A DNA stretch of 64,000 bases, from NCBI GenBank assembly GCA_026936335.1, contig JAPMXV010000010.1, positions 124,001 to 188,000 on the forward strand, read 5' to 3'. The notes under the pieces are model-generated. The model worked only from the letters and a program-made list of their open reading frames with translations, had not been told where the DNA came from and did no database searches. Shown in pieces: positions 1-64,000 of this stretch. This DNA is from Mantamonas sphyraenae STR306 (Eukaryota > Protista > CRuMs). The position numbers and the translations under genes were made by a program. Position 1 is the stretch's first letter, and each line of letters opens with the position of its first letter.

Positions 1-23
1 CGATCCTGAACATTCTGATCCAG

Positions 24-1118
24 CCGTCGAACCATTTGGACCAGGAGGCTGTGGTGTGGCTGGAGGAGTACCTGAGCAAGTACAAGCACATCCTGGTGAT
101 TGTGTCGCACTCGCAGGATTTCCTGGACGGAGTGTGCACAAACATCATCCACCTGCACAACAAGAAGCTGATCCCGTACGGTGGCAACTATTCGTCGTTT
201 GTGCGCACGCGTTCGGAGCAGGAGGAGAACCAGATGAAGCGGTACGAGAAGGAGCAGGCGGACATCCAGGACATGAAGGACTATGTGGCACGATTCGGTC
301 ACGGAACGGCCAAGCTGGCCAAGCAGGGCAAGTCCAAGGAGAAGCTGCTGAACAAGATGCTGGAGGCGGGTCTGACGGAAAAGGTGGTGCGTGACAAGGC
401 GATCAACGTCAAGTTCCCTGATCCGGGCACGTTGAACGGCCCCATTGTGCAGGTGCACGACCTTGCGTTTGGCTACCCGAACGCAGACTTGCTCTACGCC
501 AACGTGAACCTGAGTGTGGATCTCAACTCGCGCGTGTGCATTGTGGGCAACAACGGCACGGGCAAGAGTACGTTGCTGAAGCTGATTGTGGGCGATCTGG
601 AGCCCACGGATGGCATGATCAAACTGCACAGCCATCTGCGCTTCGGTCGCTTCCACCAGCATCTGACGGAACAGCTGGACCCGGAGATGAATGCGCTGGA
701 TCACATGCTGCAGAAGTTTCCCAACGAGTTGAACAAGACCAACGTGCGTTCGGCGGTGGGTCGCTATGGCCTCAGCGGCGACCATCAGCTGATGCCCATC
801 AAGCAGCTGAGCGACGGTCTCAAGTCGCGTCTGGTGTTTGCGGAACTGGCCATGACGGCGCCGCACATTCTGGTGTTGGACGAACCCACCAACTTCTTGG
901 ACATGGAAACCATCGACGCCCTGGCCGATGGCATCAACGAGTTCAAGGGCGGCCTGCTGATGGTTAGCCACGACTTCCGCCTCATCTCCCAGGTGGCCGA
1001 TACCCTGTGGGTCACTGCAGACAACAAGGTCACCATCTACGACGGCGACATTGGCGAGTACAAGGAGACTCTGCGCCAGGCCATCCTGGCAGACGAGAAC
1101 AAGTGGTCGAACGAGTGA
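24..1118 (+). CDS. ABCF2: ABC-F family ATPase (ABCF2/Arb1-like), 3' part; the gene begins upstream of the window
   Basis: PSNHLD (end of NBD1) follows a probable intron acceptor (ctgatccag, 1-23). Then YGGNYSSF linker, Walker A GNNGTGKST, ABCF2-type signature LSDGLKSR, Walker B ILVLDEPTNFLD, H-loop VSHDFR. Confidence 0.92.
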   Translation, partial: PSNHLDQEAVVWLEEYLSKYKHILVIVSHSQDFLDGVCTNIIHLHNKKLIPYGGNYSSFVRTRSEQEENQMKRYEKEQADIQDMKDYVARFGHGTAKLAKQGKSKEKLLNKMLEAGLTEKVVRDKAINVKFPDPGTLNGPIVQVHDLAFGYPNADLLYANVNLSVDLNSRVCIVGNNGTGKSTLLKLIVGDLEPTDGMIKLHSHLRFGRFHQHLTEQLDPEMNALDHMLQKFPNELNKTNVRSAVGRYGLSGDHQLMPIKQLSDGLKSRLVFAELAMTAPHILVLDEPTNFLDMETIDALADGINEFKGGLLMVSHDFRLISQVADTLWVTADNKVTIYDGDIGEYKETLRQAILADENKWSNE

Positions 1119-1205
1119 GCACTTTGGCCAACCAACAAAGAAAGCATCCAGAAACACCAGTCTCCAGTCTGTTGTATTTCGTGGTTGGTCGGTTCCCGGT
1201 TCCGA

Positions 1206-2250
1206 TCAACGCCGCCTGCGGTTGCCTCCATTGCCTCCTCCGTTGCCACCGCCATTGTTGTTTTTGCTGACGCTGTTCCGTCTGCCGTTGCTGTTGCTGC
1301 TGCGTCCAGCGCCGCCGCTGCCTGCGGCGGGCTTCTTGTTGACGACGGTGCGGCCGGCGCGTTGTTCCTGCTGGGCTTGCTTGCGGTTGGTTTTGGTGCG
1401 TTTGATGGCTTTGGAGACGACGACAGTGCCACCCGAGGCCTTTGCGTTGACAATGGTCACTGTGAGCGCCTTCTTCTTGGGGCCACCTGCAGATGCCGTC
1501 TGCTGCGACTGCTTGCGAGCGCCGCCCGTTTTGCCTTTGGGCGCCGGCGACGTGCTCGCGCTCTTCTTTCCACCCTTGGGACTGTGGGTGGGTGTGGTGG
1601 ATGTGGGCATGGGAGGGAGGGGTACGAGGAGAGTGCAATGTACGACCAACGTGGGATGCATCACCGTGTGTGAGTGAGAGTGTGTAGAGGCACAGAGAGA
1701 GAGAGAGAGCGCGCTTTCTCGCGTCCCTCTTTTCTGCGGGGGCAAGACGGGAAAAACGCTCGCTCTCTGTGGCTCCGACCACCCAACTGACCCTGTGGGC
1801 ACAGCCTTGGCCTTGCCGGCGCGGCTGAGGGGCCTGGTGGCACTCTTGGCCACATTGCTGTTTGCCAGTGTGCTCTTCTTGTTGCTCTTGACAACCTTGG
1901 AGGCTGCGCGCGACTTGCCCGTGCTTCCCGCGCCCGGTTTGACGACACCCACGCTGGGCTTGTTCTTCTTGCCCGCGCCTGCATTGCCGCCACTCGCCAG
2001 CTTTTTGGTTTTGCCTGCGTTGGCATTGCCACCTGTGCTGCTGCTGGGTTTCTTTGCCGGTTTGGCCTTGGATGCCGCCTTCTTCTTGGCGTCCTGGTCG
2101 GCCTTGATCACGTCGTCCAGCGACTTGGTCAGCTTCACAGCAGTATCCGTCTGCAATCGGGATGCGAAAGTGTCAGTCGAACCTTTTATCCTCTCCCGAG
2201 CCGAGCAGGGAACGGGGGAACGACAAGGGGAGGGCTCGTCAACTCACCAT
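1206..2250 (-). CDS. Basic low-complexity protein with N-terminal UAP56-binding-like motif (ALYREF/CHTOP/FYTTD1-type); 3 exons
   Basis: ATG at 2250-2248, intron 2247-2151 (GTGAGT..TGCAG), intron 1791-1582 (GTCAGT..CACAG). The spliced N-terminus MTDTAVKLTKSLDDVIK resembles the SLDD(I/V)I UBM. The rest is K/G/R/N-rich with no RRM seen. Confidence 0.55.
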
Positions 2251-2372
2251 GTCTGGATGTGTGTGGGATGTGTGTGTTGGAAAACCGTTGGCGCGACGAT
2301 CGCACCTAATCACCCAACACAACCCAACTGGAACCTTTCCTTTGACAACACACATACACACACACACATAGA

Positions 2373-3372
2373 ATGACGACGACCATGAGCACAAACAACG
2401 AAGACTTGGCCGACCTGATCCGTGAGAACGACGAGCTGTTCCGCGAGCAGTTTAACCCGGAGAGCGAGACCTTCCATGGCGGAAGCACCGAGGAAGTGCC
2501 CGTGGGTAAGTGGATCATTGTCCTTGCCCCCCGTCCTCAAATGTCCCTTTTGAGGGTCACCCACAGCCACCCAGGGAGTTCAACACACGCCGGAATTCGA
2601 GGCGTTTCCGAACGTTGATCCCAGGCGGCTGTGCACGGCGAACAGTGACGTACCACTGTCGCAACCTTGCCCATGCTTTGCATGATGCACACATTGCACG
2701 CTTGATGCAGTGTGTGCGCCGTGTGCGCCGATGTGCACACGGCATGTGCGGGGAGAGCGGGTTGCGCGCCAAAAATCCGCGCGAAAACGCACAAGTGGCT
2801 CACACGGACGACACGGGTGGCGAGGAACCTCAGGCGGGCAGCGAGTGCCAGAGACCATGGATGGCCAGGAGGTGGTGGAGGAAGAGGGACCTGTGTACGT
2901 GGCATGGGGAGCGGAGTGGCAGGCGCTGATGGATCTGCGCACTCTGATGGGCGACCTGAAGAAGGCCATGAACGACCTTGTGCTCAAGGTGGACTCGACC
3001 AACAAGATGATGGCCACTCTGGAGAAGGGAGTGGCAGAGGAGAAGCTGGAGAAGGCACAAAAGGTGCTCAAGGCCCGCCAGGCCAAGCAAGCGGCAGCCG
3101 TGGAGGCGTGCAACGAGCTGGTCAACAGCATCCCTTCGGACAGCAAGTATGCTGAGGAGTATGCCACCATGCTGGCCGAGGTGGTGGATGAGGCTGAAGC
3201 TCTGCCCATGAGCCAGGAGGCCTTTTTCAACTTTTCCAAGGTCGTCAAGAGCCACACCACCAAGATTGTGCGCGATCAGAAGGACCTGCTGGCCGATATC
3301 AAGGCCGTCAAGAAGGATGTGGAGGAGAGGATTGCTGCTGGCGAGGAGATCGAGGGAGTGGAGACCATGTGA
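2373..3372 (+). CDS. Hypothetical acidic coiled-coil protein; 2 exons
   Basis: Exon 1 runs to 2505, intron 2506-2833 (GTAAGT..CTCAG) joins ...EEVPVG/GQRVPETMD... in frame. The C-terminal part is helical and heptad-like. Start is 2373 or 2385. Confidence 0.7.
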
Positions 3373-3434
3373 ATGAATGAGGATTGGGATTGGATTGTTG
3401 CCAAATTCCGGCGGCGGCGCCTGTTCACATTTGC

Positions 3435-4307
3435 TCAGAATTTTCCGTCACGGAACTCCTGGTAGGCCTGTTCCACCTCTTCCCAGGTGTTCATGACAAA
3501 GAGACCGCCAGCGGCAATGGGTTCGCCAATGGAAGAGCCTGCGACGACGACGGCGCGGGCGTGGTGTGTGGAGCTGCTGTTGTGAAGAGAGACGGCGTCG
3601 GCTTGGGTGTCCAACAGAGCCAATTGGTCCTTGTGGACGTGTTGGTCGGACACCAGCGTGCCATCGCCTTGAACGACGTAGACAAAGGCGGTGTCATAGG
3701 CAGCGGACACGGGCACGTCCACAGCGGTGCCGGGTGCCATGTTCAGGTCAAAGTAGAGGATGGGAACGATGGTTTGGTCCATGTTCAACGCACCCTCCAC
3801 TTTGTCCCAGACCCCAGCCAGGATTCGTGCGGTGACGCCTGCAACAGGCTCCAACCCCACTACAGCCTCGGGCGACACGTCCACCCAACACGCAGGGTTC
3901 GACTTGTGCGACTTGGGCAGATTGATCCACAGTTGCAGGCCTTCGTTGACGCCCTGTGTGCTGCCTGCGGTTTCCGAGTGGACGATTCCGCCTGCGGCAA
4001 CCATCAGCTGGGCTCCGCCGGGCAAAACCGTGCCCTTGTTTCCGCGGTTGTCCTCATGCGTCACTCCGCCTTGAAGCACATACGTGAGCGTGCTGAAACC
4101 GCGGTGCGGATGCATCGGAAATCCGTTGGGGTGGTGGAAGGAGAAGCGGTCGAGGAGGAGAAAAGGGTCCAGATCGTGGTTGCCCCTAATCCCCACACTC
4201 CGCTTGACCATCGCCCCTGACCCCTCTTGCTTTTCCTGCGCCGTCACCAGCCGAGTGACCGCACGTGACGTGTCCTTTGTGGCCAGAGACCGTGTCCGGA
4301 CAAACAT
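3435..4307 (-). CDS. Pirin family (bicupin, Fe-binding) protein
   Basis: LDPFLLLD, GFPMHPHRGFSTLTY, HEDNRG, AGGIVHSE, GLQLWINLP, IGEPIAAGGLFVMNT. True start is the ATG at 4307; the rest of the long ORF to 6596 is antisense shadow. Confidence 0.93.
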   Translation of the reverse strand: MFVRTRSLATKDTSRAVTRLVTAQEKQEGSGAMVKRSVGIRGNHDLDPFLLLDRFSFHHPNGFPMHPHRGFSTLTYVLQGGVTHEDNRGNKGTVLPGGAQLMVAAGGIVHSETAGSTQGVNEGLQLWINLPKSHKSNPACWVDVSPEAVVGLEPVAGVTARILAGVWDKVEGALNMDQTIVPILYFDLNMAPGTAVDVPVSAAYDTAFVYVVQGDGTLVSDQHVHKDQLALLDTQADAVSLHNSSSTHHARAVVVAGSSIGEPIAAGGLFVMNTWEEVEQAYQEFRDGKF

Positions 4308-4370
4308 TGCCGAAAAATTTGACGGATGCTGCTGCTCCCGCCTGCGCAGGTGGAACCATCCTTCCTGAAA

Positions 4371-7286
4371 ATGAGCAGCAGCAGTAGCAGCAGTGGTGGG
4401 AAGGTGCGCAAGGCAGCACGGCTGGGCCATCGTAAGTTTGAGCACAGCGTGCCAATGGTGTCGCTTCCGTCGCACCCGTCGAGCGACGAGCACCACGACC
4501 GGCTGTTGCAGAACATTCGCGAGTCGGTGGTGGGCCACAACGCAACCTTCCTGGGGCCGTACGGACGACGTCAGATTGTGTACACGGACTACACGGCGTC
4601 GGGCAAACCACTGGGCTTCATTGAGGACTATCTGCGTGAGCGGGTGATGCCATTCTACGCCAACACGCACACCACCACGTCGGTGTGCGGCATCCAAACC
4701 TCGTTCTTCCGCCAGGAAGCACGGACCATCATCAAACAGGCGGTGAATGCGGGTGAGAAGGACGCGCTGATCTTTGCAGGCAGTGGGGCCACTGGGGCCT
4801 TGAATGCCCTTGTGCACGGCCTCCAGCTGGACCTGTACGCGGAAGCCAATCCGCAGCGTCCGGCTGTGGTCTTTGTGTCGCCGTACGAACACCATTCCAA
4901 CCTGTTGCCGTGGAGAGAGGCACCTGTCAAGGTGGTGGTCATCCGTGAGGATGCAAATGGTGCGTTGGATCTGGGCCATCTGGAGGAGGAGCTGCAAGCG
5001 CATGCCGGGGAACATCCGCTGCTGGTGGGCAGTTTTGCAGCCGCCAGCAACATCACGGGATTGTTGGTGGACACCGATGCAGTGTCTGTGCTCATGCACA
5101 CCTACGGCGGCATTGTGGCGTTTGACTATGCCAGTGCGGGGCCGTACGTGGAGTTGGACATTAATCCGAAGCAGGAGAACGCACACAAGGACGCCATCAT
5201 TGTGGCCACCCACAAGTTTGTGGGCGGACCGGGCACCCCGGGCATTTTGGTGTTCAAAAAGGCCATCTGGCGCAAGGATGGATTGCCACACGCACCGGGT
5301 GGAGGAACGGTGTTCTTTGTCCATCCCAAGGGCCACCAGTACCTGCAGGATGTGGAGGAGCGTGAGGAGGGAGGCACCCCTGACATCATTGGTTCCGTGC
5401 GTGCGGGTCTGGTCTTTCAACTCAAGCGAGCCATCTCTGCAGCGCGCATCGAGGAGTTGGAAACCGCGTTGTATCTGCGTGCCGTGGAAAGGTTTGCACG
5501 GGAGGACAACGTGGTGCTGTTGGGTCCGCATGACGCAGACACACCTCGGTTGCCCATCCTGTCGGTGATGGTGACCCACGCCAGCGGACGCTATCTGCAT
5601 TGCCACGTTGTGGCAGCCATCCTGAACGACGTCTTTGGCATCCAGGCTCGTTCGGGCTGCCTGTGTGCCGGTCCTTACGCACAATCCCTGCTGGGCATTG
5701 ACGACGACCTGGCCATGGCTTACGAGATGGCCCTGCAGGAGGATGTGCGTCTCGATCGCGACGCCATCCGACGTGCAGACGAAGGCATGCATGAGCTCCT
5801 GCGTCCGGGTGTCCTGCGCTTCAACCTGCCCTTTTTCATGACAGAAGCGCAGGTCGACTTTGTGCTCGAGGCCGTGTGCATGGTTGCACGCCACGGCGCG
5901 TCCCTGTTGCCGCAGTACCGTCTCAACGTGGAGACCGGCGCTTGGAGACACACCAAGTACGGAAAGAAGAGTCTGATGGCTCAGCTCTGGCTGGGTGACA
6001 TCCAGTACACCGACGGATTTATGGATTGGACGGGCGGCGCAGGAGGACGCGTGGGTGGTGAGGATGACAGCGCACCGGCACCGGATGATTTCAAAGGTGT
6101 GCTCCAGGCGGCACAGGAGATCTTTGATCGGGCCGAAGCGGCCAAACGGTCGACGAGCACGGCACAGGGACTGTTTGACAAGGATCAGGAGGCGTTGCGG
6201 TGGTTTGTGCTGGCCCACGAGGTCAACGACGTCAGCGACACATGGCAGGCGCCGTTCCGACACAAGGACTATAACGGGACGACGACAACAGAGACAAGCG
6301 TGGAGGTGGAGGTGGAGGTGGATGTGACGCAACAAGACGACGACGGTGAGCAACTGGGCAATGCGGGAGACAACAGCACAGCAGAGAAGGAGGAGGAGAA
6401 GGAGGAGGAGGAGGAGCAGGAGCAGGAGGAAGGGTTGGATCCAAAGACTCTGTGGAAGTGGAAGGCGCCACCAAAGCCACTGGTGAAGAGTGTGATGACA
6501 GCGCTGATGGAGTTTGACATGCTGGAGGACGGTGATTGCGTGATGTTGGGCATCAGCGGTGGCAAAGATAGCCTGTCCATGTTGCACATCATGCACCAGT
6601 GCATGTACAACCTGCGCTCACGAGGCATCAACATTGAGCTGGCGGCAGTGACGGTGAATCCAGAGACTGAGGCGTACGACCCGTCGCCGTTGATTCCCTA
6701 CATGGAGGCGCTGGGCATCCCGTACTTCTTTGAGAGCCAGAACATCCTGCAGAGTGCAGGAGTGGCAGACGCAAGCTCCATCTGCTCGTACTGTTCACGC
6801 ATGAAGCGAGGGCGTCTGTACCATGCCATGCGACGAGAGGGGTACAACGTGCTTGCCCTGGGGCAGCATCTTGACGACGCGGCCGAAAGCACCATGATGG
6901 GGCTGTTCCACAATGGCGTGTTGCGTTCGATGAAGGCAGCGTACGAGGTGGGAGACGGTGACCTGCGTGTGATCCGCCCTCTGATCCTGACGCGAGAGAA
7001 CGACCTGCGCACGTTTGCACACAACGCCAAGCTGCCTGTGATCAACGAAAACTGTCCGGCATGCTTCGAAGCACCCAAGGAGCGACAGCGCATGAAGCAG
7101 CTGCTGGCAGCAAACGAAGTGTTGTTTCCGCAGCTGTTTCACCACATTGCGAGTGCCATCCGGCCTCTGATGCGGATTCGCAGCACAGGCATGGAGAACA
7201 AGGAGAGCATGGATGCCTTCTTTGCAACTCTGGTGGGCACGGAAGAGGCCAAGAAGATGCTGGGTGGCGATGAGGATGAAGAGTGA
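4371..7286 (+). CDS. Fusion: class-V PLP aminotransferase (SufS-type cysteine desulfurase-like) + TtcA-like PP-loop tRNA thiolase
   Basis: N-terminal half: YTDYTASG, YANTHT, EHHSNLLPWRE, ATHKFVGGPG (PLP Lys), EEGGTP, RSGCLCAG (persulfide Cys). C-terminal part: ISGGKDS (PP-loop), CSYCSRMKRGRLY, GQHLDD, VIRPL, CPAC. Confidence 0.88.
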   Translation: MSSSSSSSGGKVRKAARLGHRKFEHSVPMVSLPSHPSSDEHHDRLLQNIRESVVGHNATFLGPYGRRQIVYTDYTASGKPLGFIEDYLRERVMPFYANTHTTTSVCGIQTSFFRQEARTIIKQAVNAGEKDALIFAGSGATGALNALVHGLQLDLYAEANPQRPAVVFVSPYEHHSNLLPWREAPVKVVVIREDANGALDLGHLEEELQAHAGEHPLLVGSFAAASNITGLLVDTDAVSVLMHTYGGIVAFDYASAGPYVELDINPKQENAHKDAIIVATHKFVGGPGTPGILVFKKAIWRKDGLPHAPGGGTVFFVHPKGHQYLQDVEEREEGGTPDIIGSVRAGLVFQLKRAISAARIEELETALYLRAVERFAREDNVVLLGPHDADTPRLPILSVMVTHASGRYLHCHVVAAILNDVFGIQARSGCLCAGPYAQSLLGIDDDLAMAYEMALQEDVRLDRDAIRRADEGMHELLRPGVLRFNLPFFMTEAQVDFVLEAVCMVARHGASLLPQYRLNVETGAWRHTKYGKKSLMAQLWLGDIQYTDGFMDWTGGAGGRVGGEDDSAPAPDDFKGVLQAAQEIFDRAEAAKRSTSTAQGLFDKDQEALRWFVLAHEVNDVSDTWQAPFRHKDYNGTTTTETSVEVEVEVDVTQQDDDGEQLGNAGDNSTAEKEEEKEEEEEQEQEEGLDPKTLWKWKAPPKPLVKSVMTALMEFDMLEDGDCVMLGISGGKDSLSMLHIMHQCMYNLRSRGINIELAAVTVNPETEAYDPSPLIPYMEALGIPYFFESQNILQSAGVADASSICSYCSRMKRGRLYHAMRREGYNVLALGQHLDDAAESTMMGLFHNGVLRSMKAAYEVGDGDLRVIRPLILTRENDLRTFAHNAKLPVINENCPACFEAPKERQRMKQLLAANEVLFPQLFHHIASAIRPLMRIRSTGMENKESMDAFFATLVGTEEAKKMLGGDEDEE

Positions 7287-7438
7287 TGGGGGGTGGTGCT
7301 GTGCGATGGGGGAATCAAAACAAATCTGGATGTCCACTCTGTTGGAAGTGCCGAGTGACGGAGGGCGCAAGGGGCATGCAAATTATACACGCGTGTTGAT
7401 GTCGGGCATTCGACAGGCGGTAAGTGGATGGCGGGCGT

Positions 7439-7464
7439 TGTGTGTGTGTGTGTGTGTGTGTGTG
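7439..7464. repeat. (TG)n microsatellite just upstream of the PIPK ATG
   Basis: Direct reading. Confidence 0.95.
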
Positions 7465-7469
7465 CATGG

Positions 7470-7736
7470 ATGGAGACGCTGACTCGTGCGCAGTTTGAAC
7501 GCTCCGTGGACGAGGGGAGCGAGGAGGAAGAGGAAGGGGAGACTCGGACACAGGAAGACACACAAGCTCAGGAGTGGGAGGACTCACTAAAGGACGAATA
7601 CTTTGAACAAGAAGTGAAATTCTTTGTGGAAGAGTGGGTTGTGAGCGTTTTCCCGTTATCCCTCCGGGTTCGGGTTTGCGATTCTTCCAGCCGCTGACAC
7701 GGACGGCAACACGGACGCTTAAACGGGCATGGACAT

Positions 7737-7771
<35 letters not shown>

Positions 7772-8823
7772 CGGATGAGTTTGGCAACGTGACGGGTGGA
7801 CACAAGTTTGAGTTTCTGTCTGTGGCACCACGTGCGTTCCAGTGCATGGCCCGTCGGCTGGGGCTGGACGAGGAGGAGATGGTGGAGGCACTGGCGTCGC
7901 CATCGACGACATTGAAGCGCACCAAATCGCAGGGATTGAGTCGGAGTTCGTTCTTCCTGCCACCAAGCCATGACTACCTGCTGAAGGGGATCCGAGAAAA
8001 CGAGTACGAATACCTGCTGGGGTCATTGCGGGACTACATAGCCTACATGATGAAGGAGCCGGACTCGTTGCTAAGTGTTGTGTTGGGGTTGTACCGTGTG
8101 CGCAGCAGGCGTGGTCGCATTGTGGAGTACTACGTGGCGATGCGTTCTGTGTTTATGCCGGGCTTTGCGTTGAAGCAGAGGTACGACCTCAAGGGCGCCA
8201 GTGAGGGACGCACGGTGCCAGAGAGCAAGCGCAAGGATCCCAGCTTCACGTTGAGGGACAATGAGTTTCGTGAAGAGGTGGGCAGCCTGCAGGTGAGCCC
8301 GCGTGTGCGCACACGGATGCTGGAGCAGCTGGAAAAGGACACGGCGTACCTGGAGGCACACAACATCATGGATTATTCACTGTTGATTGGCATTGTGCAT
8401 TCGGAGGACGTCAAGGCGAGTCTGAACGACGCCACGAAGTTGCACTTTGAACACGGGGTGCTGCGTGCACACACGGGCGTCTCTGAGGACCTGGATGGCA
8501 GCGAGGATGTGCCTGTGGAGGGGAACTTGTACATGGTGGGCATCATTGACATCCTGCAGGAGTACACTTCGGCCAAGGCCACCGAGTATGCCCTGAAGAG
8601 CATGACCGGAAACCCGGACACCCTGTGTGTCAATCCACCGGACAAGTATCGAACTCGCTTCATGGCCATGATGCGTGATGAGGTGTTTCCCGAGGCACTG
8701 CTCCATGCAGGCGGCGAGAGCGTGGGTGGTGGTGCTGCGGACGACGGGGAGTACGCAGACACATCGGAAGCAGAGCGGGGAGAGGAGGAGGAGGAGGGGA
8801 GGGAGGAGGACAATGCACAGTGA
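7470..8823 (+). CDS. Phosphatidylinositol-phosphate kinase (PIP5K/PIP4K family); 2 exons
   Basis: Intron 7634-7769 (GTGGGT..(CA)nCAG). Motifs YLLK, RYDLKGA, IMDYSLLIGI, GIIDILQEY, PDKYRTRF. Confidence 0.88.
7738..7768. repeat. (CA)n microsatellite abutting an intron 3' splice site
   Basis: Direct reading; the repeat ends in the acceptor CAG. Confidence 0.95.
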
Positions 8824-8898
8824 TGAGCGAGAGGGATGGACCCATCAGGAACCATGGTGCCGCTGTGACAACCACCTAAAACCCGGAAACACAGCACG

Positions 8899-10793
8899 AT
8901 GTCGTCGTCTTCAGCCGAGCTGGAATCGGTTGCCCTGGACGATGACATGTCGACGTCCACGAGGGAGGAAGATAGCAAGGCGGAGGCATTGGCAGCGAAG
9001 AAGGCAAAGATGGCGTCGGGCAAGAGCAATCTGCCCTACGTGTACCTGTCGGTGTTTGTCGACGGCGCAGGGCTGGCCCTCATCAGCCCGCTGCTGCCGG
9101 TCTTTGCCAAAAACTTCAACGCCACGGCGCTGGAGCTGGGTATCCTGTTCAGTGGATATCCGCTGTGCCAGGTGGCCGCTTTCACCATCATGGGCAAGTT
9201 CAGCGACAAGTACGGCCGCCGTCCGGCGCTGCTCATCTCCATCGCAGGCTCCACCATCGGCTTCCTCCTCCAATCTCTGTCCAACACCATGCTCGATTTG
9301 ACCCTCGCACGCGCTGCCACCGGTACGTCCTTTCCTCCCGTTGCCACCTGTGCCTCGTCCGTCCAGATCCCGAGCCGTGGGGACCGGAGGTCGCATTTCA
9401 AAAATCCGGAATCGCTGCTGGAACGCACACTTTTCGGCGCCCGAGAGCAAAACTCGCTCTGCGTCGTTGAAGCGGAGCAGGGCCGCGCTAACACGCTTTT
9501 CTCCGTGCGTGTTGGAACACAGGTTTGTTCGGAGGCTCTGTACCCATTGCCATGGGTCTGATCAGCGACGTAGCAGAGCCGGAGGAACGTCCGCGGCTGA
9601 TTGCTCTCGTGGGAACGACGATGTCGCTCTCGTTCCTGTTTTCACCGGCCATCTCGTCGGGTCTGGCTGTGTTTGGTCTGCAGGTGCCCATGTATGTGGC
9701 CACATGCCTGGCTTTTGGCGGCTGGATGGTGACCTGGGCCAAGGTGAAGGAGACGAACAAGGCGGTGCTGCGCAACGGCAGCAGCAGCAGCAGCAGCAGC
9801 AGCAAATCGGACGGAGTCGATGCGTCGGATGTCACCCTGGAAGAAGGCAAGGGCAAGGGCAAGGGCAAGGGAGTGGCTGCGGGTGATGATGATGACGACG
9901 ACGACGAGAGTGAGGGCCAGGAGAAGGAAGTGACGGTGGATGACCCGTTGCAGGGTCGTCGCAGTTTGATCCTGCTGCTGTGCTTTGCAGGCTTCTGCAT
10001 GATGGTCAACTTCATCACGTACATGTCCATGTATGGGTTCTACACAATCCAACGGTTTGGATTCGGGTCGCTGGAGATGGGCTTCCTGCTGAGCGGCTCT
10101 GCGCTGAGCATTGCGCTGACCCAGTCGTTCCTGTACCCTGTGTTGGTGCGCAAGTATGGCAAGCATGCGGTGGGCATCCTGGGAGGCTTCATGCTGGGTG
10201 TGAGCACGCTGCTGATGACACTTCCGCAGCAGTTTGGCCCTGCCGTGCCCATCCTGGTGGCCAACATGACCGGCTTTTCCTTCCTCAGCCCTTCCATCGC
10301 CTCCATCCTGGCTCGCTACGCACCCACGGGACAGACGGGCAAGGTGTTGGGCATGAATGAGAGCGCAGGTGCGCTTGCACGCGTGCTGGGCCCTCCGCTG
10401 TCGGGCCTCATTTTCGATGTCAATCCAGACGCCACTTTCTACTTTTCCGGCGCCTTTGCCCTGCTGGCCGGCATCATCATGGCCGTGGTGTTGTACCTCA
10501 ACAAGTCGGTGAAGAGCAGTCTGCTGAACACGGCAGCCGAGTCTGATCTGCGTGCCACTATGACCGGCACCGAACTGCTGGACATGCAATTGGGTGCAAT
10601 CGACGCGTCGGATCGCAACGAAACCCTGCAGGCGGCAGGCAAGGCAGTGTACACTCTGCTGCTGGAACGTGGCTTTGAGGTGGAGAGCGCCGACGACGTG
10701 GAGGCCATCGTGGCCAAGTATGTGCCCGACCGCCGTGCCAGCCTCAGTGCCGATGAGGATGTGACCAAGGTGGAGATGGGCGGAGTGGCGTGA
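8899..10793 (+). CDS. MFS transporter (DHA1/TetA-like); 2 exons
   Basis: Motif A GKFSDKYGRRP. Intron 9323-9522 (GTACGT..CACAG) gives ARAATG/LFGGS. About 12 hydrophobic segments; LARVLGP. Confidence 0.9.
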
Positions 10794-10822
10794 TGACACA
10801 CACGAACGCCCTGGGCAACCCA

Positions 10823-12294
10823 ATGAAAAAGATGAAACGGAAATGGGGTTTGATGGCGTGGATAGTGATCATAGGAATGGTTTGGGGAGTGGTTGGTGTT
10901 GAGGACGCAGTGATTGCATCTGCCGAGGGACACCCTCACAATCGTACGAGGAATCGGTGGAGACTCAGCAGCTGGCGGACGGACGTGTGTTGATGCGTGT
11001 GCACTTTGCCATGGATTGGCAGCGCAGCGACGACTACCAACTGTTTCCCAAACAGTTGGCACAGGTTGCATTGACACACCGCGTGTCCAGTCTCGAGGTG
11101 CAGCTCACCGCAGGTCGCTGGCGTGCAGAGCAGTGGGGCGACGTGCAACCCGCCGCACCCGCGGGCGCTCTCCTCGAGGTGCTCTTTGCCGATGAGGATG
11201 AGGAGAAGGAGAAGGAAGGGGAGGAGGATGCCCGATGGAAAGGCGTCGTAAACGGCCTGTCGGGCATCCTGTGTGCCTCTTTGAATTTCATGGACGGCGC
11301 ACACACGGTGCGGCTTGCAAAGGGGCATCGACAGGCACAATTGGCACGCGAGGCAGTGTGCACAGAGAACATGACACCATGGATCAAACTGACCGCGTGT
11401 CGGGGACATGCTGGCCTTGCTTCTGTGCTGTTGCATTCACCCACATCCGTGTTTGACACAGCGTACCACTCGCTCCACACGCATCTGCGCTTGCCGCCTC
11501 CCTCTGCCCCTCGTGGCCGCCTCAGACTGCGTCAGACCCTGACTGTGGTCATGGACAGTGTTGAACACGTGGCTTCCCTTGCCCCCATGACCCACCTGTG
11601 TCCTGCAGCCACGCGTACGCTGGTCAACGGCGCCCCTCCCGTGCTTCCACTCACCAACCTCGCCCCGAAGCATGGCATGGTCGCCCTATCTGCTCCCACA
11701 GTGCACATGGAGCGTGTGCAGACGGGTTGGGGGCTGGAACGCGGTGGGGTGCGTGTGGTCATCCGCGAACTGGCCAATCGCACACACACAGACGCCCTGT
11801 ACGTCGACTCATTGCCTCCGTTCCTCACCCTACTTTATTCCACGTTGCGCATGCGTGTGTGCAGCGCAGACGGGTGCACAGACGTGGCTGTACCTTCACA
11901 GGCGATTGTGCCTGCCACAGGCAAAGACTCGCGGCACCAGCTGCTCTTGCCCGTCCATCTCCCACCCAGGGCCACCCTGTACCTAACCTACTCCTTCCTC
12001 AAGTCGTTCTTGCATCTGGACGACCATCCTCCTGACGCCCATCTGGGCTTCCCTGTGGGTGCCGCGCTGCTGCGACTGCAACCAGGCGCATCCGCGTCGC
12101 CTGCTCTGCGACACGATGTCTACTCCCAGGGGATGCTCGTCACGGTGGCCACGCCGGATTTCAGCATGCCCTACAATGTGATTATGTTTGCGTGCACCAT
12201 TCTGGCCTTGTATCTGGGTTCCATGCTGAACGTGCTGACCCGTCCGTTGCATTTGCCATCGGCCGAGGTGGGACCGACGTCGAGTGGCAAGTGA
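10823..12294 (+). CDS. PIGT: GPI transamidase subunit PIG-T/Gpi16 (needs a 1-nt frameshift repair near 10927-10935)
   Basis: A signal peptide (MKKMKRKWGLMAWIVIIGMVWGVVG) lies one frame away from YEESVETQQLADG. Motifs LSGILCASLNF, REAVCTENMTPWIKL, HPPDAHLGF, TPDFSMPYNVI plus a C-terminal TM. Confidence 0.9.
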
Positions 12295-12393
12295 GGTGGT
12301 GCGATGGAAAGGGAGTGAACGGTGTGATGAAAGGGGTGCAATAGCACGATAGCATGGATTGTTGTATAGCTGCAACGCCATCCAGGATCAGGA

Positions 12394-13824
12394 TCACACA
12401 GCGTTGGATGCACTGGCACCACCACTGGAACTGCCACTGGCACTGGCACTGCCACCGGCGAGGCCGGGAGCTGCAGAGGCGACGGTGGCAGCAGCACGGA
12501 TCTCGCCCGCGCTGACGTTCATGCTCTTGAAAGCAAGGTAGGCCAGACGCATGCAGTAGCATGAGGCGACCAGGTCGATGAACCAGAGACAGACACAGAT
12601 GATGACGAGGATGAGGCAGAACACAATGGCGCCTGCGGTGGAGTCGGAAGAGCCGATCTTGTCGACGCCAAACTGGTCCCACCTGCTGGCCAACAGGATG
12701 GACAGGAGGGTGATGCCAGCGCTGCCGGACCCAATGGGACCGGCCAGACTGATGATGACAAAGACAATGTGGGCAAAGAAGACGGGGAAGAAGGTGTAGA
12801 AGGTGGAGCGTTCCCAGGTGCGCAGGGCGTTGTACACGGGCCTGTACCAGAAAAAGATGGACACCGGGGCCAGGATCACAATGTACACAAAGGACAGGAG
12901 GACGTCCTGGCCCACGGGATACCACGTGCACAGGTTCACCGAACAAAAGATGCCCAGGAGCAACACCAGCGTGATCCAGTTCAGCAGCAACGTCCCTTGC
13001 GTCAGCATCCACACAAAGTACAGTAGCCGTGCAAAGAACTGCTGCTCCTCCGGAATGTCCTCTGCAATGTTGTGTCGCAGTCGCGGGCAGCACACAGGCC
13101 AGTTGGGCTCCAGCTGCGCCGGACGGTACCTCGCCACCTCCAGTTCCTTGCGCCTCAACTCCGCATCCTTTTCCGTCACCTCCTCCTCCTTAAGCCGCAG
13201 AGCCTCTTTCAACTGTTGCGTGTCATCCCGATCCATGGTTGGCATGCGGTTGCGTCGATCCCATGTGGTGTCAGTCCCGGCCCGTCTCTCTGGGTGCCAC
13301 ATCGCGCCACCCGCCCTTTTGTTCCCCTCCGGAAACCCCCTTACCAGCTTGTTCTCCCGCTGCAGCTTGGCCAGATCCGCGTTACTGCTGCTTCCCATGT
13401 CGCCCCCGTCCAGAGTGCGTCCCGTCCCGGCCCCGTTGCCATCCTGTGCATGCCGCAACAGGGCAAAACGTGCTGTGTCAGTCGAAAGTGGGTGCACATT
13501 CTCCACTTCCCGCCACCACCGTCTCCGTCCCTCACACGGCACACCCGTGTCCATCATCCCTGGCTCCCACCACTTCCATCCCACCCACAAACGTACACTG
13601 GCAAACAGACTGGGCGAGTCCATGCTGAAAGGGTCGTCCTGTGTGCCCTGTGTGTGTGTGAAAACACCACACGCAGCCCCGGAAGGTTAGATCGATCACT
13701 TCACTCTCTCTCTCTCTCTCGTGATTCTGTGAGACACACTCACATTGTCCGTATTGGAGGGAGCAAAGATGTCGCTGTCGTCCTCGGCCTCGTCGTCGAC
13801 GGCAAACGGGTTCTTTGTGGACAT
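12394..13824 (-). CDS. SCAMP: Secretory carrier membrane protein (SCAMP); 4 exons
   Basis: N-terminal NPF/DPF, coiled coil, PNWP..CP...HNIAEDIP, FFWYRPVYNALR, four TMs. Introns 13743-13648 (or -13639), 13596-13444 and 13344-13213. Confidence 0.88.
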
Positions 13825-13931
13825 GTGTGTGTGTGTGTGAGGGGACAGAGAAAAAGTGGTGGCAGCTGCGGGCCGCGGCTCCAAACCAGCCCATCCCCAC
13901 AACCAAACCCAACCAAAAACCAAAGAAAGCA

Positions 13932-14994
13932 ATGTCTGTGTCGGGAGCTCCTGCAATTGAGTACGCGTGTGTGGCCAAGGGCAGGGTGATCGTTGCGGAG
14001 CACGCCTCGGGCACTGCCAACTATGCGGCGGTGGTGAGGCAAGTGTTGCCCAAACTGGAGAAACAGAGCGACGTGCGCATGAGTCTGGCGCACCAGGCTC
14101 GCCTGTTCCACTATCTGCGAGACAGGGGCGTCGTGTACTTTGCGGTGACCAGCGACCAGACCCACCGTCGGCTGCCCTTCCAATTCCTCGACGACGTCAA
14201 GGCCCGCTTCACCTCCGAGTACGACGTGGCCACCATGGCCGCCAGCCACGAGGGTTCTCTCACCTCCACCTTTGGTGCCACCCTCAAGAATCTCATGAAA
14301 CACTACAGCGACGGCGGCAACGACCAATTTTCTCGCGTCCACGCAGAGGTCGACGAAGTCAAGGACATCATGCGCAGCAACATCGGTTCGTTGTCCACAC
14401 ACACGCACAACTTCCACTCCGTACCATGCTGTGTGTCCTCCCTATCCCACCATCCCGTGCTACCCACCCATCTCGGCCTGTCCTGCCCCTTGGTGCCCGT
14501 GTTGCGTGCACCCCGCCGAAAATGGGGCCTCGCCACCGCCCCTCTTGGCGACTTTTTGTTCAGCTGCGGCACCAACGACACATGACACTGACACACACAC
14601 ACACGCACACACACACACACACACACTCTCTCTCGCATTGTTTCCCCGCACGCATGTTACGTTCTGCGTCTGTGGTCGCGCAGACAAGGTGCTGGAACGA
14701 GGCGACAAGATCGAAGACTTGGAACGCCGCACAGAGAAGCTGAATCAGCGTGCGCTGACCTTCAAGAAGAGCTCGGGCTCGCTGAAACGACAGATGTGCA
14801 TGCAAAACGCAAAGATGACGGCTCTCATTGTGGTCATTGTGCTGGCCATCATCTACTTCATCCTGGCCATGGCCTGCGGCGCCGATTTCAGCCGCTGCGC
14901 AGCCAAACCCGCACCCAAGACAAACACAGGCTCCAACGGCGGTTCCACTGCAAAGCTGCTCGAGGATGCTCTCGACCACCTTTTCCCGCAGTGA
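13932..14994 (+). CDS. VAMP7: VAMP7-like longin R-SNARE; 2 exons
   Basis: Longin domain (IEYACVAKG, RRLPFQFL). SNARE motif VDEVKDIMRSNI/DKVLERGDKIEDL is split by intron 14386-14683. TM followed by a lumenal CG..F..C tail. Confidence 0.92.
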
Positions 14995-15200
14995 GAGTGC
15001 ATTGCTGCGGAACCAATGAACAAAAACGCTGCCTTTTTCCAGTTTGCTTCAATTCCATCCAAATCCCTTCATGATCCTTTGTGATGATGATGGTTGTGGA
15101 GGTGTGACGACAGCCACTTGCGTGTGGTGTGTGCAGTGTGTGTGTGTGTGTCTGTGCAGTGTTGTGAATGCAGCGCTGGTGGAAGCAAAATCCTGGCAAC

Positions 15201-17231
15201 ATGGACGGAAACGGCGAAGACACGGCCGCCATGCCCGAGTTTGTGGCGGAGGATGTGGACGACGAATACGAAACCAAAATGCAGCAGCAGTGGGATGAGT
15301 ACCGCAGCAACCAGCCGTTGCACCGTCGGTCGAGTTTGTTGCTGAAGGGGGAAGACGCGCAGCACGGGGAGGGCGACACGGTGGGAATGGCTCCCCCGGA
15401 GTTGCCCGTGGTGCCTCACCGTTCCTCCGACGACGGAGTGTACTTCAAACCGGCCACGTTTGCACGTGAGACGCTGTACCACATGTTCTACCCGTTCTCC
15501 CTGCCTGTGGCCATGTTCTTGGAGGGCACCGTGTACTGCCAGAATCGCTACTTCCTTCCCAAACCCGTGCAGCAGGGCAAGAGCAGCGGCAACTTCAACA
15601 TGTGGCGCGAGGGCATCACCAAGATTGTGATGTACCTTGTCATCTTCTCATGCCTTGCCGACCCGGCGCGGGTCACGGCCCAGACGCGCTTCACCGTCAT
15701 CTTCACCGTCATGATTGTCATTCTGCGGGACATCATCATTGGCACCAAGTATGCGTTTATGAGCACCCAATACCTGCGCAAACTGCACAAGGTGCTTGTC
15801 AGTCGCTACGAGCTGGACAACGGTCTGCTGGTCGGCTGGCTCTTTGCCAGTCCCGACGTGGTCATGGGTCATCTCATGCAAGGCATGCACCGCTCCCAGG
15901 TCAACTTGGATGCCCCCTGCCACTTTCTGCCCCACCAGCTTCAAACCCTGCGCGAGAACCTGCAGACGGCCGAGCGCATCCGTCGCGAACTGGTGTACAA
16001 CCCCGAGTCGACCTCGCAGCGCTACCGCATCGTGCGCGACCGCACGCTCACCGAAGAGCAAAGCGAGATTGAGATGGGTGGCATGAATGGGTCGTCGTCG
16101 TCGTCGTCATCAGCATCATCGGCATCAGTCTACCACCATGAGATGACTTCCAGCCTGGGCGAGAACGACGACGACCACACGCTGAACCAGCGTCTGCTGA
16201 ACAGTGGCACCCTGGGCCATGCGCACGAAGAAAAGTGCCAACGGGTCTTTGCCAAGGGTGCGGTCATCGATGGTATCGACGTGAACAACCACACCTTTTC
16301 CGCGATGTACCTGGTGTGGCAACTCGTGATGGACACCGTGCAGCCGGCGGTCAAGAAGAGATACAGCAAGATGGCCATCATCATCACCATCCTGCACCTC
16401 TTCCTGCCGTACGGTCTGCTGACCCTGGAAACAGGCAGCCCCTTTGACACCACCGACCCTTACTTCATCTTTCTGCAACTCACTGCCCTCATCCTCACGG
16501 GTCTCATGTACTGGGTCAACGTCCTCTACATGTTTGTGGGCGCCAACGACCTCTACCGACGCTACCACTTCCAGCTGCAGCTCGACGCCCTCCTCAGCAC
16601 AGGCTTCATCTCCGGCACCTTTGACATGTCCGACGCCGAACGGCTCATGTACCTCGACGAACACGAAGGCTTTGTGCTGGACATGAGCAAGCCCATCAAC
16701 GTCAGCAATTGGATGGGTGTGCGCACACTCCTGCGTGAGTTTGGCATTGGCTTCTACAAACGCATCTGCGCCGTCACCGCCTACTACGTCCTTCTGGCCG
16801 TCGGCGAAGTCGCCACCCTGTTCATTCTTGTGTTTTCCGAGTTTTCCGTGGGTCGATTCACCCCTGTGATGTGGTCCATCACCCTGACGGTCCTCTTTGA
16901 CGCCTTGACCATCACCATCATGTCCTTCCTCATGATCTACCCTGCTGCCCTGTGCAACCGCATGGGCATGCGCCATTGCATGAATCTGCTGCGTCACAGG
17001 ATGCGCCTCGGCTCCTATCTGAGTGAGTTTGGCGACCTGCTGCCGCCCCAGCGCGTGCAGGAGATCAAGTCCTCGCTCCGCCTCCTCGACACAGCCAACC
17101 ACAAGGTCCAGGCCGACGACGTCTGGAACCCCATCCGCATCTTTGGCATTCGAGCAGATGCAAACATGTACCGCACCGTCGCTGGTCTCGCCTTGTCGGC
17201 CTTTTCCGCTGCTGCCCGACTGGCCTTCTGA
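15201..17231 (+). CDS. Hypothetical multi-pass membrane protein (~7 TM)
   Basis: 676-aa intronless ORF with host-like codon bias and several hydrophobic helices. No family recognised. Confidence 0.75.
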   Translation: MDGNGEDTAAMPEFVAEDVDDEYETKMQQQWDEYRSNQPLHRRSSLLLKGEDAQHGEGDTVGMAPPELPVVPHRSSDDGVYFKPATFARETLYHMFYPFSLPVAMFLEGTVYCQNRYFLPKPVQQGKSSGNFNMWREGITKIVMYLVIFSCLADPARVTAQTRFTVIFTVMIVILRDIIIGTKYAFMSTQYLRKLHKVLVSRYELDNGLLVGWLFASPDVVMGHLMQGMHRSQVNLDAPCHFLPHQLQTLRENLQTAERIRRELVYNPESTSQRYRIVRDRTLTEEQSEIEMGGMNGSSSSSSSASSASVYHHEMTSSLGENDDDHTLNQRLLNSGTLGHAHEEKCQRVFAKGAVIDGIDVNNHTFSAMYLVWQLVMDTVQPAVKKRYSKMAIIITILHLFLPYGLLTLETGSPFDTTDPYFIFLQLTALILTGLMYWVNVLYMFVGANDLYRRYHFQLQLDALLSTGFISGTFDMSDAERLMYLDEHEGFVLDMSKPINVSNWMGVRTLLREFGIGFYKRICAVTAYYVLLAVGEVATLFILVFSEFSVGRFTPVMWSITLTVLFDALTITIMSFLMIYPAALCNRMGMRHCMNLLRHRMRLGSYLSEFGDLLPPQRVQEIKSSLRLLDTANHKVQADDVWNPIRIFGIRADANMYRTVAGLALSAFSAAARLAF

Positions 17232-17257
17232 GCACGGGCAAGGCGTCCAGAGCCTCC

Positions 17258-17860
17258 TCATTCCATGTCATCCAACCCGAACGAAAGTGCACTTTTGTCC
17301 TTTTTCTTTTTCTTTTTCTTCTTTTTCTTGTCCATGCTGCCTGTGGAGGAGGACGACGAGGACGACGAGGACGACGAGTCCTCCACCCGCTGCTTTTTGG
17401 CCACAAACACGGGCTTGGGCATGTTGGACACGTCTGCGGAGCTGCTTGATTCGCCATTGTCGTTGTGTTGCTCCGTTTGCGAGGAGAGTCTGCTGCCCAA
17501 GTTGCCACGTGCGGCAACCAGCTGCGGATCCACAGGCGCTGCCGCGACCGCTGCTGCCTCGTCCTCTGTGCTCCCATTCTCCAGTTCCTCGCGTGTGCGC
17601 TTGGTGCCTCCCGATTGCATGGCCAACACCTCCGCCACAAGATGCTGCCCTTCGACCACAGTGGCGTTTTCGATGTCGTGGAAGAGGTTGAAGTGTTCCG
17701 TGTGATCGCTCACCACGTACTCCTGCTTCTGTGCCACTTGCTCCTTCTGCTGCTCTTCTTTGCCCTTGTAGCCCATGCGCAACAGAAAGGCAGGTGTGGA
17801 CGGCGCCGTGAACTGCACATTGGATCCCTTCTTGCCTCCTCCTGCAGTGCCCCCCGGCAT
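17258..17860 (-). CDS. DUF4604/KIAA1143-like small disordered protein
   Basis: N-terminal NVQFTAPSTPAFLLRMGY, and a C-terminal poly-Lys followed by KSALSFGLDDME. Both resemble the ends of DUF4604 proteins. Alternative start 17896. Confidence 0.6.
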   Translation of the reverse strand: MPGGTAGGGKKGSNVQFTAPSTPAFLLRMGYKGKEEQQKEQVAQKQEYVVSDHTEHFNLFHDIENATVVEGQHLVAEVLAMQSGGTKRTREELENGSTEDEAAAVAAAPVDPQLVAARGNLGSRLSSQTEQHNDNGESSSSADVSNMPKPVFVAKKQRVEDSSSSSSSSSSSTGSMDKKKKKKKKKKDKSALSFGLDDME

Positions 17861-18099
17861 TTTTGTTTCGAACTCTCTGTGCTGCGCTGCGTCCATCAGC
17901 GCAATCCCTCACAGTCATCATCACAACCTCAGACGACCAGCTAGCAGGCGCCCTGGCTGCTCTCGGATCCATCGACCCTTGGGAAGACGTTGCACCGCGC
18001 AAAGAATGGGTCCGGCTGCATGAGCAGCCAAGCAAGGTGCAGGTGCGGATCGCCGAGCTGCTCGAGCAACTCGTCGCGCCTTGGCGCGAATGGCTGGAC

Positions 18100-20832
18100 A
18101 TGGACGATTCGTGGAGGGACGGCATTGCGTGCGATGCAAGTTTGTGGAACCCTCTGGAGTGGGTAGACGCACAACTGACTGTGTTGGAGCGTGTACAGGC
18201 GGCTGTGCGTGAAGCAGAGACGGAAGCCCATCAGGAACGCGACCCCATCAGCATCAACCAGCACCAGAACATACGCAACATGCTTCATATGGTGTTTCAC
18301 GCTGCCGTTGTGCCCATGCTGCCATCGTTTGTACCCAGCACGACCACAGAGGCGCAGGGGGTGCCTGTACCTGTGCTTCCGCTGCGAACGAGCTCGCAGG
18401 ACGTGCAGCAGCGTGTGTTGCACCACGTCACACGTCGCTTGGTGCATCTCATGGACCTGGAACAGCACGAACAGACTCAGCTGATGAATCTGCACACACA
18501 CATTGTGGCTTCACACAACGTCGAGGTGACGGCGGCGCTCGTGCAGCTACGCATGTGGAGTGCAGACACACAACCTTTGCTGGCACTGTTGCTGGACCAT
18601 TTGCATCCATCCTTGGTGGTGGAGGCCCTGACAAACCTCGTCAAAGCCTCTGTGCAGGCCAGCTCCACGTCTGCGGGTGGGCGTCCGCAGCAGCAGTGGC
18701 GTGTGGTTGTCTCGCGCCTGTTGACACGTGCCATCATGCGACCCGACGGCGTCATGGCTGTCATGCAACAGATGATGAGTCTAGACCAGGGGAACACTCA
18801 GGCGCGCGATGCCTGTGTCAAACTACTGGCGGCCCTGCCAAAGGGTGTTCAGCCAGACGTGTACTGTGATGCCATCGGCGCCCAACTCTTGCAAATGGCA
18901 CACAATGACAATCCCAACGTGGAGCATCTGCGCCAGACGGCCTTTTACGCGGCTGCTACCATGAGCTCTCGTCTCGACCCACAGCTCATGCACGCTTCCT
19001 TCCTGCGACCGTACCTTGCACCCTGGTACGATTTGCTCGATGGCACACTCTCTACTCTGGACGAGACACGCCTCCACGCCGCGTTGTCCCTCTGGGAGCC
19101 CTTTCTCGTGCAATTGCCCACGGCAAGCACACGCCTTGTGCACCATCTCACCCCTCTCCTACTCCTCTGCTTTGACGTCCTCTGCACTGCCAAACGCACG
19201 CACAGTGGCATGCGTCGCCTTGCCTTGCGTGTCATGGCAGCAGCCGCGGACGCGTGCACGCCTGCTATGCTCATCGGCTTTGTGCTTCCTGAGATGAACC
19301 CCGACGGTGAGGGGAAACGAGGCGCGGAACACGGCGACATTGAGGATGACGACGATGCAGATTATGCAGCTGCCATCGGCACCGCATCCTCCTCCTCCTC
19401 TTCGACGCTGCACTCGTCGCCATCATCGTCATCGTCGTCCACATCGAGACTTCGTGCCATGGTTTCCTTGGCACCGGAAGGAGGCGTTCAGGTGGATGGC
19501 GTGACAACGGAAGGAGGCCCGCGTGACTACGGCGAAGACGTGGATTGTTTGGTGGACGTCATGCGAGCCATGCGGAACGAGGAGTTGCCTGCACAGGTGC
19601 TCATCCACGCGATGCACATGTACATAGGTCTGCGCATGCAGATGGCCATGCAGGGTGGCATGCTGGAAGACGCCTTGCAAACACGCATGGAGAATGTGCT
19701 GACGCTGGTCACGTGCATCATCGAACGCATGAGCAGTCAGATCATGCAGCGGCCTGCACAGATCCTCGAGTTTCTCACTCTCATGTTCAAGTATGACGAG
19801 GGAGACATTGTATACACATGCATGATGATTCTGGAGCTGGTGCTGGAATGTGACGAGCTCGGCAGCACAGCGGAGGACGAGGCTCGTCTGTTTGATTTCC
19901 TTGCGCCCCTGCAGCGGCTCGTGTACCACACTGAGGAACACGTGGCCAACATGGCCAACAAGCTGGTGCGTGTCATTATCCAACGCAAACGCACGTGGCA
20001 CCTTGGATCGTCGTCGTCGTCGTCGTCGTCGTCCGTGACAGAGGCGGACGCGGAGGCTGAAGCAGACCCCACACAGCTCAAGGCGGCCATTGGCGAGCTA
20101 CGCAGCAGCGACAGCGCCACACGCGCACAGGGGATCAAGCACTTGGAGTCATTGGTGGAATCACGGGACACATGTATGCTGTCCAAGCTGGAGCGAGTGG
20201 CCGCAGTGTTCCAAGCACAGATGCTCGACCCCGACTCGTTCGTGCACACAGCTGCCATCCAGGCGATGCGTGTGCTTGCATGCTACCATCCAAAGACCAT
20301 CCTGCCTGTGTGTGAGCGTGTCATGCTGGACACTGAGCTGTCCGACGAGGCACGCATCGCCTTTGCCGAGGTGATGTGTGGCGTTGCCGACAGCCTCGGA
20401 GACGTGGCACAGCTCTACACAGACCATTGGGTGCGACCATTGTTGGCAGTGTTGGACCATCCGCAGGTGCATTCGACACGTGTGCGTGCGAGTGCACTCA
20501 CGTGTTTGGGACAGTTGCTCGCCTACGTTGGGATCGCCCTCCATCCCCATTTGGAGGCCTTTGTGCGCATGATTATGGCGTTGATGCGCATGGAGCCGCA
20601 TGCAGAGGTGCGCAGGGCAGCAGCCGTGTTTGCCAACGATCTGCTGCGGGGTCTCGGCTCACATGTGTTTCAAGCCCTGCCAGACTCGTTTCGTCAGCTG
20701 TATGCCCTCCTTCGCCTTGCCGCCCGAGAGGATGAGGACGAGGTGGTGCGCTACCATGCCGAACAAGCCGTGGAGAAGATCAAGGACACCGGCAAGGAGG
20801 TGACAGGCATCCTGGAGCTGCTTCCCCAATGA
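18100..20832 (+). CDS. TANGO6: TANGO6/Rtp1-like HEAT-repeat protein (5' end uncertain)
   Basis: IMRPDGV, DPDSFVHTAAIQAM, RASALTCLGQL, EVRRAAAVFANDLLRGLG, EDEDEVVRYHA match the Rtp1 C1/C2 regions. First ATG is 18100, but the frame is open and coding-like from ~17930. Confidence 0.75.
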   Translation: MDDSWRDGIACDASLWNPLEWVDAQLTVLERVQAAVREAETEAHQERDPISINQHQNIRNMLHMVFHAAVVPMLPSFVPSTTTEAQGVPVPVLPLRTSSQDVQQRVLHHVTRRLVHLMDLEQHEQTQLMNLHTHIVASHNVEVTAALVQLRMWSADTQPLLALLLDHLHPSLVVEALTNLVKASVQASSTSAGGRPQQQWRVVVSRLLTRAIMRPDGVMAVMQQMMSLDQGNTQARDACVKLLAALPKGVQPDVYCDAIGAQLLQMAHNDNPNVEHLRQTAFYAAATMSSRLDPQLMHASFLRPYLAPWYDLLDGTLSTLDETRLHAALSLWEPFLVQLPTASTRLVHHLTPLLLLCFDVLCTAKRTHSGMRRLALRVMAAAADACTPAMLIGFVLPEMNPDGEGKRGAEHGDIEDDDDADYAAAIGTASSSSSSTLHSSPSSSSSSTSRLRAMVSLAPEGGVQVDGVTTEGGPRDYGEDVDCLVDVMRAMRNEELPAQVLIHAMHMYIGLRMQMAMQGGMLEDALQTRMENVLTLVTCIIERMSSQIMQRPAQILEFLTLMFKYDEGDIVYTCMMILELVLECDELGSTAEDEARLFDFLAPLQRLVYHTEEHVANMANKLVRVIIQRKRTWHLGSSSSSSSSSVTEADAEAEADPTQLKAAIGELRSSDSATRAQGIKHLESLVESRDTCMLSKLERVAAVFQAQMLDPDSFVHTAAIQAMRVLACYHPKTILPVCERVMLDTELSDEARIAFAEVMCGVADSLGDVAQLYTDHWVRPLLAVLDHPQVHSTRVRASALTCLGQLLAYVGIALHPHLEAFVRMIMALMRMEPHAEVRRAAAVFANDLLRGLGSHVFQALPDSFRQLYALLRLAAREDEDEVVRYHAEQAVEKIKDTGKEVTGILELLPQ

Positions 20833-20857
20833 ACCAAGTGAATTCAACCCCACAGAA

Positions 20858-23800
20858 ATGGAACTCGCGTACGCCGCCTTCAATGGCACGCGCAGTCTGA
20901 TAAACGGGGCAATGGACGCCATTTCGGACGATGTGGAACGGTTGAGCGTTTGGGTGTTGTCGCTGACCATGGATGACGTGGCGTCCCTCTCCCGAGAGGA
21001 TATGGGCTTCGGCGACTCCTGGCTGGGCTTCGTCGAATATTGGGTGTTGGTGCTCATTGTGGTGGCCTTTTCCGTGGTGGTCATTGCCATTGTGCTTTGG
21101 GTGGGTGTCCTCTTGATCTTCTTCCTGGGCTACCTCCTGCTGAGTTATTGCCAGCACATGGTGTTTGTGATCTACCTGCGACTGCGCACATACAATTCAA
21201 AGGGAATAGACAGCTCCAAGCAGCTCAAGCGACACTTGCAGGCGTTCAAGGGCTTGCGCGGCTTGGTGGCGTTCCGCTTTTTGAACTTTGTCACCACGAC
21301 CCAAGCCGTGCTGAACCGGCCTTTGGATGCGCTGTTCACGGCCAGCAAGTACGATACATGCAACTTGACGGCACACAAGGCGAATGAGCGTGGGTGGAAG
21401 TGTCAAATGGGCTTTGCCGGATACGACATCTCCATTCAGAATTCCCCGCTCACCAAAGTGCTGAAAAAGGGCATGCACGAGCAGTTGGAAGAGCAAATGC
21501 AGACACGGCTGCTGCCTGGTCTCATGCAACCACTGATGCAGCTGTGGAGCAACCAGAAGGTGGTGCGTTTGGAGCGAGACCTGGGCCAGCTGTGTTTCCG
21601 GGCCACCATGGCGTGGACGTTCGGTGAGACGCTCGCAACTGCAAAATCATGGCGAAAAGTGCGTGGGGATTTGGCCATGTATGTGTATGGCACGAAACAG
21701 AACCGCATGGATGGCACGTTTGGGGAAAAGAACGATTGGTACGGACAAATCAGTGACGAGATGATGCGGCTGCTGAACAGCACCCTGGCCGAATGTGACC
21801 TGAAGCCCAAGTTGGCAGACACATACCAGGTGACACGTGCGTATGTGCCCTTTCAGCGCACAGACGGTGTGGAAGAGGAGCCCTCGGAGGACCTGCCCAA
21901 TCGGGAGCGTGGCACGGCACGCGACATGACGGGCATCAGGACAGAGACGGCGGTGATGATGGATGACATGGTGCGCATACGCTCTGTGATTGATCATTAT
22001 CTGAATGTGCAGAGTGGCGATGGCGATGAAGTTGCGCCGGTTCAATTGTTCCACGGGCTTGTCGAGAACGCAATCCGTGGCAGCCAAGCCCTGGCCAGTG
22101 CCGTGGTGGCCACGTTGCATCATCTGAACGACAATGCAAACATGCAACACAGGTTTCGTGTGCTGGCCGAGGTGGAGGAGGTGACACGTGGCTGGCGTGT
22201 GCCCATCTCGCGCAAGGTGCTGGCTCAGATGAAGCATTTGCAGCTGTGTGTGCTCGAGGCGTTGCGTCTCTCGCCTCCGGTGTCCTGTTTGCACACGGTG
22301 AACATCGAGTCGTACGACAGGCCGCCCCTGGTGCAGTACCTCGTGCGCGGGTGGTTCCAGAACGATTCCATTCCCATACTGGCACACATCCCGATTGACG
22401 TGATCCATCGGCACACAGATTTGTATGGCGACGACGCGGATGACTTCAATCCGGATCGGTTGGGACGGTTGATGGAGGAAATGCGTGAGGGGCAGGAAAA
22501 GCTGATGGAGGAGAAAAGGCAAACGCCGCAGCAGGCGTTCCACTTTGGAAAGGGAAAACAGGTGCCTGCGCCACGCAGGTGCCCCTTGTTTGACAACTCG
22601 TCAGAGGCAGGCGTGTTGTCCACGGCGGACCAGGTGGACATGTGGTATCCACTCGACGACCAGGGCAAGGTGAAGTTTGCGGCTGGAAACCCGTGGGATG
22701 TCGACGAGTACGCCATGGCATACATGCGATACCTGTCGTTCGGACGCGGCAAGATGTGCCCCGTGGCTGGTCTGGCGGTGGAGAGCTGTGTCAACATTGT
22801 GGCGCACATCGTGGCTGCGCTGGGCTCCGGCTGGACGTTGGAGGACCACGAGCTTGCCAGCGTGGAGCCAGGTGGGCTGTTTGGCACAGATTTTCTTCAT
22901 TCGGACGACCGGGATTTGTGCATGGTGGTGGTCAACTTGGAGGAGGAGGCCGAGGCTGTGCAAGAGCGACGCAAGGCGATGGCGATGCAGGGAGATGCAA
23001 CCGAAGTGGGCAGCCATTGCTTGAACGCCGCTGTGGCTGCCGAAGAGGAAACACTGCTGGAAAAGCTAAAGGCAGCCGAGGCGGAGGGCGCGGAGGAGGG
23101 AGACAGCAGCGACGAGGAGGACGAGGAGGGAGACGACCGTGTGGAGAATCTGTTGGATCTGCCTCTGGAGGTGCTGATGCGTGTGGTGTCACAGTGCAAG
23201 CTGCGTGATGTGCCGTCGATTCGGCTGTCGTGTGGACGGTTGAAGGAAGCAGCGGACCAGCCGAGTGTGCTGCTGGAACTGTTTGGAGAGAGACTTCCAG
23301 CGGGGTGGGAGGAAGGGTATGCACGGGAGGTGGAGATGGGACACGGGAAAGAGATGAGCTTGATGCAGTATGCTAGGGAGCAGTTCTTCTACCACCGGAT
23401 GGTCAACCATCCGCAGCAGTATCTGGTTCAAGGGGCGTTTGCTCGCAGACGCAACGACGATGACACGGAAAACCATCAAGTGTTTCATCCACACGGCGTG
23501 CAAAGGCCGGGCACTTGGCCATGGGATCCACAGCATGAGGAGCAGGAGCAGCCGCAGGAGCAAGCACAAGATGAGGAGGCGCAGGAGGAAAGCCAGGATG
23601 GTGTGCAGGATGGTGAAGAAGAGGAGGCAGTGGAGGAAGGCGGAGGAGGAGGAAGAAAACGCACCTCCGAATGATGATGACGTGGAGCAGGCGGAGGAGG
23701 CAAGGAGGGCAAAGGAGTTGCGGGAGAGCACCGAATTGGCCCCGGAAGACCCCGGATTGTCGCTGAATCCAGAAACACACGGCGTGGTGATGCGACCTCA

Positions 23801-24728
23801 GAACTGGGATTGGAAACCGTCGGACAATGCGTACGCTGCGCTGCGTTTGATGAAGTGTTCTCAGCTGCACAGGGTGAAGATGCTTGTTTTTGCCTCGCTC
23901 GAAGACGATGGAAGCGACGACGACAACCTTCGTGCCAGCGGACTGCTACGCGAAGTGCTGTCCCGACTGAACGAGGATGCAAAGAAGCGCGAGGATGGGC
24001 AGATGGATGATGCAGACACACCACTCCCGCTGGGAAATGTCCGCTTTTACGCAGCCATGTCGGATGTGACGCCGTCCATGCGCAACTCGTACCAGTTCCT
24101 GAATGCATCATCTGCAGGGCCGCTGTTGCAACACATGCCACGTGTTGAAACGGCCATTCTGAGGGGACAAGGGCTTGAGCTACCGGCAGCGATGCGTCTC
24201 ACGTGCTTGCGTACCCTTGTGCTGCAGTCGCGCGGCCTGTCGCGTGATCTCGTGCGGGAGTTGCCCTCCCACGAGTTTCCCAACCTGGAATGGCTGGAGC
24301 TGTGGCTGGGCTCGCCGCTGTACGGCGCCTCGTGGTTTGAGGAGGATCTGGAAAAGGGGCTGCTGGCAAGGAGGTATCCCCATGGTGCCCAAAAGCTGCC
24401 AAAGCTGCGTGTGCTGGGTTTGTGTCATTGCCATGCCATCGACACATTGGTGCCCATTCTGGTGGAGAGTGAGCTGTTGCAGCAGTTGCAGGTTGTCGAT
24501 TTGTCCCTTGGCTGTTTGAGCGACGCTGCTGGCGACGATTTGAAGCGGTTGTTGCGCAAGGGCAAGAAGTTGACGCATTTGGTGTGCCAGAGACACTACA
24601 TGAGCGATGATTGGACGGAAAACGTGCTTCCAGAGGTGGCCAAAGCGGAAGGGGTGACGCTGAAGTTCAACACCGGGGATTGGGATCCGGGGCCGTTGGA
24701 ACGCACCATTGCCTATGGAGATTGGTGA
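20858..24728 (+). CDS. TM-cytochrome P450-F-box-LRR fusion, paralogue 1 (one frameshift near 23636-23642)
   Basis: TM ~21040-21180, I-helix AIRGSQALASA, EALRLSPPV, FNPDRL, heme loop FGRGKMCPV (Cys 22757-22759), F-box LLDLPLEVLMRVVSQC..., LRR FPNLEWLELWLGSPLYG in the next frame. Colinear with intact paralogue 3. Confidence 0.85.
22747..23437 (+). repeat. Near-identical tract shared with 26743-27427 (copy A)
   Basis: Direct comparison shows long identical runs from cggcaagatgtgccccgtgg through the F-box to tatctggttcaaggggcg, interrupted by one short divergent patch. Confidence 0.92.
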
Positions 24729-24810
24729 GGGATGATTGGAGTGAAGGAGTGAAGGAGTGACGGTTTTTGTGTGGAATGGACGACGTTGGCGCTTGTGCAC
24801 CCAACACAAC

Positions 24811-27800
24811 ATGGACGAAGCACTGGCGTGGCTTGGCAAGGCACACCTGCAGCTGCATATCGCCCTCAGGGAAATTAGTGGCTGGGAGGATTCCAACAGT
24901 TTGTTGGCATGGATGGTATATTTCTGTGCCAATGTCTTCTCATTGTTGGAAGAACTCACAGTGAAGATCGCCACCGACTTTTTGGGCGAGTGGTTTCCGC
25001 GCCTGCGAACTCTCTCCAAGGCAGACATGGGCTTCTCCACGACGTGGTTTGATGCGTTTGAGTATTGGGCGCTTGTGATGTTGGCGGTGGCTGCGGCTTT
25101 GGTCATTCTTGCGACTATGCTGATTGTGGCGCTGGGAATTGGGATCGTGCTCTTTGAAGGCGCCCTTGAATCCCTGCGCCAGCATGTCACACCGGTTCTC
25201 CTGCGCTGGGAACTGCAGTTGTATATGCGCAATAACCGTTATGAGCGCAAGAAACGCTTGTCGCGGCACTTGCAAGCGTTCCGGAAGGCAGAAGGGGTGG
25301 TGGACGCGCACGAACGGCACTGGCACACCATGCATGTTGAAGCTGTGATGCGAAAACCTGCAGAAACATTGCTTCTGTGTTTAACAGACCACCCGGATGG
25401 ATGTCCCCACCTGCTGGAGCACATGGTTTGCCGGGGGTGGCTGTGCCAAGGAGGGTTCTCCCTGGTGTGTCCAAACGGCGCGCACCCTCTGACACGCACG
25501 TTGGAATTTGGCATCCATGGGGATGTGGAGGCTTGCATGCAGAACATGGTGCTGCCGACGCTGATGCGACCGCTGCTGCGTCTGTGGACGAGTCGGGAAA
25601 AGATCCACGTGGAAGAGGATCTTTCGCAGCTGTGTTTCCGCGCGGTTCTCGCGTGGACTTTTGGGGAGGAGCTGTGTCGTGCGAAACCGTGGCACACCAT
25701 TCGTGAGGACATTGCCAACTATGTGCAAATGACGAAGGAGGAACGAAAGCATGATTGGGTGCAGGACATTGAGAACGAGGCGACGAACAAAGTGCTGCGC
25801 CACCTGAACGGCATGCTGAGGGAGTGTGGCCTCACACCCAACATGGCTCTTTCACCGTATGCCAACGTGCAGGTGAAGCGCACGGACGGCGGAGAGGCAC
25901 TGCGTGACGTTGCACGCCCCCGTCTTGGCACAGCCAGCAACGAAAAGGACACTGCACAGCGAACATGGATGGATGTGGAAGACGTACAGTTGCGCACAGT
26001 GATCGATCAGATGCTAGCGAAATCAGTGTCGGGCGTTCTGGGCCTTCGCAGACACTACACGTTGCGACGACGGACATGTACAAACTGATGGACGGTGCCA
26101 TCCGCGGGAGCCAAGCGCTGTGTAGCGCGGTAATGGCCACGTTGCATCACTTGGACGCCAGTGCAGAGCACAAGGCCCGTGTGGTGTCCGAAGTGGAGGA
26201 GGTGATGCACACGGGGGGATTGAAGGCGCCAATCACACGCGATGCGTTGGCAAAGATGAAGCATTTGAGGTTGTGTGTGCTCGAGGCTCTGCGTTTGTCG
26301 CCACCTGTGTCGTGTTTGCACACGTGGAAGATGCAACAGAGCGACCTGCCCTTTCACGTGCCCTCGCTCACGAGCGGATGGATTTCCAACAACAGAATGC
26401 CCATGCAAGCGCACGTACCAGTGGATGTGTACCATCGCAACGTGGAACTGTACGGCAACGATGCGGAAGAGTTCAATCCGGATCGGTTGGGACGCGTGAT
26501 GGAGGAAATGCGGCGTGGCCAGGACAAGTTGATTGCTCAAAAGACAGACAATGGGGTAGTGCAGCAGCTGCCAGCAGCACGACGCTGTCCTTTGTTTGAC
26601 AACTCGTCACTAACGGCAGAGTATGCAACGGTTTACCAGATCGACAGGTACAGCGCGGAAGATGGTGTCAAACTCATTGGACCGCACACGTGGGACCTTG
26701 ACGAGTACCTGATGGCATACATGCGATACTGTCGTTCGGGAACGGCAAGATGTGCCCCGTGGCTGGTCTGGCGGTGGAGAGCTGTGTCAACATTGTGGCG
26801 CACATCGTGGCTGCGCTGGGCTCCGGCTGGACGTTGGAGGACCACGAGTTTGCCAGTGTGGAGCCAGGTGGGCTGTTTGGCACAGACTTTCTTCATTCGG
26901 ACGACTTTGACATGCGTAGGCGTGTCGACAAGGATGTAGGCGAGGCTGTGCAAGAGCGACGCAAGGCGATGGCGATGCAGGGAGATGCAACCGAAGTGGG
27001 CAGCCATTGCTTGAACGCCGCTGTGGCTGCCGAAGAGGAAACACTGCTGGAAAAGCTAAAGGCAGCCGAGGCGGAGGACGCGGAGGAGGGAGACAGCAGC
27101 GACGAGGAGGACGAGGAGGGAGACGACCGTGTGGAGAATCTGTTGGATCTGCCCCTGGAGGTGCTGATGCGTGTGGTGTCACAGTGCAAGCTGCGTGATG
27201 TGCCGTCGATTCGGCTGTCGTGTGGACGGTTGAAGGAAGCAGCGGACCAGCCGAGTGTGCTGCTGGAACTGTTTGGAGAGAGACTTCCTGCGGGGTGGGA
27301 GGAAGGGTATGCACGGGAGGTGGAGATGGGACACGGGAAGGAGATGAGCTTGATGCAGTATGCCAGGGAGCAGTTCTTCTACCACCGGATGGTCAACAAC
27401 TTGCCAGAGTATCTGGTTCAAGGGGCGAGTGCGCTTGACAACACCGCTGATTTGGATGAGTTGCATGCCTTCCTGAGGTTTCACGCCAACGAGAATCAAT
27501 GGCCGTGGGATGTGCCCATGGGGAAGGAGACAGCGCAGACAGAGGAATCGCGCCTTTGCATCAACACAGAGACACACGGCTTGGCGCTGGCAGCTCAACG
27601 GTGGAGGTGGTCTCGTCTGGACAATGAGCACTCAGTGCAACGTGTGCTTCAATGCCCGGACCTGCCATCGCTCAAGGCGCTGGTGTTCCCCTACTGTACG
27701 TTGACACAGGCTGTACGCTTCGACGACATGGTGTCCCAGATGCTCCAGGCATTGGAGAAGAAGCAACAAGAACGTGAGGAGGGCGTGATCGATTCCAACA

Positions 27801-28509
27801 CGCCACTTCCACTCGGCAATGTTCGCTTCTACGCCGCTGGAACACACGACGACCCATGGAGTGGCGCTTTTGTCAACTTTGACAATGTCCCGTCTGCAGG
27901 ACTGCTCCTCCCTCACATGCCACGTGTGGAGACGGTCATCCTGTGCGGAGAGCAGCTGACACTGCCCACGTCGCTGCGTCTGGAATGCCTGTCCACTCTC
28001 ATCCTCAAATCCCGCGGTTTGTCGCGTACAATCGTCCAAGACCTCACCAACCACCATTTCCCCAACCTCCACTGGTTGGAACTGTGGCTGGGCTCGCCGC
28101 TCTACGGCGCGTCCTGGCTGGAGGACGATTTCGAACGGGGCCTCCTCGCGCGCAGGTATCGAGCAACGCACAGCGCTTCCCAAAGCTTCGCGTGTTGGGG
28201 TTGTGTCATTGCCATGCCATCGACACCTTGGTGCCCATTCTTGCAGAGAGTGAGCTGTTGCAGCAGCTGGAAATCGTCGATCTGTCGCTGGGCTGTTTGA
28301 GCAATGACGCTGGCGACGATTTGGTCCGACTGATTCGCAAGGGCAAGAAGTTGACGCATTTGGTGTGCAATTATCATTATATGACGCACGAGAAGACCGA
28401 TCACGAGCTAGCGGCCGAGGCAAAGGCGAACGGGGTGCAGCTGCGATTCGATCACGCCAACTTCGACCCTGGCATTGGACAGAGGGACATTGCGTTTGCA
28501 GAGCTGTGA
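24811..28509 (+). CDS. TM-cytochrome P450-F-box-LRR fusion, paralogue 2 (three 1-nt frameshifts at ~26020-26070, 26729, 28160; pseudogene or assembly error)
   Basis: Four consecutive ORF pieces reconstruct the same domain order with no in-frame stops after repair. Repairs at 26729 and 28160 restore YLSFGNGKMCPV and YPSNAQRFPK, matching the paralogues. Confidence 0.8.
26743..27427 (+). repeat. Near-identical tract shared with 22747-23437 (copy B)
   Basis: As for copy A; the offset is 3996 nt before the divergent patch and 3990 nt after it. Confidence 0.92.
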
Positions 28510-28587
28510 CCATGTGACACATGACATCATGGGAAAGGGAGCAGGAGCATGGGACGCCAACAAACAAAAAAAGGAATCCAAATACAA

Positions 28588-29859
28588 TCATGCATTGATC
28601 GATTCGTAGCCGTGACGCTCACGCCACCATCGCACGGCAAAGAAGATGTTGACCACTGCACTGATGCCAAACAGGAGGCCCAACCAGGTGGCAGCCACAT
28701 CCCCGGGAGTGGTATTGGCTCCTGGGGTGAAACTGGGCGAACCGGGTTTGGGCGTGGGCGTTGGCACACAGGCGGGTTCTCCCAAGCCGTTCCATCCCCA
28801 CGTGAGCTGGTCGGAACATGCACAGGTACCCGTGTTGCCAATGCAGCGTGCGTTGGCAATGCTTTCACAGTCTTTGCGGCACTGTGTGGTTGGCACAGAC
28901 ACAAGCTTCACCGAAAACTGGCTGCTGAACGAGTTTGCAGGCGCGGTGCCCGGCGTCAACAGGAACTGGACGTAGGCATTGCGGCCTGGAATGACATCGC
29001 GCATGTGCAACTCGCCCATGTTGAACGTCTCACCCGTGTTGGGGCTCGTTTGCTTGCTGGTGACGCTTGCACCTCCGCCTTCCGTGCCCCACAGCGTCCC
29101 AGCCGTGGTGGAGCCCGTAAACGTGGCTGCCTGCACCTTGGACACAAACTGCTTCTGGCCGTCCATGGCACTCACCACCAGGTTATACTCCGTGGCGACT
29201 TGGTTACCCGGCAGAGCCATCACCACGGTCGTTGGTTGCGGCCCAGTTGCCCCGTTGATGCCATCCGGAAATGTCACCTGGGTGTCCTGGCCCAACAACG
29301 CTTCGGTGGCCTCCGTCGACACGAGCAGCAGTGTCACGTTGAGACTGGCAAAGCCAGGCGCTTTGTTTTGCACCTTGAACCAGAACGGAACTGCAAGCTG
29401 CGTGGGCAACTGCATGCCCACGGGCACACACGGGCTCATCACACCATGGAAAGAGATGCCAGATGTGTAACCGCTGAGGTCGCCGCTGTAGGACTGCGTT
29501 CCGGACAATCCCCGGGTGGCCATCGATTGGCATGCCGCCGACGTGTCCCCCTTTTGACGAAAGTACGGCCTACCCACCGTGTACAGACCATCCTCACCCT
29601 GCAGAGACTGTGGAAACGCACCCGTGAAGATGGTCACCTGGAGCTGCGTGGCCATGAGGTGGTCGTGGTTGAGTAGTTCCGGAAACGTGGAGGCGTACTG
29701 GAGGAGGTCGATCACGAGCTCCGCTGTGGGGTCGCCATTGTCCGTGCCAGAAAAGTTGCCCGATTGATACTCGCCCCCAACGGCTAGGCCACCCACTGCA
29801 TGTGCAGACTGGATGCACAGCAGCATGATTGCAAGGAGAACTGCAGCGAAACGGCGCAT
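28588..29859 (-). CDS. Type I membrane glycoprotein with EGF-like Cys module and GYxxPhi tail
   Basis: Signal peptide MRRFAAVLLAIMLLCIQSAHA, N-glycosylation sequons, 6-Cys module CRKDC..C..C.C..C, Pro/Thr stalk, TM, and tail RWWRERHGYESINA. Confidence 0.8.
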   Translation of the reverse strand: MRRFAAVLLAIMLLCIQSAHAVGGLAVGGEYQSGNFSGTDNGDPTAELVIDLLQYASTFPELLNHDHLMATQLQVTIFTGAFPQSLQGEDGLYTVGRPYFRQKGDTSAACQSMATRGLSGTQSYSGDLSGYTSGISFHGVMSPCVPVGMQLPTQLAVPFWFKVQNKAPGFASLNVTLLLVSTEATEALLGQDTQVTFPDGINGATGPQPTTVVMALPGNQVATEYNLVVSAMDGQKQFVSKVQAATFTGSTTAGTLWGTEGGGASVTSKQTSPNTGETFNMGELHMRDVIPGRNAYVQFLLTPGTAPANSFSSQFSVKLVSVPTTQCRKDCESIANARCIGNTGTCACSDQLTWGWNGLGEPACVPTPTPKPGSPSFTPGANTTPGDVAATWLGLLFGISAVVNIFFAVRWWRERHGYESINA

Positions 29860-29980
29860 CGTCGTGTTGGCAAAAGGTTTTTTGTTTTTCTCGTGCCGCG
29901 CTCCTGCAGATCACACACCCTTCCACACTTCTTTCTCCATTTGAACCATCAATCCATGGCTACTATCCACATAGGGGGTT

Positions 29981-30313
29981 TTACTGCTCGACCTTGACCT
30001 CGTCTTCAGCCTCCTGCGGCTCGTCTTTCTGTGCCTCGTTGTCGTCACTGCCTGCGGCCTCTTTGTCCCCCTCATCCTCTTTTTGCTGGGCGATTCGGAT
30101 CACCAGTTTGACACACGAGTCGATTCCCCAGTTGTGATCCATCACGTTCTGCTCGTTGTCAAACTCGCGTCCGCCAAAAATGATTCGCTGGCATTCCACG
30201 GGAATCCCCTCATTCTCCTCCACCTGCCTCTTCAGATCCAGAAACGTCATGTGACCCTCCACCTCCACTGCATAGTGTTTCATGGTCATCGTTTCCAGGT
30301 ACTGCACAGGCAT
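29981..30313 (-). CDS. Ubiquitin/NEDD8-like domain + acidic tail, no diglycine (copy 1)
   Basis: TFLDLKRQVEENEGIPVECQRIIFGGRE...VKLVIRIAQQ followed by an E/D-rich tail. Confidence 0.82.
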   Translation of the reverse strand: MPVQYLETMTMKHYAVEVEGHMTFLDLKRQVEENEGIPVECQRIIFGGREFDNEQNVMDHNWGIDSCVKLVIRIAQQKEDEGDKEAAGSDDNEAQKDEPQEAEDEVKVEQ

Positions 30314-30417
30314 TTTTGGACGCTGTTGGTGGCGTTTGCGCTGGGTCACTCAGGGAGGTCCTGAAGGGATCCTCACGGCATTCTCATTCCTGTTTGCATT
30401 CTCATTCATTCACAATC

Positions 30418-30756
30418 TCAGTTTTCAATCTGCACATCCTCCTCCCCGTCCTCCTCAGCGTCTCCATGAGCCTCCTGAGCATCCGCTTCAGCGTCTGCTT
30501 CCGAGCCTGCCTTGCCTTCCTCCTGCCTCAACCGAAGCACCAGCCGAACACACGCATCAATGTTCCAATTGTGTTCCAACACGCTCCAGTCGTCTTGAAA
30601 CTCCCGTCCGCCGTAGATGAGCCTTTGTTGGCTGGGAGGAATCCCTTCCTTCTCCTCCACCTGCTTCTTCAGATCCAGAAACGTCATGTGCTCCTCCACC
30701 ATCACCGTCACGTATTTGCCCATCGCCGTCGTCAGCGTGTGTTCCCCTCCTTCCAT
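30418..30756 (-). CDS. Ubiquitin/NEDD8-like domain + acidic tail, no diglycine (copy 2)
   Basis: LKKQVEEKEGIPPSQQRLIYGG (NEDD8 reads VEEKEGIPPQQQRLIYSG). Ends LVLRLRQEE instead of LVLRLRGG. Shares nucleotide blocks with copy 1. Confidence 0.85.
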   Translation of the reverse strand: MEGGEHTLTTAMGKYVTVMVEEHMTFLDLKKQVEEKEGIPPSQQRLIYGGREFQDDWSVLEHNWNIDACVRLVLRLRQEEGKAGSEADAEADAQEAHGDAEEDGEEDVQIEN

Positions 30757-30798
30757 GTTTGAGTTGCCCTGTGCCCGGCGGTGCGCTCAGCCCAAACC

Positions 30799-33700
30799 AT
30801 GTCACTGGCGTTCACTCTGGAAGTCCTGTGGGAAATCGTCACCATCGTTCCTCGCCTCCTGTGGTGGCTTTGGCGTCTCCACGTGGATCCCATTGAGCAG
30901 ACGGCAGTGGAGTACCATGCGTCGTGGTTCAACGTGACGGTGGAATCACTCACCTCGTCCACGCCGGCCCAGCTTGGCTACAACACCCTCCTGCAATGGA
31001 TATACTTCAAGGGAGTGTATGCTGTCCAGTTTCTCATGGCGTTTGGCTTTGGTACCTACGTCGTCTTTCTCCTGATCATGTTTGTCGGCGCTGTGTTCCT
31101 GATGGGCGTCATCCTCGCACAAAAGCTCGTGTACTTTTGTGCGTCGGTGTTCCTGACCAAGTTTGACCCTGGCCAGGCCACACGCAATCATTGGGCATTC
31201 TTTGCCAAGCAAGCCCCCGGGGTGTTTGGTATCACCCTCTGGGGCCTTTTCACCGCCGACTGGGTCGCCCACGTGTCCATCCTCAATCCTCGCCACATCC
31301 TCTTGGCCAAGGCAGAGGTGCACTCCCGTTGGGAAATGACCCATTTCGCTTACGGACTCCTCGAAGGTGCGTACGCCCGTTGCCAAATGGGATTCAACCG
31401 AGCACGACATTTTTGCAGCACAAGCAACACCACCCTGGCTGCCCTGCGTGGATTGCCCCCTTCCATGGAGAGTGCCTTTCAATCCCGGGTGCTTCCCAAG
31501 CTCATGTCCAGCACAGTGGCCCTTTGGTCGCGTCAGGACCGTGTTCACCTCGAACGCGATCTCCAACACGTGTGTTTCCGCGCCGTCGCCTCGCTTGTGA
31601 TCGACATGCGCCTGTCCGAACCCACCCATTGGCGTGCAGTGCGTCCTCACATGCTCGAGTTTGTCCATCAACTGCGGCAGATGGCGTTGCAGGGCAATCG
31701 CTGGCGCGAAGACTACACCCGCACTGTGGAGCGGCTGTGCAAGCCAGCAGGCGAGGTCTTTCGCGCCTGTGGATACAGTCGAAAGATTGGTGCTGTGCAG
31801 AGGGTGCGTGGGCAGGGCAAGGAGGTGCCATACGACGGACTGGTGGAGCATTTGACCTTGTACGACCACAATATGGAAAACGTGGGCCACAGCAACGCCT
31901 TTCTGGGCGAGAAACCAGAGGAAAGCAGGGAACCCACGTCGATAGCCGAGTTGTTCATCCAACAGAGTGCCACCAATGTGCAATTGGAGGATTTTGTGAT
32001 TGGATTGCTAGCGGATGCTGTGCACGGATCACAAGCCCTCGCCAGCGCTGTGGTCGCCACCATGCATCACCTGCACGCAAACAAGGACCATGCACGCCGT
32101 GCCGCTCATGAGGTCCATCATCACATGGCCAAAGGTCCGTTGGATGCCGAGGGGGTCACCACCCAATTGCCCTTTGTGCGCGCGTGTGTGCTTGAGGCAC
32201 TGCGTCTCTCGCCTCCAGTCTCCTGTCTGCACAGAGGCTCTGACCCAATGAGAGAGGAGCCTCCGCTGTGCCAACTCTTGCTGCCAGACTTTCTCTCCTT
32301 TGTGGCGTTCGCATCGATGGAACACAGCTACGTGATGCCTCACCTGCCGGTTGACGTATACCACCGGCAAGAATCGCTTTATGGGCCACATGCAGATATA
32401 TTCGACCCACAAAGGCTCATGCGTGACATGGAACAACTTCAGGAGAAACAAGAAACGTGGATGGAAGACCAAGCCGTCCGGTTCGCCGAAGCCCTACAAG
32501 CCTGTCCTCCAGGGCATGATCAGATCCTTCTTCAACAGCAACGCCACCAAGCAGTCGCTGCGCGCACGCGTTGTCCCCTCTTTGATGATTCTTTCCGCAC
32601 AAGCGTCCAGAACGGGTCACTGAGCGTGGGCATGCCAAGAATGCGCAAAACCTACGCCAACGACGAGGTGCCCTTCACGCTGGACGACCATGCTCACACC
32701 TACTGCAAGTATGCATCCATGGGTCTCACAAAGAGCTGCCCAGTCGCCGGTCTCGCCATCGACAGCTGTGTCAACATCGTGGCCCACATCCTGGCCTACT
32801 TTGGCACCGCATGGACCCTCGAGGACCACGAGCTGTCAAGTGTGGACTTTGGTGGATTGTTTGGCACAGATTTTCTCCACACGGATGACTTTGACCTGTG
32901 CATGCACGTCGGTGACTTGCCACACGATGAGGCAGCGGATGTGCATGCGTGCCGCAAGATGATGATGGAGGAGGGTGGGAGCCTGGTGGTGGGCAGCAGC
33001 AACCTCATTGCAAGCATTGCTGCCTCAGAGGACACCCTTCTGGCACAGATGGAAACAGAGGCGCAGGATTCCCAGGACGAGGAGGATTCATCATCCAGCT
33101 CCGATGACGACCACGACGACGACCACGAGGAATATCACGTTGACCATCTCCTGGACCTGCCATTGGAGGTTCTCATGCGTGTGGTGTCGCATTGCAGTCT
33201 TCGAGACGTGTCATCCATCCGTCTCACATGTCGACGGTTCAAGGAGGCGGCGGATCAGCCCAGTGTCCTGCTGCAGTTGTTTGGCGAGCGCCTGCCCAAT
33301 GGATGGGAGGAGGAGTATGCACGGTCGGTACAGGAAGGAAGCACATCGGCCGATCTGATGACATGGTTCACCGATCAGTCCACCCTGCAACGAATGATCG
33401 CACAACCGTTTGGCTTTCAAAAGGACGCCTTCCAAATCTACGACAACTTTACTCCTGAGTCTGAGTTGCCCATCTCGAAAGGAGGCACCTGGCAATGGCC
33501 CTGGGAGACACGCATGGAGGCACGAGAGATCGCCGAGGCCAACAAATTGCGCAAGGAAAAGGAGGCCGCCGCGAAGGAGACGAACTCCCAAACTGGCTCT
33601 GAGGACAACGATGGCCAAGATGAGGACGACACTGATGGCAAGGAGAGCGCACATGACAAGGAGGAGGACAAGCATCCATACGAGACCAACCTGCGCATCG

Positions 33701-34683
33701 ACCCGGCTCGCCAAGCATTGCGATTCCATGTGCCCGGCTGGGGCCCTGTTGACCGCGATGCCCTTAAAGCCAAGGTGCAACGTGTGCTCAACTGTCCGGA
33801 TCTGCCGCGTCTCAAGGTCATGTTCATGTCCATTTTCGATGACACATACGAGGAAGAAGGTGGAGCAAGGGTGTCGCAAGAGTTCATGATCAGCGAACTG
33901 GTCATCCAGCTCAACCGCCGACGTGCAGATGGCATCGACACACAACCACTCTTTGCCCAACTCCGTGCCTTCCTCGGCTACTTGTGTGAAACCAACGTTG
34001 TCAATTGGGACAATGATGAAGGCGGGGGCGCGAGATGCTTCTTCCAAGTGCCATCATTGGGTGACCTGCTGCCCCACATGCCCAATGTCCAAACCGTGTT
34101 GCTTCGTGGTCAGGGGCTGCAGCTACCCACGGCATTGCAACTCACACACCTGCACACCCTCGTCATCCAATCCCGCGGCTTGTCACGCACCCTCATCCAA
34201 GAGATCACCACCCACGACTTTCCCAACCTCCGCTGGTTGGAGCTGTGGCTGGGTTCGCCCCTCTACGGTGCCTCTTGGTTGGACAATGATCTGGAGAACG
34301 GTCTCTTGGCTCGGCCAGAATCCTACCCCAGCGACGCGCGACGGTTCCCCAAGCTTCGGGTGTTGGGTCTGTGCCACTGCCACGCCATCGACTCGCTCGT
34401 GCCCATCCTGGCGGCGAGCGAGCTGTTGCAACAGCTGGAGGTGGTCGATTTCTCCCTGGGATGCCTCAGCGATGACTGCGCCGATGGCTTCAAACGCCTG
34501 CTGCGAAAGGGCACCGCATTGCACAAAGTCGTCTGCTCCGACCACTACCTCACCGAGGAAATGTGTGCGCAGTTGCAGAGCTATGCCAAGGAACACACCA
34601 CCATCACCGTGCAACTGTCCCCTGTCCGACGCTATCCTGTCCAGCCGGCATCCCGTGACATCTACTACGGCAACCACTGGTGA
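30799..34683 (+). CDS. TM-cytochrome P450-F-box-LRR fusion, paralogue 3 (intact, 1294 aa)
   Basis: Single uninterrupted ORF: TM, AVHGSQALASA, EALRLSPPV (~32194), FDPQRL, MGLTKSCPVAGLA (Cys 32737-32739), F-box LLDLPLEVLMRVVSHCSLRDVSSIRLTCRRFKEAA (~33148-33255), LRRs ~34060-34600. Confidence 0.9.
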   Translation: MSLAFTLEVLWEIVTIVPRLLWWLWRLHVDPIEQTAVEYHASWFNVTVESLTSSTPAQLGYNTLLQWIYFKGVYAVQFLMAFGFGTYVVFLLIMFVGAVFLMGVILAQKLVYFCASVFLTKFDPGQATRNHWAFFAKQAPGVFGITLWGLFTADWVAHVSILNPRHILLAKAEVHSRWEMTHFAYGLLEGAYARCQMGFNRARHFCSTSNTTLAALRGLPPSMESAFQSRVLPKLMSSTVALWSRQDRVHLERDLQHVCFRAVASLVIDMRLSEPTHWRAVRPHMLEFVHQLRQMALQGNRWREDYTRTVERLCKPAGEVFRACGYSRKIGAVQRVRGQGKEVPYDGLVEHLTLYDHNMENVGHSNAFLGEKPEESREPTSIAELFIQQSATNVQLEDFVIGLLADAVHGSQALASAVVATMHHLHANKDHARRAAHEVHHHMAKGPLDAEGVTTQLPFVRACVLEALRLSPPVSCLHRGSDPMREEPPLCQLLLPDFLSFVAFASMEHSYVMPHLPVDVYHRQESLYGPHADIFDPQRLMRDMEQLQEKQETWMEDQAVRFAEALQACPPGHDQILLQQQRHQAVAARTRCPLFDDSFRTSVQNGSLSVGMPRMRKTYANDEVPFTLDDHAHTYCKYASMGLTKSCPVAGLAIDSCVNIVAHILAYFGTAWTLEDHELSSVDFGGLFGTDFLHTDDFDLCMHVGDLPHDEAADVHACRKMMMEEGGSLVVGSSNLIASIAASEDTLLAQMETEAQDSQDEEDSSSSSDDDHDDDHEEYHVDHLLDLPLEVLMRVVSHCSLRDVSSIRLTCRRFKEAADQPSVLLQLFGERLPNGWEEEYARSVQEGSTSADLMTWFTDQSTLQRMIAQPFGFQKDAFQIYDNFTPESELPISKGGTWQWPWETRMEAREIAEANKLRKEKEAAAKETNSQTGSEDNDGQDEDDTDGKESAHDKEEDKHPYETNLRIDPARQALRFHVPGWGPVDRDALKAKVQRVLNCPDLPRLKVMFMSIFDDTYEEEGGARVSQEFMISELVIQLNRRRADGIDTQPLFAQLRAFLGYLCETNVVNWDNDEGGGARCFFQVPSLGDLLPHMPNVQTVLLRGQGLQLPTALQLTHLHTLVIQSRGLSRTLIQEITTHDFPNLRWLELWLGSPLYGASWLDNDLENGLLARPESYPSDARRFPKLRVLGLCHCHAIDSLVPILAASELLQQLEVVDFSLGCLSDDCADGFKRLLRKGTALHKVVCSDHYLTEEMCAQLQSYAKEHTTITVQLSPVRRYPVQPASRDIYYGNHW

Positions 34684-34734
34684 TCACATTCAAATGACTC
34701 TTTGATTCTCCTCCTCCCCCCACCCACCCACCGC

Positions 34735-36223
34735 TCACTTGTCCTTCTTCCCCAGACCGCGAAAGGCGTTGATTGCACGCGACGTGGCTTTGGTCACCTC
34801 CACAGAGGTGCTTCCGCTCTCCTTGTCCGAGGTGGGACTCTTGCTGCTGCTGCTTCGATTGCTGACTTTGCTGGAGCCACCTGTGGCAATGCTGGCAATG
34901 CTGGCCAGACTCGTGCTGCTTGTGCTGCTCGTCAACTTGCTCTTCTTGGTGCGCGTGGCACTGCGTTTGCTCGTCGACTTGCCTCCACTCTGTGCCTTGA
35001 GATTGATCTGAGTCGCTGCAATGTTGGCCGTCATGTTGGACACGGAGAGTCCCTTGCACTCCAAGTCGCCGTCCGGCAGTCGTCGAAGGCTGGGAATGGC
35101 CACTCCCAATGCGGCAATCTTGTCGCCCACATCCGCCGCAAGCACCTGTTCCCTGTGGTTGTCGTCCTGGAACATAAAGTTGCGGATGCAGGACACGGTG
35201 TAGTAGATGACCTCAAACACGGTGCTGTGATCCAGCAGCTGCACCCAGACGTCCAGAGCATCGGCCTGCTGAAACGCATCCTGTACGTTCTGGTTGCACT
35301 CCAACATGTTCACCATGCACGCCAGCAGCTGCACACGTGTGTTCTCCCTCTCCACACGCCCCAACACGTTCATCATCAGCCGCACGCCCCCCAGATTCAA
35401 CATCTTGTCCTGCTGCGTCACATTCTGGCAACACATGTTGCGCAACAGTCGCACGCAATGGTGCAACAAGTCCGCGTCTTCCTCGCCCCTGTTTCGAATC
35501 AGCTTCACCACCATTCCCGTCACATCTGCCTTGCCGAGCTGCGCCTGGTACCGTTGGTGGAACGCAACCAGATTTGCCAGCGACCACACTGCCATGGTGG
35601 CCACTTGCACGTCCGCTGCCTCGCAGTTGTCCATCAACACAGGCAGCAGATCGGTGGCCACGTTCTTAAACGCCTTTTCAAACTTGCTCGATGCCATCAT
35701 TCGTTTCAGCAGCTGCAGCGCAGCCACGCGCACCTCGGTGTTGCCTGTGGTGCGCAGGGTGTTCATCAGTTGTTTAAACACAGCTTTGCTGGCCACCGCA
35801 CGTGCTGCCTGCTCCCTGCACACCCCGTGCAGGGCATTCAGTGCCGCCACCTGCATGTCTGCGTTGTTGGCCGTGCTCAGCAGAGACAAGGCCTCCACGC
35901 CGCCGCTCTCGCGTATCTGCTTGGCCAATTCCTCGTGTTCGTTTGCCATCACGTTCAGCCTACGTGCGGCTGCCATCACCAGCGTGCCGTCGTTTGATGC
36001 GCTGATCAGGGTGATCAGGGAGGGCACGTCCTGCACACGCTCCACAAGGGCTTCCGACGTGTAGTTCACCGTCCCTCGCACTCGTTGCCTTTGTGTCTCG
36101 TTCGCCTTGATCCCATTGGCCTCCATGTACGACAGGAACTGACCCGGGATTTCCTCCAGCACGTTCATCGACAGCTCCATGCTCACCTCCCCGTTGTCGC
36201 CCAGATAGTCATTCATCGCAATG

Positions 36224-36263
<40 letters not shown>

Positions 36264-38514
36264 CACCTGCGTGAGCATCCCTCTCCTGTGTACCTACCCA
36301 ACCTACCCCCCACCCCCCCTTCCCCTTCCCCCGATGTCCCTTCCCATCTCTAAACTCACATTCACAATGTCTCGCTCTCCCACTCGACCATCACTGTGAC
36401 GCAACGCCTCCTGATCTGCATCCAACTGGTCCATGGCCTCAAAGTCATTGTCGCCGACACCGACAATGACGATGCTCAGCGGCAGCGACGATGCCTCGAC
36501 AATGGCATCCACTGTCTCGCGGTAGTCGTTGATCCTTCCGTTGCTAATGATCAGTAGGATGTAATACTTCTGCTCCTCTTGTGTGTTGTCCACCGACCGT
36601 GCCATCTCGCTTGCCTTTCGAATCAGAGGCTCAAAGCACGCCTGTGTGCCATTGTCCACATTCTTCAATGTGGCCCAGTAGCGTTCCACCACGCCTTCGA
36701 TGCCATCCACGTACGGATCGTCCTCGTTGCCGTTCAATGCCAACAGATGGTTGTGTGTTCCCAACGACTCCCCGCGCCCACTCGTCCCAAACCCATACAC
36801 ACTGTACCGCTTGTCGTCGTCATACTCTGCCAACACGTCGCCCACATGACGGATGGCCGTTTCGTACTCGTTGTTCTCATGCCGCGCGTGCCCTGTGCCC
36901 TTTGTCTGCGTGCTCTCTGCGCTGAAATCCACCCCGACAATCAGATCGATTTCACACCCGCCTGCCAGGTAGTCCAGGAAGCTTGCTTCGGCACTCTCCT
37001 TGTGGTACTCAAAGCGCAACCGCGACAGATTCTGCATGGTGGCGTTTGTGTCGGCTTCGTTCGGCTCACACTTTTCCAGCACCAGTTCGCCACATCGTCC
37101 GCCCTTGTCCGCATTCTGCAGTTCCAATGTGCTGTTGGGGTCCATGAGCAGCATTTGTGCAATGGATGTGATCACAAAGCCCACCTCCTGGTCGTCCGAG
37201 TCTCGATTCCAGTCCACCACAGACAGACGCAGCGCACGATCCTTGTCTCCGTTGCAAATGCGAGACACGGGCAGTTGGAACGCTGCCCATTCTGGTTCCT
37301 GTGTGTTTTTGATCACTTCCGTCCTGTAGAACGGCACAAAGTCGTCTGCCATCCGTTCGTTCCTTTGCTTGGCCAACACCAGGTAGGGGTCTCCACGTCC
37401 AAACACATCCATGCGGGGCAACCCAGTGGCCGACAGTTCAAAGTCCACCAAAAAGTCGCCTTCTGCCAACGCCTGCGAACGGGTCAACGAGCCCAGCGAC
37501 TCGGAGATCAACCGTTGCACCTTTGCGTCCAGGTCCACCACCTCCTCCCCATACACCTCCAACACCCCGCGTGTCTTGCCCTTGTGCTTGCTGTTCACTC
37601 GGTCCACAATGTCCACCTGCACCCGTCCGTCGCTGCTCTTGAGCACCGACGCAAGTGTAAACTCCGCCTCGCCCAGGTAGTCGTGCTCCGTCGCCGTGCC
37701 CACCTCGTCCACATCCACAACCTCCACCTTCATCTCCTGCCGCTTTTCGAAAATAAACTTCACCTGGAAGCTCTTTACAAATTTCGGGTTGTTGTTGTCC
37801 CTGTGTGGCCGTGTGTGCGTGTCAGCGCGGTTTCTCGGTGTCAACACACTTTTCTTCCCGGATCGCGAATTCCTTCTGCACTCCTTTCCCCGCCCCTTTG
37901 TCCCATACTCCACCCGGCCTCCCGCTCCCACCCCTTGCTACTTACTGGATCACTTCGGTGCGGCCCTTTTCAATCCACTTGCCAAACACGTTCTTCTCAA
38001 ACAGGATGGCCATGGGGTCGGACTGCGAGGTGCGATCGAGCGAGGGCAACCCTGTGCACGCCAGCGTCAACTCCACCAGCTGGCCATGTTCGTCACTGCT
38101 CGTCATGTCAGCCAGGCTCATGTCCGGCACAATCGACAGACGCGATGGCACAAACTTCTTCTTGCTCTCCACCACCATCAGTTCGCTCACTTTGGCCTCC
38201 AACGACCCTCGTCTTGCCGCCGCTTCCGCCGCCGCCGCCGCCGCCGCCGACGAGTTTCCAGCTGCACTTGCCGTCTCCCCGTCCTCATCCACCACCACTG
38301 TCATCATCTCATCCTGGCCCGCCTGGCCGCGTTCCGACCTTCTGCTCTCCTCCTCCTCCATCACCTCCCGCACTTCATCCGTCACCACCCACGCAGGCGG
38401 AGGCGGCTCTTCAAACTGAGCCCCTCCTCCCTCCTCCTCCTCCTCCTCCTCCTCCTCCATTTCCCCCATCTCTTCGCCCTCTACAATCACCACAACTTCA
38501 CTCTCGTCAGCCAT
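34735..38514 (-). CDS. Copine (C2-C2-vWA) with C-terminal armadillo repeats; 3 exons
   Basis: C2A LDRTSQSDP..GRTEVIQ/DNNNPKF (intron 37945-37801), C2B MDVFGRGDPY, vWA SFLDYLAGG..LPLSIVIVGVG..ERDIVN/FIAM (intron 36359-36226), VLEEIPGQFLSYM, then ARM-like repeats (GGVEAL, AVWSLANL, GGVRLM). Confidence 0.85.
36227..36262. repeat. (TG)n microsatellite, (CA)n on the sense strand, abutting the copine intron acceptor
   Basis: Direct reading. Confidence 0.95.
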
Positions 38515-38628
38515 CTCAACTCTCGTCTTGCTCTCGAGAAAAAGGCAGCGAAAAGTTGGCCAACGCTGAACCGTCTCTCCACACATTCTCCTCTCTTCAT
38601 TCCTCTCTCCCTCCATCTCCCCCTCTCA

Positions 38629-41600
38629 TTACGATGCATCCAGAACCTTGCGCACCACATCACGCGACCACTTGGCGCTTTCCCTCAGCTCCACGTTGCG
38701 GGATCGTGCGCAGTAGTTGATGATGTCCTTGACAATGGTGTGTCGCTTGAGGCTCTTGGCCGAGGCATCACCCATGGTGTTGGCCAGGTCGCCAATGACG
38801 TTGACGGCGCCCGACAGCACTGTGTCTGTGGTGTGCTTGTCGTGGAACACCACCTCCACGATGTTCATAATGCTCGGGATCTCCTCCAGCAGCAGATCCG
38901 CCTTTTCGTCAAAGGCCAGACCGTGCAGGATGCCCGTGTACGTCTCAAACAGCGCCTCGCGCAGGCGGTTGTGGTACGTGGCCATGCGCGGGTCGTCGTC
39001 GCCACCCAGGGTAAAGTAGGTGATCTGGCCCAGGAGGTTGAGGACGTCGTTCAGGTAGTCCTGGAAGGCGCCGCCAATGGCCATCGCCACGTCGCCAAAC
39101 ACCGCAATGGCCACCGGGGTCACGTTGGTGTGCACATCCTCCGCATTGATGATCGTATACAGGGCCGACATCAGGTCCGGCACGTGCATCTCCATGCTTG
39201 TCGTGCACGCGCGGCACAGGTCGCTCACCACACCCAGTGCCACAATGCACACCTGCCAGTTTTCGTACTGCTTCAAGCAGATGTGCAGAAAGTCCATCAT
39301 GTCCTGCAGGTGCGGCTCCATCGAACCCTCCACCTGGTTGGCCAGCAGACCAATCGCCATCAACACCTCCTCCTGCACCGTCGAATCGTCCGTCACCTCC
39401 AGCGTGTTCAGGTACAGCTCCATCAGCTGGTCCGTAATCACCCTCATCTGCAGGCCCAGCTTCTTGGTGATGCATGCAAGCGTCGATGCAAGCAGCGCCT
39501 GCAGCTCCGCAAGCTCGTTCTGCTCGTCCTGGTTGCGTGGCTTGATGTCCAACGTGCCCTCCAGACGCGAGATGATCTCGTCGGTCAGGTCGGTGATGTC
39601 GCTCACCGTGTCGTTGGCGCCGAACTGGATCATCATGTTGATGGCCTGGAAGCACGCTGCCAACAGGTGTGCCTCGCTGCTCTCGTCGCGATCCGCACAG
39701 TCCAGCAGCCAGTGCACAATGTCCACAAAGTGCGGGCTCAGCAGAGCCGTCTCCTGTTCGCGGTAGTCTGCCACGTGCAGCTGCATCGACGCAAGGTTCG
39801 AAATGGCGTAACACACGTTGGCTCCCACCCGCGCCTCGTCGTCCACCAGGTTCACCTGGAACTTGTCCAACATTTCGTTCAGCGCCTTGTCTGTCAGGTG
39901 CTGGTCGTACAGCTGCACAATGCGACCCAGCGTCCACGCCGCCGTGTCACGCACGTCCACACGCTCGTGCGACAACTTCTCCGTAAACACGTCGATGCCC
40001 TCCGCCAGGTACTCTTCCAACACCTCCTCCGACGGACCCTCAATCATGCATCCAAACGCCATGCACGCAGCCTCCGTCTCGCGCCAGTCGTCGCTGTCCA
40101 CGTTGTTGTTCACAAAGTTCATCACAAACTCCACCACAGGGTCCTTGGCCGTCCTCGACACCTGCTGCAGGCACGTGGCTGCCGCCATGGCCCGGTTCCA
40201 CGCGTCCGGATCGTACGGCGCGTCTTCGTCCTGGTCCTTGAGCAGATCCAGGAGCAGCGGCACGAGAAACTCCACCACGCCCTTGATGTAGTTCTGCGAC
40301 TCACGTCCGGTGACCCCCTGCGAGATCTGCATCTGGATCTGCATCTCTTCGTCGCAGATGGTGCTCCAGAACTCAATGGCTCGCAGACACACGCGCTCGT
40401 CGTCCTGCTTGATCGAGTCGTACGTCAACTCAAACAGGCCCTGGATGTAGTCCAGCAGATGGTCGTAAAAGATGGCTGCCACAGACACCAGGCAGTCCAT
40501 GCATGCAATGCGCAGCTTCACGCTCTCGTGTTCACACGAGTCCTGCAACAGCTCCATCAGGAACTTGCGCTCGTGCGGGTTGCGGAACACAGGGCCCGCA
40601 AAGTCCAGCGCGTTGTCCAGCGCCTCCGCGGCCGCGATGCGCACCTTCACTTCGGGCTCCTCGTTGCGCAGTCCGTTCACCATGGCCGAGATCACATCTG
40701 TGGCATCCTCTTCCGTCAGATCGTCCACTTCAAGGTCCTCACAAATGTACCCCAGCGTTTCCAGCGAGGCGATCTTCAGACCCACGTTGTCCTTGTGGCT
40801 GTCGTCGATCAGGTTCTGCAGCAGCTCGTAGATCAGTTGGTTCCACAGCTTCTTCGGCAGTTCAATGGCCGCAATCTTGCCAATCACCTGCGCCGCTGCA
40901 CGTCGTGCCAACGGTTCATCAGAGCCCAGCACGTCGAAAACCTGTGCGTTTGCGGTTGCGTGTCCCGCGCGCCAAAAAGTCAGCCTCGCCCTCCATGCAC
41001 AGCACGTCCAAGCCTCCCGCCCTGCCCAAGCCTTGCCCCAGGCCTCCACACACGTCCACATCCCGTAGCCCCATCTCTACAACCCCTTGGCTGTTCTCTG
41101 CCGCCTCCTCCAATGCTCCGCTCCCTTCCCCTGCGCCCTTTTTTTGGGGCCTCCCGTCCGAAAACTCACCTGGTCCTTGATCTGGCCACGGCTTTCGTCG
41201 TCGATTTCCAGCCACAGCGCTGCCAATTCACGTTCTGTCTCTGGGTTCTGTGCGCACGTGCGTGTGCGTGGTATGTGTGTGTGTGTGTGCAGCGCATGTG
41301 CGTGCGTGTGCAGTGCGTCCCTTCCTGTGTGAGCTTCCCTTCTCTCCGGCGGAATGTGCGGCCCGCCAAAAAATCCCACCCCGTGATCTCTCACCTTGGC
41401 ACTCAGCGTGTTTTTCAGCTGCAGACCTGCCTGCTGGCGCAACTCCGGGTCGTTCTCCTCGTTCGCCAGCTCCAGAGACATATGCCATTGAAACAGCGGC
41501 TGTGTTTCCCGGCGTGTGTGTGCACAAGCCCCGTCCGGAGCGCACTCCCTGTGTCAGCCTCCTCGAAAAACGGGTCGCTTCCCCCACACACAAATTCACA

Positions 41601-41900
41601 CAAATGCGTCCACGCCTTTGCAATCCCCCGCTGCTCCCCGCACGTACAAAGTCTGTCTGCTTCCACTCGTCGATGCGTTCGTTGGCTGCCTTGACATTTG
41701 CTGTGTGTCCCGGCCATGCTCCGTGTCAGTGCCGTGTTCATCATCATCCTGCGCGGTCGCTCCTCACACACGGCCCGTCGTCTGTGGATGTGCCACCGCC
41801 CCCTTCCACCCATGCCGTCCTCAAGCCACATCTCCAACCTACTGCCAGTCAGCGTATCTGCAAGCACATCATGCACATCGTCGTAGTTGGTGCCGCTCAT
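38629..41900 (-). CDS. KPNB1: Importin beta-1 (karyopherin beta); 5 exons
   Basis: Exons 41900-41843, 41700-41648, 41499-41395, 41247-41170, 40941-38629. Motifs RQQAGLQLKNTL, AAIELP, LETLGYICE, AIEFWSTICDEE, VRDTAAWTLGRI, LREALFETYTGI. Confidence 0.95.
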
Positions 41901-41971
41901 GGTGGATTTGGGTGGTTGGGCTCAGGCGGCGATGGGTCCCGCAACTTTTGCCGTCTTCTTTTGACTCCACC

Positions 41972-44900
41972 ATGGCCGACTTTGCAGACCTCACTCTGCC
42001 AGATGACCTCATGGTCGACGACGACGACGTCTCACCCGCAGAGCCATCCGATGCATCGCAGCCTTCTGCAGCGGCCTCCGCACCCTCTTCCGCCGCTGCT
42101 CCGTCAGACTCTGCCAATGACACCACCACCAGCACCCCATCCTCATCCTCATCCTCATCCTCCTCATCGGCGTCCCGTGGCACTTCCGACGATGACTTTT
42201 CCGCCTCGGTGCAAAACACCGTCGTGCACAAGACTCTCAAGGAGTTGCGTGACACCCTCACCGACGCCATCGTCCACAAACTTGACCGTCCTTTCAAACC
42301 CACCAAAGGCACCAAAAAGGTACGTTGGTTTGCTCCCACCCACCCTCTGCGAACCATATATCTCCTATCTCTTCTTTGTGCTCTCTCTTTGCGTCCCTGC
42401 CCAACCTGACCCTTCCCCCTTTCTCCTCTTTCCCACCCCTCCCCCTTTGCGACACTCCAACCTTCCTCCCTCCCAACCCCCCACAGGGCGATGAGGACGC
42501 CTACATCATCCGCCAGTGGTCTGGATTCCCTCGCAACGAAGACTGGTACATCAATCTGCTGGGTAAGTCGCTTGCGCTGTGTGGCCTCGTTTTCTCAGTT
42601 TTCATTTCGACTCTTCTTTTGGCAGTCGTCGCTGACCCTCCCGTCTGCCAACCCCCCTGTGGCCACCTTTCCCCGCACTGCATTGTGCCCCTTGTGACCG
42701 TCCATCTACGTCCCTTGGGATCCATCCTGTCTTCCATGGGTGTCCGATTGACCCTGGCCCTGCTGTGCAGACGTAATCAGCGCCCTCAGCTCCGGCTGTG
42801 CCCAGGCCATGTGCGACCTCGTCATTCCCTTTTGCCCTCGTTTCAACGACCTCGAAGTGTCCCGTTCCTTCAAACGCACCGATGACTACTCCAAGGCCTG
42901 GAACTTCACCACCTTTCTCTCCACCATCCCTGGGTTTGACATCTCCCGCAACAGGCTCCAGGCAGAGATCATTGTGCGTTCCCTGGGTTCGGTTCCCCTT
43001 TTTTTGTTGCCCTCTGCAGCCCCAAGGACTCACTCACACACACACACACACAATCACTTACTCACTCCATCACTCACTTGCTCGTCAACAGGAGGCTGTG
43101 ATCGACGTGGTGTCGGCCGACATGCTGACATGTGCGTTGCAGAGCGGCAGTCAGGAACAGCTGAGTGACACCTCGCTGGAGTGGATGCGCCAGTTGGCCT
43201 TTCTCTACTTCAAACCACGCAATGTGTCACAGATGACCATGCCCCTGGAGCTGTACCAAGCCTATGCGCGTGAGTTCAACGACCAGTGGGCGGTCATCAT
43301 TGAAAAGTTGAGCCAGTACAACTTCCAGCCCGTGTTTGACCAGTTTGTCAGCCTGGTCACGGGCACCCTCACTGTGGTGGAACCCGAAGAGTTGGAGGCC
43401 TACTTCCTTGGCGTACGCTTCCTCAAGCTACCCCCGCTGATTGAGACGGACGAAAGCAGCATCAACACTGCCCAGTCGTACCTCAGCACCATCCTGGGCA
43501 TCATCACAGACAACGCCATTGCCAACAACAAGAACGTGCCCTTGCGTCTGGCCCAGGGCCAAATCCTCTACCACGCCCTCAAGCAGCTCGACTTTACTCA
43601 CATCGAACAGGGCAAGGCCTTTGGGCTGTTCAACCAGGTCGAGGGCATCTACAAGCAGGTGGAAACATGGGCCAAGGTCGATGCCCTGCGTCCCATTGCA
43701 AATGACATCCTGGCCGTCATCTACTCCCGCTCCCAGAGCAAGTTTTTCGACAAGAACTGGACCCCGTACGTGAAAAAGACCCTGCTCAAGGGTCTGGGCA
43801 AGGACAAGACACGCGCTGTCTACCTTGACGCCCTGCGCATCATCCTGCGTGGTCGCTACCGACCCCTCATTGTCGGTGCAGAGGTGTCCTGGAGCACAAA
43901 GACCAACGAGTTGCGCACGGCCATCCACAACGAACAACGCGACGGTCCCTCCTCACGCGCCACCGCAGACATGGTTTACATCGAAGCCGCAGGCAACGCC
44001 ACAGGCGCCCAGTTGGACCTCTATCCGGGCCCACACAACTTTGCACACATCGATCCGCGTGTGTATGCGTTCACGCTGCGTCGCTCGCTGCCGGGCAAGG
44101 AGCGCGAAGACATGCTTGCTCAGGTGGCCGCCGAGGTGTTTCCCAAGAAGGGACTGAGCAAGATTGAGCAACACATTGGCGTGTGCACCGAGATTGCCCT
44201 TCAGATGGCTGCCCATTCGCTCAAGTTTGTCCAGGGCACTCTCATTCCCACCCTCATGGCCCCAAAGACAAAGTGCCAACACCATTGGATTGTGGGCATC
44301 CGTGCCATCCGTGCCATTCTCAGCTCCTCCACTGGCTTCATGACCCATGCCTACACCATGAATCCCAGCGACAGCGACGGCGATTCCCTCCAGGATCTCC
44401 AGCAGCAGCACGGGTCCTCCTCCTCCTCCTCGCCCTCCCTCACCACCCAGGCTTCCACCACCGATGCCATTGGCACTCTGCTCACCAAGAGTGGTTTTGC
44501 AGCCGCTGTGGCTCCCCTGCTGGTGGAAGTCGCATCGTTGTGTGAGGAGCAGGCAGGCTTGGGCGAAGTCGGCAAACGTGTCACGCGTCTCCCGCTGGCG
44601 TACACCTTCAAGGCAGCCGGCCCCACAGGATTCGACGCATGTGTGCTACTCAAGAGCAAGAAGCACCTGTACCTGCAAACGTACCGTGAGCTGATGCTGT
44701 GTTTTGCCGAACTGCCGGGTGACTTTCTGGCATCCTACGGCCCCGCCGAATTCAGCGTGCTGTGTCGCCTGATGATGCACCAGGACGAACAGCTGGCAGT
44801 GGGGGCAGCCGAGGTGGTGCATGAGTTGTTTGAACGCTATCCGGACAAGCGCATGCCGCTGCTGAAGGGCTTGTTGCGCACAATGACCAACCCTGTCTTC

Positions 44901-47900
44901 CAGGACCCCGTGTCCCAGACCGTGTACCTGGACATGCTCAACGAGATGTTTGCCATCTGGGCCCGTCTGTTGCCCTACGAAATGGAGCTGGGCGAGGAGG
45001 AGGGTGGCGTCGTGCCCGTGTACGACGAGGCAGTGTACACGGTGGAGTCGCTTGCCCTCCTGGGTCTGTGCAGCTACGACTACAAGGTGCGCCAATTGTC
45101 CCTGGACACCTTGCAGGCATCGGCACACATGTGCGATCTGGTGGCATTCTACAACGATAAGTCACGCATCATGAGCGAACAACACATGTGGGCGCTGCTG
45201 GACGAGCAGGGAGAGGACATCATGAAGGCAGCCACGCTGCGTGGCCAAGCCGAGGTGAACCCCATTGTGGATAGGGACCCCGAATTGCACCCGGTGGCTG
45301 TGACCACAAAGCTGACGGAAGTGGCCACCAGCATGGGACAGTCCCACCTCTGGGTGCATTGTTTGGCCCAGATTGGCATCGAGTTGGTGCGCAACAACAC
45401 CTTTAAGCTGCTTCTGCAACTGCGCGATCTCCTCTTCAACGCCCTCTCCAACCTGGACAAGATCCTCGTCACCGATGGCCATGGCATCAGCCCCAACGGC
45501 GGCACGGGGGGCAGTGGCGACGGAGGAAGCAGCAGCAGCAGCAGCGTAGGCAGCAGCAGTATGATGGGGGGTGGTGGTGGAGGAGGTGGAAGCAGCAGTG
45601 GGTTGATGGGTGCAGGTGGGTTGGCTGCCATGGATGCAAGTGCACGCAACCCACGCAACGAGAACCAATTCTGGGCCCAGTTGCACGTGTTGCTGTTTGC
45701 CGTCGCCGGCGTGCCTGCATCCGACACCACGGGCATTGGCAAGCAGATTGAGACGCAGTTGCGCGAGTATTGCGACAGTCTGTGGCCGCAGGTGCTTCCG
45801 TTTGGCAACCGCCTGACGCAGACGGCAGTGAAGCAGGCGGTGAGCTCGCTGCACTGGAACAACGTCCTCACGGTGTGTGAATCGCTGATGCGCTTCTACA
45901 CAAAGGAAGGCAGCAAGAAGAAGCGAGCGCGCGTGTTGCCCTCGCTGACCATGCTGCTGCGTTGTGTCACACGCACCCATCTGTTTGACTGGGCCCTGGA
46001 TGCCCACCGTGGACGGTTGTTGCCGCTGTTGGTCACTGCCATCCATGAGAACGAGGCCATGCTCTTTGGTGCTGGCGCCAAGTATACCTGGGGCCCACAG
46101 GACCGCACCCACAGCATCGACTTTGCCCTGCTGGTGAAGAACGTGGCCGAGGCCCTGTTCACTCCGGTGCCCCAGAATGTGTACATGGGTGCAAAGCTGC
46201 AACGTGTGCTTGTGCCCATGGGCCATGCCCTGGGAAGGGAGTGGACACGTGAGGCACGCATGCAAACACTGCACCTGCTGCGCTCGTGGACGGGCCAGGG
46301 GAGCAACTCACACGGCCGCGTGGCAGCTCAGATGGAAGAATTCAAACGCATCTCTGCCATCAGCAACGCACGCGAACGTGTGCAACTGGCCGACGAGTTT
46401 ACAGAGTATGTGGTGGAGGTGAACACGTCTTGCTTCATGGCAGCAGCTGCCCTGGTGCGTCTGGGTGACCTGGGTTCGCTCAAGGACGACCTCAACGCGG
46501 GACTGTTGCCATGGGCAGAGGCGGCGGAGGCACAAGACCATTATGTGTTGCGTTGGTTGCTGGCAGACCACACGGAACAGTTGCTGGACAACTATGTGCG
46601 CAAGGTTCACAGCGACGCCACCTCGTCGGCCCTGTACTTCCACGCCATCTGTGACATGCTCATCCCCATGTACTCGCAGACCTTCCTGCGTCCCACGGGC
46701 ATGGGCGAAACGTGGAACTTCCTCCAGTACATGGAAGAGACCGGTGCTGCGCAGGATGCCCAGGTGGCAGTGCGTGACAGGGACGACTCGGCCGCCCAGG
46801 GGATGCCCCCCATGGACGACCACGCGGCACAGGCGGATGAGGCGTTTCGCAATCTGTGTGTCACCCATCGTGCCAAGTTTGTGCTGATGGCATTGGCCAA
46901 CATGGCGCACGCATCGCTCACCGTGCGCTACCGTGCCTTTGCCCTGCTTTGGCGCACCGTGGCCACCCTGACACAGGTGGATTGGAGCGAATGGAACGCA
47001 TTCATGGCCAAGTACCGCCTTGTGGTCCATTCGCAGAATGTGAACAAGCCGGCGGCGGTGGCACTCGAGATGTCGCAGTGGTTGGCCGACGCGTGTGTGG
47101 ACATGACGGAAGAGATGTTTGTGGAGTTGTTTGCAGTGAGCAAGGAGCTGAACCGACAGAGCACAGAGGACACGGACAAGCGATGCACCTTTCTCATGCG
47201 TCTCATGGTGCCCTGGTGTGCACGCGTCAATCTCAGCACCCAATCCCACCCGGGATGTGTCACTCTGTCCACGCTCAAGAAGTATGCCTTCCTCGACGCC
47301 CTGTTTGACATCAGCAGGCAGGCGTCCATGCTGGGCCAGCAGGTGGTGGCCACCTGGCAATCGCTTGCGGCTGTGGTGCCTGCCGAAGCCGCTGCAATCA
47401 GCAGTGGCAGTGGCAGTGGCAATGGCGAGGACAGTGATGCACCGCACATGGACGTGGCTGTGCCTCCCAATTTGGGAGTGATGATGGAGTTCCTACTCAG
47501 GCGCAGTGTGTTTTCCAACGAAGACATGAAGTTCAGCAAGAGTCTGGTGTTCTTCCTCTACAGCAGCCAGCCCGAGGGCACGGTGGTGCCTCTGGTCCAA
47601 CAGCTCACCCTGGAACGCTTCACCGAAATCCAACGTTTCAACCAGGAGAACGAAGAGTACATGCGGGAGCTGAAGAAGAAGCGACGTCGTACGCTGGGCA
47701 AGGACTGCAAACCTTTCTGGAGAACAGGCCCGAGAAGGAGGATCTGGTGCAACGCAACATCATCAGCGACACCAGCCTGGCACCCTCGCTCCAGGCGCAG
47801 ATGCGATCGTTGGAGACGTCCCAACGCAACGATGCGCTCATGCAACACCTGGGCGAACGGCCGTCGGCCGAGGATCTTGTGGCACGCAACATTCTGGAAG

Positions 47901-50059
47901 AGGACGAATCGCAGTACTTTGCCGAACCTCCGCCTCCTCCCATGATGGATGACGACGGTGCCATGGGGGGAATCCCGGATGACGGAGACTTTGACGACGC
48001 CGACTTTGGTGCACCGCCCCCCATGAGTGACGAGGAGGAGGATGCACAGCAAGACACGAGCGTGTTGGATGCCCTGTCATCGGCCACGCTGGATGTGCTG
48101 GGTGATTTGGGTGACCTGACCGGTGGTGGCAATGCCAACGACGACGGTGTTGGCGAAGGCCAGGGAGGAGGTGTTCGTTTTGCCGACTTGGATCTGGGCG
48201 ACGAGACGGTTGGAGGGGATGCCGGTGCCGGTGCTGGTGGCTTTGACATGGCAGCAGAGGGATTGCAGCAGGTGGGTCTGTTCCATGACTTTCCGCCAGA
48301 AGATCCAAAGATGGCCGAGGAGAAGCGATTTGCAGCGGTGGCCATGCTGAGTGATCTGTTTTGCGAGTCGATGCAGTCTCTGTCGCCGTACATGTATGTG
48401 TTGGTGCACTTTGCAGTGATGCATGTGGACGAGGAGGATCTGACGAAGCGGGGCAACCTGAGCACACTGCTTGTGAACATCCTGTACGTGTGCAGTTCCA
48501 TGGCCCACATGATGGGTCGCACCGAGGGTTTGGACAGTGCCTTTGTGACCCTGACCAGCCAGCTGCAGACGCCGTCGTTCCGTCTCAAGTGGAGCGAGGC
48601 CCTGGCGTTTGTGGAACGCCATCGCAAGGAGCAGGACAACCTGCGCATGGATCCAGCGGAAATGGTGCGCAACATCCTCGTGCTGTTGGATGCCATCAAC
48701 CCGGATATTGGAGTGAATTGGGGACGGGAGGCGTTCAAGTGGGCGGTGGAGAGTGGCCACCCAGCCATGTTCACGAAAGCCCATCTCATCTATCGCAGCC
48801 TGCGCACGCCTGTGGATGCGCAGGCGTTGCGTCAGCTTGTGTTTTCGCTGGAGGTGGCTGTGACGGATTGGGAGACGTATCTGGAGGTGAGCAAGGGGAT
48901 GCGTCCAGAGGCGCTGAAACAGCTGCAGTTTACGCAAAAGTTGATGTCCACACGCTCCAAGAGTGGCATCCGACGCATGGATTCGTTCCAGGTGGCCATG
49001 GCGGCGGTGGGGCCGTCGGTGAGTGCAGAGGCGTTGTTGGGTCGTGTGAAGCAGTTCATGGAGACACTGCTCATGATGGCGGAGCAGTTCCAGAGCCAAG
49101 GGGAGCTGCACACGCATTTGCCAGTGATCTTTTGGGCGGGTGTGGCTTTGTTGTACTCTCGCAAGCAGATCTACGAACCCACACTGCAGTACCTGCTGCG
49201 TGTGTTGGAGTATCGCGATGAGATGACCCAGTGGGATGCCAAGGGCATGGAGGTGCCTCTGCTCATGCAACCCGTGGACAGTGTGCTGTCCATGAACACG
49301 GCATACACGGGCATGCAGCCCCTGCTTCTCAAGGGCCTCCTGCACACAGAACGCAGGGTACGCACACGCACACGCCGTCTTATCTCCGACGTGGCCATGC
49401 TCACCTCGTTCGATGTGGTGGACCAGTCCCCTGCACGCTACATGACCACCGTGATGGCCCTTCTGCCCTCCTTGTACGTGGCATTGAAGTCACCCACCGC
49501 TGAGGCTGGCTCGTCGGGCAGTGTAGAGGAGCTGCGACAGCCTGCAGAGATTGCTGCACGCCTGGGTGCGGCCCTGAAGCGCAGCGACGAAGGTGGCATC
49601 AACGGAGACATCTTTGGCGAGTATGCAAACCGTGAGTACGTGCAACAGCCCGAGGTGTTTCTCAGCGACCTGTGCTACAATGTGTCTGCGAGCTACTTTC
49701 CAGAGTATGCCAAGGAGTGTGCCGACATCCTCGTCGCCTTTTACGACCTGGAGTGGGACACGCTGGAGTACAAAAAGTTTGTGCTGGACTGCACCCACTC
49801 CTTCCTGACGCAAGAGACGGCGGCCAGCACTGTGCGTGCGTTTGGCAGCGTACTGTCGCGTGCCCTGGAGGACATCCACGTCATCCCGCTGCGCCAACGC
49901 GTGCAGCGGCTGATCGAAGTGGCCAGCGCAAACGCAGGCAGCGACAATCTGGACGAGCTGCTGGACCGCGAGGGCGGTGTGGCCTGGTTGGAGGAGGACG
50001 AGGCACGCAGTGGCCGTAGTGCCTTGCGCCACGTTGCTGCTGTGTTGCTGGCTGAGTGA
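41972..50059 (+). CDS. Furry/Tao3/Mor2-like large HEAT scaffold with two internal RPEL motifs; 4 exons, frameshift at ~47705
   Basis: Exons 41972-42319, 42487-42562, 42771-42973, 43092-end. C-terminal WGREAFKWAV..AHLIYRSL and IFWAGVALL..YE..L resemble the MOR2-PAG1 C region. Confidence 0.7.
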
Positions 50060-50159
50060 AGTGTCGATGAGATGTATGAATTTTGATTGATGTTCAAATT
50101 TGTTTGTCCGGTGTCGTTGTGTGATTTGTACATGAATCAAAATTTACACTGTACATTGG

Positions 50160-52492
50160 TTACTCGCGACGCACCTGCAGAAACAGGACGTTGGAGAAGC
50201 GGCGGATGAGCTCGGCGAGCATGTCGCGCTGGACACCGACCATCTGAAAGAGGATTTCCTCGACAGAGACGGAGAGCTGGCCGTCGAGGAGCTGAATTAT
50301 TTGGAGAAGGAGCTCGCACCAGCTGGCGTCCTCTTCGCTGGCAATGCTGAGGTTGTCGACAAAGTCCTCCTTGCCGCCGACAGTGGGCGGCACGAAGCAG
50401 ATGTAGCTGTGGAGCTGGTCGATGAGGCGGTGGCGCAGGAGCCATATGACCATGCGGATAAAGTCGCCCTTGGGTTTGTCGAGTGACTTGAGGTGGTCTT
50501 GCAGCAGACGGGGTCTGGAGAAGCTGGCAAGGACGCTGGAGAGGTTGTAGTCTGGAAAGGAGGAGGCAAAGACGCGGTGGAGATCGAGTTGGGTGTGGGT
50601 AGCGCTTGAGGCGCCGGCGCCGCCGTAGAGGTGGTCTTTGTGAGCACTGACCTTGACGTGGGGAGGCAGAGAGGGTGTGATGGCATAGATGTTGTGCAGG
50701 GTGAGAGTGTCCATGACCTTGCCTTTGTTCCAGTAGACAAGGTGTGCGACAAGCTTGTAGATGACGGCAAAGGAGAGGTTTGTCTCTGCGTGGATCTCGT
50801 AGAAGCTCTTGACGGGTGTGTAGGCATTGAGAAAGGTGTACATGGAAGAAGAGGCGTAGTTTGCAGAGATGCCAAGGACCTCCATGGCGTACTGGCCGTA
50901 GGAAGGGGCGTCTGAGGTGTCCTTGAGGCGAAGATCAATGTCTGCGCGCCAGTGAGAACGGTGGGAGGAGGTTTGGGTTGGGGGCACGACGTCAAAGAGC
51001 AACAGGGTCTGATAGGGACGCAAGGGAGCACCCAGGCTCTCGACGGGGTGGAGGGAGACAAAGAGGGGAGTGACGTTGTTGAAGGGGACGTCACTCATGC
51101 CAGTGCGACGCAAACCCACATAGAGGGTTTTGAGATCACGTGCCAGCTGGGAGTACTGCACCATGTACTCAGCCAACATGAAGGCATACTCCGAGTCAGA
51201 CATGGACGAAGGAGTGGAGGTGGATGAGGAGGAGGATGAAGAGGAGGAGGTGGTGGAGGCGGAGGAGCCATTGACAGACACTTGGGCACCAGACATTCCC
51301 TGGGTGCGTGCACGTGTGTCACCGGCATGGACACCACCACCACCACCGATGTGCATGTTGCCACCACGCATGGCCTTGTTGCCCAGGAGACGTCCCACGT
51401 TGCGTTTGGCACTGGGACCGAGACGATGGTAGGGGTCGCCTGAGGCAGCACCAGTGGAGGAGGAGGGAGGGAGGGAGGTGCCACCTGTGGTGGTGACTGA
51501 TGAGGATGAGGAGGAGGAGAAGAGGAGGAGGAAGAGGAGGAGGAGGAGGATCCCGAGGTGTGGTGGTTGAGGGAGTTGATGTTGTTGTTGGCAGCAGACA
51601 GGGTGGCTTGTTGATGCAATTGCTGTTGCTGCTGTTGCAGTTGTTGGTGTTGCAAATGTTGGTTGACCTTTTCCTTGATCATGACCATGGTGTCGACTTG
51701 TTTGGAAACATATCGCAGCTGCCGTTCCTGGTGCCGTAGGGCCTCACAGACGTGTTGCACACTGTCACGCACCATCTGGTTGAGTTCAAAGTCACGGTCA
51801 AACACAAAGACGACGTTGAAGGTGCTGATGCCCTCGGGTTGCTCGGGTTCCAGGTTGTCCTGCATCACCGTGCGCGTCCACTCGTCCTGTGTGGCCTCAC
51901 GTGCAATGTCCTGTGCTGCCTCTGAGCTACGCGGTGTGTTTGCGTTGCGTGTGTTGCCCGACAACGGTGTCACACGCATGGGGGCACTCACAAACGAGTA
52001 GGCACCCAATCGCACCACAAAACACCCGTTGCACAGTTCCGTCTTGGAGGGACACAACAACCTTGCAAACAGACTCCTTTCGATGCCAAACACCATGTGT
52101 TGCACCTTGCTTGCTCCAGCACCCCCCGCACCACCACCACCCCCTCCACCACCTCCACCTCCACCTCCTCCACCTCCTCCTGTCGATTCACTTGTCGTCG
52201 AGGCGGGTGTGCTTGCTGTGGTGGCACTGGCACTGCCTCCACCACCACCTCCTCCTCCTCCTCCTCCTGTTTCATCCCCTTTGTCAATGTGCACACTCAG
52301 TGACAATGCGCTGCTGTGTCGCGAGGCCTTGGTGGTGGTGGTGGTGGTGGTGGTGGTGGTGAACGACACTTCCTCCCCCACCTGGTCCTGTTGGGATGCA
52401 ATGCCTGTGGTGGTGCCCAGTGTGCTTGTGGCACTGGCTGTCACTGATGTTCCATCCAGAGAGGCAGTCTCGACAGACACTGCCGTGACGAC

Positions 52493-52524
<32 letters not shown>

Positions 52525-53416
52525 CATTGGCCACCACCATCGCCGCCGCAGACGCCGCCGCTGCTGCTGCCTTCTTTGCCTTGTCCTCTTCGGTGCGCAC
52601 CCTCCTGGCTGTTGTGGGTGTGCGTTTGGTGCTTGTTCCCCTTCGACTGATGGTCCGGTGGTGGGCCTGACGAAGAATGGGCGCCACCGTGTTCACGCGC
52701 ACAGAAGCTCCCCCGGCCGCCGTATGCAGACGAGGCGACGAAGAGTTTGAGGCATGACCAGGTGTGCCACGTCGATGGGACCCGGGGGTCTTGTTGTGAT
52801 GGTGGCGATGCTTGCGGCGGCCGTCTTGCACCGGTGGCAGCGGGTAAGGGGAGGCAGAGGAGGAGGAGGCAGAGGAGGAGGTTGACGAAGAGCCCATGGA
52901 AGACGACGAGGGAGTGGCATAGTATGTAGATGAGGATGATGGGGATGGGGAAGGGCCATGGTTGGAGCTGGGCGAGCTGGAGTACACCTGTGTGCCACGG
53001 TAGGCCCTGTGCTTGTGGGCAACGCGAGAAAGGCCAGCGGAGAACGCTTCTTCGTCGTCGTCGCTGGCAGGAGGGTAGCGAAACACAAGTTGGTTGCCCC
53101 TGGAGTCTGACACGAGGAGACACACAGCTACAATGCCACGTGAACTGTCTGCAGTGGATGGGGTGAAGGAGGAGACTTGGGAGGAGGAGGACGAAGCGGA
53201 GGAGGAGGAGGAGGAAGAAGAGTTGCCAGCAGAGTTTGAGAAAAGATCGGCACTTGCGACGCGGGAGCGAGAGGAAGAGAGGGAATGGTGTGCAACCATG
53301 GACATGGTGGAAGTCAAGGAGGAGGGAGATCCACCAGGCACAGAGGTGGAAGAGGCCGAGGAGGCCGTGGAGAGGGAACGGACGGGACGGTGATGGTGGA
53401 TGCCTCCACCGTACAT
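50160..53416 (-). CDS. NPRL3: GATOR1 subunit NPRL3/Npr3 with large low-complexity insertions (frameshift ~51519)
   Basis: LLVSDSRGNQLVFRYPP, LLCPSKTELCN, FNVVFV, ALRHQERQLRYV, LRPYQTLLL, LVAHLVYWNKG, MVIWLLRHRLIDQLHSY. Confidence 0.88.
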
Positions 53417-53577
53417 CGTTGCAATTGGGTTGGGCTGGAGAGGGGGGTTGGAGGGGGAATGGGGGGGAATGGGGGGGATGGGGGGATTGGGTGGAGGGAG
53501 TGGGGAGGTGGGGGAGGTGGGGGATGGCATGGAAGCAAAGGGCGAAGGCAGGGCCACACCAAAACCAACACACCGTC

Positions 53578-54624
53578 ATGCGAAAGCCGTGGGGATGGAC
53601 ATTGCTTGTGCTTGTGCTTGTGGGCACATTGGTGCATGGGCAGCAGTTCAGTGCATCTGGGTCGGAGAGCGAAAGTGATGGAGAGGAGGACGACAGGGAC
53701 GAGGAGTTTGTGCCTCACGTGGTGGCCCAGTTTGCAGGACGGGCGTGTGTTCGCAGGCTGCCAGAGAGCATGCAACGCAGACTGGCTTGCGATTTGGTGC
53801 AGGAGGTGGTGGAGTCTGTGCATCGCACTGTGTACGCAGGTGATGAACGCCAGTACACCTTCCAACTGCCTGTGCTGCGCGAAGAAAAGGACGGCACCAT
53901 GGTTGCCACGGACAAGAAGCGCACCGTCAAGGTGGCCCAGCTCACACAGCTCGATCTCGAGGACATGCTTCGTGCATCGTATGCCTCGCAACAAGCAGCG
54001 GTAGGGATTGCACATGGATTGCACATTGCACACACCGGCGAGAGAGAGTTGTGTGTGTGTGTGTGTGTGTGTACGCTGACGTCAGCGCACTGGAACTCAC
54101 CCATCCCACCCCCGCATTGCCCTCCCCTCCGCCCGCAGTTGGCCCACTTTTACAATATCAGTGAACGGATCAACAAGCTGGATCTGAACTCACAGTTGGG
54201 CACAATGGATGCACTGCGCAGGCAGCTGCATGACGAGTATGTGGCTGGATACGAGGAGATGGTGAAGGAGCTGACCAAGCTGGCCGAGGCCAACAAGGAC
54301 AACATGGGTGAGGATGAGGAGGAGGAAGACGATGGGGATCTTTCTGCCAGTGACTATGATGATGATGACCATCGCGAGGGGGCCAATGGTCGCGGTGGTG
54401 CTGAGAACAAGCCCAGTGATGCTCTTCCCAGCGACGCCACCGTGCCCACGCCTGCAAAGACCACCACGGCCACCACCAACCCCAAAGGCAAGGGGAAGGG
54501 GAAGGCGAAGCCTAAGGCGAAGCCCAAGGCTGCTGCTGCTGCTGCTGGGGGTGCTGCTGCTGGAGGTGCCAAGACGACACCCAAGCAACCCAAGAAGAAG
54601 AAGCAGAAGAAGCAGAAGAAATGA
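53578..54624 (+). CDS. Hypothetical secretory-pathway protein; 2 exons
   Basis: Signal-peptide-like MRKPWGWTLLVLVLVGTLVHG, intron 54001-54138 (GTAGGG..CGCAG), then an acidic segment and a Lys-rich tail. Confidence 0.65.
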   Translation: MRKPWGWTLLVLVLVGTLVHGQQFSASGSESESDGEEDDRDEEFVPHVVAQFAGRACVRRLPESMQRRLACDLVQEVVESVHRTVYAGDERQYTFQLPVLREEKDGTMVATDKKRTVKVAQLTQLDLEDMLRASYASQQAAVGIAHGLHIAHTGERELCVCVCVCTLTSAHWNSPIPPPHCPPLRPQLAHFYNISERINKLDLNSQLGTMDALRRQLHDEYVAGYEEMVKELTKLAEANKDNMGEDEEEEDDGDLSASDYDDDDHREGANGRGGAENKPSDALPSDATVPTPAKTTTATTNPKGKGKGKAKPKAKPKAAAAAAGGAAAGGAKTTPKQPKKKKQKKQKK

Positions 54625-54651
54625 GGATTCCAATTGTTGTTCGCTGCTTCT

Positions 54652-54722
54652 CCCACATCATCATCATCCACACCATCATCATCATCATCCACACCATCAT
54701 CATCATCATCCACGCATCATCA
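54652..54722. repeat. Imperfect (CAT)n/CCACAC tandem repeat between convergent genes
   Basis: About three units of catcatcatcatccacac, overlapping the MOGS stop region. Confidence 0.85.
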
Positions 54723-57517
54723 ACACGACCAGGGCCGTCCAGCCGGTGAACGGGTGAGAGCGTTGGCCGCGGCCTGTGTCACCGTTGTAGTTTTCGTAGA
54801 GGAAGCCCTGGTTGCGGTAGACACGATGGATGTTGTCCACCAGGTTGGAGGCCAAACGAGAGGCCAATTGGGCACACTGGGCTTGGTAGGGACCACGCTT
54901 GGAGGCGTAGTGACGCAATGCATCCCAGGCAAGGTAGTTGAGGTTGATCCAGATGGAACCACGCCAGTAGTCCTCCTTGGTGCCATACAGGGGACTGGCA
55001 CGAGACAGGGAACGCAATCCATAGTCGCTCCACAGCTTGTCCTTGTCTGCCAACAGCGTCAAGGTGCCTCCCAACGCGGGGTCGTCGGCATGCAACAGTT
55101 TGAGCAGCAGAGGGAACAGACTGACATAACCCTGGTGCTCCACATGGACCAATCGCACCGATCCTGTCTCTGCATCCATGTGTTCCACGAGGTCGCAGAA
55201 CGACTGCGTGCGTGGGTTCCAATGTTCCTTCAACCGTGCCAGCATCCGTGTTTCGTTCTCCACATACTCTGTGTCGTCGTGGCCCAATGCACGTGCCATC
55301 TGACCCATGATCCGTGATGTCATGGCCATCCACGCCTGCAGGTCCACGTGGCGTTCACGTGCAAGCACCTCCTCGTGCCGCGGGTAATCGTCCAGTCCTG
55401 AGGTCAACGTGTGGTCGGGTGTACGTCCACTCCACTGAAACGTGTCCCTGGGTGACGTGCATGCCTGGCAGGCCTGTGTCTTGAGATACCATCGGTATTG
55501 TGTGCGCAGCAACGGGAACAACCGGCCAAAGTATTGCTTGTCAAACGCACGTGCGTTGCCACGACTATCCTCCATCAGCGTATGGATGGCCAGATACATG
55601 GTGGGTGGGTTTGCATACACATCCCGCTGCACTTGAAACTGGTCGGGCACCTTGGAGCGTGGCTCGGGGCCCAGGATCTGTTCGCGAGGGATCCACCCGT
55701 TGCTGTCCATGGTATTGTACCACGACATGATCACATCCTTCGACACCTCTGGGTCCCAGCGACTGACCAGCAGCTGGTGGAAGCCTTCATCCCACAGGAA
55801 CCCACGTGGGAAGAATGGACGCGATGGCACCGCAGTAAACAACTCCATGGGTGCTTGCATCCTGTCCTGAGTCTGATGGCTGTACTGTGCACGCCAATCA
55901 CCATAAAAGTAGCCCATTCCACCCAACATGTTGCTCAGCGCTGCCATTCCAGTCTCCATCTTGCTCTTGCTCACCTTTGCGCTGCTGCTGTTGTTGTCAT
56001 CATTGCCACGTTGTTGCTTCTCCTGCTTGGGCCCAAACACACGTGCGTAGCGCTGTTGAAAGGCTCGCGAGCGAGCGGTGATTTCCCGATCGAGGGAGGC
56101 ACCGCTGAGCTTGGCCACGTGTTTGGGCTTCACCTTTGCCTTTTCCGTGTCTTTGAGGGTAAACACCACGTCGAGGGTGAAAGGCACAGTGAGGGTGCGC
56201 TGCACCATGGCAAGCTGGTTCTTGGCAGCGCCGCCTTCCTGACGGTTGTCCAGTGTCACACTGCGTGTCCACACACGCGACAGTTCCTGTTGGTTGCTGA
56301 GGTCGACAATCGGGGAGAGGGGAGGGAGAGGGTTAGCATGGCTCATGTGTATGGTAGGAATTGGGTGTGAGGGGGAGGACGTACAACAACTGCTTTGCGT
56401 TCTCACCACGTCGCTTGTTCTCTGCTTCCTGCTTCCGTTGGGTTGCTGTAAAGATGGTGTTGTAGTTGCGATTGAATGTCTTTGTCATGCATCGTTGGGC
56501 CTCCTCCTTGGCCCTCCAGGGGTCTTGTGTGCGCACCCCAGCATAGTTCCACTTGTCCCCCGTACCCAGGTGTCGTTTCAGGAATGCCAGATTGCTGGGC
56601 AGCAGTTTGGGACTGGTGTTTCCCTTGTGATCCACCACACTCATGGCATAGTGTCCCATGTCTGTGTCATACCCGGTGATCTCGGGAGACCCACTCAGTG
56701 GCTTGTTGCTGCGACCCCCCTGCACCTTGAGTCCACCCTGTTCAGCTGCGGCATAGAACAGCACACTCAGGTTCCTTGTTCCTTGCCCTCCTCCTCCTCC
56801 CCCTCCTCCTCCTCCAAGGGCTCGCACAGACACTCGCTGTGTCCACTCGCCCCCTCGTCGTTGCACATCGCTCAACTCTTCTTCTTCCTTGCTACTGCTG
56901 TTGTGGTTATTGTTGTTGTTGTTGTTGTTGATATCTTTGCTTCCACTGCTTCCCACCTGCCATCCATCGTCCTCAAAGTGGTGTTTGACCCACCATGACG
57001 ATACCACAACCCCATTGGCTTGGTCCACAATCTCCTGGTGGCCGTACGTCCGGCCGTCGTGTTCCACCCACCCGTACTTGGCCATGCGATCGTTCTCCTC
57101 GCACGTATGTCGCATGTCTGTGGTTTCCACACACACACCGTGCCCGTGTGAGCATGTTATGGTCACATGTGTGCTGTCAAACGGTGATGCAATCGCATGC
57201 AACGGTGTGGTGGAGGTACACGGGAGGAGGCGTGCGTCGTCGGATGACGACATCTCTGCACACACAAAAAACCTACTGCTGATTCCGTCCCTGCTGTCGG
57301 CGTCATACCACATGAAGCCCGTGAGGAGGCTGCTCTTGCTACGTGTACGTGCGCCAATGTAGACGTTGGGTCTGTATGTGCCCCAGTGCATCTGTGCAGC
57401 GTACGCTTTGTTGGCGAGCGGATTGGCCGCCGAGTGGCCCACGAGCAAAAGGAGCACACCCATCGTCAGTGCCACAAAGAGCACACACACGCCTTCGCGT
57501 CCCTGTTGCTTGGCCAT
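54706..57517 (-). CDS. MOGS: Mannosyl-oligosaccharide glucosidase I (GH63); 3 exons
   Basis: WGTYRP, MRHTCEE, YGWVEHDGR, AVPSRPFFPRGFLWDEGFH, GWIPREQILG, TLTSGLDDYPR, YWRGSIWINLNY, FTGWTALV. Introns 57276-57118 and 56384-56297. Confidence 0.95.
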
Positions 57518-57668
57518 GCGTCGAATGGAGTGATGAATGTGTGCGTGTGTTGAATGCTGCTCAGTGTCCGTTCGTCGTCGTCGGCGCTGCTGCTGGTGTC
57601 GTCGGGGGTGCTGGTGGCTTTGCGGCGTTGGGCCAAATCCATCCAAACACAAAAACGGTTGGCTGGCC

Positions 57669-60600
57669 ATGAGCAACAAGGGAGGGGACTCGGCAGTGGC
57701 AGCAGAGGTGGCCAAGAAGTTGGTGGTGCTGAAGAAGGCGTACCGTACGCTCAAGGCCCAGCATGACGAAACGGTGGCCACTTTGGAGCGTGTGCAGGGC
57801 GAGCTCGACCAGGCAAATGCCCAGCTGGAGGAACGTAGGGCCATGGAACAGGAACAACAGGGCACCCAGGTGCCAGACACAGACGACAGCGACGCCTTGG
57901 CACAGGCAGACAATGGTCCACAGGCCCAACAAGGCCCACAGGCGTCCGAAAGCACAGCCCACGAGGGCGACGATTCCTTTCCGGATCTGAGCCGACAAGA
58001 CCTGGCACGTATGTGCAAACAACTGCAGGACCAGGTGGATGAGTTGATGCGCAGCAACACGAGTGGTATGGGCAACCCACAAAGCACCCTAAATGGTGGT
58101 GGAATGGAGGAGTCCACCGTGGTGGGACGTCTTCAGCATCAACAACAACACGCACACGAGACGGCGGGGGCACCGGAGGGCGCGTCGCCTGGCGCAAACA
58201 GCAGCACCTCGTTGGGGTCCTCACTGAACAAAAAGTCGCGCAGTCTGTGGGAGGCCGCAGGGGTGACGTCACGCAACGACAGTTTGACACGTGTGAGCAA
58301 AGACCTGTCCCAGGGCTTCGACTCGCTAAGCAAGAGTTTTCAACGCATTCGCTCGTCCACGGTCACGGGCGCCACGGGCACCGGGACACACCAGGACCAC
58401 CTGTTGGAGAAGCAGGATCATGTGGAGCAGGCAGGTGGCACACAGACCTCTGCTCTGACGGCATCGTTGCTGCAGGAGGGAAGCACAGGGAGTCACGGCG
58501 AACCGGAGAGGGAAACCCAGGACCGCAGCGGCTCCTCGTTCAAGACTCTGTTCAACAGTGTGTCGGAAGCCGCGCAGAAGGCAGCCAAGAGTGCAGAGGG
58601 CAGTTTGGGTCGATCTCCAGGAGGGCATGCGAGTGCCTCGGGCTCGAAAATGGCCTCTTTGCTCGATTCACCCACCTGGGCCTCAGAGGCAGCCAGCGAA
58701 CCCAGCAGCGCAAGTGCAAGTGCAGACGAGGAGCAACAGCAGCAGCCACAACCAACACAACAGCCACAACAACAACCACATGGGGAGAAGCAGGTGGAGG
58801 AGAAGGCGACGGAATCAACAAGCAGCAGCAGCAGCAGCAACAGTGGTGGCGGCGGGGGTGACGGGGCAGCCTCTTCGCCGAAAATCAGCCAAAAGGCGAA
58901 GCTTGTATTGCTGAAAAAGACGGTGAGGGAGCTGCAGGCGAACAAGGAAGCCATGGGCAAGGATGCAGAGTTGATGAAGGCGGCGATTATGAAGTTGAAG
59001 GCAGGACGGAAGGAGGCAAAGCGAGGGGAGGTGCGTGCCAAGCAGGAGAGCGAGGCACTGATGATTCGATGCAACGACCTGTATGCACAGATCCAAAGGT
59101 TAAAGAAGAGCGAGGCAGGGCAGGAGGAGTTGGTGGTCAACCGGCAAGGGTTGCCCTCGGTGCGTGTGAGCACATCCAGCTTCCACCACGAGTTTAGCCA
59201 ACTGTTGGGCATGTGGTTGGGAGGTGGTGCAGGCAACCAACAGGAGGGAGGCAATGATGATGGCGATGAGGAGAAGGGACAGGAAGAGGAGGCAATTGCT
59301 TTGTTGCACCAGCTGGCAGATGTGCGCATTGGGTTGTTGCACCAACACCCGCAGGATGGACGGGATGAGATGGAGGAGCAAGAGGGTGTGGCTGTGCATC
59401 GATTGGTCATGTTGGCACGCTGCAGCCACTTGCGACGCAGCGACTTTGTGGGGCACAATTCCGAGACGGACGGGGTGTATGTGCTGCCTGTGGACGCCAA
59501 GGAGGGGATGCAGGAAGCAGACGCAGAGACCCTGGGTCGCTTTGTGGAGTACATTTACACCGATAGTGTGCAGTTCCCATCGGGGGAGGAGGAGGCGTTG
59601 GACGCAAGTCTGAAGTTGATGGATCTGGCGGCCGGGATGCACACGGCGCGTCTGATTGAACTGTGCGAGGTGCAGGTGGCCAGAATGCTCAGCGACGACA
59701 ACCTGCAACTGATCACACAACGCCTGGACCACAACCCGTCTGCCATGCAACTGAAGCAGTTGTGCACGTCGTACGCGGTGCGTCGTCTGGAACGGGCAGC
59801 GCAATCGGGAGGCGGCGTGCCTGCTGCCATGGATGGCCTGTCGCCCAGCTTTGTGGCAGACATGTACCGTGCCAAGACAGAGTACCCTGTGCACATGGCG
59901 GTGGAGGAGGGACGAGCCGACGTGTTGCAGGTGCTGCTTGCCCAGGGGATCGATGTGGATGGGGTGCGTGGGGCAGAGGGGGAGGAGGAGGAGGAGGAGG
60001 AAGATGAAGGAGAAGAGGACAGTGGGCCCACCGTGGCATTGAGGACAGTGGCTGTTGCATTGGACACCCCATTGCGACTTGCACTGTGGCAGCAGCGTGG
60101 TGAGAAGGGACAGGAGATGGCACAGGTGCTGGTGAACAAGGGGGCCAATGTGAATCTGCAAGCAAGCGCACAGGCAGGTGGGCAGAGTCTGCTGCATGAG
60201 GCAGCACGTGCGGAGGATGAGGAGGCACAGGCACGCGTCTCGTTTCTGTTGGCACACGGTGCAGACGCATCGTTGCAGGATGCACTGGGCAACACGGCGT
60301 TGCATGTGGCAGCCACACACGGATGCAAGGCTCAAGTGGAGGCGTTGGTGGCTGGAGGGGCACCTGTGGGTGCAGCAAATGCCCAGGGCCACACAGCGCT
60401 GGTGGCAGCCATGATGGAGGGCAACGCAGACTGTGTGCGTGTGCTTGCAGCACAGGGCAAGGAGGCACAGGAGGGTGGATTGCATGTGGCGTGTCGTTTG
60501 GGAGACACAGAGAGTGTGCAAGTGTTGCTGGAGAATGGCGCCGACGCAGGGGTTGTGGACGCAGGAGGGCGCACCCCTCTGCACACGGCGTTGGCCAACG

Positions 60601-62324
60601 AACACATGGGGTGCACACGTGCCCTGTTGGCCAGTGGCCAATGCAACGTGGAGCAACGCGATGCACAGGGACTCACGCCACTCATGCTTGCGTTGTGGAC
60701 GCACAGCGAGGGCTCCATGGCGCTGGCCAAGCTGCTGGTGGACGAGGGCGGTGCCAACGTGAATGGAATGGCCAACGCAGAGACAGAGGCAGAAGAGAAT
60801 GAGACGGGGACACAGCAGCAGCAGCAGCAGGAGGAGACGGGTGTGGAGGAGGATGACGCCGGTGGGAGGTACCTGCACGCAGCAGCAAGCGAGAACAAGC
60901 CGGAAGTGGTGCACCAATTGTTGGAATTGGGCGCAGATGCAACGTTGGTGGACAAGCGAGGACGAACAGCGGCCCATGTGGCGTGTGCCATGGGTCACGC
61001 AGCCACACTGGGCATCCTGGTGCAATTCGACGGGGCACGGCAGCTGAGCAGTGTGGACAGCCAGGAGAGGACGCCATTGCACGTGGCTGTGTCTGCAGGC
61101 CACATGGACGTGGTCAGTGTGATTGCCACGCACCAACCTCGGCCGGATGTGAACGCACGCGATGCGCAAGGGGAAACGGCGTTGCAAATGGCTCTGTGGG
61201 CGGGACGGGAGGACATGGCAGAGGTGTTGGTTGCATCGGGAGCGATGTTGGATGGCACGGACGAGCGAGGGAACACCCTGATGCACATGGGAGCCATGGA
61301 GCGCAAGGAGACGGTGGTGAGTTTTCTGGTGCGTGCGGGGGCATCCATCGACAAGTTGAACAAGAGCCACCAGACGGCGTTGCATGTGGCTGTCAAGGCA
61401 GGGGCGGTGGAGTGCATGCAAGTGTTGTTGGACAATGGGGCACAGCCAGACGTGACGGACAAGGCAGGCAACACGGCGTTGATGTACGCATGCCTGGCCA
61501 CGGAGGAACGCGCACAGGAGCTGGTGACGCTGTTGGTGAACAACCAGGCACGCACGGATGTGGCGGATGCACGTGGACACACACCGTTGCATGTGGCTGT
61601 GGAGAACAGCAATGTGACGGTGGCAGCATTGCTGCTTGCCTCGGGGGCAGACCCCAACGTGGTGAACGACAAACACCACACCCCGTTGCACCTGTTGGCA
61701 GAGATCAGTGGTGGCGACCCTGGCCTGTGTGGTCTGTTGCTGGAGAGTGGGGCGGACGCAAATGCAGCGGACAACGCAGGGAACACGCCGTTGCATCTGG
61801 CGGCGTTTAACCTGCGTGGGTCGCTGGTGGGACCCATGATCTTTGGTGGGGCCAGTGTGAACCGACCCAACCACGAGGGCAACACCCCGTTGGACATGGA
61901 GATGCACGGGGCCACCCACGAGGGCTTTGACACGGTCAAGGCCAGGGAGGTGAAGACCACAATGCTGCAGAACATCCCACGTGAACCAGAGTGGCTGGAT
62001 GACAAGGACATGTCCTCGTGTCAGGTGTGTCGCACCACGTTCACCCTCACCACACGCAAACACCACTGCAGGCACTGCGGTCGTCTGGTCTGCAAGCGTT
62101 GCTCCCCCAACGAGATGGTCATTGCCAAGTTTGGCCTCACCAAGAAGGAGCGTGTCTGTGTCGAGTGTGAGGTTGTCCTCAAGCAACAATCGGGCATTGC
62201 CCAACGCCAGCAAAGCGATTCCGGGGGCTCCTCCTCCTCCTCCTCGGGAGCCTCTCGGCTTCCTCGTCGGGATCATCCTCGAAAAAGTCATCCAAAACCG
62301 GATCAGGAAGGCGAAGGTGATTGA
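57669..62324 (+). CDS. ANKFY1: Rabankyrin-5/ANKFY1-like protein (coiled coil, BTB, ankyrin repeats, FYVE)
   Basis: BTB (VHRLVMLARC, FVEYIYTD), more than 15 G.TPLH/TALH ankyrin repeats, FYVE WLDD..CQVC..RKHHCRHCG..RVC. Confidence 0.88.
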   Translation: MSNKGGDSAVAAEVAKKLVVLKKAYRTLKAQHDETVATLERVQGELDQANAQLEERRAMEQEQQGTQVPDTDDSDALAQADNGPQAQQGPQASESTAHEGDDSFPDLSRQDLARMCKQLQDQVDELMRSNTSGMGNPQSTLNGGGMEESTVVGRLQHQQQHAHETAGAPEGASPGANSSTSLGSSLNKKSRSLWEAAGVTSRNDSLTRVSKDLSQGFDSLSKSFQRIRSSTVTGATGTGTHQDHLLEKQDHVEQAGGTQTSALTASLLQEGSTGSHGEPERETQDRSGSSFKTLFNSVSEAAQKAAKSAEGSLGRSPGGHASASGSKMASLLDSPTWASEAASEPSSASASADEEQQQQPQPTQQPQQQPHGEKQVEEKATESTSSSSSSNSGGGGGDGAASSPKISQKAKLVLLKKTVRELQANKEAMGKDAELMKAAIMKLKAGRKEAKRGEVRAKQESEALMIRCNDLYAQIQRLKKSEAGQEELVVNRQGLPSVRVSTSSFHHEFSQLLGMWLGGGAGNQQEGGNDDGDEEKGQEEEAIALLHQLADVRIGLLHQHPQDGRDEMEEQEGVAVHRLVMLARCSHLRRSDFVGHNSETDGVYVLPVDAKEGMQEADAETLGRFVEYIYTDSVQFPSGEEEALDASLKLMDLAAGMHTARLIELCEVQVARMLSDDNLQLITQRLDHNPSAMQLKQLCTSYAVRRLERAAQSGGGVPAAMDGLSPSFVADMYRAKTEYPVHMAVEEGRADVLQVLLAQGIDVDGVRGAEGEEEEEEEDEGEEDSGPTVALRTVAVALDTPLRLALWQQRGEKGQEMAQVLVNKGANVNLQASAQAGGQSLLHEAARAEDEEAQARVSFLLAHGADASLQDALGNTALHVAATHGCKAQVEALVAGGAPVGAANAQGHTALVAAMMEGNADCVRVLAAQGKEAQEGGLHVACRLGDTESVQVLLENGADAGVVDAGGRTPLHTALANEHMGCTRALLASGQCNVEQRDAQGLTPLMLALWTHSEGSMALAKLLVDEGGANVNGMANAETEAEENETGTQQQQQQEETGVEEDDAGGRYLHAAASENKPEVVHQLLELGADATLVDKRGRTAAHVACAMGHAATLGILVQFDGARQLSSVDSQERTPLHVAVSAGHMDVVSVIATHQPRPDVNARDAQGETALQMALWAGREDMAEVLVASGAMLDGTDERGNTLMHMGAMERKETVVSFLVRAGASIDKLNKSHQTALHVAVKAGAVECMQVLLDNGAQPDVTDKAGNTALMYACLATEERAQELVTLLVNNQARTDVADARGHTPLHVAVENSNVTVAALLLASGADPNVVNDKHHTPLHLLAEISGGDPGLCGLLLESGADANAADNAGNTPLHLAAFNLRGSLVGPMIFGGASVNRPNHEGNTPLDMEMHGATHEGFDTVKAREVKTTMLQNIPREPEWLDDKDMSSCQVCRTTFTLTTRKHHCRHCGRLVCKRCSPNEMVIAKFGLTKKERVCVECEVVLKQQSGIAQRQQSDSGGSSSSSSGASRLPRRDHPRKSHPKPDQEGEGD

Positions 62325-62358
62325 GAGAGAGAGAGTGTGTGTGTGTGTGTGTGTGTGT
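62323..62358. repeat. Compound (GA)n(GT)n microsatellite after the ANKFY1-like stop
   Basis: Direct reading. Confidence 0.9.
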
Positions 62359-62442
62359 GAAGGGAACACACGGATGGAGGGTGTGTGTGTGTCATAGGGT
62401 GCAATGAATGGCGTCAATGCAGGCAACGCTTTCAGCTACGCA

Positions 62443-63384
62443 ATGTTCCGACGGGCCACGAGCAGCATCAGCAGCAGCACACGTGCGGTGTATGTCGAGG
62501 CACGCGCCGGATTGAGCACACACAGTCTGTGTGTGATGGAGGAGGGTGGAGAGCAGGGTGCCGGGCGTGGGCAGGTGTCAAAGGAAATGCGAGAGCGCTT
62601 CAACTTTACGGAGGGCAGTGGAGGACGTGGAGGGGGAGGACGAGGAGGACGGGGTGGGGGACGAGGAGGTGGAGGACGGGGACGTGGTAGGGGACGAGGA
62701 GGTGGACGTGGACGTGGACGAGGGGGACGTGGGCGAGGAGGAGGAGGAGGGGGAAGGGGACGGGGACGGCAACCACGGGAGCAGCAGGGGGAAGAGATCT
62801 ACGAGCCGGCTGAGGAACGGTACGGACAGCAACAGCAGCAGGGACACAAGTGGACGGAGGACATGGATCACAGCATGTTTGAAGACGCATTGGAGGACGA
62901 GGGAGGACTGGGAGGGTCGTCGTCGGGCACAGGCAAGACGGCGCAGGTGAGCGGACGCAACGCACGCATGCAGTCGCGCTCGGGGTTGCATCGCACAGGC
63001 AAGCTCAATGTACAGGGATCACGGGACGCACTGGCACGACGCAGGAACAGGCCAGCCCCCAAGTTTGTCACGCTCGAGTCCAGTCTGGACGAGCTCAACT
63101 TTGACAACGAAGACGAGCTGGCGGCCGAATCCGCCGCTGCCGCCTCGGGCGCCTCCGCTGACGGCAGCAGCGACAGTGGCGAGTCTGTGAAGCAGCAGCT
63201 GATGGTCTTGCAGACACAGGCTGGAGTGCAGAGTGCATGGGCGCAGCAGAGTCTGGATATGGCTGCCAAGGTGCTTGCACGCAACGGACGCTGGACATCA
63301 CAGGACAGGCTCTTTTTTATGAGCAACTGGGCGGATGATATCAAGGCCTATGATGAGGCACTTCAGCGAACAGGCGCAGGGTGA
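62443..63384 (+). CDS. RGG-rich protein with mitochondrial-presequence-like N-terminus
   Basis: MFRRATSSISSSTRAVY is R/S-rich. A long GRG/RGG tract and a helical C-terminus follow. Start uncertain. Confidence 0.6.
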   Translation: MFRRATSSISSSTRAVYVEARAGLSTHSLCVMEEGGEQGAGRGQVSKEMRERFNFTEGSGGRGGGGRGGRGGGRGGGGRGRGRGRGGGRGRGRGGRGRGGGGGGRGRGRQPREQQGEEIYEPAEERYGQQQQQGHKWTEDMDHSMFEDALEDEGGLGGSSSGTGKTAQVSGRNARMQSRSGLHRTGKLNVQGSRDALARRRNRPAPKFVTLESSLDELNFDNEDELAAESAAAASGASADGSSDSGESVKQQLMVLQTQAGVQSAWAQQSLDMAAKVLARNGRWTSQDRLFFMSNWADDIKAYDEALQRTGAG

Positions 63385-63555
63385 AGGGGAGGAAGAGGCT
63401 GCGTGAGTGGGGGAGGTGTGAGGAGGGTGTGGGGCGGCGTGGAATGGATTCTCTTCGTCGACGTTTGAGTTGTGCTGTGGATAGACAGTGGTGGTGTTGG
63501 TGTATCTGCTGTGACCTTCCCTTCCATTCCTTCTCTCTCTCTCCCTCTCTTCTCA

Positions 63556-64000
63556 TCACAACCCCAACGCAGTCATGGTGCTGGCCACCAGGGCGGCGTT
63601 GTTTGCACTGGCATTGCCCTTTGCAAACACCAGCAGCTTGCCATCCTCCAACCCGACCATGAGGTTATTCTGATCCGGGGTGATGGTCAGCGAATGCACG
63701 GGCGACTTGACGGGATACTTGTGCACAATGTCCAGCTCCGGCAAGCGACGCACAACCACGGTGGACTTTTCGCCGCCGGTGACCAGAAACTCGCCATTGC
63801 TGGTGACATCCATGGCCGTGAGGCGTTCGTAGGTGTCCTTGACATGCAGCAGCTTACCGTTGATGGAGTACACATGCAGCAGCAGGTCTTTCCACGAGTA
63901 GGCCACCACGAGGCCCTCGCTGCTCAACACCATCATGTTGATGGCCCCTCCGTTGGGACGGAACAGTGAGCGCACATACGTGCCCTGTCTCAGCGTGTGG
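63556..64000 (-). CDS. C-terminal WD40 repeats of a BEACH-domain (neurobeachin/Lvs-like) protein; partial
   Basis: HTLRQGTYVRS, LHVYSINGKLL, GEFLVTGG, LMVGLEDGKL are typical of BEACH protein C-termini. Confidence 0.75.
   Translation of the reverse strand, partial: HTLRQGTYVRSLFRPNGGAINMMVLSSEGLVVAYSWKDLLLHVYSINGKLLHVKDTYERLTAMDVTSNGEFLVTGGEKSTVVVRRLPELDIVHKYPVKSPVHSLTITPDQNNLMVGLEDGKLLVFAKGNASANNAALVASTMTALGL

Follow-up and report, generated by a model that had tools for sequence, protein, structure and literature searches.

Among the described systems closest to the genes reported here is FBXL5, a hemerythrin-F-box-LRR protein that senses iron and oxygen and acts as the SCF receptor for IRP2. 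Few enzyme folds have been studied as thoroughly as that of the cytochromes P450, and P450s occur in natural fusions, such as the CYP102/CYP505 reductase fusions, CYP116B, XplA, the Ppo dioxygenases and mimivirus CYP5253A1, which join them to redox or metabolic partners. A review reportedly lists an uncharacterised fungal F-box/P450 gene model, for which our literature search yielded no confirmation; the same search found no P450 fused to an F-box-LRR. Neither was a full-length homologue of the fusion described below found among 5.8 and 1.84 billion proteins, in keeping with the initial annotation of this DNA, whose author knew of no characterised P450-F-box protein.

The window analysed here, 64,000 nucleotides from the deep-branching, single-celled protist Mantamonas sphyraenae STR306, carries three same-strand paralogues at the positions where they had first been annotated (Table 1). 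They are confirmed as old tandem copies sharing the order membrane anchor, P450 fold, F-box and LRR, and the claim that copy 3 accommodates all of these domains within one unbroken ORF holds. No fourth copy was found in the M. sphyraenae genome, and the known range of the family is this one genome, from one species of a little-sampled lineage (CRuMs). A viral origin was rejected, given that the P450 part has no match in viral contigs and that the neighbouring genes are ordinary eukaryotic ones. The P450 part likewise has no relative among the 5.8 billion proteins, one weak match among the 1.84 billion (an ordinary P450 fragment, E 2.8e-4) and two weak matches to ordinary P450s at 21% identity in JGI metagenomes, where the match L113 has a canonical Cys loop.

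Table 1. Positions of the three genes and their main features within the window.
Feature	Position	Strand	Remarks
Copy 1, same architecture as copy 3	20858..24728	+	Cys at 22757, F-box from 23150, one frame break
Gene-conversion tract, Cys loop to beyond F-box (copy 1)	22754..23407	+	near-identical to 26750-27397, copy 2
Copy 2, same architecture as copy 3	24811..28509	+	Cys at 26753, F-box from 27140, three frame breaks
Copy 3, intact TM-P450-like-F-box-LRR gene	30799..34683	+	1294 aa, intron not needed
Copy 3 hydrophobic membrane anchor, aa 73-119	31015..31155	+	Kyte-Doolittle peak 3.07; basic C-terminal flank
Copy 3 predicted degenerate P450-fold domain, aa ~124-716	31168..32946	+	ESM, HHalign, residue register
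Copy 3 I-helix HGSQA replacing AGxET (RGSQA in copies 1 and 2)	32023..32037	+	alignment register
K-helix ExxR (EALR)	32194..32205	+	intact in 3/3 copies
Copy 3 meander region, ~85-aa insertion between PERF-like motif and Cys loop	32419..32712	+	low pLDDT in guided model
RCPLFD, invariant Cys-Pro motif inside the ~85-aa insert	32569-32586	+	3/3 copies
Cys647, aligned with heme-ligating Cys	32737..32739	+	followed by Pro-Val rather than x-Gly
Copy 3 linker, helical then acidic	32947..33147	+	between P450-like domain and F-box
Copy 3 F-box, aa 784-823, LPxE motif	33148..33267	+	PF00646 E 1.2e-7, above cut-off
Copy 3 LRR solenoid, aa ~981-1294, bacterial STM4015/2RA8 type	33739..34683	+	NF038076 E 8.9e-32; PDB 2RA8 E 4.4e-9

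Profile and sequence searches recovered the three annotated parts of the copy 3 protein, namely P450 homology in the N-terminal region, an F-box and LRRs. The P450 assignment of the N-terminal domain is supported because independent sequence methods agree on it. The Pfam p450 model scores 23.6 and 26.5 bits in copies 1 and 2, above its cut-off of 22.8, and falls slightly below it in copy 3 (21.1 bits, E 1.5e-4); for the copy 3 domain, ESM features give 0.97 with p450 as the family of all 30 matches, HHalign gives 98% (E 1.2e-14) from the D helix to PERF, and PDB sequence matches point the same way. In an unsupervised alignment with 32-33 ordinary P450s as controls, the ExxR, the PERF-like Arg and the axial Cys ahead of helix L are invariant in the three copies. 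Helices C, D and E are also in register, which led us to drop an early reading of a deletion in the B'-C region; the A/beta1/B part upstream of helix C is poorly aligned and poorly modelled. AlphaFold returned no confident model when the paralogues alone served as alignment (pLDDT 37). Guided by a P450 alignment, and hence partly circular, it gave a model with pTM 0.72 and a core pLDDT of 85-96, which matches CYP51 with a VIA Z of 25 and an rmsd of 3.9 over 385 residues, a comparison that shares this circularity. The membrane anchors are hydrophobic stretches of 35-55 aa, amounting in copy 3 to one or two helices by hydrophobicity; an annotated N-terminal transmembrane segment is present in substance but, beginning 50-80 residues into the protein, is unlike an ordinary N-terminal signal anchor.

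While the P450 landmarks stand in the right order in all three copies, as had been proposed, two of them, the I-helix and the Cys loop, are degenerate relative to the controls. The I-helix Thr found in all controls is Ala in every copy, the adjacent acid is Gln, and the Ala over the heme is Arg in copies 1 and 2 and His in copy 3, leaving R/H-G-S-Q-A where the monooxygenase pair A/G-G-x-D/E-T is absent. The heme-contacting Arg/His of the C-helix WxxxR is Thr in all three copies, and the beta1-4 Arg is retained in copy 3 only, being Thr in the other two. The Cys loop does not match FxxGxRxCxG: it is one residue short and has Lys for Arg and Val for Gly, this Val standing, where readable, at the Cys+2 position that is Gly in 33/33 controls, a count that only restates the canonical motif, given that the pattern used to choose the controls requires this Gly. 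The domain carries further inserts besides the proximal one of ~85 aa, which is otherwise 15% invariant around its RCPLFD; this motif fits the K/R-C-P-hydrophobic heme regulatory motif of Hap1 and ALAS1. In one alignment the Cys of RCPLF took the axial position in copies 1 and 2, a candidate that we rank lower; the Cys at position 647 is preferred because an FG-type motif stands before it and an L-like helix (pLDDT 90+ in the guided model) after it.

All domains are under strong purifying selection. Comparison of the paralogues gives a dN/dS of 0.05-0.35 throughout the genes, with 0.05 in the F-box at a dS of about 2, and the best-conserved part of the P450-like domain is the segment from the Cys to its end, where copy 3 agrees with the others at 63-68% and dN/dS is 0.13. 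Within the conversion tract, 204 codons hold 6 synonymous and 2 non-synonymous changes, a 12-codon island excluded. Low dN/dS and high conservation thus indicate that the altered P450 residues are maintained by selection rather than decaying.

Judged by these residues, the P450-like domain is not a normal monooxygenase, its acid-Thr pair and most of its heme-propionate ligands being gone, and the loss of these ligands and of the Cys+2 Gly means that it may hold no heme at all. The initial annotation had the domain bind or convert a lipid, xenobiotic or gas. Conversion by an ordinary P450 finds no support because residues for oxygen activation and most of those for the propionates are missing, and the sequence favours binding. 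We see about even chances that the protein is a membrane-bound SCF receptor resembling FBXL5, with a non-oxygenating P450 as heme or lipid sensor; that a ligand gates the output of the ligase is something we infer purely from the architecture. The anchor would tether the protein to an endomembrane, the ER or some other, and leave the remainder in the cytosol, the F-box would recruit SKP1-CUL1 and the LRR would capture substrates. The P450 fold could bind heme loosely through the retained Cys, perhaps with the Cys-Pro motif of the insert, and/or the old substrate pocket could take a membrane lipid or a prey-derived hydrophobic compound. Occupancy would then alter either the stability of the receptor itself, as in FBXL5, or how readily the LRR reaches its substrate.

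The loss of most heme contacts, with Val at Cys+2, would suit a heme-free pseudoenzyme, a protein-binding module or decoy without small-molecule gating, whose fold would recruit clients at the ER, be they real P450s, their reductase or a P450-targeting microbial effector, and offer them to the SCF. Segments of a surface type are conserved, for example the beta3/beta4 region and the insert, and the M. sphyraenae genome has expanded families of F-box and LRR proteins. However, the axial Cys and its surroundings are invariant and strongly selected, which a ligand explains better than a bare scaffold does, and we regard this alternative as unlikely. Somewhat more unlikely is an active non-monooxygenase, a peroxide-shunt P450 of the CYP74, CYP8A or CYP152 type acting on fatty-acid hydroperoxides or acids, with the F-box-LRR coupling the ubiquitin system to either its activity or its turnover. 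Peroxide-shunt P450s do without the I-helix Thr and place a polar residue above the heme, and CYP74 enzymes also have an insertion that blocks reductase binding; the fusion has Arg or His at that position, keeps its Cys and, in copy 3, the beta1-4 Arg, and carries a proximal insert. Such enzymes nevertheless retain Gly at Cys+2 and their basic ligands to the propionates, the residue over the heme varies among our copies, and no CYP74, CYP8 or CYP152 entry appears among the best sequence or structure matches listed.

The sensor-receptor reading also depends on the ligase end of the protein. The F-box is as clear as first described, with PF00646 scoring 31.7, 21.0 and 22.0 bits in the three copies against a cut-off of 20.5; it is 85% identical across them and its LPxE motif, which contacts CUL1 in Skp2, is invariant. 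The host genome encodes SKP1 (E 6e-29), a second, divergent SKP1-like match, several cullins (identified at family level) and at least 73 F-box matches. As in F-box receptors, a repeat domain lies downstream (NF038076, PDB 2RA8). These C-terminal LRRs had been annotated correctly as such, but their type is that of the bacterial STM4015 family, not of typical eukaryotic FBXL repeats. NF038076 (STM4015 family) scores 110-117 bits over positions ~90-270 of 290, its first ~90 positions being unmatched, against a threshold of 275 bits for full membership; on these scores the fusion LRR is a domain homologous to the family, not a member of it. In a quick tree its myxococcal neighbours sit on long branches, and we claim no donor. 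Given this bacterial type, the spacing of about 160 residues, including an acidic stretch, between F-box and LRR, the divergent SKP1-like match and the precedent of non-SCF F-box proteins (yeast Rcy1 and Ctf13), the F-box could bind SKP1 without an active SCF, or serve only as a self-destruct tag, and the protein would be no substrate receptor. The invariant LPxE and the usual receptor order of F-box then LRR make this improbable.

Whether the genes are intact is a separate matter. As assembled, only copy 3 is. In copy 1 the frame is broken once, near 23638, where a purine-rich acidic stretch separates the F-box from the LRR; copy 2 is broken three times, each by -1, at about 26030-26060, 26730 and 28158. 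Read across the breaks with X at each of them, these two copies contain no in-frame stops. The breaks are either errors or recent damage. Introns were rejected as their source, there being no convincing GT-AG pair that spares conserved sequence except a possible one of 26 nt at 26026-26051; elsewhere in the genome, P450 genes have genuine introns with clear signals and a length of about 90-190 nt. That the locus is an assembly chimera or a set of decaying pseudogenes, as four frame breaks in a long-read assembly might suggest, is very improbable in view of the domain order common to three independently diverged copies, the 1294 stop-free codons of copy 3 and the low dN/dS.

The evidence suggests that a familiar fold of drug-metabolising enzymes, that of the P450s, has taken on another role here, as a sensor in protein turnover. 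More tentatively, and with somewhat less than even confidence, we propose that it turned into a non-catalytic heme- or lipid-sensing receptor directly gating a membrane-bound SCF whose F-box is eukaryotic and whose LRR derives from bacteria. If true, this would represent a natural use of a non-oxygenating P450 fold in signalling or protein quality control, with the P450 as signalling receptor instead of enzyme, and would extend the FBXL5/ZTL design by a third type of sensor. Furthermore, because P450 pockets are highly druggable, the fusion could serve as a natural template for degrading proteins under small-molecule control, and it would give a first point of entry to the function of the STM4015 LRRs, an uncharacterised family. 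Its significance is bounded by the family's known range of a single species.

Among known systems, FBXL5 has the same order of cofactor-binding domain, F-box and LRR, with a sensor drawn from a heme-free or heme-type metalloprotein fold; the fusion differs in its P450-fold input, its anchor and its STM4015-type LRR, and no homology to FBXL5 was found beyond the generic F-box. ZTL/FKF1/LKP2 (LOV-F-box-Kelch) share the sensor-F-box-repeat logic but use another sensor and another repeat and are soluble. Microsomal P450s (PF00067) have in common with the fusion the membrane anchor, fold, ExxR, PERF-like motif, axial Cys and L helix, whereas the fusion lacks the acid-Thr pair, WxxxR and Cys+2 Gly and has inserts and an attached F-box-LRR; its best P450 matches (CYP51, CYP170A1, CYP102/505 and CYP97) are at 10-19% identity and allow no clan assignment. 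The peroxide-shunt enzymes CYP74, CYP8A1, CYP5A1 and CYP152 resemble it in the missing I-helix Thr and in the polar residue above the heme, and CYP74 also in an insertion near the Cys loop, but they have strong heme contacts, stand alone and are absent among the best matches. Natural P450 fusions likewise hold the P450 as one domain within a larger chain, unlike ours with redox or metabolic enzymes as partners. Finally, the STM4015 family, including Bacteroides fragilis Q64V53 (PDB 2RA8), shares 25-38% identity and the LELWLG and DxSxG motifs with the fusion LRR, while in bacteria the family consists of proteins of ~300 aa, stand-alone or fused to WGR, whose genes, in the two operons read, adjoin sulfatase and radical-SAM genes.

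The three paralogues share a cytochrome P450-F-box-LRR architecture that is real, selected and apparently undescribed. The initial annotation had placed them on one strand and read the third as a single unbroken frame, and both points held up. In copy 3 a hydrophobic stretch (residues 73-119) is followed by a region matching P450 at Pfam E 1.5e-4, then by an F-box above the curated Pfam cut-off (E 1.2e-7) and, at the C-terminus, by an LRR (E 8.9e-32 to NCBIfam STM4015; E 4.4e-9 to PDB 2RA8, a Bacteroides fragilis protein of that type). Copies 1 and 2 repeat this set and order of domains, with P450 and F-box scores exceeding the Pfam cut-offs, and no fourth copy was found in the host genome. 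The C-terminal flank of the anchor is the more basic, a weak hint that the P450, F-box and LRR would be cytosolic. A literature search, with subscription papers mostly outside its coverage, returned no P450-F-box protein. A fungal gene model of F-box/P450 type, itself uncharacterised, has been mentioned, which the search did not confirm.

The window sits on contig 10 of the 25,061,354-base, 78-contig assembly, published as a FALCON assembly of 25.06 Mb in 78 contigs with 59% GC, built from PacBio RS II data, with polishing by Racon and Pilon (PMC10492846). Flanking genes are ordinary eukaryotic ones: TANGO6/RTP1, an armadillo protein, a copine, importin beta and SCAMP. The same-strand gaps before copies 1 and 2 are very short, leaving these copies little room for promoters or UTRs. 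Both ubiquitin-like ORFs have acidic tails and lack a C-terminal Gly-Gly; the second lies head-to-head with copy 3, their first ATGs 42 bases apart. The orphan between copies 2 and 3 starts with signal-peptide-like sequence, contains an EGF-like region rich in Cys and has a membrane helix at its C-terminal end. RPEL repeats in a Furry gene are, to our knowledge, unusual.

Features of the locus and related host loci (window positions, or G000:Cn for contig n of the host assembly)
Feature	Position	Strand	Remark
TANGO6-copy 1 gap	20833-20857	+	25 bases
Copy 1	20858-24728	+	frame change near 23638
Copy 1-copy 2 gap	24729-24810	+	82 bases
Copy 2	24811-28509	+	three -1 breaks
423-aa orphan	28588-29859	-	no Pfam match
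Tandem small ubiquitin-like ORFs	29981-30349, 30418-30756	-	Pfam ubiquitin E 4e-12, 6e-14
Copy 3	30799-34683	+	single ORF, 1294 codons
Cys-His-Cys-His	34372-34383	+	copy 3 aa 1192-1195
Furry/MOR2-PAG1 gene with RPEL repeats	42798-50059	+	-1 frame break near 47700, inside RPEL motif
P450 and F-box gene cluster	G000:C27:109101-134901		two ordinary P450 genes among five F-box genes
Intron-containing P450 (L015/L017)	G000:C22:121493-122580		I-helix G-H-R-P-T across exon junction
Second SKP1-like match (L146)	G000:C35:33786-33926		divergent, ~4.5 kb from canonical SKP1

Judged by its sequence, the P450 domain is a genuine but remote homologue. Language-model features returned P450s in 30 of 30 matches (best 0.97), and the three-copy profile aligned with 33 ordinary P450s over the stretch bounded by helix D and the PERF motif (98% probability, E 1.2e-14). 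An unsupervised MAFFT alignment led by copy 1 brought helices C, D, E, I and K, the PERF motif, the Cys and helix L into register; the C-E region slipped when copy 3 led, making its register less certain. Given only the paralogues, AlphaFold produced no usable model (pLDDT 37). Guided by the P450 alignment it reached pLDDT 85-96 for C-E, I-K and L (pTM 0.72), with Z 24-25 against CYP51 and CYP3A4 and TM 0.58/0.72 against Atlas P450s, which suggests compatibility with the fold rather than independent proof of it. No close relative emerged from 5.8- and 1.84-billion-protein sets, JGI metagenomes or viral contigs, which unsampled protists would escape. The only other host match to the degenerate P450 profile was a P450 gene of the contig 27 cluster (C27:133747, E 1.3e-3). 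The intron-containing host P450 has Arg-Pro at its acid-alcohol pair.

The domain is unlikely to be a monooxygenase, given what has become of its helix I, heme contacts and Cys loop. Where helix I of the controls has A-G-x-E-T, the copies read R/H-G-S-Q-A; the WxxxR Arg is Thr in all three copies, and the beta1-4 Arg is kept in copy 3 and replaced by Thr in the other two. In the Cys loop, shortened by one residue, Lys replaces Arg, and Cys+2 is Val where the canonical motif, by which the controls were chosen, has Gly. About 85 extra residues separate PERF from the Cys loop, the face on which reductase docks. A converting P450, as the initial annotation had allowed, is thus not borne out as an ordinary monooxygenase, the acid-Thr pair and most heme-propionate residues being replaced. 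These changes do not look like decay, since dN/dS is low throughout at dS 1.2-2.2: 0.22-0.27 from helix I to the meander, 0.13 from the Cys to the segment end, 0.05 in the F-box and 0.13 in the LRR. The insert is only 15% invariant, yet all three copies keep RCPLFD. The sequence agrees with the K/R-C-P-hydrophobic pattern of the heme regulatory motifs in Hap1 and ALAS1, which offers a lead. The axial Cys, too, has Pro after it.

We give about even chances to the copies being membrane-anchored SCF substrate receptors, in which a non-oxygenating P450 fold would bind heme loosely and/or a hydrophobic ligand, its occupancy setting receptor stability or grip on substrates, the part played by hemerythrin in FBXL5. 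The architecture, the homology, the residue losses and the selection are demonstrated; what we infer is the location, the heme, the ligand, the SKP1 binding and the gating. A heme-free docking module or decoy, for all the replaced heme contacts, is rather unlikely beside the invariant, strongly selected axial Cys and its surroundings. A peroxide-shunt enzyme is quite unlikely. The host possesses the ligase machinery, with one clear SKP1, several cullins and at least 73 F-box matches, and the F-box of the copies retains LPxE. An F-box working outside an active SCF is rated improbable.

The LRR is of a bacterial type, and its acquisition by gene transfer from bacteria is the simplest reading. 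Its homologues are proteins of ~300 residues at 28-35% identity, matches comprise 585 stretches in bacterial and archaeal genomes, and both of the gene neighbourhoods read were operons of bacteria that also hold sulfatase and radical-SAM genes. Within the host, high scores occur only at this locus (E 1e-33 vs 1e-8 for the next LRR genes), and a quick tree of the bacterial family, the three copies and two other host LRRs placed the copies as a single long-branched clade within that family, far from the host pair. The three LRRs share an invariant Cys-His-Cys-His that the bacterial homologues lack; it may belong to the Cys ladder usual in F-box LRRs or form a metal site.

As assembled, copies 1 and 2 are broken; the break of copy 1 falls after the F-box and before the LRR, in an acidic stretch rich in purines. 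Assembly error is somewhat more likely than pseudogenisation, because two breaks coincide with a doubled base in a paralogue, the usual kind of long-read consensus error, both copies read with X at the breaks contain zero in-frame stops, and the Furry gene has a similar -1 break, probably an assembly indel. Moreover, a recent conversion tract common to both shows 6 synonymous versus 2 non-synonymous differences, indicating selection until recently. Against assembly error, four breaks across 7.6 kb exceed the local background. That the fusion itself is an artefact is scarcely credible beside the unbroken copy 3.

The fusion offers a testable idea, with a range of one species and two of three copies broken as assembled. 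Compared with known systems, the copies' LRR is homologous to the STM4015 family, yet the membership test placed it outside; tests for P450 monooxygenases likewise put the copies outside that enzyme class. With sensor-F-box-repeat proteins they would share a working principle, while being non-homologous to them outside the F-box.
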